Below, in pieces: positions 1 to 64,000 of a stretch of 64,000 bases of DNA (position 1 is its first letter; each line of letters opens with the position of its first letter). This DNA is from Clostridia bacterium. GTDB lineage: Bacteria; Bacillota; Clostridia; Christensenellales; CAG-138. The translations under genes and the position numbers were made by a program. The stretch covers positions 35,167-99,166 of the forward strand of contig JAFWJN010000043.1 of assembly GCA_017514685.1 (NCBI GenBank), written 5' to 3'. The notes below the pieces were generated by a model. The model made no database searches. It was not told where the DNA came from and saw only the letters and a list, made by a program, of their open reading frames with translations.

Positions 1-893
1 CGACGGAGGACGGCGCACGCGCAAAGGAAATCCTGGATGAATACTATCGGGGCTTCCAAGCGCGGAATCCGAACCTCTATGTGTTCTCCGCACATCTGCA
101 CATGGACGAGGCGACGCCGCATCTGCATATTGATTTCGTTCCGTTTACGACCGGCAGCACACGCGGGCTTGGAACGCGCGTATCGCTCAAAAAAGCGCTT
201 GCGGTGCAGGGCTTCGAGGGCGGCACACGCGGCGATACGGAATGGAATCAATGGGTACAGTCCGAAAAGGAGCAGCTTGCAGCGACCATGGTGCGTCACG
301 GTATCGACTGGCAGCACAAGGGAACACATGAAAAGCATCTGTCCGTACTCGATTACGAAAAACAGCAGCGAGCGAAGGAAATCGAGGAAATGAAATCACA
401 GACACAGGAAATGAAGCTGACACTGGAGGGCTTTCAGAACGCGGTTTCCGTTGCAGAGGAAAAGCTCAAGGATCTGCAGGAGGATTCCGTCGATCTCGCA
501 AAACAGATCGAGGAATACAACCAACCCGGATGGATGCTCCCGCAACCGCAGCGATTCATGTCCGCAAAGGCGTTTCGGGATCAGATCATCGGTCTGTTCA
601 ACAAGATGCGGGCGACGATGCTAAAAGCCCTGTCCAAATGTTATGAATATGCCCGCGAATACACGCTTGCCAAGCGAGATCTTGACAAAGCGTATTATAC
701 GGTGCTTTATCAGCAGGACACGATCAAGGAGCAGGAAGAACAGATCGAGCAGATGGCACCGGACGCAAAGCGATACCGGATACTTCGCAAATTCCTCGGT
801 CCGAACTCTACGGACGAGCTTCTGCGGCAGGCTCAGCAGAAGGAGACGCAAAATCAGCGCTCTCGTTCTCGCGGCAGGTATGAGGAAAGATGA
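1..893 (+). CDS. MobV/Pre-family mobilisation relaxase, 5'-truncated by the window edge
   Basis: Frame 3 is open from nt 3 (TEDGARAKEILDEYYRGFQARNPNLYVFSAHLHMDEATPHLHIDFVP...). It carries the HxDE..PHxH histidine motif characteristic of Mob_Pre/MobV relaxases and a Glu/Gln/Lys-rich helical C-terminus. Stop codon at 891-893. Confidence 0.8.
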   Translation, partial: TEDGARAKEILDEYYRGFQARNPNLYVFSAHLHMDEATPHLHIDFVPFTTGSTRGLGTRVSLKKALAVQGFEGGTRGDTEWNQWVQSEKEQLAATMVRHGIDWQHKGTHEKHLSVLDYEKQQRAKEIEEMKSQTQEMKLTLEGFQNAVSVAEEKLKDLQEDSVDLAKQIEEYNQPGWMLPQPQRFMSAKAFRDQIIGLFNKMRATMLKALSKCYEYAREYTLAKRDLDKAYYTVLYQQDTIKEQEEQIEQMAPDAKRYRILRKFLGPNSTDELLRQAQQKETQNQRSRSRGRYEER

Positions 894-902
894 TCGACAT
901 GG

Positions 903-930
903 GGGGAAGGTAATCCTTCCCCTATTTTTG
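903..930 (+). terminator. Rho-independent terminator after the relaxase gene
   Basis: GGGGAAGG-TAAT-CCTTCCCC hairpin followed by TATTTTTG. Confidence 0.6.
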
Positions 931-1009
931 CTTTATTTCTCAAAATACTATTGTCGATCAATTACAAATGTGATACAATAAATATGCAATTTATAATAGG
1001 GAGTGCTAT

Positions 1010-1204
1010 ATGGAAGACGCGAAATTGATCATTTCTCCCAAACGGTATACAGACGAATCACAGGTGCTTTCCGTGCGTATGCCGAAAGGTATGCTGAAGG
1101 ATCTGGACGCCATTGCGCAAAAGACCGGACGCACGCGCAACGAGTTGATCGTCATGAGCATCGAATTCACTTTGGACCATCTGGAAATCGAAGAGAAGAA
1201 ATAA
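1010..1204 (+). CDS. Ribbon-helix-helix (CopG/Arc-like) DNA-binding protein
   Basis: 64 aa. A beta-strand (LSVRMP) is followed by two helices (GMLKDLDAIAQKTG, RTRNELIVMSIEFTL), which is the RHH pattern. It ends 18 nt before the first TIR gene. Confidence 0.6.
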   Translation: MEDAKLIISPKRYTDESQVLSVRMPKGMLKDLDAIAQKTGRTRNELIVMSIEFTLDHLEIEEKK

Positions 1205-1222
1205 AGGATCGTTGGGGGCAGC

Positions 1223-3070
1223 ATGGCAATCTTAAAATGCAAAATGTGCGGCGGGGATATTGAACTCAGCCAAGATAAGACGTTCGGCACGTGTGAATCC
1301 TGCGGGAGCACGATGACCTTCCCGAAGGTGGACGACGAGCAGCGGGCAAATACGTTCAACCGCGGCAACCACTTCCGTAGGCAAGGTGAGTTCGACAAGG
1401 CACTTGCCGTGTATGAGCGCATTGTCCAGGAGGACGAGAACGACGCCGAGGCACATTGGTGCTGCGCGCTGTGCCGGTTCGGCATCGAATACGTCGAGGA
1501 TCCGAACACGTTCGAGTATCTTCCGACCTGCCACCGCGCAAGCTTCGACAGCTTTTTAGAAGACGTGGATTATCTCGCCGCATTGGAGCATTCCGACGGG
1601 ATCACAAAGCGCCAGTACCAGAAGGACGCGGCGAAGATCGCGGAGGTGCAGCGCGGCATCCTCGCCACCTCGCAGAACGAGGAACCATTCGACGTCTTTA
1701 TCTGTTATAAGGAATCCGAAAACGACGGTTCAAGAACCCGCGACAGCATGATGGCGCAGGAGATCTACTATCAGCTGACCGAGCAGGGGCGGCGGGTGTT
1801 CTTCTCGCGCATCACGCTCGAAGACAAAGCGGGCACGGAATACGAGCCCTATATCTTCGCGGCGCTCAATTCCGCAAAGGTCATGATCGTGGTCACGACT
1901 TCGGCGGAGCATGTCAACGCGGTCTGGGTCAAGAACGAGTGGAGCCGCTTCCTTTCTCTGATGCGCAAGGACCGGTCGAAGCTGCTTCTGCCGTGCTACC
2001 GCGATATGGATCCCTATGATCTGCCGGAAGCGCTGTCGATCTTGCAGTCGTATGACATGGGCAAGATCGGCTTCATTCAGGACTTGACGCGCGGGATCAA
2101 CAAGGTGCTTGATGCGAATAAACCGAAAGAAACGGTCAAGGAGACCGTTGTGGTACAGCAGCAGATGGGCAACGCCGCGCCGCTTCTCAAACGTGCGTTC
2201 ATGTTCTTGGAGGACGGTGACTTTGCCCGCGCGGACGATTTCTGCGAGCAGGTATTGAACCTCGATCCTGAAAATGCCGAAGCGTACCTCGGCAAGCTGA
2301 TGGCGGAACTGCATGTAAAAACGCGCGATACCTTGAAAGATCAGCCTGAACCGTTTGATAATCGTAACAATTATCAGAAAGTAATGCGCTTTGGAAACGT
2401 GAACCTAAAACAAGAACTAGCATCTTGTATCGCGTTTCTCAAGGATCGAAATGAAAATGCTCGCAAGGAAGAACTATACCAGAAAGCGGTATTTATAATG
2501 CGGGAACAGACGGAAGCAGGATATCGCAGGGCGGAGGCATTATTCTCTACAATTGCGGATTACCGGGATGCATCAGAAATAGTAATAGAATGCCAGACTA
2601 AAGCGGAGGAAGCACGTAAAGAAAAACTCTATCAAACATGTTCGAAAATTTTTTTGCCTGACGGTGGTGTGGCAAATACGAAAACAAATTGGCAAGCAGC
2701 AATTAAGGGATACGCTTATCTCAAGGATTATAAGGATTCAGAACAGTTGCTAATTATGTGCCAGGATAGATTGTCTGCGTTGGAATCCGCAGAAAAACAA
2801 AAACGGATGGAAGCGGAAAATGCCGCAAGGGAAGCTGCCGAGCGTTGGCGGCAGGAAACGGCTGCAACTGCCGCGCTACGCGCGAAAAAGCGTGGAGAGT
2901 ACTCTAAACAACTTACTGTAGCCGAGCAACGCAAGCAAGTCGCCGAAACCGAACTTGCCAACCTCAAGGGCTTGTTCTCCGGCAAGCGTCGCAAGGAATT
3001 GGAAGCGCAGATCTCCGAAGACGCTACAACAATAGAACGACTGCAAAATGAACTGAAGGCATTACAGTAA
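1223..3070 (+). CDS. Zinc-ribbon / TPR / TIR-domain protein, paralogue 1 (soluble, coiled-coil C-terminus)
   Basis: N-terminal CKMCGG-x11-CESCG zinc ribbon. TIR core FDVFICYKE...SAKVMIVVTT...AVWVKNEWSRF (nt ~1688-2080), with Glu239 (nt 1937-1939) at the position of the catalytic Glu of TIR NADases. TPR unit LDPENAEAYLGKLMAEL. Two F..I..Y[KR]D[AS]..C motifs. Ala/Glu/Lys/Arg-rich coiled-coil tail and no TM segment. Confidence 0.85.
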   Translation: MAILKCKMCGGDIELSQDKTFGTCESCGSTMTFPKVDDEQRANTFNRGNHFRRQGEFDKALAVYERIVQEDENDAEAHWCCALCRFGIEYVEDPNTFEYLPTCHRASFDSFLEDVDYLAALEHSDGITKRQYQKDAAKIAEVQRGILATSQNEEPFDVFICYKESENDGSRTRDSMMAQEIYYQLTEQGRRVFFSRITLEDKAGTEYEPYIFAALNSAKVMIVVTTSAEHVNAVWVKNEWSRFLSLMRKDRSKLLLPCYRDMDPYDLPEALSILQSYDMGKIGFIQDLTRGINKVLDANKPKETVKETVVVQQQMGNAAPLLKRAFMFLEDGDFARADDFCEQVLNLDPENAEAYLGKLMAELHVKTRDTLKDQPEPFDNRNNYQKVMRFGNVNLKQELASCIAFLKDRNENARKEELYQKAVFIMREQTEAGYRRAEALFSTIADYRDASEIVIECQTKAEEARKEKLYQTCSKIFLPDGGVANTKTNWQAAIKGYAYLKDYKDSEQLLIMCQDRLSALESAEKQKRMEAENAAREAAERWRQETAATAALRAKKRGEYSKQLTVAEQRKQVAETELANLKGLFSGKRRKELEAQISEDATTIERLQNELKALQ

Positions 3071-3089
3071 CGAGGAACGAGGGGCAAAC

Positions 3090-5267
3090 ATGGCAATCTT
3101 AAAATGCAAAATGTGCGGCGGGGATATCGAACTGTCAGCCGATAAGACGTTCGGGACGTGCGATTCGTGCGGGAGCACGATGACCTTCCCGAAGGTGGAC
3201 GACGAGCAGCGGGCAAGCATGTTCAACCGAGGCAATCATTTCCGACGCATGGGCGAGTTCGATAAGGCGCTTGCCGTGTACGAGCGGATCGTGCAGGAGG
3301 ACGAGAACGATGCAGAGGCGCATTGGTGCTGCGCGCTGTGCCGGTTCGGCATCGAATACGTCGAGGACCCGAACACATTCGAGTATCTTCCGACGTGTCA
3401 CCGCGCAAGCTTCGACAGCTTTCTTGAGGACGTCGATTATCTGGCAGCGTTGGAGCATTCCGACGGGATCACACGGCGTCAGTATCAGAAGGACGCAGCA
3501 AAGATTGCCGAGGTGCAGCGCGGCATCCTCGCGACCTCGCAGAACGAGGAGCCGTTCGACGTCTTCATCTGCTATAAAGAGAGCGAAAACGACGGCACGC
3601 GCACCCGCGACAGCCTGATGGCGCAGGAGATCTACTATCAGCTCACCGAGCAGGGACGGCGAGTGTTCTTCTCGCGCATCACGCTCGAGGATAAGGCCGG
3701 AACCGAGTACGAGCCGTATATTTTTGCCGCGCTGAATTCCGCAAAGGTCATGATCGTGGTAACGACCTCGGCAGAGCATGTCAACGCGGTCTGGGTAAAG
3801 AACGAGTGGAGCCGTTTCCTTTCCCTGATGCGCAAGGATCGGTCGAAGTTGCTTCTGCCGTGCTACCGTGATATGGACCCGTACGAACTGCCGGAAGCGC
3901 TGTCCGTTCTGCAGTCCTACGACATGGGCAAGATCGGTTTCATCCAGGACCTCATTCGCAGCGTGAACAAGGTGCTGGACGCGGCCGCGCCGAAATCATC
4001 GTCCCATGAAACCGTCATCGTACAGCAGCAAAACAACGCGGCTGCACCGCTTTTGCGCCGCGCGTTCCTGTTCCTCGAGGACGGCGAATGGGAAAAGGCG
4101 GACGACTTTTGCGAACAGGTTCTGAATCTCGATCCGGAGAACGCCGAGGCCTATCTCGGCAAGCTGATGGCGGAGCTGAAGGTCAGAAACCGCGATGCGC
4201 TGAAAAACTGCCCGAAGCCATTCGACGATCGGAGCAATTACAAAAACGCATACCGCTTCGGAGACGAGAAACGAAAGGCAAAGCTCTCCGGGGATATCGC
4301 CTTTATCAACGAGCGAAAGGAAAACGCGCGGCTGACCGGGATCTACAGCAACGGTGTTAAGGCTATGAACGCCGCATCAACGGAATCCGCGTACAAATCG
4401 GCAGCGTCGACCTTCCAAACGATCCCCGGCTTTAAGGATGCGGACGCCCTTGCGAAACGATGTCTCGAACAGGCAGAGATCTGCGGCAAGGAAGAGTGGA
4501 CCGAAAAAGAAAAGACCGCAAAGAAGCGCAAGAGAACCATTGCGGTTGTTACGCCAATTATTGTCGTATGCATTGCATTTGTAATCGTGCTGACAACAGT
4601 TATCATTCCTAGGCAGAAGTATAATGCAGCTGTGGAAAAATACGGGCAGGAGTTTTTAGATACTTTCTATGCCCTTAATGTCGGAGATGTATACCAGTTT
4701 GGATCATACGAACAGGATAATGATATATCCAACGGCAAAGAAGATATCGAGTGGCTTGTTCTTGCAAAGGAAGGAAATAAAGTTCTTGTTATCAGTAAAT
4801 ATGCTCTTGATTGTCAACAGTATCACACATCAGATACTAGTGTAACATGGGAAACCTGTTCGCTGAGGAAATGGCTGAATGGGACGTTCCTGAATACAGC
4901 GTTCTCAGAAAGAGAAAGAGCCATGATTCCCAGTGTGACGGTCAGTCCTGACAAGAGTTCAGCTTATTTCACAAGCTCATCAGGCAACAGCACGACGGAT
5001 CAGGTATTCCTGCTATCGTATAAAGAGGCTGAAACGTATTTCAGTTCGGATAGTGCGCGGCTATGTTCGGGAACGGCATATTGCCTTGCACAAGGAGCAT
5101 ACGACAGCAAGGGCAAATGCTGTTGGTGGCTGCGGTCGCGCGGCAACTCTTCTAACCGCGCTGCCTATGTCAGTGATCTCGTCGGCTCCGTTGCCGGCGG
5201 CGGCAGTGAAGTCAACACTAAATGGTTCGCAGTCCGTCCAGCTTTGTGGATAGATCTGGGATCTTAA
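3090..5267 (+). CDS. Zinc-ribbon / TPR / TIR-domain protein, paralogue 2 (single TM, extracytoplasmic DUF6273-like C-terminus)
   Basis: The first ~330 aa are nearly identical to paralogue 1 (same zinc ribbon; TIR at nt ~3555-3950; Glu239 at nt 3804-3806). A KKRKR cluster precedes the hydrophobic helix TIAVVTPIIVVCIAFVIVLTTVIIP (nt 4521-4610). The C-terminal Trp-rich module reads EWLVLAKEGNKVLVISKYALD...WETCSLRKWLNGTFLNTAFS. Confidence 0.85.
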   Translation: MAILKCKMCGGDIELSADKTFGTCDSCGSTMTFPKVDDEQRASMFNRGNHFRRMGEFDKALAVYERIVQEDENDAEAHWCCALCRFGIEYVEDPNTFEYLPTCHRASFDSFLEDVDYLAALEHSDGITRRQYQKDAAKIAEVQRGILATSQNEEPFDVFICYKESENDGTRTRDSLMAQEIYYQLTEQGRRVFFSRITLEDKAGTEYEPYIFAALNSAKVMIVVTTSAEHVNAVWVKNEWSRFLSLMRKDRSKLLLPCYRDMDPYELPEALSVLQSYDMGKIGFIQDLIRSVNKVLDAAAPKSSSHETVIVQQQNNAAAPLLRRAFLFLEDGEWEKADDFCEQVLNLDPENAEAYLGKLMAELKVRNRDALKNCPKPFDDRSNYKNAYRFGDEKRKAKLSGDIAFINERKENARLTGIYSNGVKAMNAASTESAYKSAASTFQTIPGFKDADALAKRCLEQAEICGKEEWTEKEKTAKKRKRTIAVVTPIIVVCIAFVIVLTTVIIPRQKYNAAVEKYGQEFLDTFYALNVGDVYQFGSYEQDNDISNGKEDIEWLVLAKEGNKVLVISKYALDCQQYHTSDTSVTWETCSLRKWLNGTFLNTAFSERERAMIPSVTVSPDKSSAYFTSSSGNSTTDQVFLLSYKEAETYFSSDSARLCSGTAYCLAQGAYDSKGKCCWWLRSRGNSSNRAAYVSDLVGSVAGGGSEVNTKWFAVRPALWIDLGS

Positions 5268-5419
5268 CTATTCTGATCTGAAATCATCCACTGCGGGCGA
5301 AGTCCGCAAATCCGCAAGCGCGCAGCGCTTGCACAATACCGCCGTAAGGTGGTCGGCCGATACATTGAATTGCAGGAGGATCCTATGGAATTGGCAGGAA
5401 TCATTATTGCCGCTCTTCC

Positions 5420-5788
5420 TTGCTTGCAACTGCGGCGACCTACATTACCGATAAGTTCCTTGAACGTAAGCAGAGGACGCTTGAAAAGCTTAATGAACTT
5501 CGCAACTCTTATCATGACAGTATTGCGGGTAAAGAAAGAAAACATGAAAAGGATTATTACAGAAATTGCGTAAAGCTGTTTGGTAATGTTGAGCAATTTT
5601 GCATCGGCGTTTTGTCAGGATACTATTCTATTGGGGTTGTCAGAAAGGATGGTAGCAGGTTTATTACAATGTTGTTTACTGATTTTAAGGAATACCTTAT
5701 AGATCAGCGACGAAGGATGTACCCAAATGAGAATTACTATCAGAATCTCGAAAAACTTGTAAACAGATTGAATAAGAAGACTGTGTAA
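5420..5788 (+). CDS. Hypothetical small protein in an AT-rich insert; possibly frameshifted (SD + ATG at 5385 lies in another frame)
   Basis: The ORF-track entry starts at a TTG with no SD. A strong AGGAGGA + ATG at 5385 opens frame 3 (MELAGIIIAALP...), which would join this frame around nt 5418-5422. The downstream translation is hydrophilic and plausible. Confidence 0.4.
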   Translation: MLATAATYITDKFLERKQRTLEKLNELRNSYHDSIAGKERKHEKDYYRNCVKLFGNVEQFCIGVLSGYYSIGVVRKDGSRFITMLFTDFKEYLIDQRRRMYPNENYYQNLEKLVNRLNKKTV

Positions 5789-5850
5789 ATAGGGTTAATC
5801 AATCATAAACAGAAAGAACAGATTTAATTAGCATATTGGAGGATCATATC

Positions 5851-7170
5851 ATGGCACACATTGCAGAAGTAATTAAGTACGAAGGCGACAACAGTACATT
5901 TATCTGGAAGCACCCGTGCGAGGACTTTAACCTCGGCTCGCAGCTGATCGTGCACGAAAGTCAGGAAGCGATCTTTATGCTGAACGGACAGGCGCTCGAC
6001 CTGTTCGGACCGGGGCGCTACACGCTCGAAACGCAGAACATCCCGCTGATCGGCAAAGCGCTGAAACTGGCGACGGGCGGCGTATCGCCGTTCCACTGCG
6101 AGGTCTATTTCATCAACAAGACCGAGCAGATGGCGATCAAGTGGGGCACGCCGGACAAGGTGCGCTTCATCGATCCGTTGACCGGCGTTCCGCTGGAGCT
6201 CGGCGCAAGCGGCGATCTTTCGCTCGCGGTCGAGGATTCGAGAAAGCTTCTCGTGAAGCTCGTCGGCACCATGCGCGGGATCGCGTGGGAAGATGCGGCG
6301 GGATTTACAAAGTCGCTGCAGGCGTCGTTCCGTCCGCTGATCACAAGCACGGTCAAGACGAATCTCGGCGCGATCATCAAGGACAACGCGATCGACATCC
6401 TCGAGGTCGATGAAAAGCTCGAGCTGATCTCCGACGTGCTCGGCACCAAGATCCGCGAGGGCTTTGAGGATTACGGTCTGACCGTGCCGAAGTTCTACGT
6501 GACGAATATCGTGCTGCCGGAGGATGATCCGAACTTCAGGCGCATCCGCGAGCTGCACACGATCGTGCTGCAGACGCGCGTGATCCAGGCGGAAGCGACG
6601 GTCAAGACCGCGACGGCGCAGAGCCAGGCGCAGTACCGCACCGCAGAGGAGCAGAGCAAGGCGGCGATCGAAGCGGCGCGCAGACAGGCGGAACTGGAGC
6701 GTCAGACGACCGAGACCGAAGTCGCGAAGCGCGTAGCTGAGCGCAAGGTCATCGCGGCGCAGGCGGAAGCGCAGGCGGCGCGCATGCAGGGCCTGACCGA
6801 AGCCGAGATCATGGCGGCGAAGGGCTACAACCAGAAGGACGTCCTTCAGGCGGAAGTGCAGAAAGCGTATGCCGAGGGCATCGGCAATATGGGACCGGAC
6901 ACGGTCAACGGCGGCGGCTCGAGCGTGGTCGGCGATATGCTGGGTCTCGGCGTCGGCATGGCGGCGGCAGGCACGATCATGCCGCAGATCGGCAATATGT
7001 TCGGCAACATGCAGCAGCCGCAGCAGTCCGCAGCGCCCGCGCAGCCGCAGGACGACATGGCGGCGTTCAAGGCAAAGGTCGAAAAGCTTTCGATGATGAA
7101 GGACGCGGGGCTTCTGACCGAGGAAGAGTTCACCAAGATGAAGGCGGAGCTTTTGAAGAGCATTCTGTGA
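5851..7170 (+). CDS. SPFH/band-7 domain protein of the YdjI / COG4260 type with C-terminal SHOCT domain
   Basis: GGAGGA lies 7 nt before the ATG at 5851 (the track start at 5836 is a TTG inside the SD). The N-terminus AEVIKYEGDNSTFIWKHPCEDFNLGSQLIVHESQEAIFMLNGQALDLFGPGRYTLETQNIPL matches the YdjI-like SPFH subgroup. An Ala/Glu/Gln-rich coiled coil and a Gly/Met-rich linker follow. The terminal KVEKLSMMKDAGLLTEEEFTKMKAELL matches the SHOCT pattern. Confidence 0.75.
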   Translation: MAHIAEVIKYEGDNSTFIWKHPCEDFNLGSQLIVHESQEAIFMLNGQALDLFGPGRYTLETQNIPLIGKALKLATGGVSPFHCEVYFINKTEQMAIKWGTPDKVRFIDPLTGVPLELGASGDLSLAVEDSRKLLVKLVGTMRGIAWEDAAGFTKSLQASFRPLITSTVKTNLGAIIKDNAIDILEVDEKLELISDVLGTKIREGFEDYGLTVPKFYVTNIVLPEDDPNFRRIRELHTIVLQTRVIQAEATVKTATAQSQAQYRTAEEQSKAAIEAARRQAELERQTTETEVAKRVAERKVIAAQAEAQAARMQGLTEAEIMAAKGYNQKDVLQAEVQKAYAEGIGNMGPDTVNGGGSSVVGDMLGLGVGMAAAGTIMPQIGNMFGNMQQPQQSAAPAQPQDDMAAFKAKVEKLSMMKDAGLLTEEEFTKMKAELLKSIL

Positions 7171-7183
7171 GGGGGAGACGGAT

Positions 7184-7897
7184 ATGAAACGGGCATTCAA
7201 GTTCTATTTGATCGCGTGGGCGATCATGTTCGTGATCTTCAACGTGGTCGTGATCGCGCTGCCGAAGGAAACGACGATCGCGGGGATTACCTATACCAAG
7301 CTCGGCGGGCTTTCGTGGATCACGCTGATCCTGTTTGAACTGTGCTTCGTCGGGCACCTCGTCTGCACGTGGTTCGCATGCAAACAAAACAAGCTGACCG
7401 GCACGTTTTACCGTTTGCCGCTGATCCGGCTGTCGTATGCGTGCGTGATCGTCACGCTCGTGCTCGGCTGCCTTGCGATGGCGATCCCGAATCTGCCCTC
7501 ATGGATCCCGCTGATCGTCGCGCTGCTTATAATGGCGATCTATGTGTTCTCGATCCTGAAAGCGGCGGCCGCGGCGGAGATCGTGGAGGAGATCGACGAA
7601 AAGGTTAAGACGAAGACTGCATTTATCAAGACGCTGACCGTCGACGCACAAACGCTTCTTTCCCGCGCAAAGAGCGAGCCCGTCAAAGCTGCCTGCAAAA
7701 AGGTCTTTGAAGCCGTGCGCTATTCCGACCCGATGAGCGCCGACGCGCTTTCCGACGTCGAATCCCGCATCCGCACCGAGTTTGACAGCTTCACCGACGC
7801 GGTGATTTCCGACAACGCCGACGCCGCAACCGCCTCTGCGGACGAGCTTCTGACGCTGATCAATGAGCGCAACAGCAGATGTAAGATGGAGAAGTGA
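7184..7897 (+). CDS. Membrane protein: four N-terminal TM helices plus ~110-aa helical cytoplasmic tail (unknown family)
   Basis: Four hydrophobic segments fall within aa 8-125, followed by an acidic helical tail (...VRYSDPMSADALSDVESRIRTEFDSF...). It starts 13 nt after the SPFH gene. Confidence 0.6.
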   Translation: MKRAFKFYLIAWAIMFVIFNVVVIALPKETTIAGITYTKLGGLSWITLILFELCFVGHLVCTWFACKQNKLTGTFYRLPLIRLSYACVIVTLVLGCLAMAIPNLPSWIPLIVALLIMAIYVFSILKAAAAAEIVEEIDEKVKTKTAFIKTLTVDAQTLLSRAKSEPVKAACKKVFEAVRYSDPMSADALSDVESRIRTEFDSFTDAVISDNADAATASADELLTLINERNSRCKMEK

Positions 7898-7901
7898 TAA
7901 A

Positions 7902-8339
7902 ATGAATAGAAAGATTAAAGTCAAAAATGAAGTAGTTACGGTGTCTCAAAATCCTGTCACGATTCATATAGATTACAACGAATCGCTAACATTAAAAGAA
8001 CTTTCAAAAGTGTTAGACTTAATTAATCTGGCAATCAATGATGTTAATCGAGATAAAGGAATAAAGAATAATGCCCAATTAGGGAACGACTGTGCTGCCG
8101 AGGTCGCAAGGGTTGAGTCTGGCTCAATTGTATTACACATTTTCACATACTTTGTTGCGCCTATTGCTTTGGGAATATTTGCCAACTTCTTGTATGATCG
8201 ATTAAAAACTTTAGGTGCAAAAAAAGAAAAGAATCAAGTCAAGATGGATACTGCTTATCCTATTTCCATCAATGTAAATGGGGACGATAATCTTATTGAA
8301 GTTCACATCACAAAACCGAACAATAATGATGCTGCATAA
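7902..8339 (+). CDS. Hypothetical protein with one central TM helix (AT-rich ORF)
   Basis: ATG at 7902 lies 4 nt after the upstream stop (MNRKIKVKNEVV...). The hydrophobic segment is IVLHIFTYFVAPIALGIFANFLY. Composition is clearly more AT-rich than the neighbours. The track start at 7863 overlaps the preceding gene. Confidence 0.5.
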   Translation: MNRKIKVKNEVVTVSQNPVTIHIDYNESLTLKELSKVLDLINLAINDVNRDKGIKNNAQLGNDCAAEVARVESGSIVLHIFTYFVAPIALGIFANFLYDRLKTLGAKKEKNQVKMDTAYPISINVNGDDNLIEVHITKPNNNDAA

Positions 8340-8356
8340 AATGTGGGGGGAGTATA

Positions 8357-11176
8357 ATGTCCATCTTCAAATGCAAAATGTGCGGGGGCACGATCGAATT
8401 CAACGAAGGCGATACGATCGGCGTGTGCGACAGCTGCGGAACGAAGCAGACGCTGCCGCGGCTGGATTCCGACCGCAAGACGAATCTGTACGACCGCGCG
8501 AATCATTTTCGCCGGAACAACGAGTTCGACAAGGCGATGTCGATCTATGAGAACATCTTGAACGAGGATCAGTCCGACGCTGAGGCGTACTGGTCGATCG
8601 TGCTGTGCCGCTACGGCATCGAGTACGTCGAGGATCCCGCGACACATCGGCGCGTGCCGACGGTCAACCGTGCGCAGTTCACGTCGATTTTCGACGACGA
8701 GGACTACAAATCCGCGTTGAAAAACGCGGACGCACTGCAGCGCTCGATCTACGAGGAGGAAGCAAAGACGATCAACGAGATCCAGAAGGGCATCCTCGAA
8801 ATCAGCGCCAAAGAGGAGCCGTTCGACGTGTTCATCTGCTATAAGGAGACGGATGCAAACGGCCGCCGCACGCCGGATTCTGTGCTCGCGACGGACCTCT
8901 ATCATCAGCTGACCAACGAGGGCTTCAAGGTCTTCTTCTCGCGCATCACGCTCGAGGACAAGCTCGGCACGGCATACGAGCCGTACATCTTCGCCGCGCT
9001 GAACTCGGCCAAGGCGATGGTCGTCCTCGGCACCAAGCCGGAGCATTTCAACGCCGTGTGGGTCAAAAACGAGTGGAGCCGCTACCTCGCGCTGATCAAG
9101 GCGGGCGCAAAGAAGACGCTGATCCCCGCATATCGCGACATGGATCCCTACGATCTGCCGGAGGAGTTTTCGCATCTGCAGGCGCAGGATATGAGTAAGC
9201 TCGGTTTTATGCAGGATCTGATCCGCGGCATCAAAAAGATCGTCAGAACCGAAGAACCGAAGCAGACGACCATCCGTGAAACGGTCGTGCAGCAGGCGGC
9301 GCAGACCAATACGGCTCCTTTGCTTCGCCGTGCTTTCATGTTCCTGGAGGACAGCAACTGGCAGAGCGCCGATGAGTACTGCGAGAAGGTCCTCGACCTC
9401 GATCCCGAAAACGCGGAAGCATATCTCGGCAAGCTGATGGCGGAGCTGCACGTCAGAACGAGGGACGTGCTGAAAGACGCGGACGAGCCATTTGATGATT
9501 CCAACAATTACAAAAAGGCATACCGCTTCGGCGACGACAAACTGAAGGCAAAGCTTTCCGGGGATATCGCCTTTATCAACGAGCGAAATGAAAACGCGCG
9601 TCTGACCGGGATCTACAACAACGGCGTAAAGGCTATGAATGCCGCATCAACGGAATCCGCATATAGATCAGCGGCTGCGACCTTCAAAACGATTCCCGGT
9701 TTCAAGGATGCGGACGTCCTTGCGGACCGTTGTCTGGAACAAGCTGAGATCTGCCGCAAGAACGCGATCTATCAGTCTGCGCGTTCGCAGATGATCGGCA
9801 GTACCGTTTCCGGTTACGAGTCTGCGATCAAAACGTTCCAGACGATCCCCGGATGGAAGGATGCGGACGAACAGATCCTTGCCTGTCAGCGCAGAATCGA
9901 AGAGATCAAGGCGAAGGAAGAAGCGGCGCAAAAGGAGCGTGCCCGCAAGGCGGAGGAAGCGCGGATCGCAGAAGAGAAGGCTGCGAAGAAGCGCAAGAGA
10001 ACCATCGCGATCGTTACACCGATTATTGTCGCGTGTATTGCGTTCGTGATTGTACTGACAACGGTAATTATCCCGAATCAAAAATACGCTGCCGCCGTGG
10101 AGCTCTATAACTCAGGGAAGTACGAGGAGGCAATCGCAGCGTTTACAGCACTGGAAGGATATAAAGATAGCGCTGCGCAAATCGAGAAGTGTGAAACGGC
10201 GATCAAAGACGAGAAATACGTTGCCGCCGTGGAGCTCTATAACTCAGGGAAGTACGAGGAGGCAATCGCGGCGTTTACAGCGCTGGACAGTTATAATGAC
10301 AGCGTGGCGCAAATTGAAGTGTGTGAAACCGCAATCAAAGATGAGAAATACGCTGCCGCAGTTGAACTTTATACTGCCGGGAAGTACGATGACGCGATAA
10401 TAGCATTTACAGCGATAGATAAGTATAAGGACAGTTCCGAGATAATCGAAAAGTGTGAAACGGCAATGAAAGACGAAAAATACGTCAAAGCAACGGAACT
10501 CTACAATGCTGGGGAATATGAAGAAGCGAAGAATATTTTTCAAACAATAAACGGATACAAAAATAGTGGGGATCTTATTGATAAGTGTTCGCTAATAATA
10601 TGCCATCCGTGGGATACCATTACATTTGGTAAGAATACTGATGGAAAGATTGAATGGCTAGTTATTCATACAGACGGCGATAGAAAACTGTTACTCTGTA
10701 AAAAACCTGTATGTTCAATGGCTTTTGGAAAAAACATAGAATGGGAGGACTCAAATGTCCGTAAATGGCTAAACAGTAGTTTTTTCAATTCTTCTTTTAG
10801 TAGTATCGAAAAGAAACTGATAGTCAAAACTACGGTTAAAACATTAATTCCAATAATGAAATACATTGACGGTGGTTCATATGAAACGGCAGATGTTAAG
10901 GAAGAGTTGACGGATGATTATGTCTTTCTTATTTCTGCAAAAGAGTTTCAAGACTATTCTGTTGCAAATCATTATGAGCTATCAGGGAGTTGGTGGACAC
11001 GTGATGCACTTAGGTTTTCCGTCTTCAATGGCATAATAACAGATTTACGGTTTACAATCATAACAGATATGGTAACGACACTATATTCTGATCCAAAAAA
11101 AGGAGCATGGGCGGTTGGTGATGAAGAATTTTCTGTTGTACCATTAGTATGGATCGACGTAAGTTCAATTAAATGA
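8357..11176 (+). CDS. Zinc-ribbon / TPR / TIR-domain protein, paralogue 3 (single TM, tandem 44-aa repeats and DUF6273-like module outside)
   Basis: CKMCGG-x11-CDSCG zinc ribbon. TIR core FDVFICYKETDANG...AVWVKNEWSRY (nt ~8822-9215; Glu239 at nt 9071-9073). TPR unit LDPENAEAYLGKLMAEL. KKRKR + TM helix at nt 9986-10075. Four 44-aa tandem repeats, then IEWLVIHTDGDRKLLLCKK...SNVRKWLNSSFFNSSFS. Confidence 0.85.
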   Translation: MSIFKCKMCGGTIEFNEGDTIGVCDSCGTKQTLPRLDSDRKTNLYDRANHFRRNNEFDKAMSIYENILNEDQSDAEAYWSIVLCRYGIEYVEDPATHRRVPTVNRAQFTSIFDDEDYKSALKNADALQRSIYEEEAKTINEIQKGILEISAKEEPFDVFICYKETDANGRRTPDSVLATDLYHQLTNEGFKVFFSRITLEDKLGTAYEPYIFAALNSAKAMVVLGTKPEHFNAVWVKNEWSRYLALIKAGAKKTLIPAYRDMDPYDLPEEFSHLQAQDMSKLGFMQDLIRGIKKIVRTEEPKQTTIRETVVQQAAQTNTAPLLRRAFMFLEDSNWQSADEYCEKVLDLDPENAEAYLGKLMAELHVRTRDVLKDADEPFDDSNNYKKAYRFGDDKLKAKLSGDIAFINERNENARLTGIYNNGVKAMNAASTESAYRSAAATFKTIPGFKDADVLADRCLEQAEICRKNAIYQSARSQMIGSTVSGYESAIKTFQTIPGWKDADEQILACQRRIEEIKAKEEAAQKERARKAEEARIAEEKAAKKRKRTIAIVTPIIVACIAFVIVLTTVIIPNQKYAAAVELYNSGKYEEAIAAFTALEGYKDSAAQIEKCETAIKDEKYVAAVELYNSGKYEEAIAAFTALDSYNDSVAQIEVCETAIKDEKYAAAVELYTAGKYDDAIIAFTAIDKYKDSSEIIEKCETAMKDEKYVKATELYNAGEYEEAKNIFQTINGYKNSGDLIDKCSLIICHPWDTITFGKNTDGKIEWLVIHTDGDRKLLLCKKPVCSMAFGKNIEWEDSNVRKWLNSSFFNSSFSSIEKKLIVKTTVKTLIPIMKYIDGGSYETADVKEELTDDYVFLISAKEFQDYSVANHYELSGSWWTRDALRFSVFNGIITDLRFTIITDMVTTLYSDPKKGAWAVGDEEFSVVPLVWIDVSSIK
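10082..10609 (+). repeat. In-frame tandem repeat, 4 x 132 bp (44 aa), inside TIR paralogue 3
   Basis: Units start at 10082, 10214, 10346 and 10478, each beginning AAATACG. Copies 1 and 2 are almost identical at DNA level. The encoded unit is KY[AV]AAVELYNSGKYEEAIAAFTAL[ED]xY[KN]DSxAQIExCETAIKDE. Confidence 0.9.
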
Positions 11177-11222
11177 AAATTATAATTTCAGGCATGTTTG
11201 AGAAAACTGGTTTAGAAATAAC

Positions 11223-11738
11223 ATGATAAAGAAACTATGTTGCCCCGTTTGCGGGGGACAACAACATATCGTGCCGGATTCCGGACTTGCGGTCTGCGAG
11301 TCGTGCGGGAAGACGGTGGACGCCGATCCGGCGGACGTGCAGAAGTATCGGGAGATTTTCGGCAGCGCCGAGCGCGCGATGCGTTTGCATAGCGCTGCGG
11401 GGTACGAGGACGCGATCCGGCTATTTGGGTCGATCCCATTTGTTTCCGGCGCAAAGGAGAAGCAGGCGGAATGCGAAACACGGCTCTTTGAATTGCAGGA
11501 GAGAACGAAGCGGCACAGGGTGCTATTGCACCGCGAAGACGAAAAGAACACAAAGCTCGGAATCATCCTTTTGATTCTGACGCTCCTGTTTGCCGCCGCG
11601 GCGCTTGCCGGCATTGTGTATCTGATCATCCTTTGGAGCAAAGGCATGCTTTCGCGCACCGCGGTCATCGTCATCTTCTCCGTCGTCGTGATCGCCGTCG
11701 CCCTTGCGCTCTTCGGCAGGTTGAGAGGCGGAAACTGA
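11223..11738 (+). CDS. Zinc-ribbon membrane protein (same ribbon type as the TIR paralogues, no TIR domain)
   Basis: CPVCGG-x12-CESCG zinc ribbon. One degenerate copy of the F..I...C repeat (AIRLFGSIPFVSGAKEKQAEC). Two C-terminal TM helices (LGIILLILTLLFAAAALAGIVYLIIL, AVIVIFSVVVIAVALALFG). Confidence 0.65.
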   Translation: MIKKLCCPVCGGQQHIVPDSGLAVCESCGKTVDADPADVQKYREIFGSAERAMRLHSAAGYEDAIRLFGSIPFVSGAKEKQAECETRLFELQERTKRHRVLLHREDEKNTKLGIILLILTLLFAAAALAGIVYLIILWSKGMLSRTAVIVIFSVVVIAVALALFGRLRGGN

Positions 11739-11756
11739 ACGATAGCAAAGGCAATC

Positions 11757-11785
11757 TTGCTTTTGTACGGAAATCTTGGTATAAT
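11757..11785 (+). promoter_or_regulatory. Sigma-70/SigA-like promoter with no ORF behind it
   Basis: TTGCTT (11757-11762), a 17-nt spacer, then TATAAT (11780-11785). Confidence 0.5.
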
Positions 11786-11831
11786 ACTAATAGAAAATGT
11801 TGAGGCGCAGAACCGTTCCGACAACAAAGCG

Positions 11832-11876
11832 ACAACAGAAAATCAGATAGCGAAGCGAAATAGGATAATACAGACA
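11832..11876. repeat. Core of non-coding module, copy A (paralogue at 14892-14937)
   Basis: ACAACAGAAAATCAGATAGCGAAGCGAAATAGGATAATACAGACA versus ACAACAGAAAAAACAGATAGCAAGGCACGATAGGATAATACAGACA. Weaker similarity extends over ~11780-11940 versus ~14835-15000. Confidence 0.8.
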
Positions 11877-12031
11877 CTTGGGACACGAGAGCACACATTT
11901 CATAAACAAAATTGTTTAAGTTACGGTCTCCCGTGTCGAGTGGGAATAAGGGGCGAATCCCCGCTCATATTCGATGTTCCTGAAAATTCCACTTCGAATG
12001 TTCCTGAGCTAAATTAATATTGAGTGATATT

Positions 12032-12071
12032 GCACCCGAGAACCAATGCCGTTCTCGGATGCCTTTTTATT
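12032..12071 (+). terminator. Rho-independent terminator
   Basis: GCACCCGAGAAC-CAATGCC-GTTCTCGGATGC stem-loop directly followed by CTTTTTATT. Confidence 0.75.
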
Positions 12072-12260
12072 GATACTGCCTCTTCCATTTCAATGAAAAC
12101 TCATCCCGTTTTCGCCTCCCATTTTTCCGCCAATCCCTCCTTCAATTCCCCCTGTTTCTGCTGCTTTTATTCATGAATGAAAACACGAATGAAGTTCTGA
12201 TGAAAACCGCCAAAAACCCAGACAGCAAACGTGGCTTTTTATGTCAACTACCCCAACCTC

Positions 12261-13163
12261 TTATACTTCTGTCGAAGGTTGGAGTAGTTGACAATCTTTA
12301 CATAAAGCAATAAATCGTTTAGCTGAAGCTGTTAAAAACTTATCTTTATGATGGATGATATGGAAATTTCGGCTGAAACTCAACCCTTCAACTTTGACAG
12401 TATTGATTAAACCCTGTCGCAGAGCCGGAAGAATCATTCGATGAGGTAAAACAGCAATTCCCAGTCCGCTGATTACAGCATTGACGAGCGCAGTCGTGCT
12501 CATGGCTTCCCATACCGGTGTAACATGAATACCGGCTTGTGAGGCAACACGGTCAAAAACCTCCCGCGTACCACTTCCTTTCTCTCGTAATAGAAATCGC
12601 TGCTTTTGAAATTCCTCCAGGGAGATGCATTGCTCCTGCATCCAACCTTTTTCAACGCTGCAAATAACGCTTAGATGATCTTCCATATAAGGTTCTGAAA
12701 TAATATTATTATCATGAGCAATACCCTCAATCAAAGCGCAATCCAGTTCGTTTGATAAAATTTTCTGTTCCAAACGTTCTGACTGTTCAATCGTAACCCT
12801 AACATCAATGTCAGGACAGATCTGGGAGAATGCCTTTACATAGCCTGGTAAAAACTGTGAGCCTATCGTAATGCTTGCGCCAATACGAAGAATACCTTTA
12901 GAATCCCAATCATGCAGAACCGTTTCCATATCCGAAAACAAGTCGGATATGTGTATCGCATATTGAAGAAAACGCCGCCCCGCATCAGTGATTTGCAATC
13001 TTCGGCCAATTCTGTCAAACAAATGTACTCCGTAATTTTGCTCCAGCTCCTTAATGGCTAAGCTGACTGCTGGCTGTGTCATATGTAATACTTCCGCTGC
13101 TTTTGTGGAATTATATCCATTTTCACATACGGAACGGAAAATTATCATGTGTCGTATCGTCAT
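12261..13163 (-). CDS. LysR-family transcriptional regulator
   Basis: N-terminal wHTH (FRSVCENGYNSTKAAEVLHMTQPAVSLAIKELE) plus a LysR substrate-binding region. Divergent from the chromate-transporter genes. Confidence 0.85.
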   Translation of the reverse strand: MTIRHMIIFRSVCENGYNSTKAAEVLHMTQPAVSLAIKELEQNYGVHLFDRIGRRLQITDAGRRFLQYAIHISDLFSDMETVLHDWDSKGILRIGASITIGSQFLPGYVKAFSQICPDIDVRVTIEQSERLEQKILSNELDCALIEGIAHDNNIISEPYMEDHLSVICSVEKGWMQEQCISLEEFQKQRFLLREKGSGTREVFDRVASQAGIHVTPVWEAMSTTALVNAVISGLGIAVLPHRMILPALRQGLINTVKVEGLSFSRNFHIIHHKDKFLTASAKRFIALCKDCQLLQPSTEV

Positions 13164-13190
13164 AAAACGCCTCTTATATAAAAAAACTTA

Positions 13191-13207
13191 TTATTTAGAT
13201 TAAATAA
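13191..13207. promoter_or_regulatory. LTTR-type T-N11-A inverted repeat in the divergent promoter region
   Basis: TTATTTA-GAT-TAAATAA perfect inverted repeat. A second ATTATTTAGATTA copy lies immediately downstream, and TATAAT is at 13237-13242. Confidence 0.5.
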
Positions 13208-13274
13208 TATTATTTAGATTATTAAAAATCAAGTAGTATAATGATAATGATCTAGAAAGGACGGCATTATAGAA

Positions 13275-13859
13275 GTGAACAGCTTACAAAAATACAAAAC
13301 ATTGTTTATTACCACTTTCAAGCTGAGCGCTTGCACTTTTGGAGGTGGATTTGTAATCATTCCATTGATGCGAAAGACATTCGTGGAGGAGCTTGGCTGG
13401 ATTGAAGAAGATGAGATGCTGGATTTAACTGCAATCGCGCAGTCTTCACCGGGAGCGATAGCTGTCAATGCTTCTATTCTGGTAGGTTATCATGTGGCAG
13501 GATTCCCCGGAGCTATGATCACAGTATTGGGAACAGTGCTACCACCAATTATCATCATTTCGATAATCTCCATGTTCTATAAAGCATTTAGAGATAATGT
13601 TATTGTGAATATGGCAATGGCAGGAATGCTTTGCGGAGTGGCAGCCGTAATCTGTGATGTCGTGATCAATATGGCAAAAACCATTTTTCAGAAGAAAAGA
13701 TTATTGCCTGTTATCGTCATGCTTGGTTCATTTGTTGCCGTCCGCTTTTTCTCCGTGAACATTATAATCATTATTCTTGTATGTGGACTGATCGGCGCAG
13801 CGGATACATGGTATCAGGGTAAAGTGAAGAAAAGGGGTGAAAAAGATGATATACCTTGA
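13275..13859 (+). CDS. chrA: Chromate transporter (CHR) family, short-chain half 1
   Basis: FKLSACTFGGGFVIIPLMRKTFVEELGWI matches the CHR-family signature. Polytopic membrane protein with a GTG start. Confidence 0.75.
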   Translation: MNSLQKYKTLFITTFKLSACTFGGGFVIIPLMRKTFVEELGWIEEDEMLDLTAIAQSSPGAIAVNASILVGYHVAGFPGAMITVLGTVLPPIIIISIISMFYKAFRDNVIVNMAMAGMLCGVAAVICDVVINMAKTIFQKKRLLPVIVMLGSFVAVRFFSVNIIIIILVCGLIGAADTWYQGKVKKRGEKDDIP

Positions 13860-14409
13860 ATTGTTCTGGAGTTTCTTTCAGATTGGCCTATTCAGTATTG
13901 GCGGCGGTTATGCAGCAATGCCTTTAATACAAAATCAAGTGGTAGATATTCACCCTTGGCTGACAATGACACAATTCGCGGATATTATGACCATCGCTGA
14001 AATGACACCCGGTCCCATAGCAATTAATTCAGCAACTTTTGTTGGAATACAAGTTGCAGGATTCCCTGGAGCTATTATCGCAACTATGGGCTGCATTTTT
14101 CCTTCTTGCGTTATTGTAATGACTCTTGCATATATCTACTATCGTTTCCGCGGATTGAACATGGTACAGGGCATTCTTGCCGGACTTCGCCCCGCAGTCA
14201 TTGCAATGATTGCTTCAGCGGGTATCTCATTGTTTATTATGGCCCTTTACGGACAGAGAACGCTTCCTGCTGATTTAATACCTTTCGATGTAATTGCCAT
14301 GATTATTTTTGTGATCAGTATTATAGTTTTAAGAAAATGGAAAACTAATCCCCTTTGGATTATGGCAGGTTCAGGTGTTGCAGGAATTATTTTGTATTCA
14401 CTGATATGA
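13837..14409 (+). CDS. chrA: Chromate transporter (CHR) family, short-chain half 2
   Basis: FFQIGLFSIGGGYAAMPLIQNQVV signature. Overlaps half 1 by 23 nt, the paired short-CHR arrangement seen with ywrA/ywrB in Bacillus. Confidence 0.75.
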   Translation: MKKMIYLELFWSFFQIGLFSIGGGYAAMPLIQNQVVDIHPWLTMTQFADIMTIAEMTPGPIAINSATFVGIQVAGFPGAIIATMGCIFPSCVIVMTLAYIYYRFRGLNMVQGILAGLRPAVIAMIASAGISLFIMALYGQRTLPADLIPFDVIAMIIFVISIIVLRKWKTNPLWIMAGSGVAGIILYSLI

Positions 14410-14649
14410 AAGAGGAGGAGAATCCTTACAGCATATGATAATATCAGAAGTTCTATATAATATCACACAGACTGCGCTTGTAAAATATAGGTTTATCGTC
14501 AGCGTGGCAAAGACAGATCCACTAAATATGTTGTGAACTTCTGTTAATTCTCCATTATAATATATGTATCAGGCTCAGCTGGCGCTCCGTTTCGGAATTC
14601 ATCTGACCGTTTAAAAAGTGGATAACCTTCCTGCAACGGTGAGAAAAAA

Positions 14650-14745
14650 GGAGAAAGCAAATTCAGACAAAATCATTGAGGCATTACAGCCATGTCCTTG
14701 GAAAGGATATGCATATGATGATTTACGGAAATGGAGGCGTTCCTT
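14650..14745 (+). pseudogene. Degenerate duplicate of the RBS + first ~29 codons of the esterase gene at 15708
   Basis: Gapless alignment of 14650-14745 with 15697-15792 gives 84 of 96 identical positions by hand count. The ATG is replaced by ATT, and similarity ends abruptly at 14745. Confidence 0.8.
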
Positions 14746-14817
14746 AGTATATGGAAGGCGTCAGTTTTACTGCGGAACCGTAAGGAACCCTTCCGACAAG
14801 CATACCGCGTTTGACTT

Positions 14818-14847
14818 TTGACAGCAAACGTGGTATTTTTTTATAAC
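14818..14847 (+). promoter_or_regulatory. Sigma-70/SigA-like promoter upstream of module copy B and the YcxB-like gene
   Basis: TTGACA (14818-14823), a 17-18-nt spacer, then TTATAAC (-10 as TATAAC). Confidence 0.5.
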
Positions 14848-14891
14848 AATCGATAGCGCTTATCGCGCGTTTCGGTGTTTGCAACAAAACT

Positions 14892-14937
14892 ACAACAGAA
14901 AAAACAGATAGCAAGGCACGATAGGATAATACAGACA
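14892..14937. repeat. Core of non-coding module, copy B (paralogue at 11832-11876)
   Basis: See copy A. It is followed by a 9-bp hairpin stem CAGACAGTA...TACTGTCTG (14932-14989). Confidence 0.8.
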
Positions 14938-15073
14938 GTACAGACACAAGAACAAGTATCCCATTAACAAATTAGTTTACTGTCTGCCAAAAACGGGTAA
15001 GGACAGTGCATTATGTCAACTGAACCCGAATTCGATTGGATATATCGTCAGTGCAGGAAAGGAATGGTCATCA

Positions 15074-15676
15074 ATGAGTGAATCAAAAGCACCTGTCATT
15101 CATATTAGCGGAACTGTTACCGAAAAAGCATATACGGACGCTGTACGCGCACATGGAATACGAGCTTTCCTGAAGTTTTCTATCCTCTATATCCTGCTGA
15201 TGTTTCTCTTCCGTTTGGGCGTCGATTTCTACTATTGGTACCCGTATCTGAAAGCGGGTTATGTCACTTTTGCAGAGTACCTGAACGAGACTTTGGGAAC
15301 AATATTTATCCCATCATTAAGCACCTATATCTTAGCAGGATTCATTGTGATCTTTGCTTTGTTTCTGATAATCATTAGACCAAATCAAGAAAAAAAACGT
15401 TTGCACGAACTCGATCCGGACGGTTTTCCTGTGACTTATGATTTTTTTGATGACGTTTTGGTAATCAGTTCGGCCAGCCAAACAGCCGATGAGACTTTCA
15501 GACTGAAGTACTCTGATGTTCAAAAAAGAATCAGAGAAACCAAGTTCGTAATTACGCTATTAACCGGTCAAAGAAACAGGATCGGTCTGTATAAAACAGT
15601 CATGACTCCACAGGAGACGGAACAGGTTCAAAGACTGCTGAAAGAGCGCTGCCCTCAGCGCAAAACGAAAGCGTAA
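15074..15676 (+). CDS. YcxB-like membrane protein
   Basis: Two central TM helices (AFLKFSILYILLMFLF, YILAGFIVIFALFLIII), then a C-terminal domain (FRLKYSDVQKRIRETKFVITLLTGQRNRIGLYK) resembling the YcxB family. Confidence 0.5.
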   Translation: MSESKAPVIHISGTVTEKAYTDAVRAHGIRAFLKFSILYILLMFLFRLGVDFYYWYPYLKAGYVTFAEYLNETLGTIFIPSLSTYILAGFIVIFALFLIIIRPNQEKKRLHELDPDGFPVTYDFFDDVLVISSASQTADETFRLKYSDVQKRIRETKFVITLLTGQRNRIGLYKTVMTPQETEQVQRLLKERCPQRKTKA

Positions 15677-15707
15677 CATAAAAAGTGCGGTTAATTGGAG
15701 AAAGCAT

Positions 15708-16445
15708 ATGCAGGCAAAACCATTGACGCATTACAGCCCTGCCCTTGGTAAGGATATGCATGTGATGATCTACGGCAATGGAGGCATTCCTTTTCTGGCT
15801 TTCCCGACTCAGGACGGTATGTGCCATCAGCTCGAGGATTTTGGTTTCATCGATCAGATCAAAGACTATATTGAGAATGGGCGCATTCAGGTTTTCGTCG
15901 TGGACACGGTGGATTTGGAAAGCTGGTCCGCCAGAGACATCAGCAAAGAAAAACGTGCTGAACGGCAGGAACAGTATTACAGGTATATTGTTGAACAGGT
16001 TATCCCTCTCATGCGGGAACTGAACGATGCACTTCCTTTCGTGATTGGAATGAGCATGGGGGCTGATCATGCAGCAATCACTTTCCTGCGCAGACCTGAT
16101 CTGTTCCGGGGAGTGCTGGCAATGTCGGGAGTATACGACGCAGACTATTTTTTCGACGGTTTTATGAACTCAACCCTGTATGATAACTCGCTGGAACGTT
16201 TTCTGCCGAATATGCCTGCTGATCATCCTTACATCGCTTTATATAACGAGAAGAAAATCATATTCTGCGTGGGACAAGGAGCATGGGAAGAGGACGGTGT
16301 ACGGACGCTTCGTCATTTGCAGCGAGTGTTTGAAAGCAAAGGAATTCATGCCTGGTGCGATTTCTGGGGCTATGATGTCAATCATGACTGGCCATGGTGG
16401 TTCAGACAGATACGCTACTTTATGCCTTTCCTTCTGGACACCTGA
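15708..16445 (+). CDS. Esterase-family alpha/beta hydrolase
   Basis: GMSMG nucleophile elbow. The N-terminus (SPALGKDMHVMIYGNGGIPFLAFPTQDG) is typical of the putative-esterase family. Confidence 0.7.
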   Translation: MQAKPLTHYSPALGKDMHVMIYGNGGIPFLAFPTQDGMCHQLEDFGFIDQIKDYIENGRIQVFVVDTVDLESWSARDISKEKRAERQEQYYRYIVEQVIPLMRELNDALPFVIGMSMGADHAAITFLRRPDLFRGVLAMSGVYDADYFFDGFMNSTLYDNSLERFLPNMPADHPYIALYNEKKIIFCVGQGAWEEDGVRTLRHLQRVFESKGIHAWCDFWGYDVNHDWPWWFRQIRYFMPFLLDT

Positions 16446-16481
16446 TAAACATTCTATTTAATATACAAAGGGAAATACTTC

Positions 16482-17663
16482 ATGAACTTCATATTTATCT
16501 CACCTCATTTTCCACACACTTACTGGCAGTTCTGCGACTGCCTGAAAAAGAACGGCATCAATGTGCTCGGCATTGGTGATTCTCCTTATGACTGTCTCGA
16601 AAACCCGCTCAAGGCTGCGCTGACAGAGTATTACTATGTGAACAGTCTGGAAGATTACGATCAGGTCTATCGTGCCGTGGCATTCTTTGCTTTTAAATAT
16701 GGAAGGATCGACTGGATCGAATCTATGAACGAGTACTGGCTGGAGCAGGATGCCAAACTGCGAAAAGATTTCAATGTGACAACCGGCATTCAGTCAGACC
16801 GCATCGGCTTCATTAAAGAAAAATCTCTGATGAAACAGCTCTATCTGAAGGCGGGGATTCCCACCGCGCAGCAGAGCATTGTTTCCACTAGGGAAGCCGG
16901 ACGGACGTTTGTTGAAAAAGTCGGATATCCGGTCATCGTGAAGCCGAACATCGGCGTAGGCGCAACGAATACATGGAAACTGGAGAATGACTGCGATTTC
17001 GAATCATTCTTTGATAATCTGCCGGAAGCTCCCTACGTGATGGAGGAGTTTATCGAGGGCGTAATTTGTTCCTATGATGCGATACTGGACGCGCAATGTG
17101 AGCCGCTGTTTGAAAGCATGACTGTTTGGCCTCCCGTAATGGATATTGTGAATAAAGACCTTGATCTCATGTACTATACCTGTCCTGAGGTACCGGAAGA
17201 GCTCAGAACTCTGGGACGCAGGACAGTCAAGGCGTTCGGAGTAGACCGGCGCTTTGTGCATTTGGAATTCTTCCGTCTGACGAAAGCCCGCAAGAGTTTG
17301 GGAAAGATCGGCGATTTTGTCGCACTGGAGGTCAATATGCGGCCTGCAGGAGGCTATACGCCGGACATGATGAATTATGCTCATTCAACGAATGTCTACC
17401 AGATCTATGCAGACATGGTAGCATATAACTGTCGCAGACAGGCAGAAGGACCTGAGCATTTCTACTGCGTCTACGCAAGCCGGAAGGATGGGCATGTTTA
17501 TTCGCATAATCATGAAGAGATCATGAACCGATATAGCGGGAATCTTGTAATGCAGGAGGAAATGCCGCCGATGAACTGGCCGCAGATGGGCCGGTACATG
17601 TACACGGCAAAACTTTTGAGCTTTGAAGACGCGGAACAATTCATTCGCTTTGTTCAGGGATAG
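16482..17663 (+). CDS. ATP-grasp domain protein (carboxylate-amine ligase type, substrate unknown)
   Basis: ATP-grasp core: KSLMKQLYLKAGIPTAQ...VGYPVIVKPNIGVGATNTWKL...YVMEEFIEG...ALEVNMRPAGG. Confidence 0.7.
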   Translation: MNFIFISPHFPHTYWQFCDCLKKNGINVLGIGDSPYDCLENPLKAALTEYYYVNSLEDYDQVYRAVAFFAFKYGRIDWIESMNEYWLEQDAKLRKDFNVTTGIQSDRIGFIKEKSLMKQLYLKAGIPTAQQSIVSTREAGRTFVEKVGYPVIVKPNIGVGATNTWKLENDCDFESFFDNLPEAPYVMEEFIEGVICSYDAILDAQCEPLFESMTVWPPVMDIVNKDLDLMYYTCPEVPEELRTLGRRTVKAFGVDRRFVHLEFFRLTKARKSLGKIGDFVALEVNMRPAGGYTPDMMNYAHSTNVYQIYADMVAYNCRRQAEGPEHFYCVYASRKDGHVYSHNHEEIMNRYSGNLVMQEEMPPMNWPQMGRYMYTAKLLSFEDAEQFIRFVQG

Positions 17664-17702
17664 CGAGCATCAAACAGGACAGTTTTTTGACAGCGCTTTT
17701 TT

Positions 17703-17749
17703 GACTTCGGAGAAAGCAGGACACTGTGAATCCGAAGTCCTTGTTTTTC
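17703..17749 (+). terminator. Rho-independent terminator after the ATP-grasp gene
   Basis: GACTTCGGA...TCCGAAGTC stem (19-nt loop) followed by CTTGTTTTTC. Confidence 0.5.
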
Positions 17750-17980
17750 ACTCTTTCGGCAGTGCCACAATCGCTTGTCATCGCCTTACCATTTTCGGGG
17801 AAGGCAGTCGATGGAAAGTTATCCATAGTTTTTCCAAGCAGTTATTCTATCCTCTCGTACCTTAAATCCAGCCCGCTTTTCGATCCTGGACAGGATGCCT
17901 TTTTTGCTTGATTTTACAGTTGGCAGTTGATATACTTCAGAAAAGAGAACAATCACGAGCCTGAACGGAGAATTCATTTC

Positions 17981-18820
17981 ATGCAAACCCTGGGATACTA
18001 TAATGGCAAATTTGGAGAGATTGAGGATATGTCTGTCCCGATGACAGACCGTGCATGCTGGTTCGGTGACGGTGTCTACGACGCGGGACTAAGCCGTGAC
18101 TATCACATGGTCTTTCTGGATGAGCATATTGATCGTTTCTTCCACAGCGCAGAGCTGCTGGAGATTCAGATTCCTGTCAGTAAAAAGGACCTTCATGATC
18201 TGCTTTATGACCTGATCCGTCATCTGGATACCGGAAATCTCATGTTCTATATGCAGGTGACCCGTGGCTCTGATATCAGAAGACATGTTTTCCCGGATTC
18301 TCCCGCCAACCTGTGGATCACGTTCAAACCCATGGAAATGATTGACGGCACAGTGCCGGAGCAGATGATTACTTTGGAAGACACGCGTTTCTTTCATTGC
18401 AACATCAAAACCTTGAACCTGATTCCGTCTGTTATCGCTTCACAGAGAGCTCGGGAAGCCGGATGCAGCGAGGCGGTACTGTACCGTCCCGGAGGGAGGG
18501 TCACGGAAGGAGCTCACAGCAATATTCACATTTTGAGATCCGGGGAATTATGGACCGCGCCGGCTGATAATCTGATTTTGCCCGGCATCGCCCGCGCGCA
18601 TCTCCTTCGTGCCTGCAAAGCGCTGAATATTCCGGTTCACGAGGAACCTTTCACATTAGAGGATCTGTTTTCCGCGGACGAGGTGATCATGACGATATCC
18701 AGTCATCCTTGCTGCCATGCCGATTTCATCGATGGAAAGCCGGTAGGAATGAAGGATGAAAAAACTTTCGAGCAGCTGCGGACGTATCTTATTCATGAGT
18801 TTCTGACGGACGGAAGATAA
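17981..18820 (+). CDS. dat: Class IV aminotransferase, D-amino-acid transaminase-like
   Basis: The ATG at 17981 (MQTLGYYNGKF) is preferred over the upstream alternative start. Matching segments are DRACWFGDGVYD, QVTRG, CNIKTLNLIP (PLP lysine context of D-alanine aminotransferases) and EGAHSN. Confidence 0.7.
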   Translation: MQTLGYYNGKFGEIEDMSVPMTDRACWFGDGVYDAGLSRDYHMVFLDEHIDRFFHSAELLEIQIPVSKKDLHDLLYDLIRHLDTGNLMFYMQVTRGSDIRRHVFPDSPANLWITFKPMEMIDGTVPEQMITLEDTRFFHCNIKTLNLIPSVIASQRAREAGCSEAVLYRPGGRVTEGAHSNIHILRSGELWTAPADNLILPGIARAHLLRACKALNIPVHEEPFTLEDLFSADEVIMTISSHPCCHADFIDGKPVGMKDEKTFEQLRTYLIHEFLTDGR

Positions 18821-18914
18821 ATCGGAAAAGAAAACAGTTTTTTTGCAGCCCGGCAGTCCCTTTGCGAATCGGCCTTTTACTTTTTTAGCAATTTGAATAA
18901 TAGGGTGGTAACGT

Positions 18915-19955
18915 ATGGAAATCATAGAACATGAGTCCTATCCGCAAAGAGTTCTTCAGGACATGACTGCAGCGGTACTGGTGCTGAACCGTAAGGGCTA
19001 TATCAAGTATTTTAACCGGCCTGCGGCAAAACTGCTGGAACTGGATGAATCGATGGAACCGGGAACAACGCGCTTCGGTCTCGTTGCAGGTAATTCGGAA
19101 AATGATGAGTTCAATGAAACGATTCTTGCGGCGCTGTATGAAAAGAAGCAGACTCATACCGGAAAGGTGCGTTACAGATCTCCCTCCGGCAAATTGTATT
19201 ATGTGCACATATCCAGTTCTTTCCTGGACCATCCTGGAGCAGAAAAGGATGAGATCGTCATCACCATCTCGGATGAGACACGGGAAAAGGAACTGCAGCA
19301 GAAGGTTATCGATTCCTCTTCGACTTTTACCACTTTTATCTTCGGCTTCGCTGTCTGGATGCTTATCTATGCTTTGTGGGAATACCTTGGGCGGCCTATC
19401 GCCGCGGATTTCATGACGCATGGCATCGAACTGCTTTCCCTGATCATGCTGTTTTTTATCCTGCACCGCACAAGCCTGACGTGGAAAGATCTCGGAATTC
19501 TGCCGGATAATCCTGCCAAGACGATAAAGACGGCTCTGATTGTAGCGGCCTGCGCTGTCTGCTTTCTCTTCGGCGTTAAAGGAGTTGCAAGACTGATCAA
19601 CCCGAACGCTTTTGAACCGGATGCGCCTTTTTTTGATATCAGCCGGTTTGGATTAAGACAGATTCTGTATGTTCTTACGGCAGGAATACAGGAGTTTTTG
19701 GCCCGGTGTGTCATGCAGGGAAATCTAAAGCGCATTCTTGTCAGCAAACATCGGGGCGCCATGGCGATCATTCTGTCCTCGCTTGTTTTTGCGGCGCTTC
19801 ATATTCACTTTGGATTCTTCTTTATGATCGGTGCAGCGGTGCTGGCAGGATTGGAAGGAATTCTATATGATAAGCAGAATAACATTCTCGGTGTATGGAT
19901 TCTTCACTGGACATTCGGCGTATGCAGTACACTGCTGTGTTTGATTGATCACTGA
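18915..19955 (+). CDS. PAS-like sensor domain fused to a CPBP (CAAX/Abi) intramembrane glutamic endopeptidase domain
   Basis: The N-terminal ~140 aa are PAS-like (VLVLNRKGYIKYFNRPAAKLLELD...YYVHISSSFL). The C-terminal polytopic part carries CPBP motifs (AGIQEFLARCVMQG; SLVFAALHIHFG). Confidence 0.6.
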   Translation: MEIIEHESYPQRVLQDMTAAVLVLNRKGYIKYFNRPAAKLLELDESMEPGTTRFGLVAGNSENDEFNETILAALYEKKQTHTGKVRYRSPSGKLYYVHISSSFLDHPGAEKDEIVITISDETREKELQQKVIDSSSTFTTFIFGFAVWMLIYALWEYLGRPIAADFMTHGIELLSLIMLFFILHRTSLTWKDLGILPDNPAKTIKTALIVAACAVCFLFGVKGVARLINPNAFEPDAPFFDISRFGLRQILYVLTAGIQEFLARCVMQGNLKRILVSKHRGAMAIILSSLVFAALHIHFGFFFMIGAAVLAGLEGILYDKQNNILGVWILHWTFGVCSTLLCLIDH

Positions 19956-20078
19956 TCCGCTGCTCTAGAACAAAGCTGTACTGCAAATGCGATAGTAGCA
20001 ATATTGTCGAAAAACAGTTGATTTCTGTCGAATTGTTTAATAAAATGTATATTGTTACTAAAGAAAGGGAGAATGCTT

Positions 20079-20990
20079 ATGGATAAGGCAATGAAAATGA
20101 TTCGGCGTCACTGCCTGTTCACCATGTTCAGCGCCGCAGTCGTAGTAATCTGTGTCTGCATCGGCGTTACGATGAATCTGACCACGATCTATGATGAAAA
20201 TTTCGATCATATGGGGTTGAGAACGTTTTGCATGTTCACGGTCAATTCCAATATTTTAATGGCGGCAACGATGGCTTTGGTGTTTCCGTATTCCTTGGAC
20301 GGGCTCAGAAAGCATAATTTCCATCTTCCTCGCTGGGTCGTGAACCTTGTTTTTATGGGGGTGACAGGGGTGGCGCTCACATTCCTTGTTTCCCTTTGTG
20401 TCCTGGCTCCGGTAAAAGGTTTCATGTTGATTTTTACAGGATCCAGATTCTTCCTTCATGGATTATGCCCGATACTCGCGATTCTTGCTTTCTGCTTTTT
20501 TATCAGCGAGCAGCGTATCACTTTTTGGGAAACATTCTATACGCTGATCCCTGTTTTCACTTATGCAGTTCTTTACTATGTCATGGTTGTCGTCATCGGG
20601 GAGGAACAGGGCGGCTGGAATGACTTCTATGGCTTTGCTACAAGAATCCCGGTCTGGATCCCCATGGTAGCCATTTTGCCGCTGACCTTTCTCATAGCGA
20701 CGGTCATCCGGGTTCTTCATAATCAGACTTTTGATAAAAGACGGAAAGAGGAAGCAACATATTACAGTGAAGCTTTTGCACATGCGGACATCCGTGAACT
20801 GATAGGAGCCATGGCCAGATTTCATCGTACGATGACTGCGGGAAAAGACATTCTTGTTCCCGGCAGGGTTATCGGCATCATGGTGGACAACAATGAAGGA
20901 GACGCCACATGGGAAGAATGCTGCGGCATCTATCTGAAGGAATACCTGCAAAGCAGCGAAGTGATGGATATCAAAAAGCTTTGGATCTGA
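20079..20990 (+). CDS. Polytopic membrane protein, unknown function
   Basis: AAAGGGAG SD before the ATG at 20079. About 7 hydrophobic segments and a soluble ~85-aa C-terminus. Confidence 0.5.
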   Translation: MDKAMKMIRRHCLFTMFSAAVVVICVCIGVTMNLTTIYDENFDHMGLRTFCMFTVNSNILMAATMALVFPYSLDGLRKHNFHLPRWVVNLVFMGVTGVALTFLVSLCVLAPVKGFMLIFTGSRFFLHGLCPILAILAFCFFISEQRITFWETFYTLIPVFTYAVLYYVMVVVIGEEQGGWNDFYGFATRIPVWIPMVAILPLTFLIATVIRVLHNQTFDKRRKEEATYYSEAFAHADIRELIGAMARFHRTMTAGKDILVPGRVIGIMVDNNEGDATWEECCGIYLKEYLQSSEVMDIKKLWI

Positions 20991-20994
20991 TCCT

Positions 20995-21046
20995 CCTGCA
21001 GCGAGACTGATCAGTCTGGACTCTGCTTTCATGCAGGGTCTTTTTT
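20995..21046 (+). terminator. Terminator-like hairpin with T-run
   Basis: CCTGCA...TGCAGG stem enclosing GACTGATCAGTC, followed by GTCTTTTTTATTATTTTTT. Confidence 0.45.
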
Positions 21047-21068
21047 ATTATTTTTTACACCAGTAAAT

Positions 21069-21083
21069 TGAGAATGATTATCA
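21069..21083. promoter_or_regulatory. Fur-family 7-1-7 box upstream of the regulator/zinc-uptake operon
   Basis: TGAGAAT-G-ATTATCA has one mismatch from the TGATAAT-N-ATTATCA 7-1-7 consensus. It lies just upstream of TTGACA-N17-TATAAT (21091-21119). Confidence 0.55.
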
Positions 21084-21155
21084 AATCTGTTGACAAATCA
21101 TCGCTCGATTCATATAATTGGGAACGGTTCTCATTTTACCAAAGGAGATTATCAA

Positions 21156-21572
21156 ATGAATTCACGCTCCAGATATAAAACAAAACAAAAGGAAACGCTG
21201 CTGCAATACCTGGAAACGATTCCGGGGACACATGTAACTGCCGGAGATGTTTGCGAGCATTTCAAAAAACAGGGGACGACCATCGGTCAATCTACCATTT
21301 ACCGCCAGATGGAAAGTCTTGTGGATGAAGGAATTCTAAATAAATACATCATTGACGGAAACAGCCCGGCGTGCTTTGAGTATGTCAGCCCGGATACTCA
21401 CAGGGAAGCGGAAATCTGTTTTCACTGCAAGTGCGAAAAATGCGGAAAACTGATTCATCTGCATTGCGATGAACTGGAGGAGATACAACTTCATATTTTG
21501 AAGGAGCATTCTTTTAAAGTGGATCCGGTACGGACGGTTTTCTATGGAGTTTGCGATCAGTGCATGGCATAA
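21156..21572 (+). CDS. zur: Fur-family metalloregulator, probably Zur
   Basis: AAAGGAG SD before the ATG at 21156. wHTH region plus CFHCKCEKCG...CDQC structural zinc-site cysteines. It is the first gene of a ZnuABC-like operon. Confidence 0.65.
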   Translation: MNSRSRYKTKQKETLLQYLETIPGTHVTAGDVCEHFKKQGTTIGQSTIYRQMESLVDEGILNKYIIDGNSPACFEYVSPDTHREAEICFHCKCEKCGKLIHLHCDELEEIQLHILKEHSFKVDPVRTVFYGVCDQCMA

Positions 21573-21587
21573 AAGGGTGAAAATGCA

Positions 21588-22571
21588 ATGAAGAAAAAAA
21601 CAATTGCTGCATTTATCGCAGTGATTTTAACCGCTTGTTCCTTATTTGCGTGCGTTTCCAACTCGAATTCGATTTCACATGATAATGGAAAGCTTCGGAT
21701 CGTAACGACCATTTTTCCCGAATACGATTGGGTCATGCAGATATTGGGAGACAATCCGGCGGAGATTGAAGTAACACTTTTGCTGGAAAACGGAGTGGAT
21801 CTTCACAGTTTTCAGCCGGCGGCGAAAGATATTCTTGAGATCTCCACTTGCGATCTTTTCATTTATGTCGGAGGGGAATCCGATCGATGGGTGGAAGATA
21901 CAATAAAAGAGGCAGTCAACCAGGATCTGCTCACCATAAGTCTCCTGGAAACGCTTGGAAGCGCAGCCAAGGAGGAAGAGATCGTGGAAGGGATGCAGGA
22001 GGAAGAGGAAGACGCTGATGAGCATTCCGATGCAGAATATGATGAGCATGTTTGGCTTTCACTGCGGAATGCTGCCAGACTGGTGAGCAAAATTGCAGAT
22101 GCGATTCAGACAATCGACGCTGAACATGCGGAATTGTATCGTGATAATGCAAAAGACTACATACAGAGGTTGGATGCGCTCGATCAGAAGTACAGCTCCA
22201 TGATCCGGGAAGCACATCACAAAACACTGTTGTTCGGGGACCGTTTTCCATTCCGGTATCTGACGGATGATTATGGACTGACATATTATGCGGCTTTTTC
22301 CGGTTGTTCCGCGGAAACAGAAGCCAGTTTTGAAACGATTGCATTTCTTGCGCAGAAAGCAGATGAATTATCTTTACCGGCAATCTTGACGATTGACGGA
22401 ACGGACCGCAGAATTGCAGAGACCATTGCCGGGAATACACGGCAAAAGAGCCTGAACATTCTTACATTAGACTCCATGCAGTCTGTGACGGCAAAAGAGA
22501 TTGAAGACGGAACAACTTACCTCTCCATTATGGAGAACAATCTATACGTATTGAAAGAAGCTTTGCAGTAA
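21588..22571 (+). CDS. znuA: Metal (zinc) ABC transporter substrate-binding lipoprotein, ZnuA/AdcA-like
   Basis: Lipoprotein signal peptide (LTACSLFAC). Cluster A-I SBP pattern with an acidic/His-rich loop (EGMQEEEEDADEHSDAEYDEHVW) typical of zinc-specific members. Confidence 0.75.
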   Translation: MKKKTIAAFIAVILTACSLFACVSNSNSISHDNGKLRIVTTIFPEYDWVMQILGDNPAEIEVTLLLENGVDLHSFQPAAKDILEISTCDLFIYVGGESDRWVEDTIKEAVNQDLLTISLLETLGSAAKEEEIVEGMQEEEEDADEHSDAEYDEHVWLSLRNAARLVSKIADAIQTIDAEHAELYRDNAKDYIQRLDALDQKYSSMIREAHHKTLLFGDRFPFRYLTDDYGLTYYAAFSGCSAETEASFETIAFLAQKADELSLPAILTIDGTDRRIAETIAGNTRQKSLNILTLDSMQSVTAKEIEDGTTYLSIMENNLYVLKEALQ

Positions 22572-22584
22572 ACAGGAGACAACT

Positions 22585-23298
22585 ATGGCTTTACTCACAA
22601 TTCAGGATCTTGCGCTCGGTTATGACGGCCATGTGATAGTGGACAGTTTGAACTTTCACGTGAATGCAGGGGATTATCTTTGCATCGTGGGGGAGAACGG
22701 ATCCGGAAAGACCACGCTTATGAAAGCGCTGCTTCACCTCCAGGAACCGATCAGCGGACAGATCGTAATGGGCGACGGACTGAAACGAAATGAGATCGGG
22801 TATCTTCCTCAGATGACAGTCGTACAGAAAGATTTCCCTGCCTCTGTAAAAGAAATTGTTTTGTCGGGATTTCAGGGCAGGTGCGGATTAAGACCGTTTT
22901 ACAGCCGGGAAGAAAAGCAGATTGCAGATGAAAATATGGAGCGCATGGGCATCAGTAATCTGGGAAAGCATTGTTACAGAGATCTGTCAGGAGGTCAGCA
23001 ACAGAGAGTCCTTCTTGCGAGAGCGTTGTGCGCCACCAGAAAACTTCTGTTACTGGATGAACCGGTCTCCGGCCTTGATCCGAAAGTGACAGCGGAATTA
23101 TACAGCCTGATTGCAGAATTGAATCAGGAGGGGATCACGGTAATCATGATCTCCCATGATATTGCGGCGGCAGTCCGATATGCCAGCCACGTCCTTCATA
23201 TCGGAGGTTCTGTTTTCTTCGGAACCAAGAATGAATATCTGAAAAGTGACATCGGAAGGTTTTATCTGGCGCAGCAGGAGGGGGAGAAGACAGTATGA
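22585..23298 (+). CDS. znuC: Metal ABC transporter ATP-binding protein
   Basis: Walker A GENGSGKTT, signature LSGGQQQR, Walker B LLLLDEP. Confidence 0.85.
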   Translation: MALLTIQDLALGYDGHVIVDSLNFHVNAGDYLCIVGENGSGKTTLMKALLHLQEPISGQIVMGDGLKRNEIGYLPQMTVVQKDFPASVKEIVLSGFQGRCGLRPFYSREEKQIADENMERMGISNLGKHCYRDLSGGQQQRVLLARALCATRKLLLLDEPVSGLDPKVTAELYSLIAELNQEGITVIMISHDIAAAVRYASHVLHIGGSVFFGTKNEYLKSDIGRFYLAQQEGEKTV

Positions 23299-24137
23299 TT
23301 GAAAAACTCATGATGTATCTTCAATATCCATTTGTCAGATATGCGCTGATCGTCGGGATGCTGATCGCACTGTGCTCTTCTTTGCTTGGAGTAACTCTCG
23401 TTCTGAAGCGGTTTTCTTTCATCGGTGATGGATTGTCGCACGTAGCGTTCGGAGCAATCGCGGTGGCCAGTGTCCTGAATCTGTCGAACAATATGATTCT
23501 GGTGCTGCCGGTGACTGTCGTCAGCGCAATTCTCCTGTTAAGAACAGGCCAGAATGCCAGAATCAAGGGAGACGCAGCGATTGCGATGATTTCTGTGGGG
23601 GCGATGGCCTTTGGCTATCTTCTGATGAACCTTTTTTCAACTTCCTCGAATCTTTCGGGAGATGTTTGCAGCACTTTGTTCGGATCCACTTCAATCCTGA
23701 CACTGACAGAGCGGGAAGTCTGGATCTGCATCGTTCTGTCGCTGCTCGTCGTGATTTTCTTTATCCTGTTTTACAACAAGATTTTTGCGGTGACCTTCGA
23801 TGAAAATTTTGCAAAAGCGGTGGGAACCAAAGCGAATTTATACAATCTTCTGATTGCGGTTATTATCGCGGTGATTATTGTTCTTGCCATGAATCTGGTC
23901 GGATCGCTGCTGATTTCAGCACTCGTTATTTTCCCGGCTTTGTCAGCCATGAGACTGTTCAGAAGTTTTAAAACAGTAACGATCTTTTCCGCGGTATTTT
24001 CTGTGATATGCGCAGGTTTGGGAATTGTGATCTCGATCCTCGCCGGCACGCCGGTCGGATCAACGATCGTTGCAGTTGATGCGGCAGCCTTTGGAATTTG
24101 CTGCCTTGCACGACTGATAAAAGGCGCGAGAGCGTGA
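23295..24137 (+). CDS. znuB: Metal ABC transporter permease
   Basis: Polytopic ABC-3 family pattern. Start overlaps the ATPase stop (ATGA). Confidence 0.8.
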   Translation: MIEKLMMYLQYPFVRYALIVGMLIALCSSLLGVTLVLKRFSFIGDGLSHVAFGAIAVASVLNLSNNMILVLPVTVVSAILLLRTGQNARIKGDAAIAMISVGAMAFGYLLMNLFSTSSNLSGDVCSTLFGSTSILTLTEREVWICIVLSLLVVIFFILFYNKIFAVTFDENFAKAVGTKANLYNLLIAVIIAVIIVLAMNLVGSLLISALVIFPALSAMRLFRSFKTVTIFSAVFSVICAGLGIVISILAGTPVGSTIVAVDAAAFGICCLARLIKGARA

Positions 24138-24166
24138 GCGCGTTCTATACTTGAGGTACCAAACCG

Positions 24167-24877
24167 ATGCGCGTATTGGATATTGATCTGGATTTTTTCT
24201 TGGCAGACTGCTACCCGCTTGCACCTGTTGGGCAGCGCCCTTTGCTGAAAGGGCATGAACCCTGGACAAAGGAAGCAGTCGAAACTTTTCTGGAAAAGCA
24301 GTGCGGATTGTCGAAAAAACAGCCTCTTCCGGGAAAGATTTTTCCGACGCATGATGAAGCGCTTCGCTTCTGGAAAGACCGGATGGAGAAAGGCTCATTA
24401 AGCGTTCCTTTTTGGGTGACGCACATCGATGCGCACAGTGATCTTGGAATTGGCAAACCCGGTCCCGGATTTGTTTTGAATACCGTCTTGGCGCAGACTC
24501 CGTGCAAAAGAGACGATCTTTTGCACTGGTACGAGATGAAACAGCTGGATGAAGCAAACTATCTGCTGTTTGCACTTGCGTTCCGCTGGATTTCACGGCT
24601 GGATAATGTGAGAAATCCGAATTCCCGACCGGATATTCCGAAGGAGATTCTTCTTCCGGACAGAACCGATGCGATCCGGCTTACCTCTTTTTCCGCAAGG
24701 CTTCTGGAGAGTCGGAACGGACCGGAGCCGGTAGTGCCTTTTGCAGTCTATGATGATTACAGATCGTTTCAGGCTGAAACAGCGTTTGATTATATGACGG
24801 TTGCAATCTCTCCCCGGTATGCGCCGAAAGAAGCGGATGAGTTGCTTTCCGTTTTTAAGCAATATATGAAAGAATAG
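24167..24877 (+). CDS. UPF0489-family protein
   Basis: MRVLDIDLDFFL...WVTHIDAHSDLG resembles the UPF0489 N-terminal signature. It lies 29 nt after the znuB-like gene. Confidence 0.45.
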   Translation: MRVLDIDLDFFLADCYPLAPVGQRPLLKGHEPWTKEAVETFLEKQCGLSKKQPLPGKIFPTHDEALRFWKDRMEKGSLSVPFWVTHIDAHSDLGIGKPGPGFVLNTVLAQTPCKRDDLLHWYEMKQLDEANYLLFALAFRWISRLDNVRNPNSRPDIPKEILLPDRTDAIRLTSFSARLLESRNGPEPVVPFAVYDDYRSFQAETAFDYMTVAISPRYAPKEADELLSVFKQYMKE

Positions 24878-24973
24878 AAAAAGACCCGGCTTAACATGCT
24901 GCTATAACCGAAATCAATCATGGAGAGATTCCGGTTTACAGAGAAAGCCGGGTATTTTTTTCTTTGAAACAGC

Positions 24974-25558
24974 TTATTTTTTGATAAAATTGGTGAAGAC
25001 TTTTTCGACCGGACCGGGAGTACCGATACCGGCATTTTTACCTGCTTCAATGGATTTGAGCAGCCAGGCCATGTTGCGGCCAAGAACCTGCATGATCTGA
25101 ACGCCTTCTTTATCGGACAGCACATCTTCCGGGGTCGCTCCGTGCACTTCATTCCAGTAGCGGGAAGAGACGATTGGCATTTCGGCAAATGCGAAGTATT
25201 TATTGATTGCATCAATTGCTGCCGTTGTGCCTGCCCGGCGGGCTGAAGTGACAGCGGCAGCGGGTTTTAAGCGCAGAACGCCGGAGGAAGTGGAAAACAA
25301 CCGGTCCATAAAAACTCTGACCTCGCCGGATGGTCCCGCATAATAGACAGGAGAACCAACTACCATCCCGTCACAGGCTTTGAGCTTTTCCGCAGCGGTT
25401 TTTACGATCTCATCGATGTTGCCGTTCACGGCATCTTTCCCGATAAAAAGGAATTCGGTTTCAATTCCTTCCTGGTTTAAAGCATCGGCAACCAGGGATA
25501 AAGCCGTGTAGGTGCATCCTTTCTCACGGCGGCTTCCATTAATCATAAGAACTTTCAT
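24974..25558 (-). CDS. Flavodoxin-like fold NAD(P)H-dependent FMN reductase family protein
   Basis: MKVLMINGSRREKGCT...MVVGSPVYYAGPSG pattern. Confidence 0.7.
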   Translation of the reverse strand: MKVLMINGSRREKGCTYTALSLVADALNQEGIETEFLFIGKDAVNGNIDEIVKTAAEKLKACDGMVVGSPVYYAGPSGEVRVFMDRLFSTSSGVLRLKPAAAVTSARRAGTTAAIDAINKYFAFAEMPIVSSRYWNEVHGATPEDVLSDKEGVQIMQVLGRNMAWLLKSIEAGKNAGIGTPGPVEKVFTNFIKK

Positions 25559-25778
25559 AATTTTTTCCTTTCTGTGAAAGGGATCTTACAGAAGAAGGTG
25601 TTTTTTCTTCCGCCCTTTTGTATGTCTTTATTTTATCAGTTGTGGGAATTCACATCAAGCATTTTTGTGTGGCTGAGCGTAGCAGGGAATGTGGAGAAGA
25701 AGCTTGAGTATTATTTTTCTGCTTCCATGCTAAACAAAATGTGGTGCTGCCAGGATCGTATTCTCATATTGACTCTTC

Positions 25779-25851
25779 CCCAAACAAGAAAAAAACTGAA
25801 ACTTTACGTCTTTGGGCTTTCCTCTTTGGAGACACCACCTGGAATCGAATC
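25779..25851. repeat. Degenerate duplicate of the tRNA-Cys 3' end + downstream terminator region (att-like remnant)
   Basis: CCAAACAAGAAAAAA...GGGCTTTCCTCTTTGGAGACACCACCTGGAATCGAATCC versus 26894-26968 CCAAAACAAGAAAAAAGCCC...GGGCTCTTCTCTTTGGAGGCACCACCCGGAATCGAACC. Confidence 0.75.
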
Positions 25852-26011
25852 CCCGTTTTCAGGTATTAACTTCCACATATAATTGCATTATTTTCAGATT
25901 GAGAGGTAATGCGTTTGCTAAGAAATAACATCCAAAACAATTTAATAAAATTCTCCCGAAAGGACAGGATCTGTGCTATAATGCATTTACTATCTTTGGG
26001 AGGCAACGCAC

Positions 26012-26788
26012 GTGGATCGATATGGAAAGGCTCTGGCTGTTTGGCAGCGTAAACAAGTTAGAACGGACGCCGAGTTGGCTGAAGCGCTGAACGGTCACAG
26101 CATTTCCTTTGCCTATCATTCCGGCAATTTGGAAAATGATCGTATCACTTACAACGACACGCGCGAGATCTTTGATCACGACGGTGTGACATCCTACACC
26201 GGCGATTTGCGGACGCTGTTTGAAATCCGAAATGCGAAGGATGCCAACGAGCTGTTTCTGCAAGCCTTCCGTGACAGACGGCCGTTGGATGAGAGCCTTG
26301 TAAAAGAATTCCAGAAGTGCCTTACGTTGAACACATATGACACGCGTCGCTATCAGATGGGAGAACGTCCCGGTGAATATAAGCACCATGATTATGTGAC
26401 CGGCAAGAACGAAATCGGAGCTGCACCCGAGGATGTTGCCGATGAAATGAATGAACTGCTCAGAGAACTGCACGACATTCCTACTGATAAACTGCTTCGC
26501 GCCGCAGCGTATTACCACGTGAAATTTGAGAACATTCATCCATTTGCCGATGGAAACGGCAGAACCGGCCGCTTGACCATGAATTATTTTTTGGTCATGA
26601 ATGGCCATCCGCCGATTACCATTCACCAAGAGGATCGCAAAGACTACTATGCCGCATTGGAAGCTTGGGACGAGAGACAGGAGCTTGCGCCGATGGAAGC
26701 TTTCCTTCGGACGCAAACCGTAAAAACATGGGAAAAGCAGATTGAACGTAGTGAACGCGCTGCACGGCTTGGTGAACCGGCGCGCTAA
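26012..26788 (+). CDS. fic: Fic-domain protein (AMPylase-type) with N-terminal inhibitory-helix motif
   Basis: HPFADGNGRTGR matches the Fic active-site motif HxFx[DE]GNGRxxR. SGNLEN near the N-terminus matches the [ST]xxxE[GN] auto-inhibition motif. Confidence 0.85.
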   Translation: MDRYGKALAVWQRKQVRTDAELAEALNGHSISFAYHSGNLENDRITYNDTREIFDHDGVTSYTGDLRTLFEIRNAKDANELFLQAFRDRRPLDESLVKEFQKCLTLNTYDTRRYQMGERPGEYKHHDYVTGKNEIGAAPEDVADEMNELLRELHDIPTDKLLRAAAYYHVKFENIHPFADGNGRTGRLTMNYFLVMNGHPPITIHQEDRKDYYAALEAWDERQELAPMEAFLRTQTVKTWEKQIERSERAARLGEPAR

Positions 26789-26903
26789 AGTGCTTGCCCG
26801 TTTCGGAAATGATTCGCTTCGTAACGGTGCAGTGGAAAATATTGCTTTTCCTCTGTATGCCCCAATTGTGCCAAAAGCCGTTTTTTGACAATTCCAAAAC
26901 AAG

Positions 26904-26935
26904 AAAAAAGCCCTAAAACATTTAGTTTTAGGGCT
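26904..26935 (-). terminator. Terminator of the tRNA operon
   Basis: On the minus strand: AGCCCTAAAAC-TAAAT-GTTTTAGGGCT followed by TTTTTT. Confidence 0.75.
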
Positions 26936-26943
26936 CTTCTCTT

Positions 26944-27017
26944 TGGAGGCACCACCCGGAATCGAACCGGGGATAAGGGTTTTGCAGACCCGTGCCTTAC
27001 CGCTTGGCCATGGTGCC
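26944..27017 (-). tRNA. tRNA-Cys (GCA)
   Basis: The reverse complement folds as a cloverleaf: acceptor GGCACCA/TGGTGCC, anticodon loop CTGCAAA, T-loop TTCGATT, encoded CCA. Confidence 0.85.
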
Positions 27018-27043
27018 GTATCCGGAAAAATCCGGATAAAAAA

Positions 27044-27119
27044 TGGAGCGGGAAACGGGGCTCGAACCCGCCACCTCAGCCTTGGCAAGGCTGCGCTCTA
27101 CCAAATGAGCTATTCCCGC
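27044..27119 (-). tRNA. tRNA-Gly (GCC)
   Basis: Acceptor GCGGGAA/TTCCCGC, anticodon loop TTGCCAA, T-loop TTCGAGC, encoded CCA. Confidence 0.85.
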
Positions 27120-27123
27120 AACA

Positions 27124-27199
27124 TGGTGCCTCAGAGTGGACTTGAACCACCGACACAGGGATTTTCAGTCCCTTGCTCTACCAACTGAGCTACCGAGGC
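27124..27199 (-). tRNA. tRNA-Phe (GAA)
   Basis: GCCTCGGTAGCTCAGTTGGTAGAGC..., anticodon loop CTGAAAA, T-loop TTCAAGT, encoded CCA. Confidence 0.85.
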
Positions 27200-27203
27200 A
27201 AAA

Positions 27204-27280
27204 TGGCGACCCGAAGGGGGCTCGAACCCCTGACCTCCAGCGTGACAGGCTGGCGTACTAACCAACTGTACTACCGGGCC
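27204..27280 (-). tRNA. tRNA-Asp (GTC)
   Basis: GGCCCGGTAGTACAGTTGGTTAGTAC..., anticodon loop CTGTCAC, T-loop TTCGAGC, encoded CCA. Confidence 0.85.
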
Positions 27281-27289
27281 GTAAAAACC

Positions 27290-27365
27290 TGGTGGGAACA
27301 ACAGGGCTCGAACCTGTGACCCCCTGCTTGTAAGGCAGATGCTCTCCCAGCTGAGCTATGCTCCC
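27290..27365 (-). tRNA. tRNA-Val (TAC)
   Basis: GGGAGCATAGCTCAGCTGGGAGAGC..., anticodon loop CTTACAA, T-loop TTCGAGC, encoded CCA. Confidence 0.85.
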
Positions 27366-27387
27366 AGCACGCTAACGCGCATTAGTT

Positions 27388-27416
27388 ATTATAACGATGA
27401 AACGAATATCTGTCAA
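27388..27416 (-). promoter_or_regulatory. Promoter of the Val-Asp-Phe-Gly-Cys tRNA operon
   Basis: Minus strand TTGACA-N17-TATAAT, about 20 nt upstream of the tRNA-Val 5' end. Confidence 0.65.
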
Positions 27417-27542
27417 CCAGTTTTTTTTGCTTTTCTTAGGCCTTTTTTTGTACGATTTCAGTAAAAAGATTCGCTAGGCTGACTTTTTTCTGCAGCATAT
27501 CGGATCCGGAAGAGGAGGTGAATTAATTTTACATGGAAGCGA

Positions 27543-27571
27543 TTGCGGGGGAGGGCATTTCTCTTTATAAT
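27543..27571 (+). promoter_or_regulatory. Candidate promoter of the ECF-S/CoaW fusion gene
   Basis: TTGCGG-N17-TATAAT. Confidence 0.4.
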
Positions 27572-27601
27572 GGATACATTCTAAATCAGGAGGAATGAAT
27601 C

Positions 27602-29026
27602 GTGCAGTTGAAAGTGTCACATCGTGAAAAAACGAAGCGTATGGTACAGCTGGCAGTTTTGCTTGCGCTTGAAATTATCATAGCTTTCACTCCGCTTGGA
27701 ACGATCCAGGTCGGAACGATCGCAGCGACTCTCGGACATATCCCTGTTATTATTGCTGCTGTTGTTATGGGAACTGCGGAAGGCGCATTTATGGGCTTTG
27801 TCTTCGGTCTTTTGAGCTTTATCTATTGGACGTTTGTACAGCCGGCCAATCCGACGGCATTTATGTTTACTCCTTTTTGCCAGTTGGGTGAGATCCGCGG
27901 AAGTGCCTGGAGCCTTCTGATCTGTTTTCTTCCCAGGATTCTGATCGGTGTGGTCGCAGGTGAAGTTTGCAAACTGGTTAAGAGAAAAATCGGGAAAGAC
28001 GGGCTGGCTTACGGTCTGGCCGGTGCAGCAGGAAGCGCTGTCACAACGATCCTTGTATTGGGTATGACATATCTTCTGATCGGACGGCAGTATGTTGCGG
28101 CAGTGTTCAGCGGCGGCGCAGCTCCTGAGAATGCTATGGCATGGCTGCTTGCGGCAATCGGGACTGTAATTCTGACAAACGGGATCCCGGAGTTGGTGGT
28201 CGGAGTCCTGATGGCAATCGGCGTGGGATATGCCCTCGTGCCGCGGACCCGTGTTCTCGGGATTGACATCGGCTCTTCCATGACAAAAGTGGCATTGCTT
28301 CGGGGAGAGAAAATTGAGTGGACGGAACGCTTCGAAAACACGGAAGATCTGGAAAAGAAACTGAATGATCTGCCTGTCGGTAAAGTGAAAAAAATCTGTG
28401 TGACAGGTGTCGGAGCATCTTTCATTAACGGTAATCTGTGTGGTATTCCGACGGAGCGCGTAGAAGAGTTTCGAGCACTCGGCAGAGGAGCGGCGCTTGT
28501 TGCTCATAAACGGAACCTGATCGTCTGCAGCGTCGGAACCGGAACCGCATTTGTCCGGGTTACTCCCTTTACGGTATTTCATATCGGGGGGTCCGGAGTC
28601 GGCGGAGGGATGCTGAAAGGCCTTTCGGAAAAACTGTTCGGAACATATGATGCACAGCACATCGCGGAACTTGCAAAAGCAGGTTCTTTGAATGAGGTGG
28701 ATCTTACGCTTGCGGATGTATGCAAGGGAACGATCTCCAATCTGAACGAAGAAACAACCGTTGCAAATCTGGCAAAAGCCGGAACCGCGTCGGATGAAGC
28801 TCTGGCACATGGCCTTTACAACGTGATTTTCCAGAGTATAGGCGTTATGGCTGCGTTTGCTGCAAAGCATCATTTTGTGAAAACCATTTTCGTGTGCGGA
28901 ACCATTCTGGAACACGGAAATCTGGCAAAAGAAGCACTGGACGAGGTAGCGGCACTTCACCATGTGAAATTCGTGATCTCAGAGAAGGCAGCATATATCA
29001 CGGCGATCGGCGCTGCACTTCAATAA
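27602..29026 (+). CDS. coaW: Fusion protein: ECF-transporter S-component-like membrane domain + type II pantothenate kinase (CoaW-like)
   Basis: AGGAGGA SD before the GTG at 27602. Residues 1-~210 contain ~6 TM helices resembling ECF substrate-capture components. From ~aa 215 the sequence VLGIDIGSSMTKVA...VGTGTAF...GGSGVGGGMLKGL...AAYITAIGAAL parallels S. aureus-type CoaW (GIDAGGTLTK, VGTGTS, GGIGTGGG, AFSGAIGAL). Confidence 0.7.
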   Translation: MQLKVSHREKTKRMVQLAVLLALEIIIAFTPLGTIQVGTIAATLGHIPVIIAAVVMGTAEGAFMGFVFGLLSFIYWTFVQPANPTAFMFTPFCQLGEIRGSAWSLLICFLPRILIGVVAGEVCKLVKRKIGKDGLAYGLAGAAGSAVTTILVLGMTYLLIGRQYVAAVFSGGAAPENAMAWLLAAIGTVILTNGIPELVVGVLMAIGVGYALVPRTRVLGIDIGSSMTKVALLRGEKIEWTERFENTEDLEKKLNDLPVGKVKKICVTGVGASFINGNLCGIPTERVEEFRALGRGAALVAHKRNLIVCSVGTGTAFVRVTPFTVFHIGGSGVGGGMLKGLSEKLFGTYDAQHIAELAKAGSLNEVDLTLADVCKGTISNLNEETTVANLAKAGTASDEALAHGLYNVIFQSIGVMAAFAAKHHFVKTIFVCGTILEHGNLAKEALDEVAALHHVKFVISEKAAYITAIGAALQ

Positions 29027-29123
29027 TATGTATTAACGGAACAGGTTGAGTGATCCTCTTTTTTGTAAAAAAGAAAAAAATGCTTGCATTTAGATGTCGG
29101 ATTCGCTATAATACCTGTTGCGT

Positions 29124-29200
29124 GCTGATGTAGCTCAGTTGGTAGAGCGCGTCATTGGTAATGACGAGGTTCATGGGTCCGACTCCCATCATCAGCTCCA
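29124..29200 (+). tRNA. tRNA-Thr (GGT), stand-alone, with unusual T-loop
   Basis: Acceptor GCTGATG/CATCAGC, D-arm GCTCAGTTGGTAGAGC, anticodon loop TTGGTAA, encoded CCA. The T-arm is ATGGG-TCCGACT-CCCAT (TCC instead of TTC) and the variable loop appears to be 6 nt. Own promoter TTGCAT-N17-TATAAT at 29085-29113. Confidence 0.7.
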
Positions 29201-29202
29201 GA

Positions 29203-29234
29203 GAGTCCCGTAAAGCGGGACTCTTTCGTTTTTT
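29203..29234 (+). terminator. Rho-independent terminator after tRNA-Thr
   Basis: GAGTCCCG-TAAAG-CGGGACTC followed by TTTCGTTTTTT. Confidence 0.8.
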
Positions 29235-29328
29235 GGCGTTTTTTGCTTTACTGAAAGAATTTTGAATGGGCTAAAGTGAACGGCAGGACTATTAGTATAT
29301 ACCAATTAGTAATAACAAGAAGAGGGTT

Positions 29329-29342
29329 TTTGTATTTACAAA
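29329..29342. promoter_or_regulatory. Perfect 14-bp palindrome upstream of rnfC (candidate operator)
   Basis: TTTGTA-TT-TACAAA. A second inverted repeat, ACCATAGT-GGTAA-ACTATGGT, lies at 29377-29397. Confidence 0.3.
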
Positions 29343-29461
29343 CAGTAGAATTCCTGCTAAACTTTGATATAGATATACCATAGTGGTAAACTATGGTTAT
29401 AGTATGCCGTTTACAGCATATAGAAGATGAACGGAAGTATTCTGAAGGAGGGAAAGGAACT

Positions 29462-30814
29462 GTGAAAGACACGTTTCGCGGCGGTGTTCATCCGAGAGGT
29501 CATAAAGAACTGAGTCGGGAAATGCCGCTGCGCGCTTATGAAGCGACCGGGGAAATGGTCTTTCCGCTTGCGCAGCATATCGGAAAACCTGCCAAAGCGA
29601 TCGTGAAAAAGGGCGATCCGGTTGTGGCAGGGCAGTGTATTGCGGAAGCGGACGGATTTGTTTCGGCGAACATCATCTGTTCTTGTTCCGGCAAGGTCAA
29701 GGCAGTAGAGAAGCGCCGTACGATTTCCGGTGCAATGCAGGAATGTATTGTGGTGGAAAATGACGGACAGTACACGCAGAAAGACCCGTATACGGAAAAA
29801 GAGGATATTGAAAAACTCTCAAATGACGAGATCATTGCCCGCGTGAAAGATGCGGGGATCATCGGACTTGGGGGTGCTGGATTCCCGACGCACGTCAAGC
29901 TGATGCCGAAGAAACCTCTGGGCATCAAATACCTGATTGCAAACGGTGCGGAGTGTGAGCCTTACATCACCTGCAACGATCAGCTGATGCGCAGTTCCGC
30001 CGATGAGATCATTGAGGGTATGGAAATTGTGCTTCGCCTTTTCCCAAATGCCGATGGTATTGTTGCAATCGAGACAAACAAACCGGAAGCGATTGCTTCC
30101 ATGCAGGCGGCCGCTGTCGGGCATGAGAGGATTCATGTGGTAGCGCTGCGTACCAAGTATCCACAGGGCGGTGAACGCAGTCTGATCAAATCAATCGCAG
30201 GCATTGATTATCCTATCACAAAGCTTCCGGCGGATGTGGGATGTATTGTGGATAACGTCGGAACGCTGTACGCAATCGGCCGCGCGGTACTTTATCGTGA
30301 ACCTCTGTTCCGGCACGTGCTGACCGTTACAGGCGAAGCGCTCGTGCGTCCCTGCAACTTCATCGTGCGTGACGGTACGAGTTTTGCGGAACTGATTGAA
30401 GCCGCAGGAGACGTCCGGGAAGGGAAAGAAGCCGTAAAGGTCATTTCCGGCGGCCCGATGATGGGAATCGCGGTGAGCTCGACGGAGGTTCCCATTACCA
30501 AGACAACAAACGCGATTACAGTGCTCCCGGAAGATGCGGTTGAAAAAGCGGACAGTTATATGACGGCATGTCTGCACTGCGGGCGCTGCACGACCGTTTG
30601 CCCGAGCGGACTGATGCCGCAGATGATGGCGGATGCCATTATAGCCGGGGATTACGAGAGATATGAGAACAAGCTGTACGGGCTTGACTGTGTCGCATGC
30701 GGTTCCTGTACTTATATCTGTCCCGCAAAGCGTCCGCTGACTCAGGCATTTAAGAAAACAAAGGCGGAGATTATGGCCCGCAAACGTGCGGCGGCAGCAG
30801 GAGGGAACAAATGA
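29462..30814 (+). CDS. rnfC: Rnf complex subunit C
   Basis: GAAGGAGGGAAAGGA SD then a GTG at 29462 giving (M)KDTFRGGVHP, the canonical RnfC N-terminus. GLGGAGFPTHVK NAD/FMN-site motif. Two 4Fe-4S motifs, CLHCGRCTTVCP and CVACGSCTYICP. Confidence 0.9.
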   Translation: MKDTFRGGVHPRGHKELSREMPLRAYEATGEMVFPLAQHIGKPAKAIVKKGDPVVAGQCIAEADGFVSANIICSCSGKVKAVEKRRTISGAMQECIVVENDGQYTQKDPYTEKEDIEKLSNDEIIARVKDAGIIGLGGAGFPTHVKLMPKKPLGIKYLIANGAECEPYITCNDQLMRSSADEIIEGMEIVLRLFPNADGIVAIETNKPEAIASMQAAAVGHERIHVVALRTKYPQGGERSLIKSIAGIDYPITKLPADVGCIVDNVGTLYAIGRAVLYREPLFRHVLTVTGEALVRPCNFIVRDGTSFAELIEAAGDVREGKEAVKVISGGPMMGIAVSSTEVPITKTTNAITVLPEDAVEKADSYMTACLHCGRCTTVCPSGLMPQMMADAIIAGDYERYENKLYGLDCVACGSCTYICPAKRPLTQAFKKTKAEIMARKRAAAAGGNK

Positions 30815-32379
30815 GCACATTGCATCTTTCCCACGGCCCGCATATCCGTGATCGCTGGACTACTTCATTTATCATGCATACCGTATTGCTGGCGCTTCTT
30901 CCGACCGCTGTTGTCGGCGTCATCGTAAACGGATGGCATTCTCTGTTCATCATTCTCGCATCGATCGTTGCGGCTGTCGGTTCGGAATGGCTGTTCTGCG
31001 CCATTACAAAGCGCAAGCTCTCGATTCTTGACGGATCCGCGGCAGTAACGGGCATGATGCTTGCGCTGTCGCTATCCCCGACCGTTCCGCTGTACATCCC
31101 GATTCTCGGCTCGATGTTTGCGATTCTGGTCGTCAAATGCGCTTTCGGCGGTCTCGGCAAGAACTTCGTGAACCCGGCGCTTGCAGCAAGATGCTTCCTT
31201 ATGATTTCATTTGGAAATGCGATGACCAAGTTCCCTCTTGGCGTGGATGGTATTTCTTCCGCGACTCCGGTAGCGGATCTTCTTGCGGGAAGAACAGTCA
31301 ATATCACGCAGATGTTCCTGGGAACGACAAACGGCGTTATCGGCAGTTCCGTTCTGGCGATGCTGATCGGCGGGTTGATTCTGTGGGGACTTGACATCAT
31401 CCATGGCGAGATCTGTTTCTCCGTTCTCGGAGGATTTACCCTTGTAGTCGGACTTTTCGGAGGACAGGGATTTGATCCCAAATTCCTGCTGGCAAACATC
31501 TGCGGCGGCGGTGTCGTGATGGGCGCGTTCTTCATGGCGACCGACTATACAACTTCTCCTGTCAGCCGGCTCGGCCAGCTGGTATACGGCTGCCTGATCG
31601 GCGTCTTGGGCGCGCTGTTCCGTGTCTTCGGAAAGAGCGCGGATTCTTTCAGTTATTCGGTTATCATCGCAAACCTGTTTACGCCGCTGATCGATATGTA
31701 TATCATCCCGAAACCGTATGCATACCGTCCCGCTGCGATCAAACTTGCAAACGGTGAAAAGAAAACCCCGCTGCTGCAGCGGATTCCAAAGCCTGTAATT
31801 GCATTGACGCTGATCACATTGCTGGCGGGTGTTGCGCTTTCAGGCGTGTTCTCCATGACAAAGGATACGATTGAAGAGCAGAAGCTTGCTGCGAATATGG
31901 CGTCCTATCAGGAAGTGTGTCCGGATGCGGTTTCCTTCAAGCCGAGTGAGGCTGCTAAGGAAGCCATTGCGAACCTGAATGGCGGCGTTTACGGAACCAA
32001 ATACGGAAAAGCGTATATCAACGAGGCGGTTGTCGGTGTAGATGCGAACGGACAGGTTGTCGGATATGTCATCAGCGCAACAAGCGGCAATGGCTATGAA
32101 GGCAACATTAAGCTTTCCATCGGCATTACCCCGGACGGCACGGTAAAGGGCATCGCGTTTACAGAGTTGAATGAAACTCCGGGAAAAGGCTCACTGGCTG
32201 CGGAGCCCGGTTTTATCAATCAGTTTGACAACCGTTCTGTTACCCAGTTTGTACTGAACGGAAGCGGAAGCGACGGAATTGATGCAATCTCAGGCGCGAC
32301 AATTACTTCAACTGCGGTTGTCAATGCCGTCAATGCCGGACTGGACTTCTTCCACAGCGTCATGCAGGGAGGGAACTGA
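30811..32379 (+). CDS. rnfD: Rnf complex subunits D and G fused in one polypeptide
   Basis: Residues 1-~320 are a polytopic RnfD/NqrB-like part with the flavinylation-site context MATDYTTSPVS. From ~aa 325 come a TM anchor (PVIALTLITLLAGVALSGVF) and an RnfG/NqrC FMN-binding domain ending in DAISGATITSTAV (S-G-A-T flavinylation motif). The ATGA overlaps the rnfC stop. Confidence 0.85.
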   Translation: MSTLHLSHGPHIRDRWTTSFIMHTVLLALLPTAVVGVIVNGWHSLFIILASIVAAVGSEWLFCAITKRKLSILDGSAAVTGMMLALSLSPTVPLYIPILGSMFAILVVKCAFGGLGKNFVNPALAARCFLMISFGNAMTKFPLGVDGISSATPVADLLAGRTVNITQMFLGTTNGVIGSSVLAMLIGGLILWGLDIIHGEICFSVLGGFTLVVGLFGGQGFDPKFLLANICGGGVVMGAFFMATDYTTSPVSRLGQLVYGCLIGVLGALFRVFGKSADSFSYSVIIANLFTPLIDMYIIPKPYAYRPAAIKLANGEKKTPLLQRIPKPVIALTLITLLAGVALSGVFSMTKDTIEEQKLAANMASYQEVCPDAVSFKPSEAAKEAIANLNGGVYGTKYGKAYINEAVVGVDANGQVVGYVISATSGNGYEGNIKLSIGITPDGTVKGIAFTELNETPGKGSLAAEPGFINQFDNRSVTQFVLNGSGSDGIDAISGATITSTAVVNAVNAGLDFFHSVMQGGN

Positions 32380-32381
32380 TT

Positions 32382-33083
32382 ATGAACAAATATGTGGAAC
32401 GGCTGTATAACGGCCTGATCAAAGAGAACCCGACGTTGATCCTGATGCTGGGCATGTGCCCGACGCTTGCTGTCTCCACGACCGCAATGAACGGTGTCGG
32501 CATGGGTATTTCATCGACAGCGGTCCTGATCCTTTCCAACTATGTGATCTCTCTGCTGAGAAAGGTCATCCCGGATGAGGTTCGTCTTCCCGCTTATATC
32601 GTTATCGTCGCATCCCTTGTTACGGTAACGGAACTCTTAATTGAGGCTTACCTTCCTGCTCTTTACAGTGCGCTGGGAATCTATATTCCTCTGATCGTCG
32701 TCAACTGCATCATCCTTGGAAGAGCGGAAGCTTACGCAAATAAGCATACACCCGGTCTTGCCGTCATGGACGGACTTGGAATGGGACTTGGTTTTACTGT
32801 GGCATTGACTCTGGCAGGTCTTGTCCGTGAAGTGCTCGGCAGCGGTTCAGCCTTCGGTTACAACTTTATTCAGTATTTGCCCGGTGTTGAGCCGATCGGC
32901 ATTTTCATTCAGCCTCCGGGAGCGTTCCTTGTAATTGCGTTGTTTATCGCAATCATGAATGCAATCGGAATCAAGACGCGGCAGCGTAAACTTGTTGAAA
33001 ACGATGGCTGTGACGGCTGCTGTGCAACCTGTGCTATGCCGTGTGAAAATGTCGGCGACAAAGCAGAGGAGGAAGCAAGATGA
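32382..33083 (+). CDS. rnfE: Rnf complex subunit E with Cys-rich C-terminal extension
   Basis: RnfE/NqrD pattern (LGMCPTLAVS...GIYIPLIVVNCIILGRAEA). An extra tail, NDGCDGCCATCAMPCENVGDKAEEEAR, spans nt ~32995-33083. Confidence 0.85.
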   Translation: MNKYVERLYNGLIKENPTLILMLGMCPTLAVSTTAMNGVGMGISSTAVLILSNYVISLLRKVIPDEVRLPAYIVIVASLVTVTELLIEAYLPALYSALGIYIPLIVVNCIILGRAEAYANKHTPGLAVMDGLGMGLGFTVALTLAGLVREVLGSGSAFGYNFIQYLPGVEPIGIFIQPPGAFLVIALFIAIMNAIGIKTRQRKLVENDGCDGCCATCAMPCENVGDKAEEEAR

Positions 33084-33658
33084 AAAACTTGATTCTTATT
33101 ATTCTCGGCGGAGCATTGATCAACAATGTGGTGCTTAACCAATTTTTAGGCATTTGTTCGTTTCTCGGTGTGTCCAAGCAGATGAAAGCCTCCGCAAGTC
33201 TCGGAGGAGCTGTCATTTTTGTTATGACAATTGCTTCTGCGGTAGCAAGCCTGTTATATGATTATGTATTGAAGCCGCTGGGCATCGATTTCATGAAAAC
33301 CATCGTTTTCATTCTGGTCATTGCAGCACTGGTGCAGATCGTGGAAATGTTCCTGAAAAAAACTTCACCCGCTGTTTATAAGTCGCTTGGCATTTATTTG
33401 CCACTGATCACGACGAACTGCGCGGTGCTGGGCGTTGCACTGACAAACGTTCAGAATGAGTACAATTTCATTGAAAGCGTTCTTGCCGGTTTCGGAACAG
33501 CAATCGGTTTCACGCTTGCCATCATTCTTCTGGCCAGTATCCGTTCCCGTATCCGGGAAGAGGATCTGCCGGCACCCTTGCGCGGCGCCCCAATCGTACT
33601 GATTTCGGCAGCGCTTATGTCAATTGCGTTCATGGGCTTTTCGGGCCTTGCGTTCTGA
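33080..33658 (+). CDS. rnfA: Rnf complex subunit A
   Basis: RnfA/NqrE pattern (NNVVLNQFLGICSFLGVS...GIYLPLITTNCAVLGVAL). Confidence 0.9.
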   Translation: MKNLILIILGGALINNVVLNQFLGICSFLGVSKQMKASASLGGAVIFVMTIASAVASLLYDYVLKPLGIDFMKTIVFILVIAALVQIVEMFLKKTSPAVYKSLGIYLPLITTNCAVLGVALTNVQNEYNFIESVLAGFGTAIGFTLAIILLASIRSRIREEDLPAPLRGAPIVLISAALMSIAFMGFSGLAF

Positions 33659-33670
33659 GGGAGGTGCAGG

Positions 33671-34495
33671 ATGGATATTATTCTGATTACCACCGCAGTC
33701 ATTACGGTGATCGGCATCGTCGTTGGAGCCGGTCTGGTTTTCACGGGAAAGAAATTCTATGTGAAGGTCGATGAACGTGAAGCGGCAGTCCGTGAGTGTC
33801 TGCCGGGAAACAACTGCGGAGCCTGCGGCTTTGCGGGCTGTGATGCTGCGGCTGCGGCAATCGTCGCAGGAGATGCTCCTGTCAATGTCTGCCCGGTTGG
33901 CGGCTCGGCAGTTGCACAGAGAATCGGCGGTATAATGGGCGAAAACGCGGAAGCGGTTGAGCGCAAGGTTGCGTTCGTACGCTGCAAAGGAACCTGTGAA
34001 GTCACAAAGAATCAGGGGGAATATATCGGCATCCGTGATTGCCGTACCGCGGTGCTGTCGGGTATGAATCTGACGGATTGTGATTACGGCTGCATCGGAC
34101 TGGGCTCCTGTGTTGAGGCTTGTCCGCAGAATGCAATTTCCGTGGTGGACGGAGTCGCTGTTGTGAATGAAAAACGCTGTGTTGGATGCGGTCTCTGTGC
34201 AAAAGCCTGCCCGAAGAACCTGATCGAACTTGTTCCGGAGAGCAAACAGATCCGCGTTCAGTGCTCCAATAAGGACAAAGGTCCTCAGGTGAAAAAAGTG
34301 TGCCAGGCTGGTTGCATCGGATGCAGCCTTTGCGTCAGGCAGTGTGAATCCGGAGCGATTACAGTCAATACCAATCTGGCCCATATCAACTACGAAGCAT
34401 GTACACAGTGCGGTAAATGCGCTGAGAAGTGCCCGGCAAAAGTCATTTGCGTTCCCGCTCCGGAGGAGCCGGTGAGCGAAAATGTACCGGCATAA
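33671..34495 (+). CDS. rnfB: Rnf complex subunit B (polyferredoxin type)
   Basis: N-terminal TM anchor, then the CGACGFAGC cluster motif. Several 4Fe-4S ferredoxin motifs follow (CIGLGSCVEACP, CVGCGLCAKACP, CIGCSLCVRQC, CTQCGKCAEKCP). Confidence 0.9.
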   Translation: MDIILITTAVITVIGIVVGAGLVFTGKKFYVKVDEREAAVRECLPGNNCGACGFAGCDAAAAAIVAGDAPVNVCPVGGSAVAQRIGGIMGENAEAVERKVAFVRCKGTCEVTKNQGEYIGIRDCRTAVLSGMNLTDCDYGCIGLGSCVEACPQNAISVVDGVAVVNEKRCVGCGLCAKACPKNLIELVPESKQIRVQCSNKDKGPQVKKVCQAGCIGCSLCVRQCESGAITVNTNLAHINYEACTQCGKCAEKCPAKVICVPAPEEPVSENVPA

Positions 34496-34507
34496 CGGAG
34501 GATAGTT

Positions 34508-35815
34508 ATGGAGAAAAGAAATCAGGCGGCAAAGCTGATTGTCAGCGGAATCATTGTTGCTCTGGCGATTTTATTCCTTGCCGGAATCATCGGGGGAAAA
34601 GATATCTTATACCATCTTAAGGACCGCAGTTCAATCGGCCCGCTGACCCGTTCGGACATCAAGTATCAGGAAGTGGCGGCGCCGAAAGCAACGAGCAAGG
34701 ACGGTACGATCAACGCTGCTGACTGGGCTGCTGCTTATCCGTATATCGTCACGACGATGGGTGATAATGCCAAGAATACCTATGTCATTGATTATCTGGA
34801 ACAGGATCCGTATCTGACAACGATCTATGAAGGGTTCGGATTCGCAAAAGACTATGGCAGCGCACGGGGACATGCGTATACATTGGAAGATGTTGGAAAG
34901 ACACTTCGTCCGCATGCAAACGCCAACTGCCTGACATGCAAAACACCTAACTTCACAAAGCTGGTCAATGATCAGGGCGTCGGGGTTTATACGATGTCAT
35001 TTGATGAAGTCATGGCTCAGATGGAAGAAGCGGTCAGCTGCTATACCTGCCATGGAAATGAAGCAGGCAATAAGGGAAAGATCGAGATTACGCATTCCTA
35101 TGTGAATAAAGCACTGGGAAGCGCCATGAACACGATCGATCCGGCAACGCTTTCCTGCGGTCAGTGCCATATCGAGTATTATTTCACGCCGACAGATAAA
35201 GAAACGATGATGCCTTATTCCGACGTTTCCACAATGACGCCGGATGCGATTCTGGCTTTCTATGATTCCATGGTTCTGCCGGATGGCACAGTCGGTTTCG
35301 CTGACTGGGTCCAGCCGAGTACAGGGGTAAGACTGCTGAAGGCACAGCATCCTGAAATGGAGACTTATCTGCTGGGCAAGCATGCAAGCTCTCTGAATTG
35401 CGCAGACTGCCATATGGCAATTGAACAGGCAGAGGACGGGACCGTTTATCACAGCCACATGATCGTCAGTCCGCTGGAAAATCAGACGCTGCTGTCGAAT
35501 TGCGCTGTTTGCCATGGAGATACCGATATGGTGAATATGGTGCGGCGCCTGCAGGAGCGGGTCGTAGAACGTGAGACAGTTGTCGGCAATGCGCTGGCGG
35601 AATTCCATAATGCCCTCGCAGCTGCAGTGGAAGCGGGAGAAATGCCGGAAGACCAGCTTGAAACCGTTCGCGGAATCTATCGTACGGCACAGTGGTACTT
35701 TGACTTCTGCTATGTGGAAAATGCGGAGGGTGCGCACAATTCCGATCTGGCATTCTATTGCCTGGATACGGCTGAGGCAAAGATCACAGAAGGCATGCAG
35801 CTCCTTGGACAATAA
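34508..35815 (+). CDS. nrfA: Pentahaem cytochrome c nitrite reductase NrfA, membrane-anchored
   Basis: Five haem motifs in NrfA order: CLTCK (the Lys-ligated active-site haem, nt 34928-34942), CYTCH, CGQCH(IEYYF), CADCH and CAVCH. N-terminal anchor LIVSGIIVALAILFLAGIIGG. Starts 12 nt after rnfB, with GGAGGA in the gap. Confidence 0.85.
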   Translation: MEKRNQAAKLIVSGIIVALAILFLAGIIGGKDILYHLKDRSSIGPLTRSDIKYQEVAAPKATSKDGTINAADWAAAYPYIVTTMGDNAKNTYVIDYLEQDPYLTTIYEGFGFAKDYGSARGHAYTLEDVGKTLRPHANANCLTCKTPNFTKLVNDQGVGVYTMSFDEVMAQMEEAVSCYTCHGNEAGNKGKIEITHSYVNKALGSAMNTIDPATLSCGQCHIEYYFTPTDKETMMPYSDVSTMTPDAILAFYDSMVLPDGTVGFADWVQPSTGVRLLKAQHPEMETYLLGKHASSLNCADCHMAIEQAEDGTVYHSHMIVSPLENQTLLSNCAVCHGDTDMVNMVRRLQERVVERETVVGNALAEFHNALAAAVEAGEMPEDQLETVRGIYRTAQWYFDFCYVENAEGAHNSDLAFYCLDTAEAKITEGMQLLGQ

Positions 35816-35839
35816 TTGATACAGATTATGAATGAAACG

Positions 35840-35877
35840 GGTGGGAACGGCAGAGCGTCCTTTCCCACCATCTTTTT
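35840..35877 (+). terminator. Rho-independent terminator after nrfA
   Basis: GGTGGGAA...TTCCCACC stem followed by ATCTTTTT. Confidence 0.6.
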
Positions 35878-35886
35878 AGCAGGAAA

Positions 35887-37200
35887 ATGGATGCATTGAA
35901 GAAGATTTTTAAATTCCTGTCCTCTATGACATTTGCAATCATATTGCTTGTCGTATTAGCCGCCGCCTGTGCAGCGGGGAGTTTTATCACACAGGGACAG
36001 ACATATGAATGGTATGCTGAAGCCTACTCGGAAAGCGCTGCAGCCTGGATTATGGCGCTGCGTCTGAATGATGCGTTTCATAGTGTATGGTTTGTTGTAA
36101 TTGCTTTGTTCCTGTGCGGAAATCTGCTTCTTTGCAATGTAATCCGGTTAAAATCCCTGATTCAAAAATCCCGTCAGGCAGGGGAACCGAAAAAGGAACC
36201 CGAACAGACTGCGGACGCAATGGCACATCAAATCAGCGATCCCGTTCAGGTGTTTGAAAGGCTCCGGATGCCGAAGCCTAAAAGTCTGGAACAGGACGGA
36301 AAGCAAATTCTTTTCTCCGTAAAAAACCGCGCCGGAATATGGGGCGCCTGGGTGTGTCATCTCGGAATTCTGCTGCTGATTTTAGGATTCGGACTCGGAC
36401 AGATGACAAAAGCGGAATATACGGTCTACGGAGTTCCCGGACAAACGCTTCTCATCGGTGAGACAGGACTGTTCCTTCAGATAGATGACTTTCAGGTTAA
36501 TCTGAGAGAAGATGATACCGTGGAACAATATACAGCGGACATCACGGTTTTCCGCGCGCCGCAGGGTTCAACTGCGGAACCGGATTCTGAACATGCTGTC
36601 ATTTCCGTCAATCATCCGGGGCGGATGTTCGGCATGACATTTTATCAGAATGCAACAGGGTGGGCTGCCAGGGTCACGGTCGAGAAAAGCGGAAGCCCTA
36701 TCCAGAGCGAGATCGTCTGTGCGGGGGAGTATCTGCCGGTTGTGGATCTGAATGATCTGGTCATCGTGTTCAATGCGTTTTATCCGGATTATGTTTCCGT
36801 TCCGGGATCGATGCCGATGAGTGCATCCTCCAAACTGAACAATCCGGGATATCTGTACTCAGTCTATTATAAAGGAAACATCATCGGAATGAATGTTCTT
36901 CTGGAAGGGGAACAGGTCACGATCGATGATTACACGGTTACTTTCACGGAACCGCAGAATTATACGCTCATCCAGATCAAGAAGGATTCTTTCACCTGGC
37001 TGGCGTTTATGGGCGGAATCACAACCATGATCGGACTGTTCTTTGCTTTTTATCTGCAGCTGCAGGCGGTATGTGCTGTGCGGGATGAAGATGAGACCTG
37101 GACGGTATATGGTTTCTGCAATAAGGGAGGAAAACTTTACGAGGATCTTTTCTCCAGAGCGGTACAGAACACGGAGAAGGAAGCAGGGAGGAAAGAATAA
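35887..37200 (+). CDS. resB: Cytochrome c biogenesis protein ResB/Ccs1 (system II)
   Basis: The N-terminus (LSSMTFAIILLVVLAAACAAGSFI) and overall topology (TMs at both ends, large extracytoplasmic loop) are typical of ResB. Paired with ccsA. Confidence 0.75.
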   Translation: MDALKKIFKFLSSMTFAIILLVVLAAACAAGSFITQGQTYEWYAEAYSESAAAWIMALRLNDAFHSVWFVVIALFLCGNLLLCNVIRLKSLIQKSRQAGEPKKEPEQTADAMAHQISDPVQVFERLRMPKPKSLEQDGKQILFSVKNRAGIWGAWVCHLGILLLILGFGLGQMTKAEYTVYGVPGQTLLIGETGLFLQIDDFQVNLREDDTVEQYTADITVFRAPQGSTAEPDSEHAVISVNHPGRMFGMTFYQNATGWAARVTVEKSGSPIQSEIVCAGEYLPVVDLNDLVIVFNAFYPDYVSVPGSMPMSASSKLNNPGYLYSVYYKGNIIGMNVLLEGEQVTIDDYTVTFTEPQNYTLIQIKKDSFTWLAFMGGITTMIGLFFAFYLQLQAVCAVRDEDETWTVYGFCNKGGKLYEDLFSRAVQNTEKEAGRKE

Positions 37201-37202
37201 GC

Positions 37203-38018
37203 ATGCTTCAGGTAGAAAATACACTGTTTACGATTGTCATGCTGCTGTATTTTGCGGCGATGATTCTGTTCTTTGTTTATATTGCAATCAAGAAAGACCC
37301 TGTCGCAAAAATCGCGATCGGTCTTCAGCTCGCAGGACTTGTTCTGCATACAGCGGCTCTGATCTGCCGGGGAATCGGCGCAGGAAGGCTGCCCTTTACA
37401 AATCAGTATGAATTTGCGACTTCCTTTGCATGGGGACTTTGCCTTGTCAGTCTGATCTTTTTGCTGAAATTCAAATTCCCGGTGCTTGGCGCTTTTTCGG
37501 CTCCGCTGATATTTCTCATTATCGGATACGCGGCAATGCAGTCAAAGGATGTACATTCCCTGATGCCGGCGCTTCAAAGCAACTGGCTGGGATTTCATGT
37601 TTCCACCGCAATTATTGCATACGGCGCTTTCGGCGTGTCCTTTGTTCTTTCCATTATTTTTCTGCTTCGTGACAAAGCAAAAGAAGGCAGCTTCTGGGAT
37701 CTTCATATTCCAAGCAGAGAAAAACTGGATCTGATCAGTTACAGAAGCGTTGCGCTGGGACTTCTCTTTCTGACCTTTACGATCATTACAGGTGCGATCT
37801 GGGCGGAGCGTGCATGGGGAAGCTACTGGTCATGGGATCCAAAAGAAACGTGGTCTTTGGTAACCTGGATCATTTACATGGTTTATCTGCATCTTAGAAT
37901 CAGGAGAGGATGGCAGGGCAAGGCGGCTGCGATCTTTGCAGTTGCCGGATTTATCTGCGTAATGTTTACTTACATCGGCGTGAATACGTTTTTACCGGGT
38001 ATTCATAGTTATAAATAA
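37203..38018 (+). CDS. ccsA: Cytochrome c biogenesis protein CcsA/ResC (system II haem handling)
   Basis: [23 protein letters not shown] matches the WWD haem-binding motif. Polytopic. Confidence 0.85.
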
Positions 38019-38032
38019 GAAGGGGAAATAAA

Positions 38033-39100
38033 ATGAAACGGACTTGTGCGATGATAGCTGCATTGCTGTTCATTGTGCTGATGATTTTGACAGGATGCAC
38101 GGGAAACGGACAGGATCAGAACCCTGAACCCCCGTCGCTTACAATGGAACCGACGGAAATACCGGCAGAGACACCGACACCGGTGCCGACTCCGACTTCA
38201 ACGCCGACTCCGACGCCGACACCGACTCCAACGCCTACACCCACTCCGACACCGTCGCCGACGCCGACTCCGACGCCGGTACCGACCCCGACCCCGCACA
38301 TCATCGAAGGAGAACCGGTTATTCTGGAAAACTCCTATCAGAGCGAGAATTTCGGGATTTTTGTGAAAACGGTCGAAGATAACAGCAAGACATTCTCTGA
38401 ATATGAACTTGTGTATCATATCGCAGACATCTATGTGAAGGATGTGACTTTGATCAGAACAGGTTTTTCGTTCGGGACATGGAAGAACTTCAATCTGGCA
38501 TCCGTAACCGAAATCGCGGAAGCGAATCATGCCGTTCTGGCACTGTCGGGTGATTACATGCGTGCCCGGGGAAAGGGATTCGCTTTGCGCAACGGAGAAT
38601 TATATCGTAAATATACCGATCCCGACCGGGATGTCTGCGTCATTTACCGGGATGGGACGATGGTGACGATCGATGCCAAGAAAGTTCCGAAAAACGGAAA
38701 AGGCATCATTGATGATCCGGAAGTATGGCAGGTCCTCGGATTCGGACCAATGCTTCTGGAAAAAGACGGAACGGCGAAAACAAAGTTTAATTCAAAAGTC
38801 AAAGCGTACAATCCGCGCTCCGTTATCGGCTACTATGAACCGGGACATTACTGCTTCCTGTTTGTGGAAGGACGCCAGATGGGCTATTCCCAGGGCATCC
38901 GGATGGAACAGCTTGCAAAACTCTGCCAGTCACTGGGAATGAAGCAGGCGTTCAATCTGGATGGCGGAAAAACCGCAGCGATGTACTTCAATGGCAATCT
39001 GCTGAATCATGATGATTCTTTTCCGAGAGATGTCCATGACGTCCTGTACATAGCGGAACCGGTAAGCGAAGAATCCGGAACTGATGAGTCAGTAGAATAA
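38033..39100 (+). CDS. Lipoprotein with Pro/Thr linker and phosphodiester glycosidase (NAGPA/DUF2233-like) domain
   Basis: Lipobox LTGC. PTPTPTP linker. C-terminal segments ALSGDY...GFGPMLL...NPRSVIGY...[15 protein letters not shown] resemble the phosphodiester glycosidase family. Confidence 0.6.
38171..38296 (+). repeat. Coding low-complexity (ACN-CCG)n tract encoding a (Thr/Ser-Pro)n linker
   Basis: Translates as [40 protein letters not shown]. Confidence 0.9.
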
Positions 39101-39119
39101 GAGCCGAAAGGAAAAAACA

Positions 39120-39149
39120 AAAAGATGGTGTCCGGCACCATCTTTTTTC
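39120..39149. terminator. Bidirectional terminator between convergent genes
   Basis: AAAAAGATGGTG-TCCG-GCACCATCTTTTTT, with A-run and T-run flanks. Confidence 0.75.
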
Positions 39150-39155
39150 AGTTGT

Positions 39156-40169
39156 TCAGAAAAGATCATGAAAGCATGCGAGATTCTCCGCCGCTGCTTT
39201 TCGCTCTCCGCGGTCAATCTCCCGGATGATTTCGGTAATCCGGTCATTGACCGGCGTTGGAACATGATTTTTTCTGCCGTACTCCGTAATGATCGCATTG
39301 AAGGATTCGATCTCGCACGGTTTCCCTTTTTCAATATCCTGCAGCATGGACGGGTAGATTGCAGAGTGTTTTCGCATGGCCATAGGGATGAAAAGCATGA
39401 GCATTTTTTCGCGGAGCCAGGTTTGACACGGGAACAGACTGGCGATATTGATTCCCTGAATCGGAGCAAAAGAGATGCCTTCCGCCTTTGCAACCGCCGC
39501 GCATTCGTTCATACAGGCGATTACGCCTTTCCGTGTGCGGAATCCTTTTGCAACCTCTCCGTAAGTTTTCCCGGTGACCGTTCCGAAGCCGGAAAAAGCG
39601 GTGTTGATCAGAAGCTTTGTCCAACGGACGCCGGAAAGATTCTCCTCAAGAATCACGGGACACATCTTCTCCAGAAGGTCTTTCACGGCAAGGATCTTCT
39701 CTTCCGGGACGGAATTCATGCGTCCCATATGAAAAGAAAGTCTCTTTGGATCGCTCGTCATAGCGGCGACACCGGGGCTGATGAGCGTTGCACCCCATTC
39801 CACGACACAGCCGATCGTCCGGGAAGCGCCTGCGATTTTTGCGATTCCAGGTTCAGGCAGACCGTTCTGAAACGTTACGATCGCTCCGTCTTCCTTCAGG
39901 TAATCCATCAGGAATGCAACCACTTCCGGGTTTCGCTGCTGCTTTGTCATCAGAAGGATCAGATCATACTTGCCTTCCATTTCCTCCGGAAGCAGCGCAT
40001 GCACCGGAACGGTAAAGGAGACGGTGCCTGTAATGCGGGCACCGTTTGTTTTTAATGCCTGTATATGCTTTCTGTTTCGGTTTACCAGATCCACCGGTTC
40101 TCCGGCTTTCGTCAGATACGCGCCGAGCACGGTCCCGAGTGAGCCTGCTCCGTAGATTACGGTTCTCAT
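39156..40169 (-). CDS. panE: 2-dehydropantoate 2-reductase (ketopantoate reductase) family
   Basis: N-terminal Rossmann motif IYGAGSLGTVLGAYL and the overall ApbA/PanE pattern. Confidence 0.7.
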   Translation of the reverse strand: MRTVIYGAGSLGTVLGAYLTKAGEPVDLVNRNRKHIQALKTNGARITGTVSFTVPVHALLPEEMEGKYDLILLMTKQQRNPEVVAFLMDYLKEDGAIVTFQNGLPEPGIAKIAGASRTIGCVVEWGATLISPGVAAMTSDPKRLSFHMGRMNSVPEEKILAVKDLLEKMCPVILEENLSGVRWTKLLINTAFSGFGTVTGKTYGEVAKGFRTRKGVIACMNECAAVAKAEGISFAPIQGINIASLFPCQTWLREKMLMLFIPMAMRKHSAIYPSMLQDIEKGKPCEIESFNAIITEYGRKNHVPTPVNDRITEIIREIDRGERKAAAENLACFHDLF

Positions 40170-40193
40170 GTTTTGATAATCCTGCTTTTGCTT

Positions 40194-42341
40194 TTAGTCA
40201 GGTCTTTTCATGGTCAGGGCGATTCGCTTTTTCTGTTCGTCAACATTCAGAACCCATACTGTAACAACATCCCCGACTTTTACCACTTCGGAGGGATGAC
40301 GGATGAACTTGTCGGACATGCGGGATATATGGACCAATCCGTCCTGATGGACTCCTATGTCAATAAACGCTCCAAAGTCGATTACATTCCGTACGGTCCC
40401 TCTCAGTTCCATGCCGGGTTTCAGATCTTTCATTTCCAGAACATCTGTCCGAAGAACGGGCTTTGGAAGGTCGTCTCTCGGATCTCTTCCGGGCTTTTTC
40501 AATTCGGAGAGGATATCCTTGAGCGTCGGGATTCCGACACCGGCCTTTTCCGCCAGTTTCTCGGTTCCGTATGCTTCCGCTCTCTTGTCAATATCCGCAA
40601 TACCGCCCTTTACATCTCCGATCTGATATCCGAGGAGAGAAAGGATGGACTTTGCGGCGTCATAACTTTCCGGATGGACTGCTGTCGCATCCAAAGGATT
40701 ACGGCTGTCACGGACGCGAAGGAATCCGGCACATTGCTCAAATGCCTTTGGCCCGAGTTTCGGCACTTTTTTCAAATCCGAACGGGACAGGATCCCGTTC
40801 TCTTCGCGATAGGCAACGATGTTCTTCGCAAGAGCCGGTCCGATACCTGCAACGTGCGAAAGCAGTGCGGCGGAAGCGGTGGATGCTTCCACACCGACCT
40901 GGTTCACGCACTGTTCCACAACGCCGTCCAGAGCAGCGGTCAGTTCGTTCTGCTTCAGGTCGTGCTGGTACTGTCCGACCCCGATTGCCTTCGGCTCAAT
41001 CTTGACCAGTTCCGCAAGCGGATCCTGCATACGCCGAGCGATTGATACTGCGCTGCGCTGTGTTACGTCGAAGTCGGGAAACTCTTCAGCAGCGAGTTTG
41101 CTTGCGGAATAGACCGAAGCACCGGCTTCACTGACAATCATATAGGCAACTCCAGGAAGTTCCGGAAGAAGACTCACTATAAACTGTTCGCTCTCGCGGC
41201 TTGCGGTTCCGTTGCCGATTGCGATCGCGGTAACGCCGTACTTTGCAACAAAACCTTTTATCAGACGTGCAGCGGCTGCTTTGCCTGCTTCGTTGCCGGG
41301 CAGAGTGAAGTATCCGACGCCGGTATCCAGTACTTTGCCGTTTTCATCGATAACCGCCAGTTTGCAACCGGTTCTGAAACCCGGGTCTACGCCGAGTGTC
41401 ACTTTACCCCGGATCGGAGGCTGCATCAGAAGCTGATGGAGATTCTGGGAAAATACTTTGATTGCGGAATCGTTCGCACGGTCGGTCAGTAGATTTCTGA
41501 CTTCACGCTCGAGCGAAGGGAACAGAAGACGCGTCCATGCGTCATCGCAGGCCATACGGACCTGGTCTGCCGCGGGGCACGGATCCTGAAGAAACATATC
41601 ACGGACCGCCTGCAGGCACTTTTGCTCCGGAGGCTCAATGGAAACTTTCAGGAACTCTTCGCGTTCACCGCGGTTGACGGCCAGAATACGGTGTGCCGCC
41701 ACACTGCGGACAGGTTCCCGGAAATCATAATAGGTGCTGTACACACTGTCTTCCTCTTTTGCGGCTTTAACAGCGAGAACACCTTCGCGGACCAGGAGAA
41801 AGCGAAGCTGCTTGCGGAGACTTGCTTCGTCGCTGATTGCTTCGGCAATGATATCCCTTGCGCCGGCAAGTGCTGTCTCGGCATCCGGTACATCTTTTTC
41901 CGGATCGACGAAAGCCGCTGCTTTCTCATACGGATCTCCATTTTTATGCTGCATTACAAGCCATGCGGCAAGAGGCTCGAGTCCATGCTCTTTTGCTGCC
42001 GTTGCTCTTGTGCGGCGTTTCGGACGGAACGGGCGATAGAGGTCTTCAAGCTCTGAAAGCGTTGCCGCTTTTTCCAGCTTTTTCTGCAGAACATCGGTCA
42101 GAACTCCCTGCTCTGTCAGTGCTTTTGTGATTTCCTCACGCCTCTTGTTCAGGTTCCGCATCCGCTCCAGATTCTCTGACAGTGTCCGGAGAACCTGATC
42201 GTCAAGGGAACCGGTCATTTCCTTGCGGTAACGTGCGATAAACGGGATCGTATTCCCTGCATCCAGAAGTTCCACGGCCGCCTTGACCTGCTCGGGACGC
42301 AGCGAAAGATCCTGCGCCAGTTTTTCAATCATAATATCCAA
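40194..42341 (-). CDS. tex: Tex-like transcription accessory protein (S1 RNA-binding)
   Basis: N-terminus QVKAAVELLDAGNTIPFIARYRKEMTG, YqgF/HhH middle region, and a C-terminal S1 domain (GTVRNVIDFGAFIDIGVHQDGLVHIS). Confidence 0.9.
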   Translation of the reverse strand: MDIMIEKLAQDLSLRPEQVKAAVELLDAGNTIPFIARYRKEMTGSLDDQVLRTLSENLERMRNLNKRREEITKALTEQGVLTDVLQKKLEKAATLSELEDLYRPFRPKRRTRATAAKEHGLEPLAAWLVMQHKNGDPYEKAAAFVDPEKDVPDAETALAGARDIIAEAISDEASLRKQLRFLLVREGVLAVKAAKEEDSVYSTYYDFREPVRSVAAHRILAVNRGEREEFLKVSIEPPEQKCLQAVRDMFLQDPCPAADQVRMACDDAWTRLLFPSLEREVRNLLTDRANDSAIKVFSQNLHQLLMQPPIRGKVTLGVDPGFRTGCKLAVIDENGKVLDTGVGYFTLPGNEAGKAAAARLIKGFVAKYGVTAIAIGNGTASRESEQFIVSLLPELPGVAYMIVSEAGASVYSASKLAAEEFPDFDVTQRSAVSIARRMQDPLAELVKIEPKAIGVGQYQHDLKQNELTAALDGVVEQCVNQVGVEASTASAALLSHVAGIGPALAKNIVAYREENGILSRSDLKKVPKLGPKAFEQCAGFLRVRDSRNPLDATAVHPESYDAAKSILSLLGYQIGDVKGGIADIDKRAEAYGTEKLAEKAGVGIPTLKDILSELKKPGRDPRDDLPKPVLRTDVLEMKDLKPGMELRGTVRNVIDFGAFIDIGVHQDGLVHISRMSDKFIRHPSEVVKVGDVVTVWVLNVDEQKKRIALTMKRPD

Positions 42342-42394
42342 TTTGCTGATCCTTTTTATTATTTAATTTGCTTTGTTATTTTACCACAGATCAC

Positions 42395-42423
42395 AAAAAA
42401 GAAAAGCCCCGAATCAACGGGGC
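42395..42423 (-). terminator. Terminator downstream of the GH10-like gene
   Basis: Minus strand GCCCCG-TTGATT-CGGGGC followed by TTTTCTTTTTT. Confidence 0.7.
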
Positions 42424-42471
42424 ATAAACGGATAAACTGCTATGAGAGCATTCTGTGGGACATGGGACATG

Positions 42472-43752
42472 TTACAGATTGAATATCAGGTCTTCTTTCC
42501 CGCCGCCGGGATAAAAATGCGGGCGTGTCAGTACCGGGTGGAAAATATGTTTTGTACCATCCGGGAGAGTCACGATCATTTCATAATCCCCGAAGAACAG
42601 TCTGGTACCGGCACAGCCATCGGAAGAGGTATCAAGATCGGCATCGGTATGCCATTGTCTGTGTATCAGGTCGAATAAAGCATGATAAACCGGCTTTGGC
42701 TGCATATTGTCATCGATGACTCCGCCGGGAGCGCCAAGCCAGCGATGATCGGTAAAGTCAAACCAGGACAGTGCTTCAACTGCGGGTTCGCTGAATACAA
42801 GCGTGTAAAAATCGGATGCAAAACCTGCTTGCCAGTACAGGAGTTCTTCATTTTCCAGAAACCGGTTGACCGTTCCGTTGCTGTCGTAGACAAGCTCGCC
42901 AATGGGTGTCCCGCTGCAAACGGAGCACTCGGGAAAATGAATGGGAAAACCGAAGGAGGCGGCGCGTTCGATGACCCGCAGAGTTTCTTCCTCAGGCCAC
43001 AGGTCCCGTTGCATATGGCTCTGCATGCCGATATAGTCAATATCGACATTTTCATCCCTCAGGCGCTTCAGGAAATCGAAATACTCTTCTTTATGAACAT
43101 TCCAGTCACCGTAGATCAATTTAGCATCCGGGCGGAAGGAGCGAACGAGGGAAGAGCCGAATTTCATCATTTCAACCGGACCGGTCCGCTTTACCCAGCG
43201 TGAGACAGGATTGTCAAAACGGTCGTTGACGGTTGTCTCATTGGCAAGATCAAAATAATCAAAATCATTTCCGTAGGTTTCCATCAGATGGGAGATACGG
43301 CGGACATACTCATTCTGCACATCTTCATCTTTCAGCCAATCCGGGCAGAGTTCATGCCAGATCAGCGCGTGGAGCTTTTTTTGAAGATGGTTTTCAGAAG
43401 CCCAGCGGACGAGATTTCCGGTATAAGGTTCCTTGTACTGACCGCGGACCGGTTCATACCACTTCCAATGGAACGGAACCATCGTATAATTGAACAGATC
43501 GGTAAACAAATCCGTAAACCGCTGCTCCTGCTCTTCGGTTGCGTAAGTACCGTGCGCATAGCAGACAGCTCCGAACAAAAACGCATGGTTCTGCATACGC
43601 AAAGAAACATGGGCATGTTCGACAGGCTGACCGTTTTTCAGAATCCGGATGTTCACATCTGTCTTGCGGACCTGTTCGATCCGGCGTCTGGCGTCATTGA
43701 GAACGGAAGAGGAGTAGCGCAGCATAGAACCTCCTGCATACAAACTGAGCAA
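42472..43752 (-). CDS. Glycoside hydrolase, GH10 (xylanase)-like TIM barrel, no signal peptide
   Basis: FGAV...FNYTMVPFHWKWYEPVRGQY...HALIWHE...DLANE...GMQSHM...IHFPECSV parallels the GH10 strand motifs (FG.A, eN.mKW, GH.L.WH, .NE, G.Q.H, .TE.D). Confidence 0.5.
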   Translation of the reverse strand: MLSLYAGGSMLRYSSSVLNDARRRIEQVRKTDVNIRILKNGQPVEHAHVSLRMQNHAFLFGAVCYAHGTYATEEQEQRFTDLFTDLFNYTMVPFHWKWYEPVRGQYKEPYTGNLVRWASENHLQKKLHALIWHELCPDWLKDEDVQNEYVRRISHLMETYGNDFDYFDLANETTVNDRFDNPVSRWVKRTGPVEMMKFGSSLVRSFRPDAKLIYGDWNVHKEEYFDFLKRLRDENVDIDYIGMQSHMQRDLWPEEETLRVIERAASFGFPIHFPECSVCSGTPIGELVYDSNGTVNRFLENEELLYWQAGFASDFYTLVFSEPAVEALSWFDFTDHRWLGAPGGVIDDNMQPKPVYHALFDLIHRQWHTDADLDTSSDGCAGTRLFFGDYEMIVTLPDGTKHIFHPVLTRPHFYPGGGKEDLIFNL

Positions 43753-43877
43753 TCGTTTACCTATATTGTACAGAACCGGATTCGCCTGTCAAGCGTATCT
43801 TCGGAAAAGGGGAGGAGAAACGATTGACAATCGAAAATCGGTATGCTACCATCGAACCGCAGAAAAGGGGAGAAAAC

Positions 43878-44411
43878 ATGAGGATAGCAGCACAGATCAT
43901 CGGATATATTGCGGTTGCGGAAAACTTGCTGATCTATATCAGCAATCGCCGCGAGCGTATTTTGCTGATGAAATTTATCTCCGATGCTCTGTGGCTGATC
44001 AACTATGTTCTTCTGGGCGGTTTTACCGGTGCGGCACTCAACGGGGTCGCCATGATGCGAGAGGCAGTGTTCTCTTTGCGTGACCGTTATCGCTGGGCGA
44101 ATGCAAAATGGATCCCGGCAATATTTTTAGCTTTCACATGGATTTCTCCCGTGCTGGAATGGATACGCAATGAAGCGTTTTCCTGGCAGCCCCTTCTGCC
44201 GGCTGTCGGCAGTATGATTTTTGTTCTGGGATTCTATTCCAAACACACGATGCGGACCAAAGTCAGTTCCCTGTTCGGATGCGCTCTCTGGTTGACCTAC
44301 GCGGTTCTGCTGTCCAACTGGGCAGGAATGGTCGGCAATATTCTGATGCTGATTTCCGCTGTTGTCGGTATCGTTCATGAAAAACAGAAACAAGAGGATC
44401 CGGTTCAGTGA
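43878..44411 (+). CDS. ygjV: YgjV-family inner membrane protein
   Basis: GGGGAGAAAAC SD before the ATG at 43878. IGYIAVAENLLIYISNRRERILLMKFISDALWLINYVLLG matches the YgjV pattern. Confidence 0.6.
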   Translation: MRIAAQIIGYIAVAENLLIYISNRRERILLMKFISDALWLINYVLLGGFTGAALNGVAMMREAVFSLRDRYRWANAKWIPAIFLAFTWISPVLEWIRNEAFSWQPLLPAVGSMIFVLGFYSKHTMRTKVSSLFGCALWLTYAVLLSNWAGMVGNILMLISAVVGIVHEKQKQEDPVQ

Positions 44412-45067
44412 AAACCCATACACGAGATAAAGCGGAACGCGCTAAAAGAAGATCGGAAATCCGTCTGAAGCTGATGCTCTTTCTGGGGAAAGTCTGTGAT
44501 TTTCTGCTGATAGGGCTTATCAGCCTGATTTGCTCGCTCCCGCTGATTACGCTGGGCGCGGCGGCAGCTGCTTTCTACACAGAAGGAGTGGATATGATCC
44601 GGGGAGAGGAAGGTTCCGTTTATCGGGATTATTTCCGTGTGTTCAAAGAACAGTTCCGGCATGTGACGCCGATCTGGATCGTTCTGCTTGTTTTTCAGAT
44701 CCTTCTGATTGCAAATGTCCTTTTCTATTTCTGGTATGCATCTGCCGGTGCAGTCTGGGCACAGTTCGGACTGGGGATTTGCGGAGCTGTAGCCCTATTG
44801 CTCTCTTTTGCAGGCAGTTTTTTGTTTCCAATTCTTGCTAAAAATGAAGATCTGCGGGGACGCGACGCCATCCGTTTCTCCTTTCTGCTGGCACTGAAAC
44901 AGCTTAAATGGTGGGCACTGAAGTTCCTGGTGCAGGCTGTTCTGATCATCGCGGCCTGGTTTTTCCCGTTTCTGATCCTTTTTCTTCCGGGGGCACTGCT
45001 CTTCTGGAATAGTTTTTGCTACGATCGCGCATTTAAATCTCAATTCCCGGAAAATAACATCAAGTAA
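44408..45067 (+). CDS. YesL/DUF624-family membrane protein (start uncertain)
   Basis: KVCDFLLIGLISLICSLPLITLGAAAAAFY is typical of DUF624. The GTG at 44408 overlaps the ygjV stop, and ATG 44474 is an alternative start. Confidence 0.55.
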   Translation: MKTHTRDKAERAKRRSEIRLKLMLFLGKVCDFLLIGLISLICSLPLITLGAAAAAFYTEGVDMIRGEEGSVYRDYFRVFKEQFRHVTPIWIVLLVFQILLIANVLFYFWYASAGAVWAQFGLGICGAVALLLSFAGSFLFPILAKNEDLRGRDAIRFSFLLALKQLKWWALKFLVQAVLIIAAWFFPFLILFLPGALLFWNSFCYDRAFKSQFPENNIK

Positions 45068-45081
45068 TTCGCAAATAGCAT

Positions 45082-45110
45082 TTGACAGAATGCCTGCGCT
45101 TTTGTAAAAT
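45082..45110 (+). promoter_or_regulatory. Promoter of the glycan-utilisation operon
   Basis: TTGACA-N17-TAAAAT. Confidence 0.55.
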
Positions 45111-45118
45111 ATATATTA

Positions 45119-45132
45119 AGAAAACGTTTACT
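45119..45132. promoter_or_regulatory. Candidate CcpA cre site
   Basis: AGAAAACGTTTACT compared with the cre consensus TGWAANCGNTNWCA. It lies just downstream of the -10. Confidence 0.4.
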
Positions 45133-45155
45133 CAAAACGGCGCGGGTGGGGAATT

Positions 45156-48080
45156 ATGAGGAAAAAATGGGTTTCACTGTTATTATCCTTCTGCATGCTG
45201 ATGATTCCGGTCATGGGGATATTCCCTGTGTCATATGCACACGCGGATGAGGGACGAACACTTTCGGATCATCCATCCGTCACGGGACAATTCGATTACG
45301 CGGATTATCTGGAAGCACACGGCAATCCGGCGGGGAAAACACCTGATGCACGTATTGAACTGGCAGCACAGGATGTACTGGAAACGGATGCGTATCTGTG
45401 CGATTACATGGGCGAAAGCAACGTGCTGTACTGGGACGTAATAGGTTCCTCCTATTCCTGGCAGTTTACGGCGGAGCAGGAAGGATACTACCGGCTTGCA
45501 CTGAAATATGCCGGAGTTCCCGGAAAAAATTATGATATTACGCTGGATGTGCTGCTGGACGGCACTTCACCGTACATCAACACGCAGAGCGTCAAATTAC
45601 ACCGCCTGTTTCTGGATGAAACATATATTGCAGAAAACAATAATGTGTTTCGGCAGAATATCCGGGGCGATGAAATCATGCCGTCATTGACGGAACAATA
45701 TCAATGGCAGACACAGCTGCTGTACGATTCACAGTCGGAGTATTCCGCTCCGCTGTACTACTGGCTCGATGCGGGAGAGCACACTCTCACATTGGAACTG
45801 AAGGAAGAATCGTTCGCACTTGCGGCTGCTGTTTTTTATAATCTGCCCGAAACAGAATCTTATTCCGAAACTTTGGCACGTCAGTCCGATCTGCAGGATT
45901 CCGACGGCGTGCTTCTTTGCTATGAAGCGGAAAAAGGGTATCTGAAAAACGACGTTACTCTGTTCGCAACATATGATACCGCTTACAGCCATGTCACACC
46001 GGCCAGCGCAGAGAACACTCTATATAATACGATTGGGAAAAACACCTGGAAAAAAATCGGACAGCAGATCACGTGGGAGATTGAAGCTCCGGAAGACGGA
46101 TTCTATTATCTGGCATTCAAAGTGAAACAGTACGATAAGAGCAACGCTTATGTAACGCGTGCGGTTACGATCGACGGAGAAGAGATCTGCAGAGAAGCAA
46201 ACGCCGTCAAGTTTACTTATCAGACGGGATGGTATGTGCGGCGCCTGGAAACAGACGCAGGAGATCCGATTAAGGTATATCTGACAAAAGGCCGTCATGT
46301 GCTTGGACTTCAGGCGGTTCTTGATGAGGAACTTGCGGAAGTTCTGCGCGGCGTGAACGGAACAATGGAACGCCTGCAGGGCTGGTATCGTGAGATCATC
46401 AAAATCACAGGGTTCAACGCAGATGCCGGACGTATCACGATAGACGCCAACCGTGACTTCAACCTGGATAAGACCGTTCCAGGCCTTTTGGAAGGGCTGC
46501 GGCAATGCAGGGATGAACTGGATGGCTATTATCAGCGGGTCGATGAAATTACCGGAATCAGTACGGCAAGCGCTTCGATCCTTTCTGAAACATCATCTCT
46601 TCTCGGCAAACTGATCAAACGTCCCAAGCGGATCGTCCCGCAGATAGAAACTCTTCGAGGTGATATCTCCAGCCTTGCGACTTGGGTTATTGATATGCAG
46701 ACGCAGCCGCTGCAGATGGATAAATTCTATCTCTACTCACCGGATGTCGGCACACCGAAAGTCGAGAACAGTTTCTTCGGTCAGATCTGGTACCGGATGA
46801 AGATGTTTTTCCATTCCTTTACCGGAAAAACGACTGCTGTGGCGGGAACAGTGGAAACAGATACGGATGCCCCGACGATCCGCGTCTGGATCTCAACTGC
46901 GGATATCACAACGACAGGCGCTTCCTCCGGCCGTGATCAGGCGATAATTTTGAAGCGTCTGATCGATGAATCCTTTACTGCTGAAACAGGCATCAATGTG
47001 GAAGTCAGTCTCGTCTCCAGTTCAAGCACGCTTGTACAGGCGGTACTTGCCGGAGAAGGACCGGATGTCGCTTTGTTTACTTCAACTGATACGCCTGTCA
47101 ACCTTGCGATGCGTGGAGCAGTACTTGACTTAAGCCGGTTCGAGGGCTTTGACGAAACAATTGCCCAGTTTACCGAAAGCGCAGTCAAACCCTTCTGGTA
47201 TCAGGGCGGATGCTACGCTCTACCCGAAACCCAGAATTTCAATGTCCTGTTTTATCGTTCGGATGTTTATGAAGAACTCGGACTTGAACCGCCGAAGACA
47301 TGGGAAGAGTTCTATGAACAGGTGATTTTCCTTTCCAATAACAACTATATGGTGGGCGTCCCGCAGAATCAGAACACCTTCGAAACGTTTCTGTACCAGT
47401 CAGGGACAACGTTTTATACTGAAGATTTTTCGAAGTCAACCTTTGATACGGAAGCGGCGCTTAACGCGTTTGAACAGTGGACAGGGCTTTATACCAAGTA
47501 CAGCCTGTCTTTGATTTTCGATTTCTTCAACCGGTTCCGCAGCGGAGAAATGGTCCTGGCGATCATGCCCTATAACCAGGTGAATTATCTGTATTCCGCA
47601 GCGCCTGAACTGGATGGCCTCTGGGGCATCGCAGAAATACCCGTAACGATACGGGAAGACGGGGTACGGTCCGGTGTGGTGACCTGTTCCTCGACGGGGT
47701 GTATCGCTCTGAAAGGAACGCAGCATCCGGAAGAGGCATACCGCTTCCTGAACTGGTGGGTCAGCGGAAAGGCGCAGGGAGACTTCGGAACGCAGGTGGA
47801 GCAGACACTTGGCGTTGCGGCACGTTACGGAACAGCAAACCTGGAAGCGTTTGAGCGGATTCCCTGGAACACAGACCAGGCCGAGATTATCCGGAAACAA
47901 CGCGCCAATACGGTCGCGGTCGAACAGATTCCCGGTAATTACTATATCGCAAGAAATCTTTCTTTCGCATTCCGAGCTGTTGTATATAACAAGGCTAACC
48001 TGAGAGAAACGCTGTATAAGTACAACATTGAAATCAACAAAGAGCTTGCCCGCAAGCAAAAAGAATTCAGTTATCGGTAA
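45156..48080 (+). CDS. Giant (974 aa) extracellular solute-binding protein with ~550-aa N-terminal extension
   Basis: Signal peptide. Two internally similar beta-sandwich-like segments (YSWQFTAEQEGYYRLALKYAG..., ITWEIEAPEDGFYYLAFKVKQYD...). A CUT1-type SBP domain runs from ~aa 590 (IRVWISTADITT...YALPETQNFNVLFYR). Confidence 0.7.
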   Translation: MRKKWVSLLLSFCMLMIPVMGIFPVSYAHADEGRTLSDHPSVTGQFDYADYLEAHGNPAGKTPDARIELAAQDVLETDAYLCDYMGESNVLYWDVIGSSYSWQFTAEQEGYYRLALKYAGVPGKNYDITLDVLLDGTSPYINTQSVKLHRLFLDETYIAENNNVFRQNIRGDEIMPSLTEQYQWQTQLLYDSQSEYSAPLYYWLDAGEHTLTLELKEESFALAAAVFYNLPETESYSETLARQSDLQDSDGVLLCYEAEKGYLKNDVTLFATYDTAYSHVTPASAENTLYNTIGKNTWKKIGQQITWEIEAPEDGFYYLAFKVKQYDKSNAYVTRAVTIDGEEICREANAVKFTYQTGWYVRRLETDAGDPIKVYLTKGRHVLGLQAVLDEELAEVLRGVNGTMERLQGWYREIIKITGFNADAGRITIDANRDFNLDKTVPGLLEGLRQCRDELDGYYQRVDEITGISTASASILSETSSLLGKLIKRPKRIVPQIETLRGDISSLATWVIDMQTQPLQMDKFYLYSPDVGTPKVENSFFGQIWYRMKMFFHSFTGKTTAVAGTVETDTDAPTIRVWISTADITTTGASSGRDQAIILKRLIDESFTAETGINVEVSLVSSSSTLVQAVLAGEGPDVALFTSTDTPVNLAMRGAVLDLSRFEGFDETIAQFTESAVKPFWYQGGCYALPETQNFNVLFYRSDVYEELGLEPPKTWEEFYEQVIFLSNNNYMVGVPQNQNTFETFLYQSGTTFYTEDFSKSTFDTEAALNAFEQWTGLYTKYSLSLIFDFFNRFRSGEMVLAIMPYNQVNYLYSAAPELDGLWGIAEIPVTIREDGVRSGVVTCSSTGCIALKGTQHPEEAYRFLNWWVSGKAQGDFGTQVEQTLGVAARYGTANLEAFERIPWNTDQAEIIRKQRANTVAVEQIPGNYYIARNLSFAFRAVVYNKANLRETLYKYNIEINKELARKQKEFSYR

Positions 48081-48091
48081 AGGAGCATGCC

Positions 48092-49012
48092 ATGGAGTCC
48101 GCAACCGCAGTTCGAAAAAACAAGCGCAGATTCACCAGCCGACTGAAAAAGCAGCTGCCGAGCATAGCGTTTCTGTCACCGTTTACCATCTTTTTTGTGA
48201 TGTTCACAATCGTTCCGATTCTTGCCGCGATTGTTTTGAGCTTCACGTATTTCAACATGGTCAGCGCGCCGACATTTGTCGGGTTCGACAATTATATCCG
48301 CCTGTTTTTCAATGATGATGTTTTCCTGATCGCTCTCAGGAATACGGCGATCTTCGCTATGATCACAGGGCCGATCAGCTATATCCTGTCCTTTTTCGTT
48401 GCATGGCTGATCAATGAATTCAACCGGACGGTGCGCACGATCCTGACCTTGATTTTCTACCTGCCGTCGCTTGCCGGCAACGTCTACTTTGTCTGGACTT
48501 ATATTTTCTCCGGTGACAGTTACGGCTTTTTAAACAGTATCCTGATGCGCCTTGGCATGATTTTCGGACCGGTGCAATGGCTGACCGATACCAAGTATAT
48601 GATGGCAGTCGTAATCGTTGTCATTCTGTGGCTCTCACTTGGAACGGGCTTCCTTTCCTTTGTTGCAGGTCTGCAGTCCTTAAACCGCGAACTGTTTGAA
48701 GCGGCGGCGATCGACGGACTGCCGAACCGGTTTGCGGAACTCTGGTACATCACGCTTCCGCAAATGGGACCGCAGCTTCTGTTCGGCGCGGTCATGCAGA
48801 TTTCGACTTCGTTTGCAATCGGTTATGAATGTATGAATCTGACAGGCTTTCCCAGTACGGATTATGCGACACAGACGCTTGTCCTGCATATCCTGGACTT
48901 CGGTCAGGTGCGTTATGAGATGGGTTATGCCTGCGCGATCGCGGTCATTCTGTTCGCGATTATGCTTCTGATGTGGAAAGTGATCAACAAAGTCCTTTCC
49001 AAGTGGCTGTAA
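48092..49012 (+). CDS. Carbohydrate ABC transporter permease (MalF-like)
   Basis: EAA loop EAAAIDGLPNRFAELWYITLPQM. 6 TM. Confidence 0.85.
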   Translation: MESATAVRKNKRRFTSRLKKQLPSIAFLSPFTIFFVMFTIVPILAAIVLSFTYFNMVSAPTFVGFDNYIRLFFNDDVFLIALRNTAIFAMITGPISYILSFFVAWLINEFNRTVRTILTLIFYLPSLAGNVYFVWTYIFSGDSYGFLNSILMRLGMIFGPVQWLTDTKYMMAVVIVVILWLSLGTGFLSFVAGLQSLNRELFEAAAIDGLPNRFAELWYITLPQMGPQLLFGAVMQISTSFAIGYECMNLTGFPSTDYATQTLVLHILDFGQVRYEMGYACAIAVILFAIMLLMWKVINKVLSKWL

Positions 49013-49024
49013 GGGGGTGACAAA

Positions 49025-49918
49025 ATGGAAACAGCAACTGTAAAAACACCCCAAAAGCGTGAAAAACGGTATCATCGGGTTATCTTGTCCCGGTCCAAGA
49101 GCGGAACATTCCTGATTTTTCTGTTCCTGTTTTTGATCGGTGCGTTCATGGTGCTTCCGCTTGTGTACGTTCTGGTTACCGCGTTCAAACCTCTTAACGA
49201 GATCCTTGCTTATCCTCCGAAGTTTTTTGTACGGCATCCGACCCTGTCAAACTTCCGCGACCTGATCGAGATTACTCAGGAGACGTGGGTACCGTTTGAA
49301 CGCTCGCTGTTCAATTCGATGATGCTCGCCATACTCGGAACGTTTATTTACATCATCATCGCATCGCTTGCGGCGTATCCGCTTGCCAAGAACAAGAGCA
49401 AATGGGTTTACATTTATTATCAGGTCGTCGTCCTGGCGATTCTGTTCCGTCCTGAGGTCACACGAACGCCGCTGTATATTATTATCAGCAGGCTGGGACT
49501 GATCAACACATACTGGTCGCTGCTGCTTCCGGTGCTGGCAGGAAGCTTCGGCGTGTTCCTCATGCGTCAGTTCATGATGACGATTCCCGACGAGATGATC
49601 GAGGCGGCGCGGATTGACGGCGCCAGCGAGTTTACAATCTTCTGGAAACTGATCATGCCTGCGGTCAAGCCGGCATGGATGACGCTGACCATTTTTACCT
49701 TTAAAGATCTTTGGAATACCGGTGAAACACAGTATATCTACGAAGAAACCTTAAAGACGCTTACCGCGGTAATGCAGTCGATCTCTTCCGCCGGTATTGC
49801 CCGTGCCGGTGCAGGAGCGGTCGTTGCGCTGATTATGATGATTCCTCCCGTCGTGGTGTTCATCATCTCACAGTCTTCTGTCATGGAGACAATGGCGACC
49901 TCCGGCATCAAAGGATAA
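49025..49918 (+). CDS. Carbohydrate ABC transporter permease (MalG-like)
   Basis: EAA loop EAARIDGASEFTIFWKLIMPAVKP. Confidence 0.85.
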   Translation: METATVKTPQKREKRYHRVILSRSKSGTFLIFLFLFLIGAFMVLPLVYVLVTAFKPLNEILAYPPKFFVRHPTLSNFRDLIEITQETWVPFERSLFNSMMLAILGTFIYIIIASLAAYPLAKNKSKWVYIYYQVVVLAILFRPEVTRTPLYIIISRLGLINTYWSLLLPVLAGSFGVFLMRQFMMTIPDEMIEAARIDGASEFTIFWKLIMPAVKPAWMTLTIFTFKDLWNTGETQYIYEETLKTLTAVMQSISSAGIARAGAGAVVALIMMIPPVVVFIISQSSVMETMATSGIKG

Positions 49919-49931
49919 GGAGGGGGACGAT

Positions 49932-51356
49932 ATGAGAAGAGTCAAAACAATCGCGATTCTGATCCTTTCGATCCTGCTGCTTGTACCGTCGCTGGCACTT
50001 GCAGAAGATTCCGAAGTTCCGTACCAGACTTATACATATGACAGATGGGGAAATCCGACACCGACACCTAACGCATATCTTCCAAACCGCAGCATCGGGG
50101 GCGCACAGCTCGGCTGCGGAAATCTGAACAATGCTCAGGACCTCTTTTACAGTCAGGCTCTGCAGGAAATCTATGTGGTGGATTCCGGCAATGCGCGGAT
50201 TCTGGTTCTGAATCCGGACTTCACTTTAAAGCGTGAGATCACAGAACTCGCCGGCGGTTACCGGCTTTCGAATCCGCAGGGAATCTATGTGCAGGATGAC
50301 GGAACGATGTACATTTGCGACATGGGAAACCAGCAGGTCGTGGAAGCAGACGGACAGGGAAATCTTGTCCGGATTCTGCCGACCCCAGAATCGCCGCTGC
50401 TTCCGGACAACTTCAACTATCTTCCGATTAAGGTCGTGGTGGATGATCATGGCCGTATTTATATCTTGTCCCGCGGCATCTATCAGGGGCTGATTTATCT
50501 GGAACCGGACGGAACATTCATCAAGTTCTTCGGAGCGAACGAGGTTGAAATGACCCTGATGCGCAGTGTGCAGAAGTTGTGGAAATCAATCTTAAGCGAT
50601 AAAGCCGCAGCGTCCATGCAGTCATTTAACCCGATTGAATACAGTAATCTTTATATGAATGACGAGGGCTATATCTTCGCAACGGCAGCCGGCAGTGAAA
50701 ATGGAGCGAAGGTTCTTACACAGCTGAATCCTCTCGGAATCAATGTGCTGTCCTGGGCGGGCGGCAGTGAAACGCTGCTCTATTCGGATGTTGTGGAACG
50801 GAATGGCATTATCACATTGCTGGATACGAACGGTGGACATCTGATCCAGACAACAGTACAGCGTGAACGCGGAAATTCAATGCAGATCACGTTCGGAGGA
50901 ATCGGCCAGCAGCGGGGATTGTTCCAGAAACCGTCTTCAATTGCTGAGATCAATGGAAACCTTTATGTGCTTGATGCAGAGAAAAACACCATTACCGAGT
51001 TTGTTCTGACGGATTTCGGACGGGAGATCCGGGAAGCGATCACGCTCTATAACCAGGGGCAGTACGTGGAGAGCATTGAACCGTGGAAGCAGGTTGTGCG
51101 GCACAATTCCAATTACCTTTCCGGTTATACGGGACTTGGAAAAGCTTACTATCAGCTTGGTGAGTATGAAACCGCTATGTACTATTTCAACCTTGCGGGT
51201 GACCGGCAGAATTATTCACTTGCATTTAAGGAGCAGTCGCTGATCGTTATGCGCGACGCATTCCCGTACGTCGCGAGCGCGCTGATCGTTCTGGTCATCG
51301 GAGGGCTGATCCTGGGGCGCATTCTCAAAAAGAGAAAGGAGGTGCGTCATGGATAA
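49932..51356 (+). CDS. Secreted NHL-repeat beta-propeller-like protein with TPR unit and C-terminal membrane anchor
   Basis: Signal peptide. Repeated segments of the type IYVVDSGNARILVL, MYICDMGNQQVVEA, IYILSRGIYQGLIYL and LYVLDAEKNTITEF. TPR unit GLGKAYYQLGEYETAMYYFNLAG. C-terminal TM helix VASALIVLVIGGLILG. Confidence 0.55.
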   Translation: MRRVKTIAILILSILLLVPSLALAEDSEVPYQTYTYDRWGNPTPTPNAYLPNRSIGGAQLGCGNLNNAQDLFYSQALQEIYVVDSGNARILVLNPDFTLKREITELAGGYRLSNPQGIYVQDDGTMYICDMGNQQVVEADGQGNLVRILPTPESPLLPDNFNYLPIKVVVDDHGRIYILSRGIYQGLIYLEPDGTFIKFFGANEVEMTLMRSVQKLWKSILSDKAAASMQSFNPIEYSNLYMNDEGYIFATAAGSENGAKVLTQLNPLGINVLSWAGGSETLLYSDVVERNGIITLLDTNGGHLIQTTVQRERGNSMQITFGGIGQQRGLFQKPSSIAEINGNLYVLDAEKNTITEFVLTDFGREIREAITLYNQGQYVESIEPWKQVVRHNSNYLSGYTGLGKAYYQLGEYETAMYYFNLAGDRQNYSLAFKEQSLIVMRDAFPYVASALIVLVIGGLILGRILKKRKEVRHG

Positions 51357-51996
51357 GGTAAAAACATTCTGGAAGGATGCCGGAGCAGGCATCCGGCATG
51401 TTTTCTATACGATGTTTCATCCGGTCAACGGCTTTGACCAGATCAAGTGGGAAAAGAAGGGCAGCGTCGCGGCATGCTGTCTGATCCTCCTGGTGTTCTT
51501 CCTGTCCAATGTGTTTGATCAGGTACTGACAGGCTTTATCTTCAATACCTTCAATCCTGACCGGATCTCCGTTCCCTCGATTTTTCTCATCACGATAGGC
51601 GGGTTCGCAATTGTCTATGTTTCCAATTGGGCGGCAGGATCCCTGATGTTCTCTGAAGGAGAGAACCGTGATATTTTCATCACGTTATGCTATGCGTTGG
51701 TACCGTATACCATCTTTGATCTGATCTATATCCTGCTGACAAACTTTGCAAATCTCGAGGTTGCCGCATTTCTTACGGCTTTGCTCGTAATCGGATTTCT
51801 GTGGAGCGGTTTCATTCTGGTGGTCGGCATGTACTATGTCCATCAGTTCACGTTCGGAGAACTGCTTTTAAACCTGCTGCTGACAGCGATCGGCATTGCG
51901 ATTATTCTGTTCCTGCTGCTTTTAGGGTATTCCCTGATACAGCAGATCATCACGTTTGTGGTTACGATCTATAACGAGATCGTATTCCGTCTATAG
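51349..51996 (+). CDS. Yip1-domain membrane protein
   Basis: 5 TM. The N-terminus (FYTMFHPVNGFDQIKWEKKGS) is typical of bacterial YIP1-family proteins found in such loci. Confidence 0.5.
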   Translation: MDKVKTFWKDAGAGIRHVFYTMFHPVNGFDQIKWEKKGSVAACCLILLVFFLSNVFDQVLTGFIFNTFNPDRISVPSIFLITIGGFAIVYVSNWAAGSLMFSEGENRDIFITLCYALVPYTIFDLIYILLTNFANLEVAAFLTALLVIGFLWSGFILVVGMYYVHQFTFGELLLNLLLTAIGIAIILFLLLLGYSLIQQIITFVVTIYNEIVFRL

Positions 51997-52009
51997 GGAG
52001 GGGATCGGC

Positions 52010-54319
52010 ATGAAACGAAGCAAATCCATTTCCATCCTGATCCTGTTCCTGTGTGCGGCGCTCCTGACCGGATGCGCATCACACCGGCTGTCGACACCTG
52101 CCCGTGCAGCTCATGTGGATGCCACACAGGGGTTTTCACCTGCCGCGAAAGAAAACAGCTGGACTCCGGTTTCAGAAACCGCAAGGCTGAAGTTATCCGT
52201 CGATCTGAAAACGGGAGAAGCGGCTGTCCTGGATAAACTGACCGGAGTGACCTGGACGACCAACCCGGAAAACAAATTTGAAGATACGATTGCAAGCGGG
52301 TACCACAAAAATGCATTGCTGTCCGTACTTACGGTCGTTTACCGTACCGTGCAGAGCGTTGAAATGACCGCGGGCAGTTATCTCAACAGCGCGCAGAAAG
52401 ACGGGCTATACTACCGGATCGAAAAAGACGGATCCGTGGTATTTCTGTTTGATTTTCCGAAGGAACAGTTTCGGATCCCGGTCCGATATTCTCTGAATGA
52501 AGATCATTTTGATGCAACAATTCTGACGGACGGTATTCTGGAATACGGCAGCAACACCATCAAGACGATTGATTTCCTTCCCTATTTCGGTGCCGGCGGC
52601 GCGGATGAAGATGGTTACATGCTGGTTCCGGATGGCTGCGGCGCTCTGATCTATTTCAATAACGAGCGGCTGACGGCAACGACGTATTCCCAGAGCTTGT
52701 ATGGCTTTGACAATGGAACAAACGATAAGACAATGGGCGGGTTTGCCCTGACCGGGTATTTTACCCGTTCGCAGAATGCGTATCTGCCTGTGTTCGGCAT
52801 ACACCGCGGAGAAAACGGATTCCTTGCCGTCATTTCAGAAGGAGCTGCCCGCGCGGCGGTCAATGCCAATATATCCGGAAAGTATTCAACATACAACGCC
52901 GCATGGACAACCTGTTCTTACCGGACGATCGGTACGGTACGGCAAACGCAGAAGGATGGATCGGAGCAGGTTGTATCTTTAGGAGAGAAAAATCTTGAAA
53001 ACTATCTGGACTACACGGTTTCCTATTATCCTCTTGAAACTGGAAAAGCAAACTACAGTGACATGGCAGCGCGCTATCGTAAGTACCTGGTTCAGAATCA
53101 GGGACTGGAAGCACGGACAAAAAACGGAAAAACCATTCCGCTGTACCTTGATGTTTACGGATATATAGAAAAGACCAAATCGGTACTGGGGATACCGGTC
53201 GATGTCAAGATTACGACAGCTTCCGTAAAAGACGTAGAGCAGATGATCGATATCCTCCATGAAAACGGACTGAACCGGATTGTGCTGAAATATAACTACT
53301 GGTCCAAGAACAGTTTTTACCGGAAACTTCCGACCGGTGCCCAGCCGGACGGAAAGGTCGGCTCGGCAAAGGAAATCCATGATCTGGAAACACGTCTGCA
53401 AGCGGACGAAGGAGAATTGTACCTTTCGGCAGACCTGATTAATGTTTATAGGTCCGGCAACGGTGTCAATCAATACAGAGATGCGCTTCAGTCTGTAGCC
53501 AACACAGTCCAGCGTCAATATGAATTCCGGCTTGATTCCGCAATGGTCGATTCGCGCTATGATCCCTGGTATCTCTTGCGGCTCAGTGCAATAGAACGTA
53601 TTTTCCTCCAGTATGCACAAAACCTGAGAGCCGAAGGATACCATGGGGCGGCGCTCGATACAATCGGTGAAAAACTTTATTCGGAGCTCGGCACGAACGG
53701 AACCGGCCGTAATCAGGCCAGAGAGATCATGACAAACGCGGTGCGCAGTGTGAAGGAGACCGGAAGCGGTGTCATGCTGACCGGTGCGAACGAATATGCT
53801 GCAAACTACGCAACGCATGTTCTGGTAACACCTGCCGGCTGCAGCGGATACGATCTTGAGGACGTTGCAGTTCCGTTCTGGCAGATGGTGTATCACGGCT
53901 GTCTGTCATATTCTCTGAGAGCGTCGAACCTCTCCAGCAACGCAGCATTGCTGACGCTGAACTGCGTTGAATACGGAGCGAATCCGATGTTTTCTCTGGT
54001 TTATGAAAATACCGACGAACTGATCGGATCACGATTCAATGCGATCTATTCAGCGGATTTTTCCAACTGGAAAGACTACATGATTGAACAGTATAGGCAG
54101 CTGAGCAATGTTCTTGCTCCGGTACAGACTGCATCGGTAAGCGAACACAGCATTCTCAGCAGCAGCGTACGGCGGATCTCCTATGACAACGGGGTTACGA
54201 TCTGGGTGAATTACGGCGCGCAGCCGTATCAGGGAGACGGTGTGACTGTTCCGGCATACGGCTACGTGGCACAGCAGAACGGACAGACTTATGCGAGCGC
54301 GCAGGCGGTCGGCGATTAA
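52010..54319 (+). CDS. Large lipoprotein, DUF5696-like
   Basis: GGGAGGGGA SD before the ATG at 52010. Lipobox LLTGC. Size and context (after Yip1, among CUT1 permeases) match what I recall for DUF5696 proteins. The family assignment is from memory only. Confidence 0.4.
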   Translation: MKRSKSISILILFLCAALLTGCASHRLSTPARAAHVDATQGFSPAAKENSWTPVSETARLKLSVDLKTGEAAVLDKLTGVTWTTNPENKFEDTIASGYHKNALLSVLTVVYRTVQSVEMTAGSYLNSAQKDGLYYRIEKDGSVVFLFDFPKEQFRIPVRYSLNEDHFDATILTDGILEYGSNTIKTIDFLPYFGAGGADEDGYMLVPDGCGALIYFNNERLTATTYSQSLYGFDNGTNDKTMGGFALTGYFTRSQNAYLPVFGIHRGENGFLAVISEGAARAAVNANISGKYSTYNAAWTTCSYRTIGTVRQTQKDGSEQVVSLGEKNLENYLDYTVSYYPLETGKANYSDMAARYRKYLVQNQGLEARTKNGKTIPLYLDVYGYIEKTKSVLGIPVDVKITTASVKDVEQMIDILHENGLNRIVLKYNYWSKNSFYRKLPTGAQPDGKVGSAKEIHDLETRLQADEGELYLSADLINVYRSGNGVNQYRDALQSVANTVQRQYEFRLDSAMVDSRYDPWYLLRLSAIERIFLQYAQNLRAEGYHGAALDTIGEKLYSELGTNGTGRNQAREIMTNAVRSVKETGSGVMLTGANEYAANYATHVLVTPAGCSGYDLEDVAVPFWQMVYHGCLSYSLRASNLSSNAALLTLNCVEYGANPMFSLVYENTDELIGSRFNAIYSADFSNWKDYMIEQYRQLSNVLAPVQTASVSEHSILSSSVRRISYDNGVTIWVNYGAQPYQGDGVTVPAYGYVAQQNGQTYASAQAVGD

Positions 54320-54330
54320 CGGAGGCGGAC

Positions 54331-55254
54331 ATGGCAAAACAAACCCGAAAAAAACAGTATTCGCTGACGAAAAAGCAGAACAGGGCAGGGTGGATGTTTG
54401 TCCTGCCGTTTGTGATCGGCTTTCTGATCTTCTTTGCCAAACCGATGGTCGAAAGCTTATGGTACACCTTTAACGATGTCACGATGGGCACCGGCGGTCT
54501 TGAAACCCGCTTTGTGGGACTTGACAATTTCCGGTTCCTGCTTTTGGAAGACAGCAGCTTTTTGCGGAATCTTTGGACGGTTACTGGAAACATGCTCGCC
54601 CAGGTTGCAATCTGCACCATTCTGAGCTTGTTCATCGCAATTGTTCTGGTGCAGAACTTCCGCGGAAGAACGATCTATCGTGCGATCTTCTTTCTTCCGA
54701 TCATCATGACCAGCGGCGTTGTGTATTCAATGGTCAGCTCGGTTGTCGGATCCTCCGGACTGTCAGGAACCGGCAATGCCTATATTTACTCCTCTACTTC
54801 CATGACGACACTGATGCAGCAGGGAGGACTGCCGACATCGTTTATCAATCTTCTGACACAGATCATCGATGCGATTTTCTCAATGGTTGTGAACTGTGGT
54901 GTTCCTATTCTGCTCTACATATCAGGGTTGCAGAAGATTCCGCAAAGTGCTTATGAGGCTGCCCGAATTGAAGGTGCAAGCACTTGGGATATCTTCTGGC
55001 GTATTACCATTCCCAAAATCTCTCCGATTATTTTCCTGAACATTGTCTATTGCGTAATCGATGCTTCCACGGCATACGGAAGTACCGCAGGCGGAAACGT
55101 CATGATGGCGGCAATCCAGCAGATGGGATTCGGTAAGACCATGAAGTTCGGGCTAAGCGCCGCAATGGCTTGGATGTACTTCCTCGTGATTGCTCTGTTC
55201 CTGGGAATCGCATGGCTGACGGTTGGCAGACGTGCTGCAAAGATCGAGAACTGA
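54331..55254 (+). CDS. Carbohydrate ABC transporter permease (second system, MalF-like)
   Basis: EAA loop EAARIEGASTWDIFWRITIPKISP. Confidence 0.85.
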   Translation: MAKQTRKKQYSLTKKQNRAGWMFVLPFVIGFLIFFAKPMVESLWYTFNDVTMGTGGLETRFVGLDNFRFLLLEDSSFLRNLWTVTGNMLAQVAICTILSLFIAIVLVQNFRGRTIYRAIFFLPIIMTSGVVYSMVSSVVGSSGLSGTGNAYIYSSTSMTTLMQQGGLPTSFINLLTQIIDAIFSMVVNCGVPILLYISGLQKIPQSAYEAARIEGASTWDIFWRITIPKISPIIFLNIVYCVIDASTAYGSTAGGNVMMAAIQQMGFGKTMKFGLSAAMAWMYFLVIALFLGIAWLTVGRRAAKIEN

Positions 55255-55270
55255 AGGGAGGTGAATCTGC

Positions 55271-56254
55271 ATGAAAAAGCGAATCAAACGGCAGGAAGTC
55301 AATCCGCTGGTTTTGAGAAGACGTATCATCGGCGTGGTCCTGGCAATTTTACGGCATGTGTTTTTGCTCGGACTGTGCTATGTGGTTCTTTATCCGGTTC
55401 TGTACATGGTTTCGAATGCGTTCAAACCGGTTTCCCAGTACTATGATCCGTCAGTCGTATGGATTCCCCGCAGCCTGACTTTCGATAACTTCTATATTGT
55501 CTTCCAGGTCATGGATGTGCTGAAAGTGTTCCTGAATACGCTGCTGATCGAGATTCTCCCTGCGTTTATCTCTACATTTATCGCAATGTTTGTCGGGTAT
55601 GGTCTTGCGAGATTCCGCTTCCGCGGAAGAGGAATTATCCTTGCATGCGTGATTTTAACGATCATTGTCCCGCCGCAGACCATCTCCACATCCCTGTATT
55701 CGAGTTACCGCTACTTCGATTTTCTCGGAATTCTGTCGCTGCTTCACCGGTTCTTCCCGTCGATAGGTCCGATTAACCTGATTGGAACTCCATGGGTGAC
55801 GATCCTTCCGGCAATCTTTGGAGTCGGATTGAAGAACGGCATTTTCATCTTCATCTTTATGCAGTACTTTACAGGTCTGCCGAAAGAACTGCAGGAAGCG
55901 GCAGCGATCGATGGCTGCGGTCCGCTTCATACTTTTTTGAAAATCATTCTGCCGACGGCAAAAAATATCATTATCGCGGTGCTCCTGCTCGCTGTGGTGT
56001 GGAACTGGAATGATTATTATACGCCTGCCATGTATATCCGGACGACCGATACAATGGCAACGGCGATGGCTTCCTTCCAGGCAAATCTGGAAAATCTGCA
56101 CAACATGGGGACCGGCCTTGGAAATATCCAGACCGCAAATACGCAGATTCAGGCAGCAGCGCTGATCGCGATCCTGCCTCTGGTCATATTGTATGTATTC
56201 TTACAGAAGCGTTTCTCGGAGGGCATCGAGGACTCCGGGCTGACTGGTATCTAA
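55271..56254 (+). CDS. Carbohydrate ABC transporter permease (second system, MalG-like)
   Basis: EAA loop EAAAIDGCGPLHTFLKIILPTAKN. Confidence 0.85.
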   Translation: MKKRIKRQEVNPLVLRRRIIGVVLAILRHVFLLGLCYVVLYPVLYMVSNAFKPVSQYYDPSVVWIPRSLTFDNFYIVFQVMDVLKVFLNTLLIEILPAFISTFIAMFVGYGLARFRFRGRGIILACVILTIIVPPQTISTSLYSSYRYFDFLGILSLLHRFFPSIGPINLIGTPWVTILPAIFGVGLKNGIFIFIFMQYFTGLPKELQEAAAIDGCGPLHTFLKIILPTAKNIIIAVLLLAVVWNWNDYYTPAMYIRTTDTMATAMASFQANLENLHNMGTGLGNIQTANTQIQAAALIAILPLVILYVFLQKRFSEGIEDSGLTGI

Positions 56255-56279
56255 AATCAAATTGAAGGAGAGAACGATT

Positions 56280-57710
56280 ATGAAACAATCCATAACCAAA
56301 TGCATTTCCATGGCCTTGGTGCTGCTGATGAGTTTTGCACTGTTTGCAGCATGTACCAGTGAACTCAGCGGACCGACGAATTCCGGTACGGCACCGGTAA
56401 ATCCGGTAACCGGCGCATCGGATCCGACAGGCGGCGAACCTGCTCCGGTCACAGAGTCGACCGAACCGCAGAACGGCGAAGTTGCTACGGAAATCGTTAC
56501 CGGCGGAGGAGCGAAAGCAGGTTTCCTTGATCAGGTAGAGGGACTTCCCGATAAACTGGAGGATCCGAACATCAAAATCGTTTACTGGTATAATCCGAAA
56601 CAGTACGCTGTCGATATCCGTAAGCAGGCAGATGTTTATGACCCGATCCTTGAGGCGATTCCTTACTTTGAAGAAAAATACGGCGGCAAAGTTACGGTGA
56701 TCTATTCCGCATGGGGAGATATGCTGGAAACCGTTACTTCCCTGCAGAACGCGGGTGACGCGCCGGACCTGTTCGAAATCTATGATGAGACGCTTTACAG
56801 CGTGATTCTTTCCGGTGTTGCCCAGAATCTCGACAACTACACAAGCGATCTCGATTTCAACTACTATAAGATCAATAAGGAGACTTTCCAGTGGAAAGGC
56901 AGTTATTATGCGATTCCTCTGAAACCTTATGCGTTCTACATTATGTATAACAAGGATCTGTTCGAACTGGAAGGACTGGACGATCCTGCCACGATGTACC
57001 GGGAAGGCAAGTGGAACTGGTCTACGTTCCGCGATGTCTGCAAGCGGCTGACAAAAACCACGGATGGTGAGCTTTCTCAGGTTGCTTACGGTTCATGGGA
57101 AGACACGATCCTTTCGTTCATGTACGCGAACGGCGGATCCCTGCTCAATATTGATACCAAAACCGGAGAAGTCACATCCAATCTTGGCGCCGTCAAAACA
57201 CAGAACACGATCAATTATCTGATCGAACTCAAAGATTGCTTCATTTACGGAAATGATATGTGGGGCTGGTTCGACAACGGTGCAATGGCAATGATCCGCG
57301 GTCATGAGTATCCGGTCGACTTCCCGTTTGATACGGGCATGGTTCCGTTCCCGACCGGTGATGACTACCAAGGCAAGAACCTTGTCGTCTATCCGCAGGG
57401 CATGGCAGTTCCCAGCGGTGCAAAGAATCCGGAAGGCGCAGTCGCGTTCATGCGTGTCGTCAATGAACTGCAGCAGGAAGTCGGCAACCAGAAAGAAGCG
57501 AACCGCATCGGTCAGGAAAATTATGACATGATCTACGCGGATGATGTCAACCTCGTTTATCAGTACGACAAAGGCCTGAATGATATCGGAACAGTCATTG
57601 CAACTATCGTCAATTACATTAACGAAGGCGTTCCGGCGGCAACGATCAATGCGAACCTTGAGTCGCAGATTCAGGCTGAGATCAACCTGATGTACAACGA
57701 TCGTCAATAA
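56280..57710 (+). CDS. Carbohydrate ABC transporter substrate-binding lipoprotein (second system)
   Basis: GAAGGAGAG SD before the ATG at 56280. Lipobox LFAAC, a Pro/Thr/Gly linker, and the CUT1 SBP pattern. Confidence 0.75.
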   Translation: MKQSITKCISMALVLLMSFALFAACTSELSGPTNSGTAPVNPVTGASDPTGGEPAPVTESTEPQNGEVATEIVTGGGAKAGFLDQVEGLPDKLEDPNIKIVYWYNPKQYAVDIRKQADVYDPILEAIPYFEEKYGGKVTVIYSAWGDMLETVTSLQNAGDAPDLFEIYDETLYSVILSGVAQNLDNYTSDLDFNYYKINKETFQWKGSYYAIPLKPYAFYIMYNKDLFELEGLDDPATMYREGKWNWSTFRDVCKRLTKTTDGELSQVAYGSWEDTILSFMYANGGSLLNIDTKTGEVTSNLGAVKTQNTINYLIELKDCFIYGNDMWGWFDNGAMAMIRGHEYPVDFPFDTGMVPFPTGDDYQGKNLVVYPQGMAVPSGAKNPEGAVAFMRVVNELQQEVGNQKEANRIGQENYDMIYADDVNLVYQYDKGLNDIGTVIATIVNYINEGVPAATINANLESQIQAEINLMYNDRQ

Positions 57711-57721
57711 GAGGCAGTTCC

Positions 57722-59896
57722 GTGGAAAGAGGAATTTATTTTGACGGGTGGTACCATGATAATCATTGCTACCACCCGAGTCTTCCGTACCGTTCCATGC
57801 AGATGGTCGAGGATCTCGAACGTTACCGTGCTACGATTCTGGTCTGGTCGGTAATGGGAGGGGGCTCGATCTCTCTGCCGTATCTGGAAAATGAAGCGTT
57901 CGGTGAACTGGATCCTCGGATGAGGTTTTACGGGTTCATGAACGATTCCGAGTTTATCGCGGAATGCAACAAGCGCGGGATCCGTACCATGGGCATCGTG
58001 TTTGAAGTTCAGGGCTGGGAGTTTCCGGTCGAGATATCCGAAGACGGAAAGCACATGAAAGCATTCAATGTGATGCGAAACGGGCCGTCTGACCGGGCGG
58101 ACGCTTATTATGGACTGAATGAATTTTCATCCGGTAAATACGACGGTCTGTTCCGCACTTCCTTAAAGGATTATTATCCGGAGGGAATCATCAACAGCGA
58201 CGGTCAGAAAGTGACGGAACTCCAGGAGGAGGTCGCTGCACGGACCTTCCGTGGGGACCCTGTCCATGCCGGATGGGTAGAGGTAAAGGATCATTCCAGA
58301 ACCTGCTATCAGACCTGCCGCAATAATCCTGTCTGGCGGGATTATCTGAAAAAAATCATGGAATTGCAGATCGATGCGGGCGTATACGGCATTCAGCTGG
58401 ACGAAGCGGAGCTTCCGATCACTTCCATGGGCGCGGGAGGCTGCTTCTGCAAGGACTGCGTCAAACAGTTCCGGACCTATCTGAAAGGAAAAGAGGCGGA
58501 CGGAACACTGCCGGAGGGCTACAGACAGTTTGATCTTGACACATTCGATATCGGGCAATATCTCCGGGACTGCAAGGTGAATCACCCGACGGAATCATGG
58601 ACATACCGTGATGTCTATGAGTTTCAGATGCGCGCTGTGAAAAAGCATTTCACCGAACTGGTCGATCACGCGCGCGCTTATGCGAAGGAAAAATACGGGC
58701 GTGACATCTGGATGAGCGGTAATTTCTTTACCTGCATGCCGGTTTATTATCCGTTTGAGAATACTGTGGACTGCGTGATCACCGAGATGGATCATACCCT
58801 GTTCCGCCAGCCACATTGGTACCGCTATATTTCCGGTTTTTCCGGAAGCAAGCCGGTCATTGTCGCCGAGAATCCGTACGGGGGCATCATCCCGCAGCTC
58901 CTCGAAGAACTGAACAATGGCCGCGGATACGATCTTTATCGGCTGCTGCTTCTGGAGGCGGCAGTATATGGCTGCAATATGAGTGTTCCCTACGGAGGAT
59001 GGATGGGGAACACGATCAAAACAGGTTTCTGGCCTCCGCGTGATGTGACGGAGCAGGTCCAGTCATTCTTAGCGGATCATGATGCGCTGTTTTCCAAAGA
59101 CAGCGGAGCAAAGATCATGGTTGTCTATTCTTTCCCGAGCAATTACTGGCGGGAAGTCACCAAAAAAGGCGGCGACCAGTTCACTGACGTGGATTCGATT
59201 CTGTTCTACCGTTCCGTCGAGGAGCAGAGCGAACATGCGTCCAGACTCCCGTTCTGGGAAGTCATTCAGAGACTGTCCGAGGAGCAGGCGCTGTACGACG
59301 TTCGTATGTTCGGTGATGATGAACTGCGCCCGGACCGGGTGAGCGCGGATGACTGGAAACAGTACGGCTTGATTGTTCTCCCGGAATGCATGGTCCTCAC
59401 CGCAAACCAGCAGGAAGAACTCCTGCGGTTTGCCGAAAACGGGGGCAAAGTACTGCTGTTCGGAAAGAATGCGGAAGAGGATCCTGCATGGATGGAGGAA
59501 ATGACAGCGCTGAAAACGGTCACAGCTGTCAGGAACCCGGATTCGCGCAAGGAAGCGGTCAAACTCTTCACGGAAGCATTCCGGAAAGCAACGGAAGGAG
59601 AACAGCAGCTGGTAATCGAGACCGGGATTCCGGAAGACAAGGCTTATATCGGTGCGCATACACATGCCGGGCCGGTCAAAAGTCTGCAACTGTTAAACTA
59701 TCGATACGATGCGGAAACAGACCGCGTGATGCCGATTGAAGACGTTACCGCAGTCCTTCGGAACGCTTCCATCAAAGGAGCGAAGGCAATTGACTTGAAC
59801 GGTGAACCGGTCCCGATGGATGTCAGCATTCAAAGCGGCATGGTGACGCTAAGGATTCCGTCGCTTCCGCTGTATACGGCAATAGAACTATACTGA
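57722..59896 (+). CDS. Cytoplasmic 724-aa protein, putative glycoside hydrolase-like TIM-barrel enzyme (family not recognised)
   Basis: No signal peptide. NNPVWRDYLKKIMELQIDAGVYGIQLDEAELP resembles the catalytic-barrel segments of GH enzymes. The context is a glycan locus. Confidence 0.35.
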   Translation: MERGIYFDGWYHDNHCYHPSLPYRSMQMVEDLERYRATILVWSVMGGGSISLPYLENEAFGELDPRMRFYGFMNDSEFIAECNKRGIRTMGIVFEVQGWEFPVEISEDGKHMKAFNVMRNGPSDRADAYYGLNEFSSGKYDGLFRTSLKDYYPEGIINSDGQKVTELQEEVAARTFRGDPVHAGWVEVKDHSRTCYQTCRNNPVWRDYLKKIMELQIDAGVYGIQLDEAELPITSMGAGGCFCKDCVKQFRTYLKGKEADGTLPEGYRQFDLDTFDIGQYLRDCKVNHPTESWTYRDVYEFQMRAVKKHFTELVDHARAYAKEKYGRDIWMSGNFFTCMPVYYPFENTVDCVITEMDHTLFRQPHWYRYISGFSGSKPVIVAENPYGGIIPQLLEELNNGRGYDLYRLLLLEAAVYGCNMSVPYGGWMGNTIKTGFWPPRDVTEQVQSFLADHDALFSKDSGAKIMVVYSFPSNYWREVTKKGGDQFTDVDSILFYRSVEEQSEHASRLPFWEVIQRLSEEQALYDVRMFGDDELRPDRVSADDWKQYGLIVLPECMVLTANQQEELLRFAENGGKVLLFGKNAEEDPAWMEEMTALKTVTAVRNPDSRKEAVKLFTEAFRKATEGEQQLVIETGIPEDKAYIGAHTHAGPVKSLQLLNYRYDAETDRVMPIEDVTAVLRNASIKGAKAIDLNGEPVPMDVSIQSGMVTLRIPSLPLYTAIELY

Positions 59897-59914
59897 AGAA
59901 AAGGATTATAACGT

Positions 59915-62900
59915 ATGGAAGAAAACATTCTTGTAACCGGAGAACCACTTAGCAGGGAAAAATTCAAGAATCCAAGTGTCGAGTTCGGAATTATGCCGTT
60001 CTGGTTCTGGAACGGGGAAATGTCCTATGATGAGATCGCCTATCAGATCAGGGAATACAAGGCAAAGGGCTGTCCGGGCTTTTATATCCATGCGCGATTC
60101 GGTGTACGCGAAGAATTGGGTTATATGAATGAGGACTGGCTTGACCGGGTGAAGTTTACAATTGAAACGGCACAGGCGGAGGGACTCCAGATCTGGATCT
60201 ATGACGAGTATAACTGGCCGAGCGGAACCTGCGGACAGACCTTGATGAAAGATCATCCGGAGATGACGAACGTATACCTGGAGCTGGTAGATGGAAACCT
60301 CCCGGGGCAGTTCTTCACGTTTATGGAAGGAACCGATTCCAGATATAACGATCTGGAGCAGTCCGAACCGGTGTATGCCTGCGCAATCAAGCTTGCCGAT
60401 CTCGAATCGGGCAACTATGAGATCGTAGATCTGATGCCATCGCTGTCATTTGACAAGGTCATCACATGGGAAGCACCGAAAGGTCCGTGGAAACTGTTCT
60501 ATTTTATCGAACGGAAGAGCACCTGGTACGCAGATGTGCTGAATCCCGAAACGACCAAGAAATTCATTGAATATACCCATGAGCGCTACAAAGCGTATCT
60601 GGACGGCGATTTTGCCAAGCAGGTCAAGGGCTTTTTCACCGATGAGCCTGCGATGCACTATTTTGAGACCGGACGTGACAACTTCATCATTCCGTGGACG
60701 CATGGCATGTTCAAGATCTTCCGGGAACATAACGGCTATGACCTGAAAAAGAATCTGCCGAAACTCTTCTTCGACTGCGGGGGAGATACCGAACAGGTGC
60801 GTTATGATTTCTGGAGCACGCTGACCGATCAGTATGAGAAATCTTATTTTGCACAGATTGAACAATGGTGTACGGATCACGATGTGATCTCGACCGGACA
60901 TTTGCTGTACGAAGAATCGCTTCGTATGCATTCGCGCGTTGACGGCAATCTGTTCAAGCATCTGCAGCATTTTCACATGACGGGCGTGGATCATCTGTAT
61001 CCTCGTATCGGTACGAGGGAGATGGAAAATGAACATGTAGCGCTGAAGATCGCGTCGAGCGCGGCGCATCAGAACGGAAGCGCGCGTCTTGTCTGCGAAT
61101 CGATGGGCGGTTCTTACTGGGACTGCACGATGGAACGCATGAAATGGATCGGCGACTGGGAATATGTCCTTGGAGTCAATCAGTTTATCCCCCACGGTTT
61201 CCACTATACGATCGAAGGCGAGCGCAAACGCGACTGGCCGCCTTCCATGTTCTGCCAGTTTACCTGGTGGGAGCAGTATAAACAGTTCAATGATTACATG
61301 ACCCGTCTCGGATATACTCTGTCCGGAGGAGATCATGTCGCGAAAGTAGCAGTCCTCTATCCGATGAACTCAATCTGGGCGAACTATATGCCCAACGCAA
61401 GAACCAAGATCTCCGAATGCATCGAGCGGGAATTCAACTATATGGCGGACCGCATGCTCAGACTGCACATTGACTATGACTACATTGATGAGGATGTCCT
61501 GAATACGCGAACCGAGATCAAAGACGGAAAGCTTTGTATCCAGGGCGAGCGTTATGAAATGCTGCTGCTTCCGCCGTGCACCCATATCAAGGCGGATACG
61601 CTCAGCACAATGGAGGCATTCGTCAAAGCGGGCGGAAAACTCGGAGGAAATGCACTTCTTCCGTATCGCTGCATCGAAGGCGAAGCGGATCATTTCGAGG
61701 ATCGCATTGAAGCTTTATTCGGAGTCAATCCGACGACTGTGCGCAAGCAGTTCCTTTCCGGCAGCAATCGCGAACAGACGATGACGGAACGTGATGTTTC
61801 CAACGGAAAGGTTGTTTTCGTTTCGGGAGAAGGGTTTAAATACAATCCGGACGAAAAAGAAGGACTTGCACTGCTTAACCGGATGCTTCGCACATGCGTC
61901 ACGCCGGAAGTGGAAATTGACAGTGAGGAGGTTTTCTGCCTCCATCGCGTTAAGGACGGGAAGGATCTGTTCTTCATGATCAATCCGGTCAATGAATCCG
62001 CTGATGTGACGATACGGTTCCTCGGAGAACACACTCCGGAGATCTGGGACCTTGAAACTGGCAATATTCAAAAGGCACAGGTATACGCGATCGAAAACGG
62101 ATACACTTGCCTGCCGATGCACTTTGAACCTTTCGGTTCTGCGATGTTCTCATTCGCGGATTCGATGGACACAGCATTTATCTGCGCGTCCGATCTTGCA
62201 ATCGAATCATTCGAACGGGATGCCAAAGCCGCATACGGCTTTGCACGCCTGTCAACGGATGGAGCGGTGACCCTGAATGAAAACGGGAAGAAGACGACTT
62301 GCATCGTAAAGGCAAAGAACCCGGCGGAAACCATACCGCTCTGCGGACCGTTCTCGTTCCGAACGGATAAACCGAACAGTATCAATACCGACGCATGGAA
62401 AATGACCTATGCGACAGATGAGGATGATGTGAAAACAATAACCTCCGGTCAGGCAGATATGGAAAACTGGCTGGATATGCGGATGGGCGCATGGGAGATG
62501 CAGCTTCCTGTCGAACGCGACGAAGAAACCTACCCGGTCACACTATGGTATGTCACGAAAATCTGTGCGGAATACGTACCGGACGATCTGAAACTGATGA
62601 TCGACGGATTCAAGGGAAGATGCTATACACTGTATGTAAACGGCAGGGAAGTGACGGAAACGCCGGTCCGCAGTTATCTTGACGCGGAGATCCGCACGGT
62701 TCCGATGAAAGATTATTTTACAGCAGGAGAAAACACGGTTGCAGTTCGTCTCACCGTGACCAAGAAGAGCGACGGTATGACGGACCTTCTGAAAGTGATC
62801 GGAAGCTTTTCCATCGAAGAGCATAACGGCGTGGAGACAATCGTTCCGCCCAGGGCAGAGCTGCCGCTCGGTGACTGGAACGCGTTCGGCTATCCGTATT

Positions 62901-63205
62901 ATTCCGGAACGGGACTTTATACCGCTAAAGTGCCTATTACAAAGGAACTTCTTGAACGGAAGCTGCTCTTAAAAGCGTCGGTCGGGCGCGACGTGCTGAC
63001 TATTGCTGTAAACGGAAAACCGGTGAAAACCTGTCTCTGGCGTCCGTATGAAGCGGACCTGACACCGTATCTGCAGGAAGGCGAAAATGAGATAACTCTC
63101 GGAGTAGTCAATACGCTGATGAACCTTCTGGAATCGACACACAATCCGTCCGGTTTGTTCTCGGCGGAGATTGTGCCGTATGACCGTTATGAGGTGCGGT
63201 TTTAA
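59915..63205 (+). CDS. Large (1096 aa) cytoplasmic glycosyl hydrolase-like protein with C-terminal jelly-roll/sugar-binding domains
   Basis: The N-terminus (FGIMPFWFWNGEMSYDEIAYQIREYKAKGCPGFYIHARFG) and the C-terminal segment (YSGTGLYTAKV...ITLGVVNTLMNLL) are typical of proteins annotated as 'glycosyl hydrolase' with GH2-like sugar-binding jelly rolls. Confidence 0.5.
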   Translation: MEENILVTGEPLSREKFKNPSVEFGIMPFWFWNGEMSYDEIAYQIREYKAKGCPGFYIHARFGVREELGYMNEDWLDRVKFTIETAQAEGLQIWIYDEYNWPSGTCGQTLMKDHPEMTNVYLELVDGNLPGQFFTFMEGTDSRYNDLEQSEPVYACAIKLADLESGNYEIVDLMPSLSFDKVITWEAPKGPWKLFYFIERKSTWYADVLNPETTKKFIEYTHERYKAYLDGDFAKQVKGFFTDEPAMHYFETGRDNFIIPWTHGMFKIFREHNGYDLKKNLPKLFFDCGGDTEQVRYDFWSTLTDQYEKSYFAQIEQWCTDHDVISTGHLLYEESLRMHSRVDGNLFKHLQHFHMTGVDHLYPRIGTREMENEHVALKIASSAAHQNGSARLVCESMGGSYWDCTMERMKWIGDWEYVLGVNQFIPHGFHYTIEGERKRDWPPSMFCQFTWWEQYKQFNDYMTRLGYTLSGGDHVAKVAVLYPMNSIWANYMPNARTKISECIEREFNYMADRMLRLHIDYDYIDEDVLNTRTEIKDGKLCIQGERYEMLLLPPCTHIKADTLSTMEAFVKAGGKLGGNALLPYRCIEGEADHFEDRIEALFGVNPTTVRKQFLSGSNREQTMTERDVSNGKVVFVSGEGFKYNPDEKEGLALLNRMLRTCVTPEVEIDSEEVFCLHRVKDGKDLFFMINPVNESADVTIRFLGEHTPEIWDLETGNIQKAQVYAIENGYTCLPMHFEPFGSAMFSFADSMDTAFICASDLAIESFERDAKAAYGFARLSTDGAVTLNENGKKTTCIVKAKNPAETIPLCGPFSFRTDKPNSINTDAWKMTYATDEDDVKTITSGQADMENWLDMRMGAWEMQLPVERDEETYPVTLWYVTKICAEYVPDDLKLMIDGFKGRCYTLYVNGREVTETPVRSYLDAEIRTVPMKDYFTAGENTVAVRLTVTKKSDGMTDLLKVIGSFSIEEHNGVETIVPPRAELPLGDWNAFGYPYYSGTGLYTAKVPITKELLERKLLLKASVGRDVLTIAVNGKPVKTCLWRPYEADLTPYLQEGENEITLGVVNTLMNLLESTHNPSGLFSAEIVPYDRYEVRF

Positions 63206-63208
63206 GTT

Positions 63209-64000
63209 ATGGAAGCAAAACACTATCACATGCTGATCGATACCGATATCGGCGGGGATGTCGATGACGCGCTGGCACTTGCGCTGGCGCTGAATACATC
63301 TTCCGTCGAGATCGTCGGAATCACCAATGTCTATCTAGCGAATGCCTGGCGCGCAGGAGTTACGAAAGAATTGCTCCGGGTCTATGGGCGGGAAGACATT
63401 CCTGTCTGCGCAGGTGCCGAAAAACCGCTCATCGGCTGGTGGGATGAGAACCGCATTCCGAACAGTTCCCCGGATTACGGAGAATATCGCGGAGAAAAGC
63501 TGCCGCACGCATCTGATTTTATCATTCAGAAAGCGGAACAGTATGATGATCTGATCCTGCTTGCGATCGGCCCGCTGACCAATGTCGGGATCGCTCTTGC
63601 AAAAGCACCGCATATTGCGAAGCGGCTGAAGATTTACATGATGGGCGGACAGCTCAATAAAGCGCATTCGGAATGGAATATCGTATGCGATCCGGAAGCG
63701 GCGCGCATCGTCTTCGAAAGCGGAGCGGACATTACGATGGTCGGCAGAGACGTTACGCTCCGCTGCCAGTTCACACAGGCTGAAGTGGATGAAGTACATT
63801 ATGCGGGCAATCCGCGCGCGGAGAGGCTCGGGCTCATGATGGAGCAGTTTATCCGGAACTTTGGCTATCTTCCGATTCTGCACGATCCTTTGGCGCTTTC
63901 GGCACTGTTGTGGCCGGATCTTCTGAAACTGGAGCGCAAGAAGATTCTGATCGAAACGCGCGGCGAATTGACCAGAGGCCTTACCATTGACTGCGACTGG
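63209..64000 (+). CDS. Nucleoside hydrolase (IU-NH family), 3' end outside the window
   Basis: Not in the ORF track because there is no stop in the window. My translation from ATG 63209 is MEAKHYHMLIDTDIGGDVDDALALALAL...LLAIGPLTNVG...WNIVCDPEAARIVF. The DxDxxxDD aspartate cluster is the family signature. Confidence 0.8.
   Translation, partial: MEAKHYHMLIDTDIGGDVDDALALALALNTSSVEIVGITNVYLANAWRAGVTKELLRVYGREDIPVCAGAEKPLIGWWDENRIPNSSPDYGEYRGEKLPHASDFIIQKAEQYDDLILLAIGPLTNVGIALAKAPHIAKRLKIYMMGGQLNKAHSEWNIVCDPEAARIVFESGADITMVGRDVTLRCQFTQAEVDEVHYAGNPRAERLGLMMEQFIRNFGYLPILHDPLALSALLWPDLLKLERKKILIETRGELTRGLTIDCDW

Follow-up and report, generated by a model that had tools for sequence, protein, structure and literature searches.

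A rumen Clostridia genome carries a gene module that probably encodes a quinone-independent, membrane-bound ferredoxin/NADH:nitrite oxidoreductase, in which electrons would pass from the outward-facing flavin of RnfG to the nitrite reductase NrfA. The module comprises eight genes and appears to be self-contained, with Rnf replacing the usual quinol-oxidising partner as the NrfA donor. The same gene module was present in at least 76 related genomes, and no description of an Rnf-NrfA arrangement was found in the searchable literature. The evidence on the module comes from metagenome-assembled genomes throughout, and its support is purely comparative-genomic.

Gene content of the rnf-nrfA locus

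We analysed a 64-kb stretch of the source genome (the window), in which positions 29462-38018 hold rnfC, a fused rnfD-G, rnfE, rnfA, rnfB, nrfA, resB, and ccsA, in that order. The features of the locus are as follows.

29124-29197, plus strand: tRNA gene (Rfam tRNA, 65.8 bits)
29200-29226, plus strand: strong terminator-like hairpin after the tRNA (terminator scan; 12-bp stem with T-run)
29335..29392, plus strand: two overlapping sigma-70-like promoter matches 5' of rnfC (consensus matches only)
29462-30814, plus strand: rnfC, cytoplasmic subunit with NADH/FMN-binding domain and Fe-S clusters (Pfam)
30811-32379, plus strand: fused rnfD-rnfG, a single 522-aa ORF (Pfam NQR2_RnfD_RnfE 6.8e-91, FMN_bind 5.3e-18)
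32382-33083, plus strand: rnfE, 233 aa (Pfam Rnf-Nqr 5.8e-64)
33080-33658, plus strand: rnfA, membrane subunit (Pfam Rnf-Nqr 4.4e-61)
33671-34495, plus strand: rnfB (Pfam FeS 1.1e-12, multiple Fer4 domains)
34496..34507, plus strand: in-frame rnfB-nrfA spacer of 12 nt, CGGAGGATAGTT, holding the nrfA ribosome-binding site
34508-35815, plus strand: nrfA, pentahaem cytochrome c nitrite reductase, 435 aa (Pfam Cytochrom_C552, PF02335, 5.1e-73)
35840-35877, plus strand: hairpin (8-bp stem) then U-run, AUCUUUUU, between nrfA and resB
35887-37200, plus strand: resB (ccsB), system II cytochrome c maturation (Pfam ResB 2.8e-47)
37203-38018, plus strand: ccsA (resC), system II haem-handling subunit (Pfam Cytochrom_C_asm 2e-57; W-rich motif)

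Every ORF that a preliminary description had listed for this region was recovered at these positions with the expected Pfam family, including the resB and ccsA that it had placed after nrfA; its complete Rnf gene set also stands, with six subunits intact by Pfam and one pair, RnfD and RnfG, fused. On its upstream side, the rnf-nrfA unit is bounded by the tRNA gene and its hairpin (29124..29226). The promoter matches before rnfC read TTTACA-17-TAAACT and TTGATA-17-TAAACT, both with a TG extension, and an 8-bp inverted repeat lies just 3' of them at 29377-29397; between 31706 and 35583, a simple consensus scan found no plus-strand promoter-like site. The rnfC start is the GTG at 29462, which is preceded by GGAGGG and agrees with homologue N-termini (MKDTFRGG); homologues give no support to a longer ORF from an ATG at 29393.

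RnfC, conserved in at least 58 loci, contains RnfC_N (1.1e-34), Complex1_51K (4.5e-50), SLBB, and Fer4 domains. [quoted passage not shown] All 65 complete homologues (513-539 aa) have this fusion. RnfE ends in an extra tail of approximately 33 residues with a conserved four-Cys motif, CDGCCATCAMPC (approximately nt 33009-33044); the pattern C-x3-C-x2-C-x3-5-C is found in every RnfE sequence of the related loci, and the tail is missing from 7zc6 and 9eri, whose RnfE chains are 201 and 196 aa long. RnfA is 77-96% identical between loci, and RnfB combines an N-terminal anchor helix (transmembrane segment, residues 1-29) with cytoplasmic ferredoxin-type Fe-S domains.

The rnfB-nrfA junction reads TAA-CGGAGGATAGTT-ATG, with GGAGGA inside the spacer and the stop and start in the same frame; the gap is 12 nt and free of a terminator, as the preliminary description had it, and the consensus scan lists no terminator-like site there. 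Motif and hydrophobicity analysis bore out a pentahaem NrfA with a CxxCK haem and an N-terminal membrane anchor: CLTCK is at residue 141, CxxCH motifs are at 178, 217, 298, and 332, and the N-terminus has one very hydrophobic segment (approximately residues 10-30, Kyte-Doolittle mean 3.0). The anchor is predicted to be of the uncleaved type, with the catalytic domain outside the membrane. The catalytic signatures RGH, HIEYYF, and KAQHPE match up with solved NrfA structures (3ubr, 1.2e-44; 1gu6, 1.1e-40), and the CxxCK site, Arg, Tyr, His, and the Ca site are all kept across 77 sequences; with catalytic and haem motifs complete, the enzyme looks functional. A terminator had been proposed at 35840-35877, and a hairpin with a U-run does exist there, but its energy is modest (-16.5 kcal/mol; z = -1.06 versus shuffles), it is missing from the consensus terminator scan list, and at most it would stop transcription weakly or in part. 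In relatives, nrfA and resB are separated by -104 to 1110 nt (median 73), and resB comes after nrfA in nearly all loci.

No nrfH- or nrfB-like gene had been noticed at the locus, and this holds for the whole 64-kb window, where NrfA is the sole ORF with two or more CxxCH motifs and four ORFs have a single motif. The window also contains no nitrate reductase gene and no second rnf cluster.

Conservation and apparent mobility of the module

For comparison, we used the best 80 of 148 similarity-ranked relatives, from species-representative genomes that are mostly ruminant-gut metagenome-assembled genomes; 77 of these loci had usable upstream sequence and were informative (NrfA identity 59-80%). 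The rnfB-nrfA adjacency is not unique to the source genome: rnfB lies upstream of nrfA in 76/77 informative loci, where the gap has a median of 12 nt and falls between -14 and +49 nt in 66 of the 76, and the same gene order was found in all four loci of a second set, picked via the fused RnfDG protein rather than via NrfA. Within approximately 10 kb, none of the 80 loci has an ORF other than NrfA with two or more CxxCH motifs, and a second rnf cluster was not seen in the 79 loci other than our own. The one exception to adjacency, L066, has nrfA-resB without adjoining rnf; since this locus and two more distant nrfA relatives, L086 (53% identity) and L092 (45% identity), stand apart from rnf, this NrfA clade is not obligatorily encoded beside it.

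The eight module genes are the only ones that recur between loci, whereas the flanks vary; consequently, no nitrate reductase is consistently linked. On the 16 loci in which all five compared genes were recovered, modules labelled as Spirochaete and Firmicute share 65% identity in RnfC and 68% in NrfA, compared with 66% and 70% between Firmicute modules. Together, the varying flanks and these identities suggest that the rnf-nrfA module has passed between phyla as a single unit. In three loci, secreted FMN_bind+FAD_binding_2 reductases sit between rnfB and nrfA. At a further locus, L041, an ApbE gene and a second, divergent RnfC-like gene lie beside the module.

Natural fusions of NrfA

In at least three lineages, whose junctions differ, RnfB and NrfA form one continuous polypeptide (P0053, P0284, P0463, and L055; P0288 and P0289; and L079); P0463 was found on 18 contigs. 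These fused polypeptides reflect loss of the rnfB stop codon. The arrangement fits the topology, as RnfB ends in the cytoplasm and there continues into the NrfA helix, putting NrfA outside. A second type joins NrfA to FMN_bind, the same domain type as in RnfG, with one to several such domains N- or C-terminal of NrfA; among the nearest relatives of NrfA, clustered at 50% identity, at least 13 cluster representatives are of this type, the twelve full-length ones at 45-64% identity. ApbE flavinylation motifs are present in 12 of the 13 (in P0313, the pattern applied finds none), for example, IEALSGATVTS, which resembles the IDAISGATITS of the window's RnfG domain. Both fused examples with enough flanking sequence, L085 and L090, lie directly 3' of rnfCDGEAB; that their NrfA has FMN_bind domains of its own could mean that RnfG by itself is a less than optimal direct donor. 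Together, adjacency, the absence of a nearby multihaem ORF, and the fusions support the earlier proposal that Rnf may feed NrfA via the RnfG flavin without NrfH or quinones.

Proposed electron route and alternative explanations

In the route that we propose, reduced ferredoxin would deliver electrons to the Fe-S clusters of RnfB, and NADH could deliver them by way of RnfC. They would cross the membrane within Rnf to the covalent FMN of the RnfG domain, fused to RnfD and facing outward, where some or all would exit to the NrfA haem chain instead of returning to NAD+, and nitrite would be reduced to ammonium at the Lys-ligated haem. NrfA would be kept beside Rnf by its own N-terminal helix, next to the RnfB anchor, and ResB and CcsA would attach its haems, maturation taking place outside the membrane. 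We infer the physical Rnf-NrfA complex and the flavin-to-haem step, as well as which cytoplasmic donor is used and whether ion pumping is retained.

One alternative accepts that Rnf feeds NrfA but holds that this Rnf has become a dedicated one-way exporter, which passes electrons from ferredoxin and/or NADH to acceptors outside and has lost the function of a reversible ferredoxin:NAD+ ion pump; any housekeeping Rnf would be encoded elsewhere. This Rnf differs from the solved complexes in that RnfD and RnfG are fused, RnfE has a four-Cys tail, and NrfA is a partner; rnf moves with nrfA between phyla, other secreted reductases take the same operon slot in three loci, and L041 has its additional RnfC-like and ApbE genes. 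Nevertheless, RnfC keeps its full Complex1_51K NADH/FMN domain, the six subunits are intact, and neither the window nor the other 79 loci revealed a second rnf cluster; we regard a one-way exporter as possible but doubtful.

A similarly tentative alternative concerns physiological role rather than electron route, and is therefore compatible with Rnf-fed nitrite reduction: the main function may not be respiratory nitrite ammonification but cell-surface detoxification of nitrite, NO, hydroxylamine, sulfite, or peroxide. NrfA enzymes also reduce NO, hydroxylamine, and sulfite; a nitrate reductase is missing from the window and not consistently linked in related loci, and outward electron export with proton consumption outside would not obviously conserve energy. 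Against this, the residues for nitrite ammonification (CxxCK, Arg, Tyr, His, and the Ca site) are all conserved, and nitrite is a recurrent rumen metabolite under nitrate feeding (PMC6776011).

It is unlikely that the genes are merely co-located or co-expressed without direct transfer, with a NrfA donor encoded elsewhere (an NrfH/CymA-type quinol dehydrogenase or a flavinylated lipoprotein chain) and Rnf co-regulated only to rebalance ferredoxin and NADH when nitrite is the sink: the RnfB-NrfA polypeptides are hard to square with mere co-regulation, the FMN_bind fusions indicate a flavin donor rather than a haem donor, no multihaem partner was found within approximately 10 kb in the 80 loci, and the module has its own maturation genes and seems to have moved between phyla as one piece, a transfer that would be unlikely to work if it relied on host quinones and NrfH. 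The absence of nrfH and NrfB genes does refer to the 64-kb window and approximately 10 kb per locus, related nrfA genes lack adjoining rnf in L066, L086, and L092, and the donor of Shewanella NrfA, CymA, is unlinked.

Relation to known systems

The NrfHA systems of Wolinella succinogenes and Desulfovibrio vulgaris and the NrfABCD system of Escherichia coli share a homologous catalytic subunit with the module (PF02335; solved chains, 1e-38 to 1e-44), including five haem sites with CxxCK, the catalytic Arg, Tyr, and His, and a position outside the cytoplasm. Unlike these, the module is not accompanied by NrfH or NrfB genes, either across the window or in the approximately 10 kb around its 80 relatives; its NrfA is self-anchored, comes last among the structural genes of an rnf operon, and in some cases forms a fusion with RnfB or FMN_bind, and its predicted donor is a flavin rather than a haem, so that quinol would not be needed.

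The nearest precedent is archaeal: the Rnf of Methanosarcina acetivorans includes a multihaem c-type cytochrome, MmcA, from its own operon, which is thought to draw electrons from Rnf at the outer membrane face (PMC11024163, PMC12174285). MmcA is a heptahaem, OTR-related electron carrier, whereas the cytochrome here is a bacterial, helix-anchored terminal reductase in last structural position; the MmcA preprint describes bacterial Rnf complexes as having no MmcA-like subunit (10.1101/2022.07.20.500911). The module shares with canonical Rnf (Clostridium tetanomorphum 7zc6, Acetobacterium woodii 9eri, and Azotobacter vinelandii 8ahx) all six subunits (matches to 7zc6: RnfE 1.2e-69, RnfD 1.7e-63) and the flavinylation motifs in the RnfD and RnfG parts, but differs in joining RnfD and RnfG, separate chains in those structures, into one polypeptide, in the RnfE tail, and in a seventh, haem-containing partner after RnfB.

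An outward flavinylated FMN_bind domain serving an extracytoplasmic reductase is also the theme of ApbE-flavinylated extracytosolic systems (Listeria PplA-type; NosR, PceC; Meheust et al. 2021, PMC8238504), which the FMN_bind+FAD_binding_2 reductases in the same operon slot further recall. Studies of extracytosolic flavinylation treated complete Rnf as a closed, characterised system, with NrfA occurring 0 times (Meheust et al. 2021, PMC8238504); here, in contrast, complete Rnf is proposed to donate electrons across the membrane, with a multihaem cytochrome as their acceptor. Natranaerofaba carboxydovora, a Gram-positive without quinones, likewise has a helix-anchored NrfA in a locus without NrfH, and its authors left the donor unassigned (PMC8359318); that nrfA, however, belongs to a napAGHDF locus rather than an rnf operon, and fusions were not reported (PMC8359318). 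For the organisms that carry the rnf-nrfA module, the pathway may be mainly an electron sink and nitrite detoxifier and conserve energy less strongly, because electron export and proton consumption outside the membrane would oppose the membrane potential.

Composition of the rnf-nrfA module

The preliminary description named an rnfC-DG-E-A-B-nrfA-resB-ccsA run in the window, and every one of its open reading frames (ORFs) was found at the same coordinates with the Pfam families expected of it.

Genes of the module in the window, with Pfam families
29462-30814, plus strand, rnfC: RnfC_N, Complex1_51K, SLBB, Fer4
30811-32379, plus strand, rnfD-G as one 522-aa ORF: NQR2_RnfD_RnfE (6.8e-91), FMN_bind (5.3e-18)
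32382-33083, plus strand, rnfE: Rnf-Nqr
33080-33658, plus strand, rnfA: Rnf-Nqr
33671-34495, plus strand, rnfB: FeS and several Fer4
34508-35815, plus strand, nrfA: Cytochrom_C552 (5.1e-73)
35887-37200, plus strand, resB: ResB (2.8e-47)
37203-38018, plus strand, ccsA: Cytochrom_C_asm (2e-57)

By Pfam and PDB matches, Rnf subunit types C, D, G, E, A, and B are all encoded together, D and G being fused. The last two genes encode a ResB family protein and a CcsA bearing the W-rich haem-handling motif (Pfam and motif evidence), that is, system II maturation, which puts c-type haem proteins outside the membrane. Against solved NrfA chains, the NrfA of the module (MBR3179448.1; source, a rumen "Clostridia bacterium" MAG) gives E values of 1e-38 to 1e-44. 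Its five haem motifs, CLTCK at residue 141 and CxxCH at 178, 217, 298, and 332, are kept in 77 aligned homologues, the first being the CxxCK of the Lys-ligated catalytic haem type. The RGH, EYYF, and KAQHPE segments (catalytic Arg, Tyr, and His, and the Ca site) align with the E. coli and S. oneidensis enzymes (1gu6 and 3ubr), and the catalytic and Ca-site residues are invariant or nearly so across the clade. The catalytic subunit is a bona fide NrfA (PF02335), predicted to convert nitrite to ammonium. A single, very hydrophobic N-terminal segment (approximately residues 10 to 30), preceded by MEKRNQAAK, fits a putative signal anchor better than a cleavable signal peptide.

NrfHA and NrfABCD systems encode a haem partner (tetrahaem NrfH or pentahaem NrfB) with nrfA, whereas this module does not: no ORF other than nrfA has more than one CxxCH in the 64-kb window, and no second ORF with at least two CxxCH was found within approximately 10 kb of nrfA in 80 related loci (the best 80 of 148 relatives).

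The rnfB-nrfA junction reads TAA-CGGAGGATAGTT-ATG. The rnfB stop and nrfA start share a frame, 12 nt apart (window 34493-34510; the spacer reads RRIV), so that one stop-loss or readthrough event would give an RnfB-NrfA fusion. A consensus scan of this junction showed neither a promoter-like nor a terminator-like site. Upstream of the module come a tRNA gene and a strong terminator (29124-29226), and then an AT-rich stretch that contains promoter-like matches (29335-29392). The hairpin that the preliminary description called a terminator after nrfA exists, yet it is weak: at -16.5 kcal/mol (z = -1.06) it does not surpass shuffled sequence, and we do not count it as a secure end of the operon. 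After the promoter-like sites and ahead of the ribosome-binding site of rnfC, there is a perfect 8-bp inverted repeat at 29377-29397, ACCATAGTggtaaACTATGGT. The regions upstream of rnfC in 56 other loci do not conserve this repeat, and a shared operator was rejected because the inverted repeats of the 57 upstream regions have no common motif.

The module is flanked in the window by unrelated housekeeping genes, e.g., PanE, Tex, and Fur with ZnuABC, and apbE, nap, nar, men, and nitrite transporter genes are all absent from the 64 kb. A 474-aa ORF at 27602-29026 joins an ECF-transporter S-component domain to a Fumble (type II pantothenate kinase) domain; the ketopantoate reductase (PanE) gene is on the other side of the module, at 39156-40169. 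Directly 3' of ccsA (38033-39100), a gene encodes a secreted or lipoprotein-like product in which a long Pro-Thr repeat (PTPTPTPT...) precedes a NAGPA (phosphodiester glycosidase) domain; this gene is not conserved beside the module in other loci. Five tRNA genes stand in a row on the minus strand (26947-27365), and a single plus-strand tRNA (29124-29197) directly precedes the rnf promoter region. Since the module looks horizontally mobile, the tRNA genes beside it may mark an integration site.

Conservation across genomes

Searching one genome per species with NrfA gave 148 relatives, of which the best 80 loci (59 to 80% identity) were fetched. Nearly all of these 80 are from ruminant-gut MAGs; most are labelled Clostridia, Lachnospiraceae, Oscillospiraceae, Ruminococcaceae, or Eubacteriaceae, and 11 are labelled Spirochaetales or Sphaerochaetaceae. 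In tblastn searches with the window proteins, the order rnfC-DG-E-A-B-nrfA-resB-ccsA was found wherever the contig was long enough; in one locus (L066), nrfA-resB lies behind dnaX-ybaB without rnf. Among the 76 loci having both rnfB and nrfA, the gap between them is -14 to +49 nt (median, 12) in 66, two have in-frame fusions, and eight have insertions; the 12-nt spacing itself is common to many loci. All four loci found independently via the fused RnfDG (65 to 72% identity) run on into rnfE-A-B-nrfA-resB-ccsA. ORF clustering showed that only the module genes recur across loci, the next commonest flanking family occurring in eight, and no apbE, nap/nar, nitrite transporter, or regulator gene is recurrent across the 80. 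An rnfB-nrfA adjacency unique to this genome would have counted against the coupling suggested in the preliminary description; it is not unique, and the rnf-nrfA association is confirmed far beyond chance.

We compared 16 loci with all five compared genes, using this set only for identities between phyla and not to argue Rnf-NrfA coevolution (the distance correlations are moderate, Pearson 0.44 to 0.71, from 16 loci with crude gene calls). Spirochaete- and Firmicute-labelled loci share 65% identity in RnfC and 68% in NrfA, and Firmicute-labelled loci share 66% and 70% among themselves. These values fit a putative movement of the entire module between phyla, with rnf as part of it, the MAG labels being only as good as the binning.

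Three loci have two or three small ORFs each between rnfB and nrfA (L037, 8596-9201; L058, 9332-9911; L062, 9029-9955) that by eye resemble DUF4160/DUF2442-type pairs. In three others (L083, L084, and L088), desulfoferrodoxin and rubrerythrin genes lie 3' of ccsA after one gene without a Pfam match; a stress or redox context common to these genes may lie behind the arrangement.

Peculiarities of the Rnf complex

All 65 complete homologues (513 to 539 aa) have RnfD and RnfG in one polypeptide (junction in the window at approximately 31720-31860), whereas the two are separate chains in the solved Rnf complexes 7zc6, 9eri, and 8ahx. A K/R-rich linker joins the two parts, and after it comes the RnfG anchor helix (residues 325 to 350); by the positive-inside rule, linker and helix would keep the FMN domain outside. 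The RnfD part has the flavinylation motif SSAT at residue 149, and the RnfG part has IDAISGATITS, with SGAT at residue 494; across the 65 homologues, ATP is invariant in the former motif, and G, A, and T are highly conserved in the latter. As in the flavinylation-associated extracytosolic electron transfer systems described by Meheust et al. in 2021, an FMN_bind domain (that of RnfG) with a predicted [S/T]GA[S/T] flavinylation motif is encoded in the same putative operon as an extracytoplasmic redox enzyme, here NrfA.

RnfE carries an extra C-terminal tail of approximately 33 residues (window 32982-33083) with a four-Cys motif, CDGCCATCAMPC (approximately 33009-33044), and the pattern C-x3-C-x2-C-x3-5-C is present in every related locus; by contrast, the solved RnfE chains 7zc6_E and 9eri_E of the two clostridial-type complexes (196 to 201 aa) have no such tail. 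Judging from the preceding KTRQRK, the tail is probably cytoplasmic, and it is a possible binding site for a metal or an Fe-S cluster.

ApbE was found in only one of the 80 loci, L041, where an ApbE lipoprotein gene (Pfam, 9.4e-61) lies on the minus strand, divergent from the module (1-3352), with genes for a secreted 358-aa internal-repeat protein without a Pfam match and a second RnfC-like protein (33% identity) that runs off the fetched stretch. Together they may form part of another Rnf-like or flavinylation system of that genome. A second rnf cluster would distinguish a dedicated from a housekeeping Rnf; among the loci examined, L041 alone has a second RnfC-like gene.

Natural fusions and the operon slot

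RnfB and NrfA occur as single polypeptides in the proteins P0053 (705 aa), P0284, P0287, P0288, P0289 (721 aa), and P0463 (698 aa; present on 18 contigs) and in the loci L055 and L079 (a Sphaerochaetaceae MAG). Three groups can be told apart by their differing junctions, and the fusion therefore has more than one origin. In L055 it is a simple TAA-to-AAA change relative to the spacer of the unfused locus L008, and one 90% cluster holds both fused and unfused forms. The fusions are consistent with a predicted topology in which the cytoplasmic RnfB C-terminus enters the NrfA helix and NrfA emerges outside, and they show, at the level of gene architecture, that the likely place of NrfA is beside RnfB. 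A tandem NrfA-NrfA protein (P0285) is also encoded in an rnf operon (L087).

An exhaustive search among representatives of clusters at 50% identity returned 774 NrfA relatives, and the long proteins among the closest are mostly fusions of FMN_bind, the domain type of RnfG, NqrC, and PplA, to NrfA. Pfam-confirmed or motif-supported examples are P0290/P0314, P0313, P0315, P0317, P0318, P0319, P0320, P0323, P0326, P0327, P0328, P0331, and P0419; in these proteins, NrfA is preceded or followed by one to several FMN_bind domains, and all except P0313 have canonical ApbE motifs (IEALSGATVTS, IDALTGATVTS, VDAITGATITS). The genes for P0290 (locus L085) and P0313 (L090) are directly 3' of rnfCDGEAB, and a 45% identical fusion in L092 has resB-ccsA and no adjacent rnf on its short contig. 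These architectures show FMN_bind domains as the predicted natural redox partners of this NrfA clade. P0317, P0315, and P0419 bear as many as five flavinylation motifs, which are of two types, xxALSGATVTS and PDAITGATLKF, and resemble the "multi-flavinylated proteins" of Meheust et al., here attached to a haem enzyme.

In three Lachnospiraceae loci, secreted reductases with FMN_bind and FAD_binding_2 domains are encoded between rnfB and nrfA, from which it appears that other flavin-fed extracytoplasmic reductases share this operon slot.

FMN_bind+FAD_binding_2 insertions (fumarate/urocanate-reductase type)
L045, 6501-9970
L060, 3245-5811
L063, 7119-9865

The L045 insertion also carries tatA and tatC. 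That of L060 includes a small gene with a NusG_II domain, an ORF further downstream in L063 appears similar, and a NusG_II gene also lies 3' of the FMN_bind-NrfA-NrfA gene in L085.

Proposed electron route

To our knowledge, every NrfA with a biochemically established donor receives quinol-pool electrons via a haem protein (NrfH, NrfBCD, or CymA). In Rnf and Nqr complexes, the RnfG/NqrC flavin is at the outer membrane face, midway along the electron path (PMC8238504, PMC10979944). In the route that we propose, electrons would be supplied by ferredoxin via RnfB or by NADH via RnfC and would arrive at the RnfG FMN, where they would branch directly into the NrfA haem chain; NrfA would then convert nitrite to ammonium outside the membrane. 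We consider it moderately probable that this complete bacterial Rnf exports electrons, its outward covalent FMN directly driving the anchored NrfA within an Rnf-NrfA supercomplex, a respiratory architecture not recognised until now. The same reading holds that flavinylated FMN_bind domains replace tetrahaem NrfH across a "flavin-wired" cytochrome c nitrite reductase clade, that fermenters free of quinones and NrfH would thereby have ferredoxin- or NADH-dependent nitrite ammonification, possibly coupled to ion pumping, and that, more generally, Rnf may drive other extracytoplasmic reductases. The coupling is a proposal drawn from genomes, with independent backing from both types of natural fusion.

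Between ferredoxin and nitrite, the drop in potential would be large. Electron export and proton use outside would both oppose the membrane potential, so net energy conservation hinges on retained ion pumping; strong energy conservation seems no more likely than a role as an electron sink or in detoxification.

In mechanism, the closest precedent is MmcA of Methanosarcinales, a heptahaem, OTR-related cytochrome that takes electrons from Rnf and passes them to methanophenazine or to acceptors outside the cell (PMC11024163). The likeness is an analogy of mechanism and not one of membership: MmcA is encoded by the first gene of an archaeal rnf operon, whereas the cytochrome here is a pentahaem NrfA encoded after rnfB in bacteria. 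A 2025 review of Rnf and Nqr mentions the archaeal Rnf-MmcA case alone, nitrite and NrfA being absent from it, and NrfA is likewise absent from the surveys of flavinylated extracytosolic systems. Quinone-free Natranaerofaba has a helix-anchored NrfA and no NrfH in its nap-nrfA locus, with a donor unknown to its authors; its nrfA adjoins nap genes, whereas that of the module adjoins rnf. Sporomusa ovata has a standard NrfH1A1, with rnf separate. Searches of the full-text literature available without subscription gave no account of a coupling between Rnf and NrfA, nor of NrfA fused to FMN_bind domains.

Significance

The natural RnfB-NrfA and FMN_bind-NrfA fusions are ready-made constructs for biochemistry and cryo-EM. 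Rumen studies ascribe nrfA to Selenomonas, Wolinella, Prevotella, and Bacteroides, and carriers of the module are absent from the rumen nitrite reducers named in PMC6776011 and PMC12918512. The module is found mainly in ruminant-gut genomes, and the rumen is where dietary nitrate is used against methane, with nitrite build-up as a toxic side effect. If the proposal is true, a flavin-fed, Rnf-coupled NrfA would be a new mode of dissimilatory nitrite reduction to ammonium and would account for nitrite use by cytochrome-poor, quinone-free Clostridia and Sphaerochaetaceae. The part played by Rnf in bacteria would then widen beyond a closed ferredoxin:NAD+ loop to that of an electron-output device, a role hitherto argued only for archaeal Rnf-MmcA.
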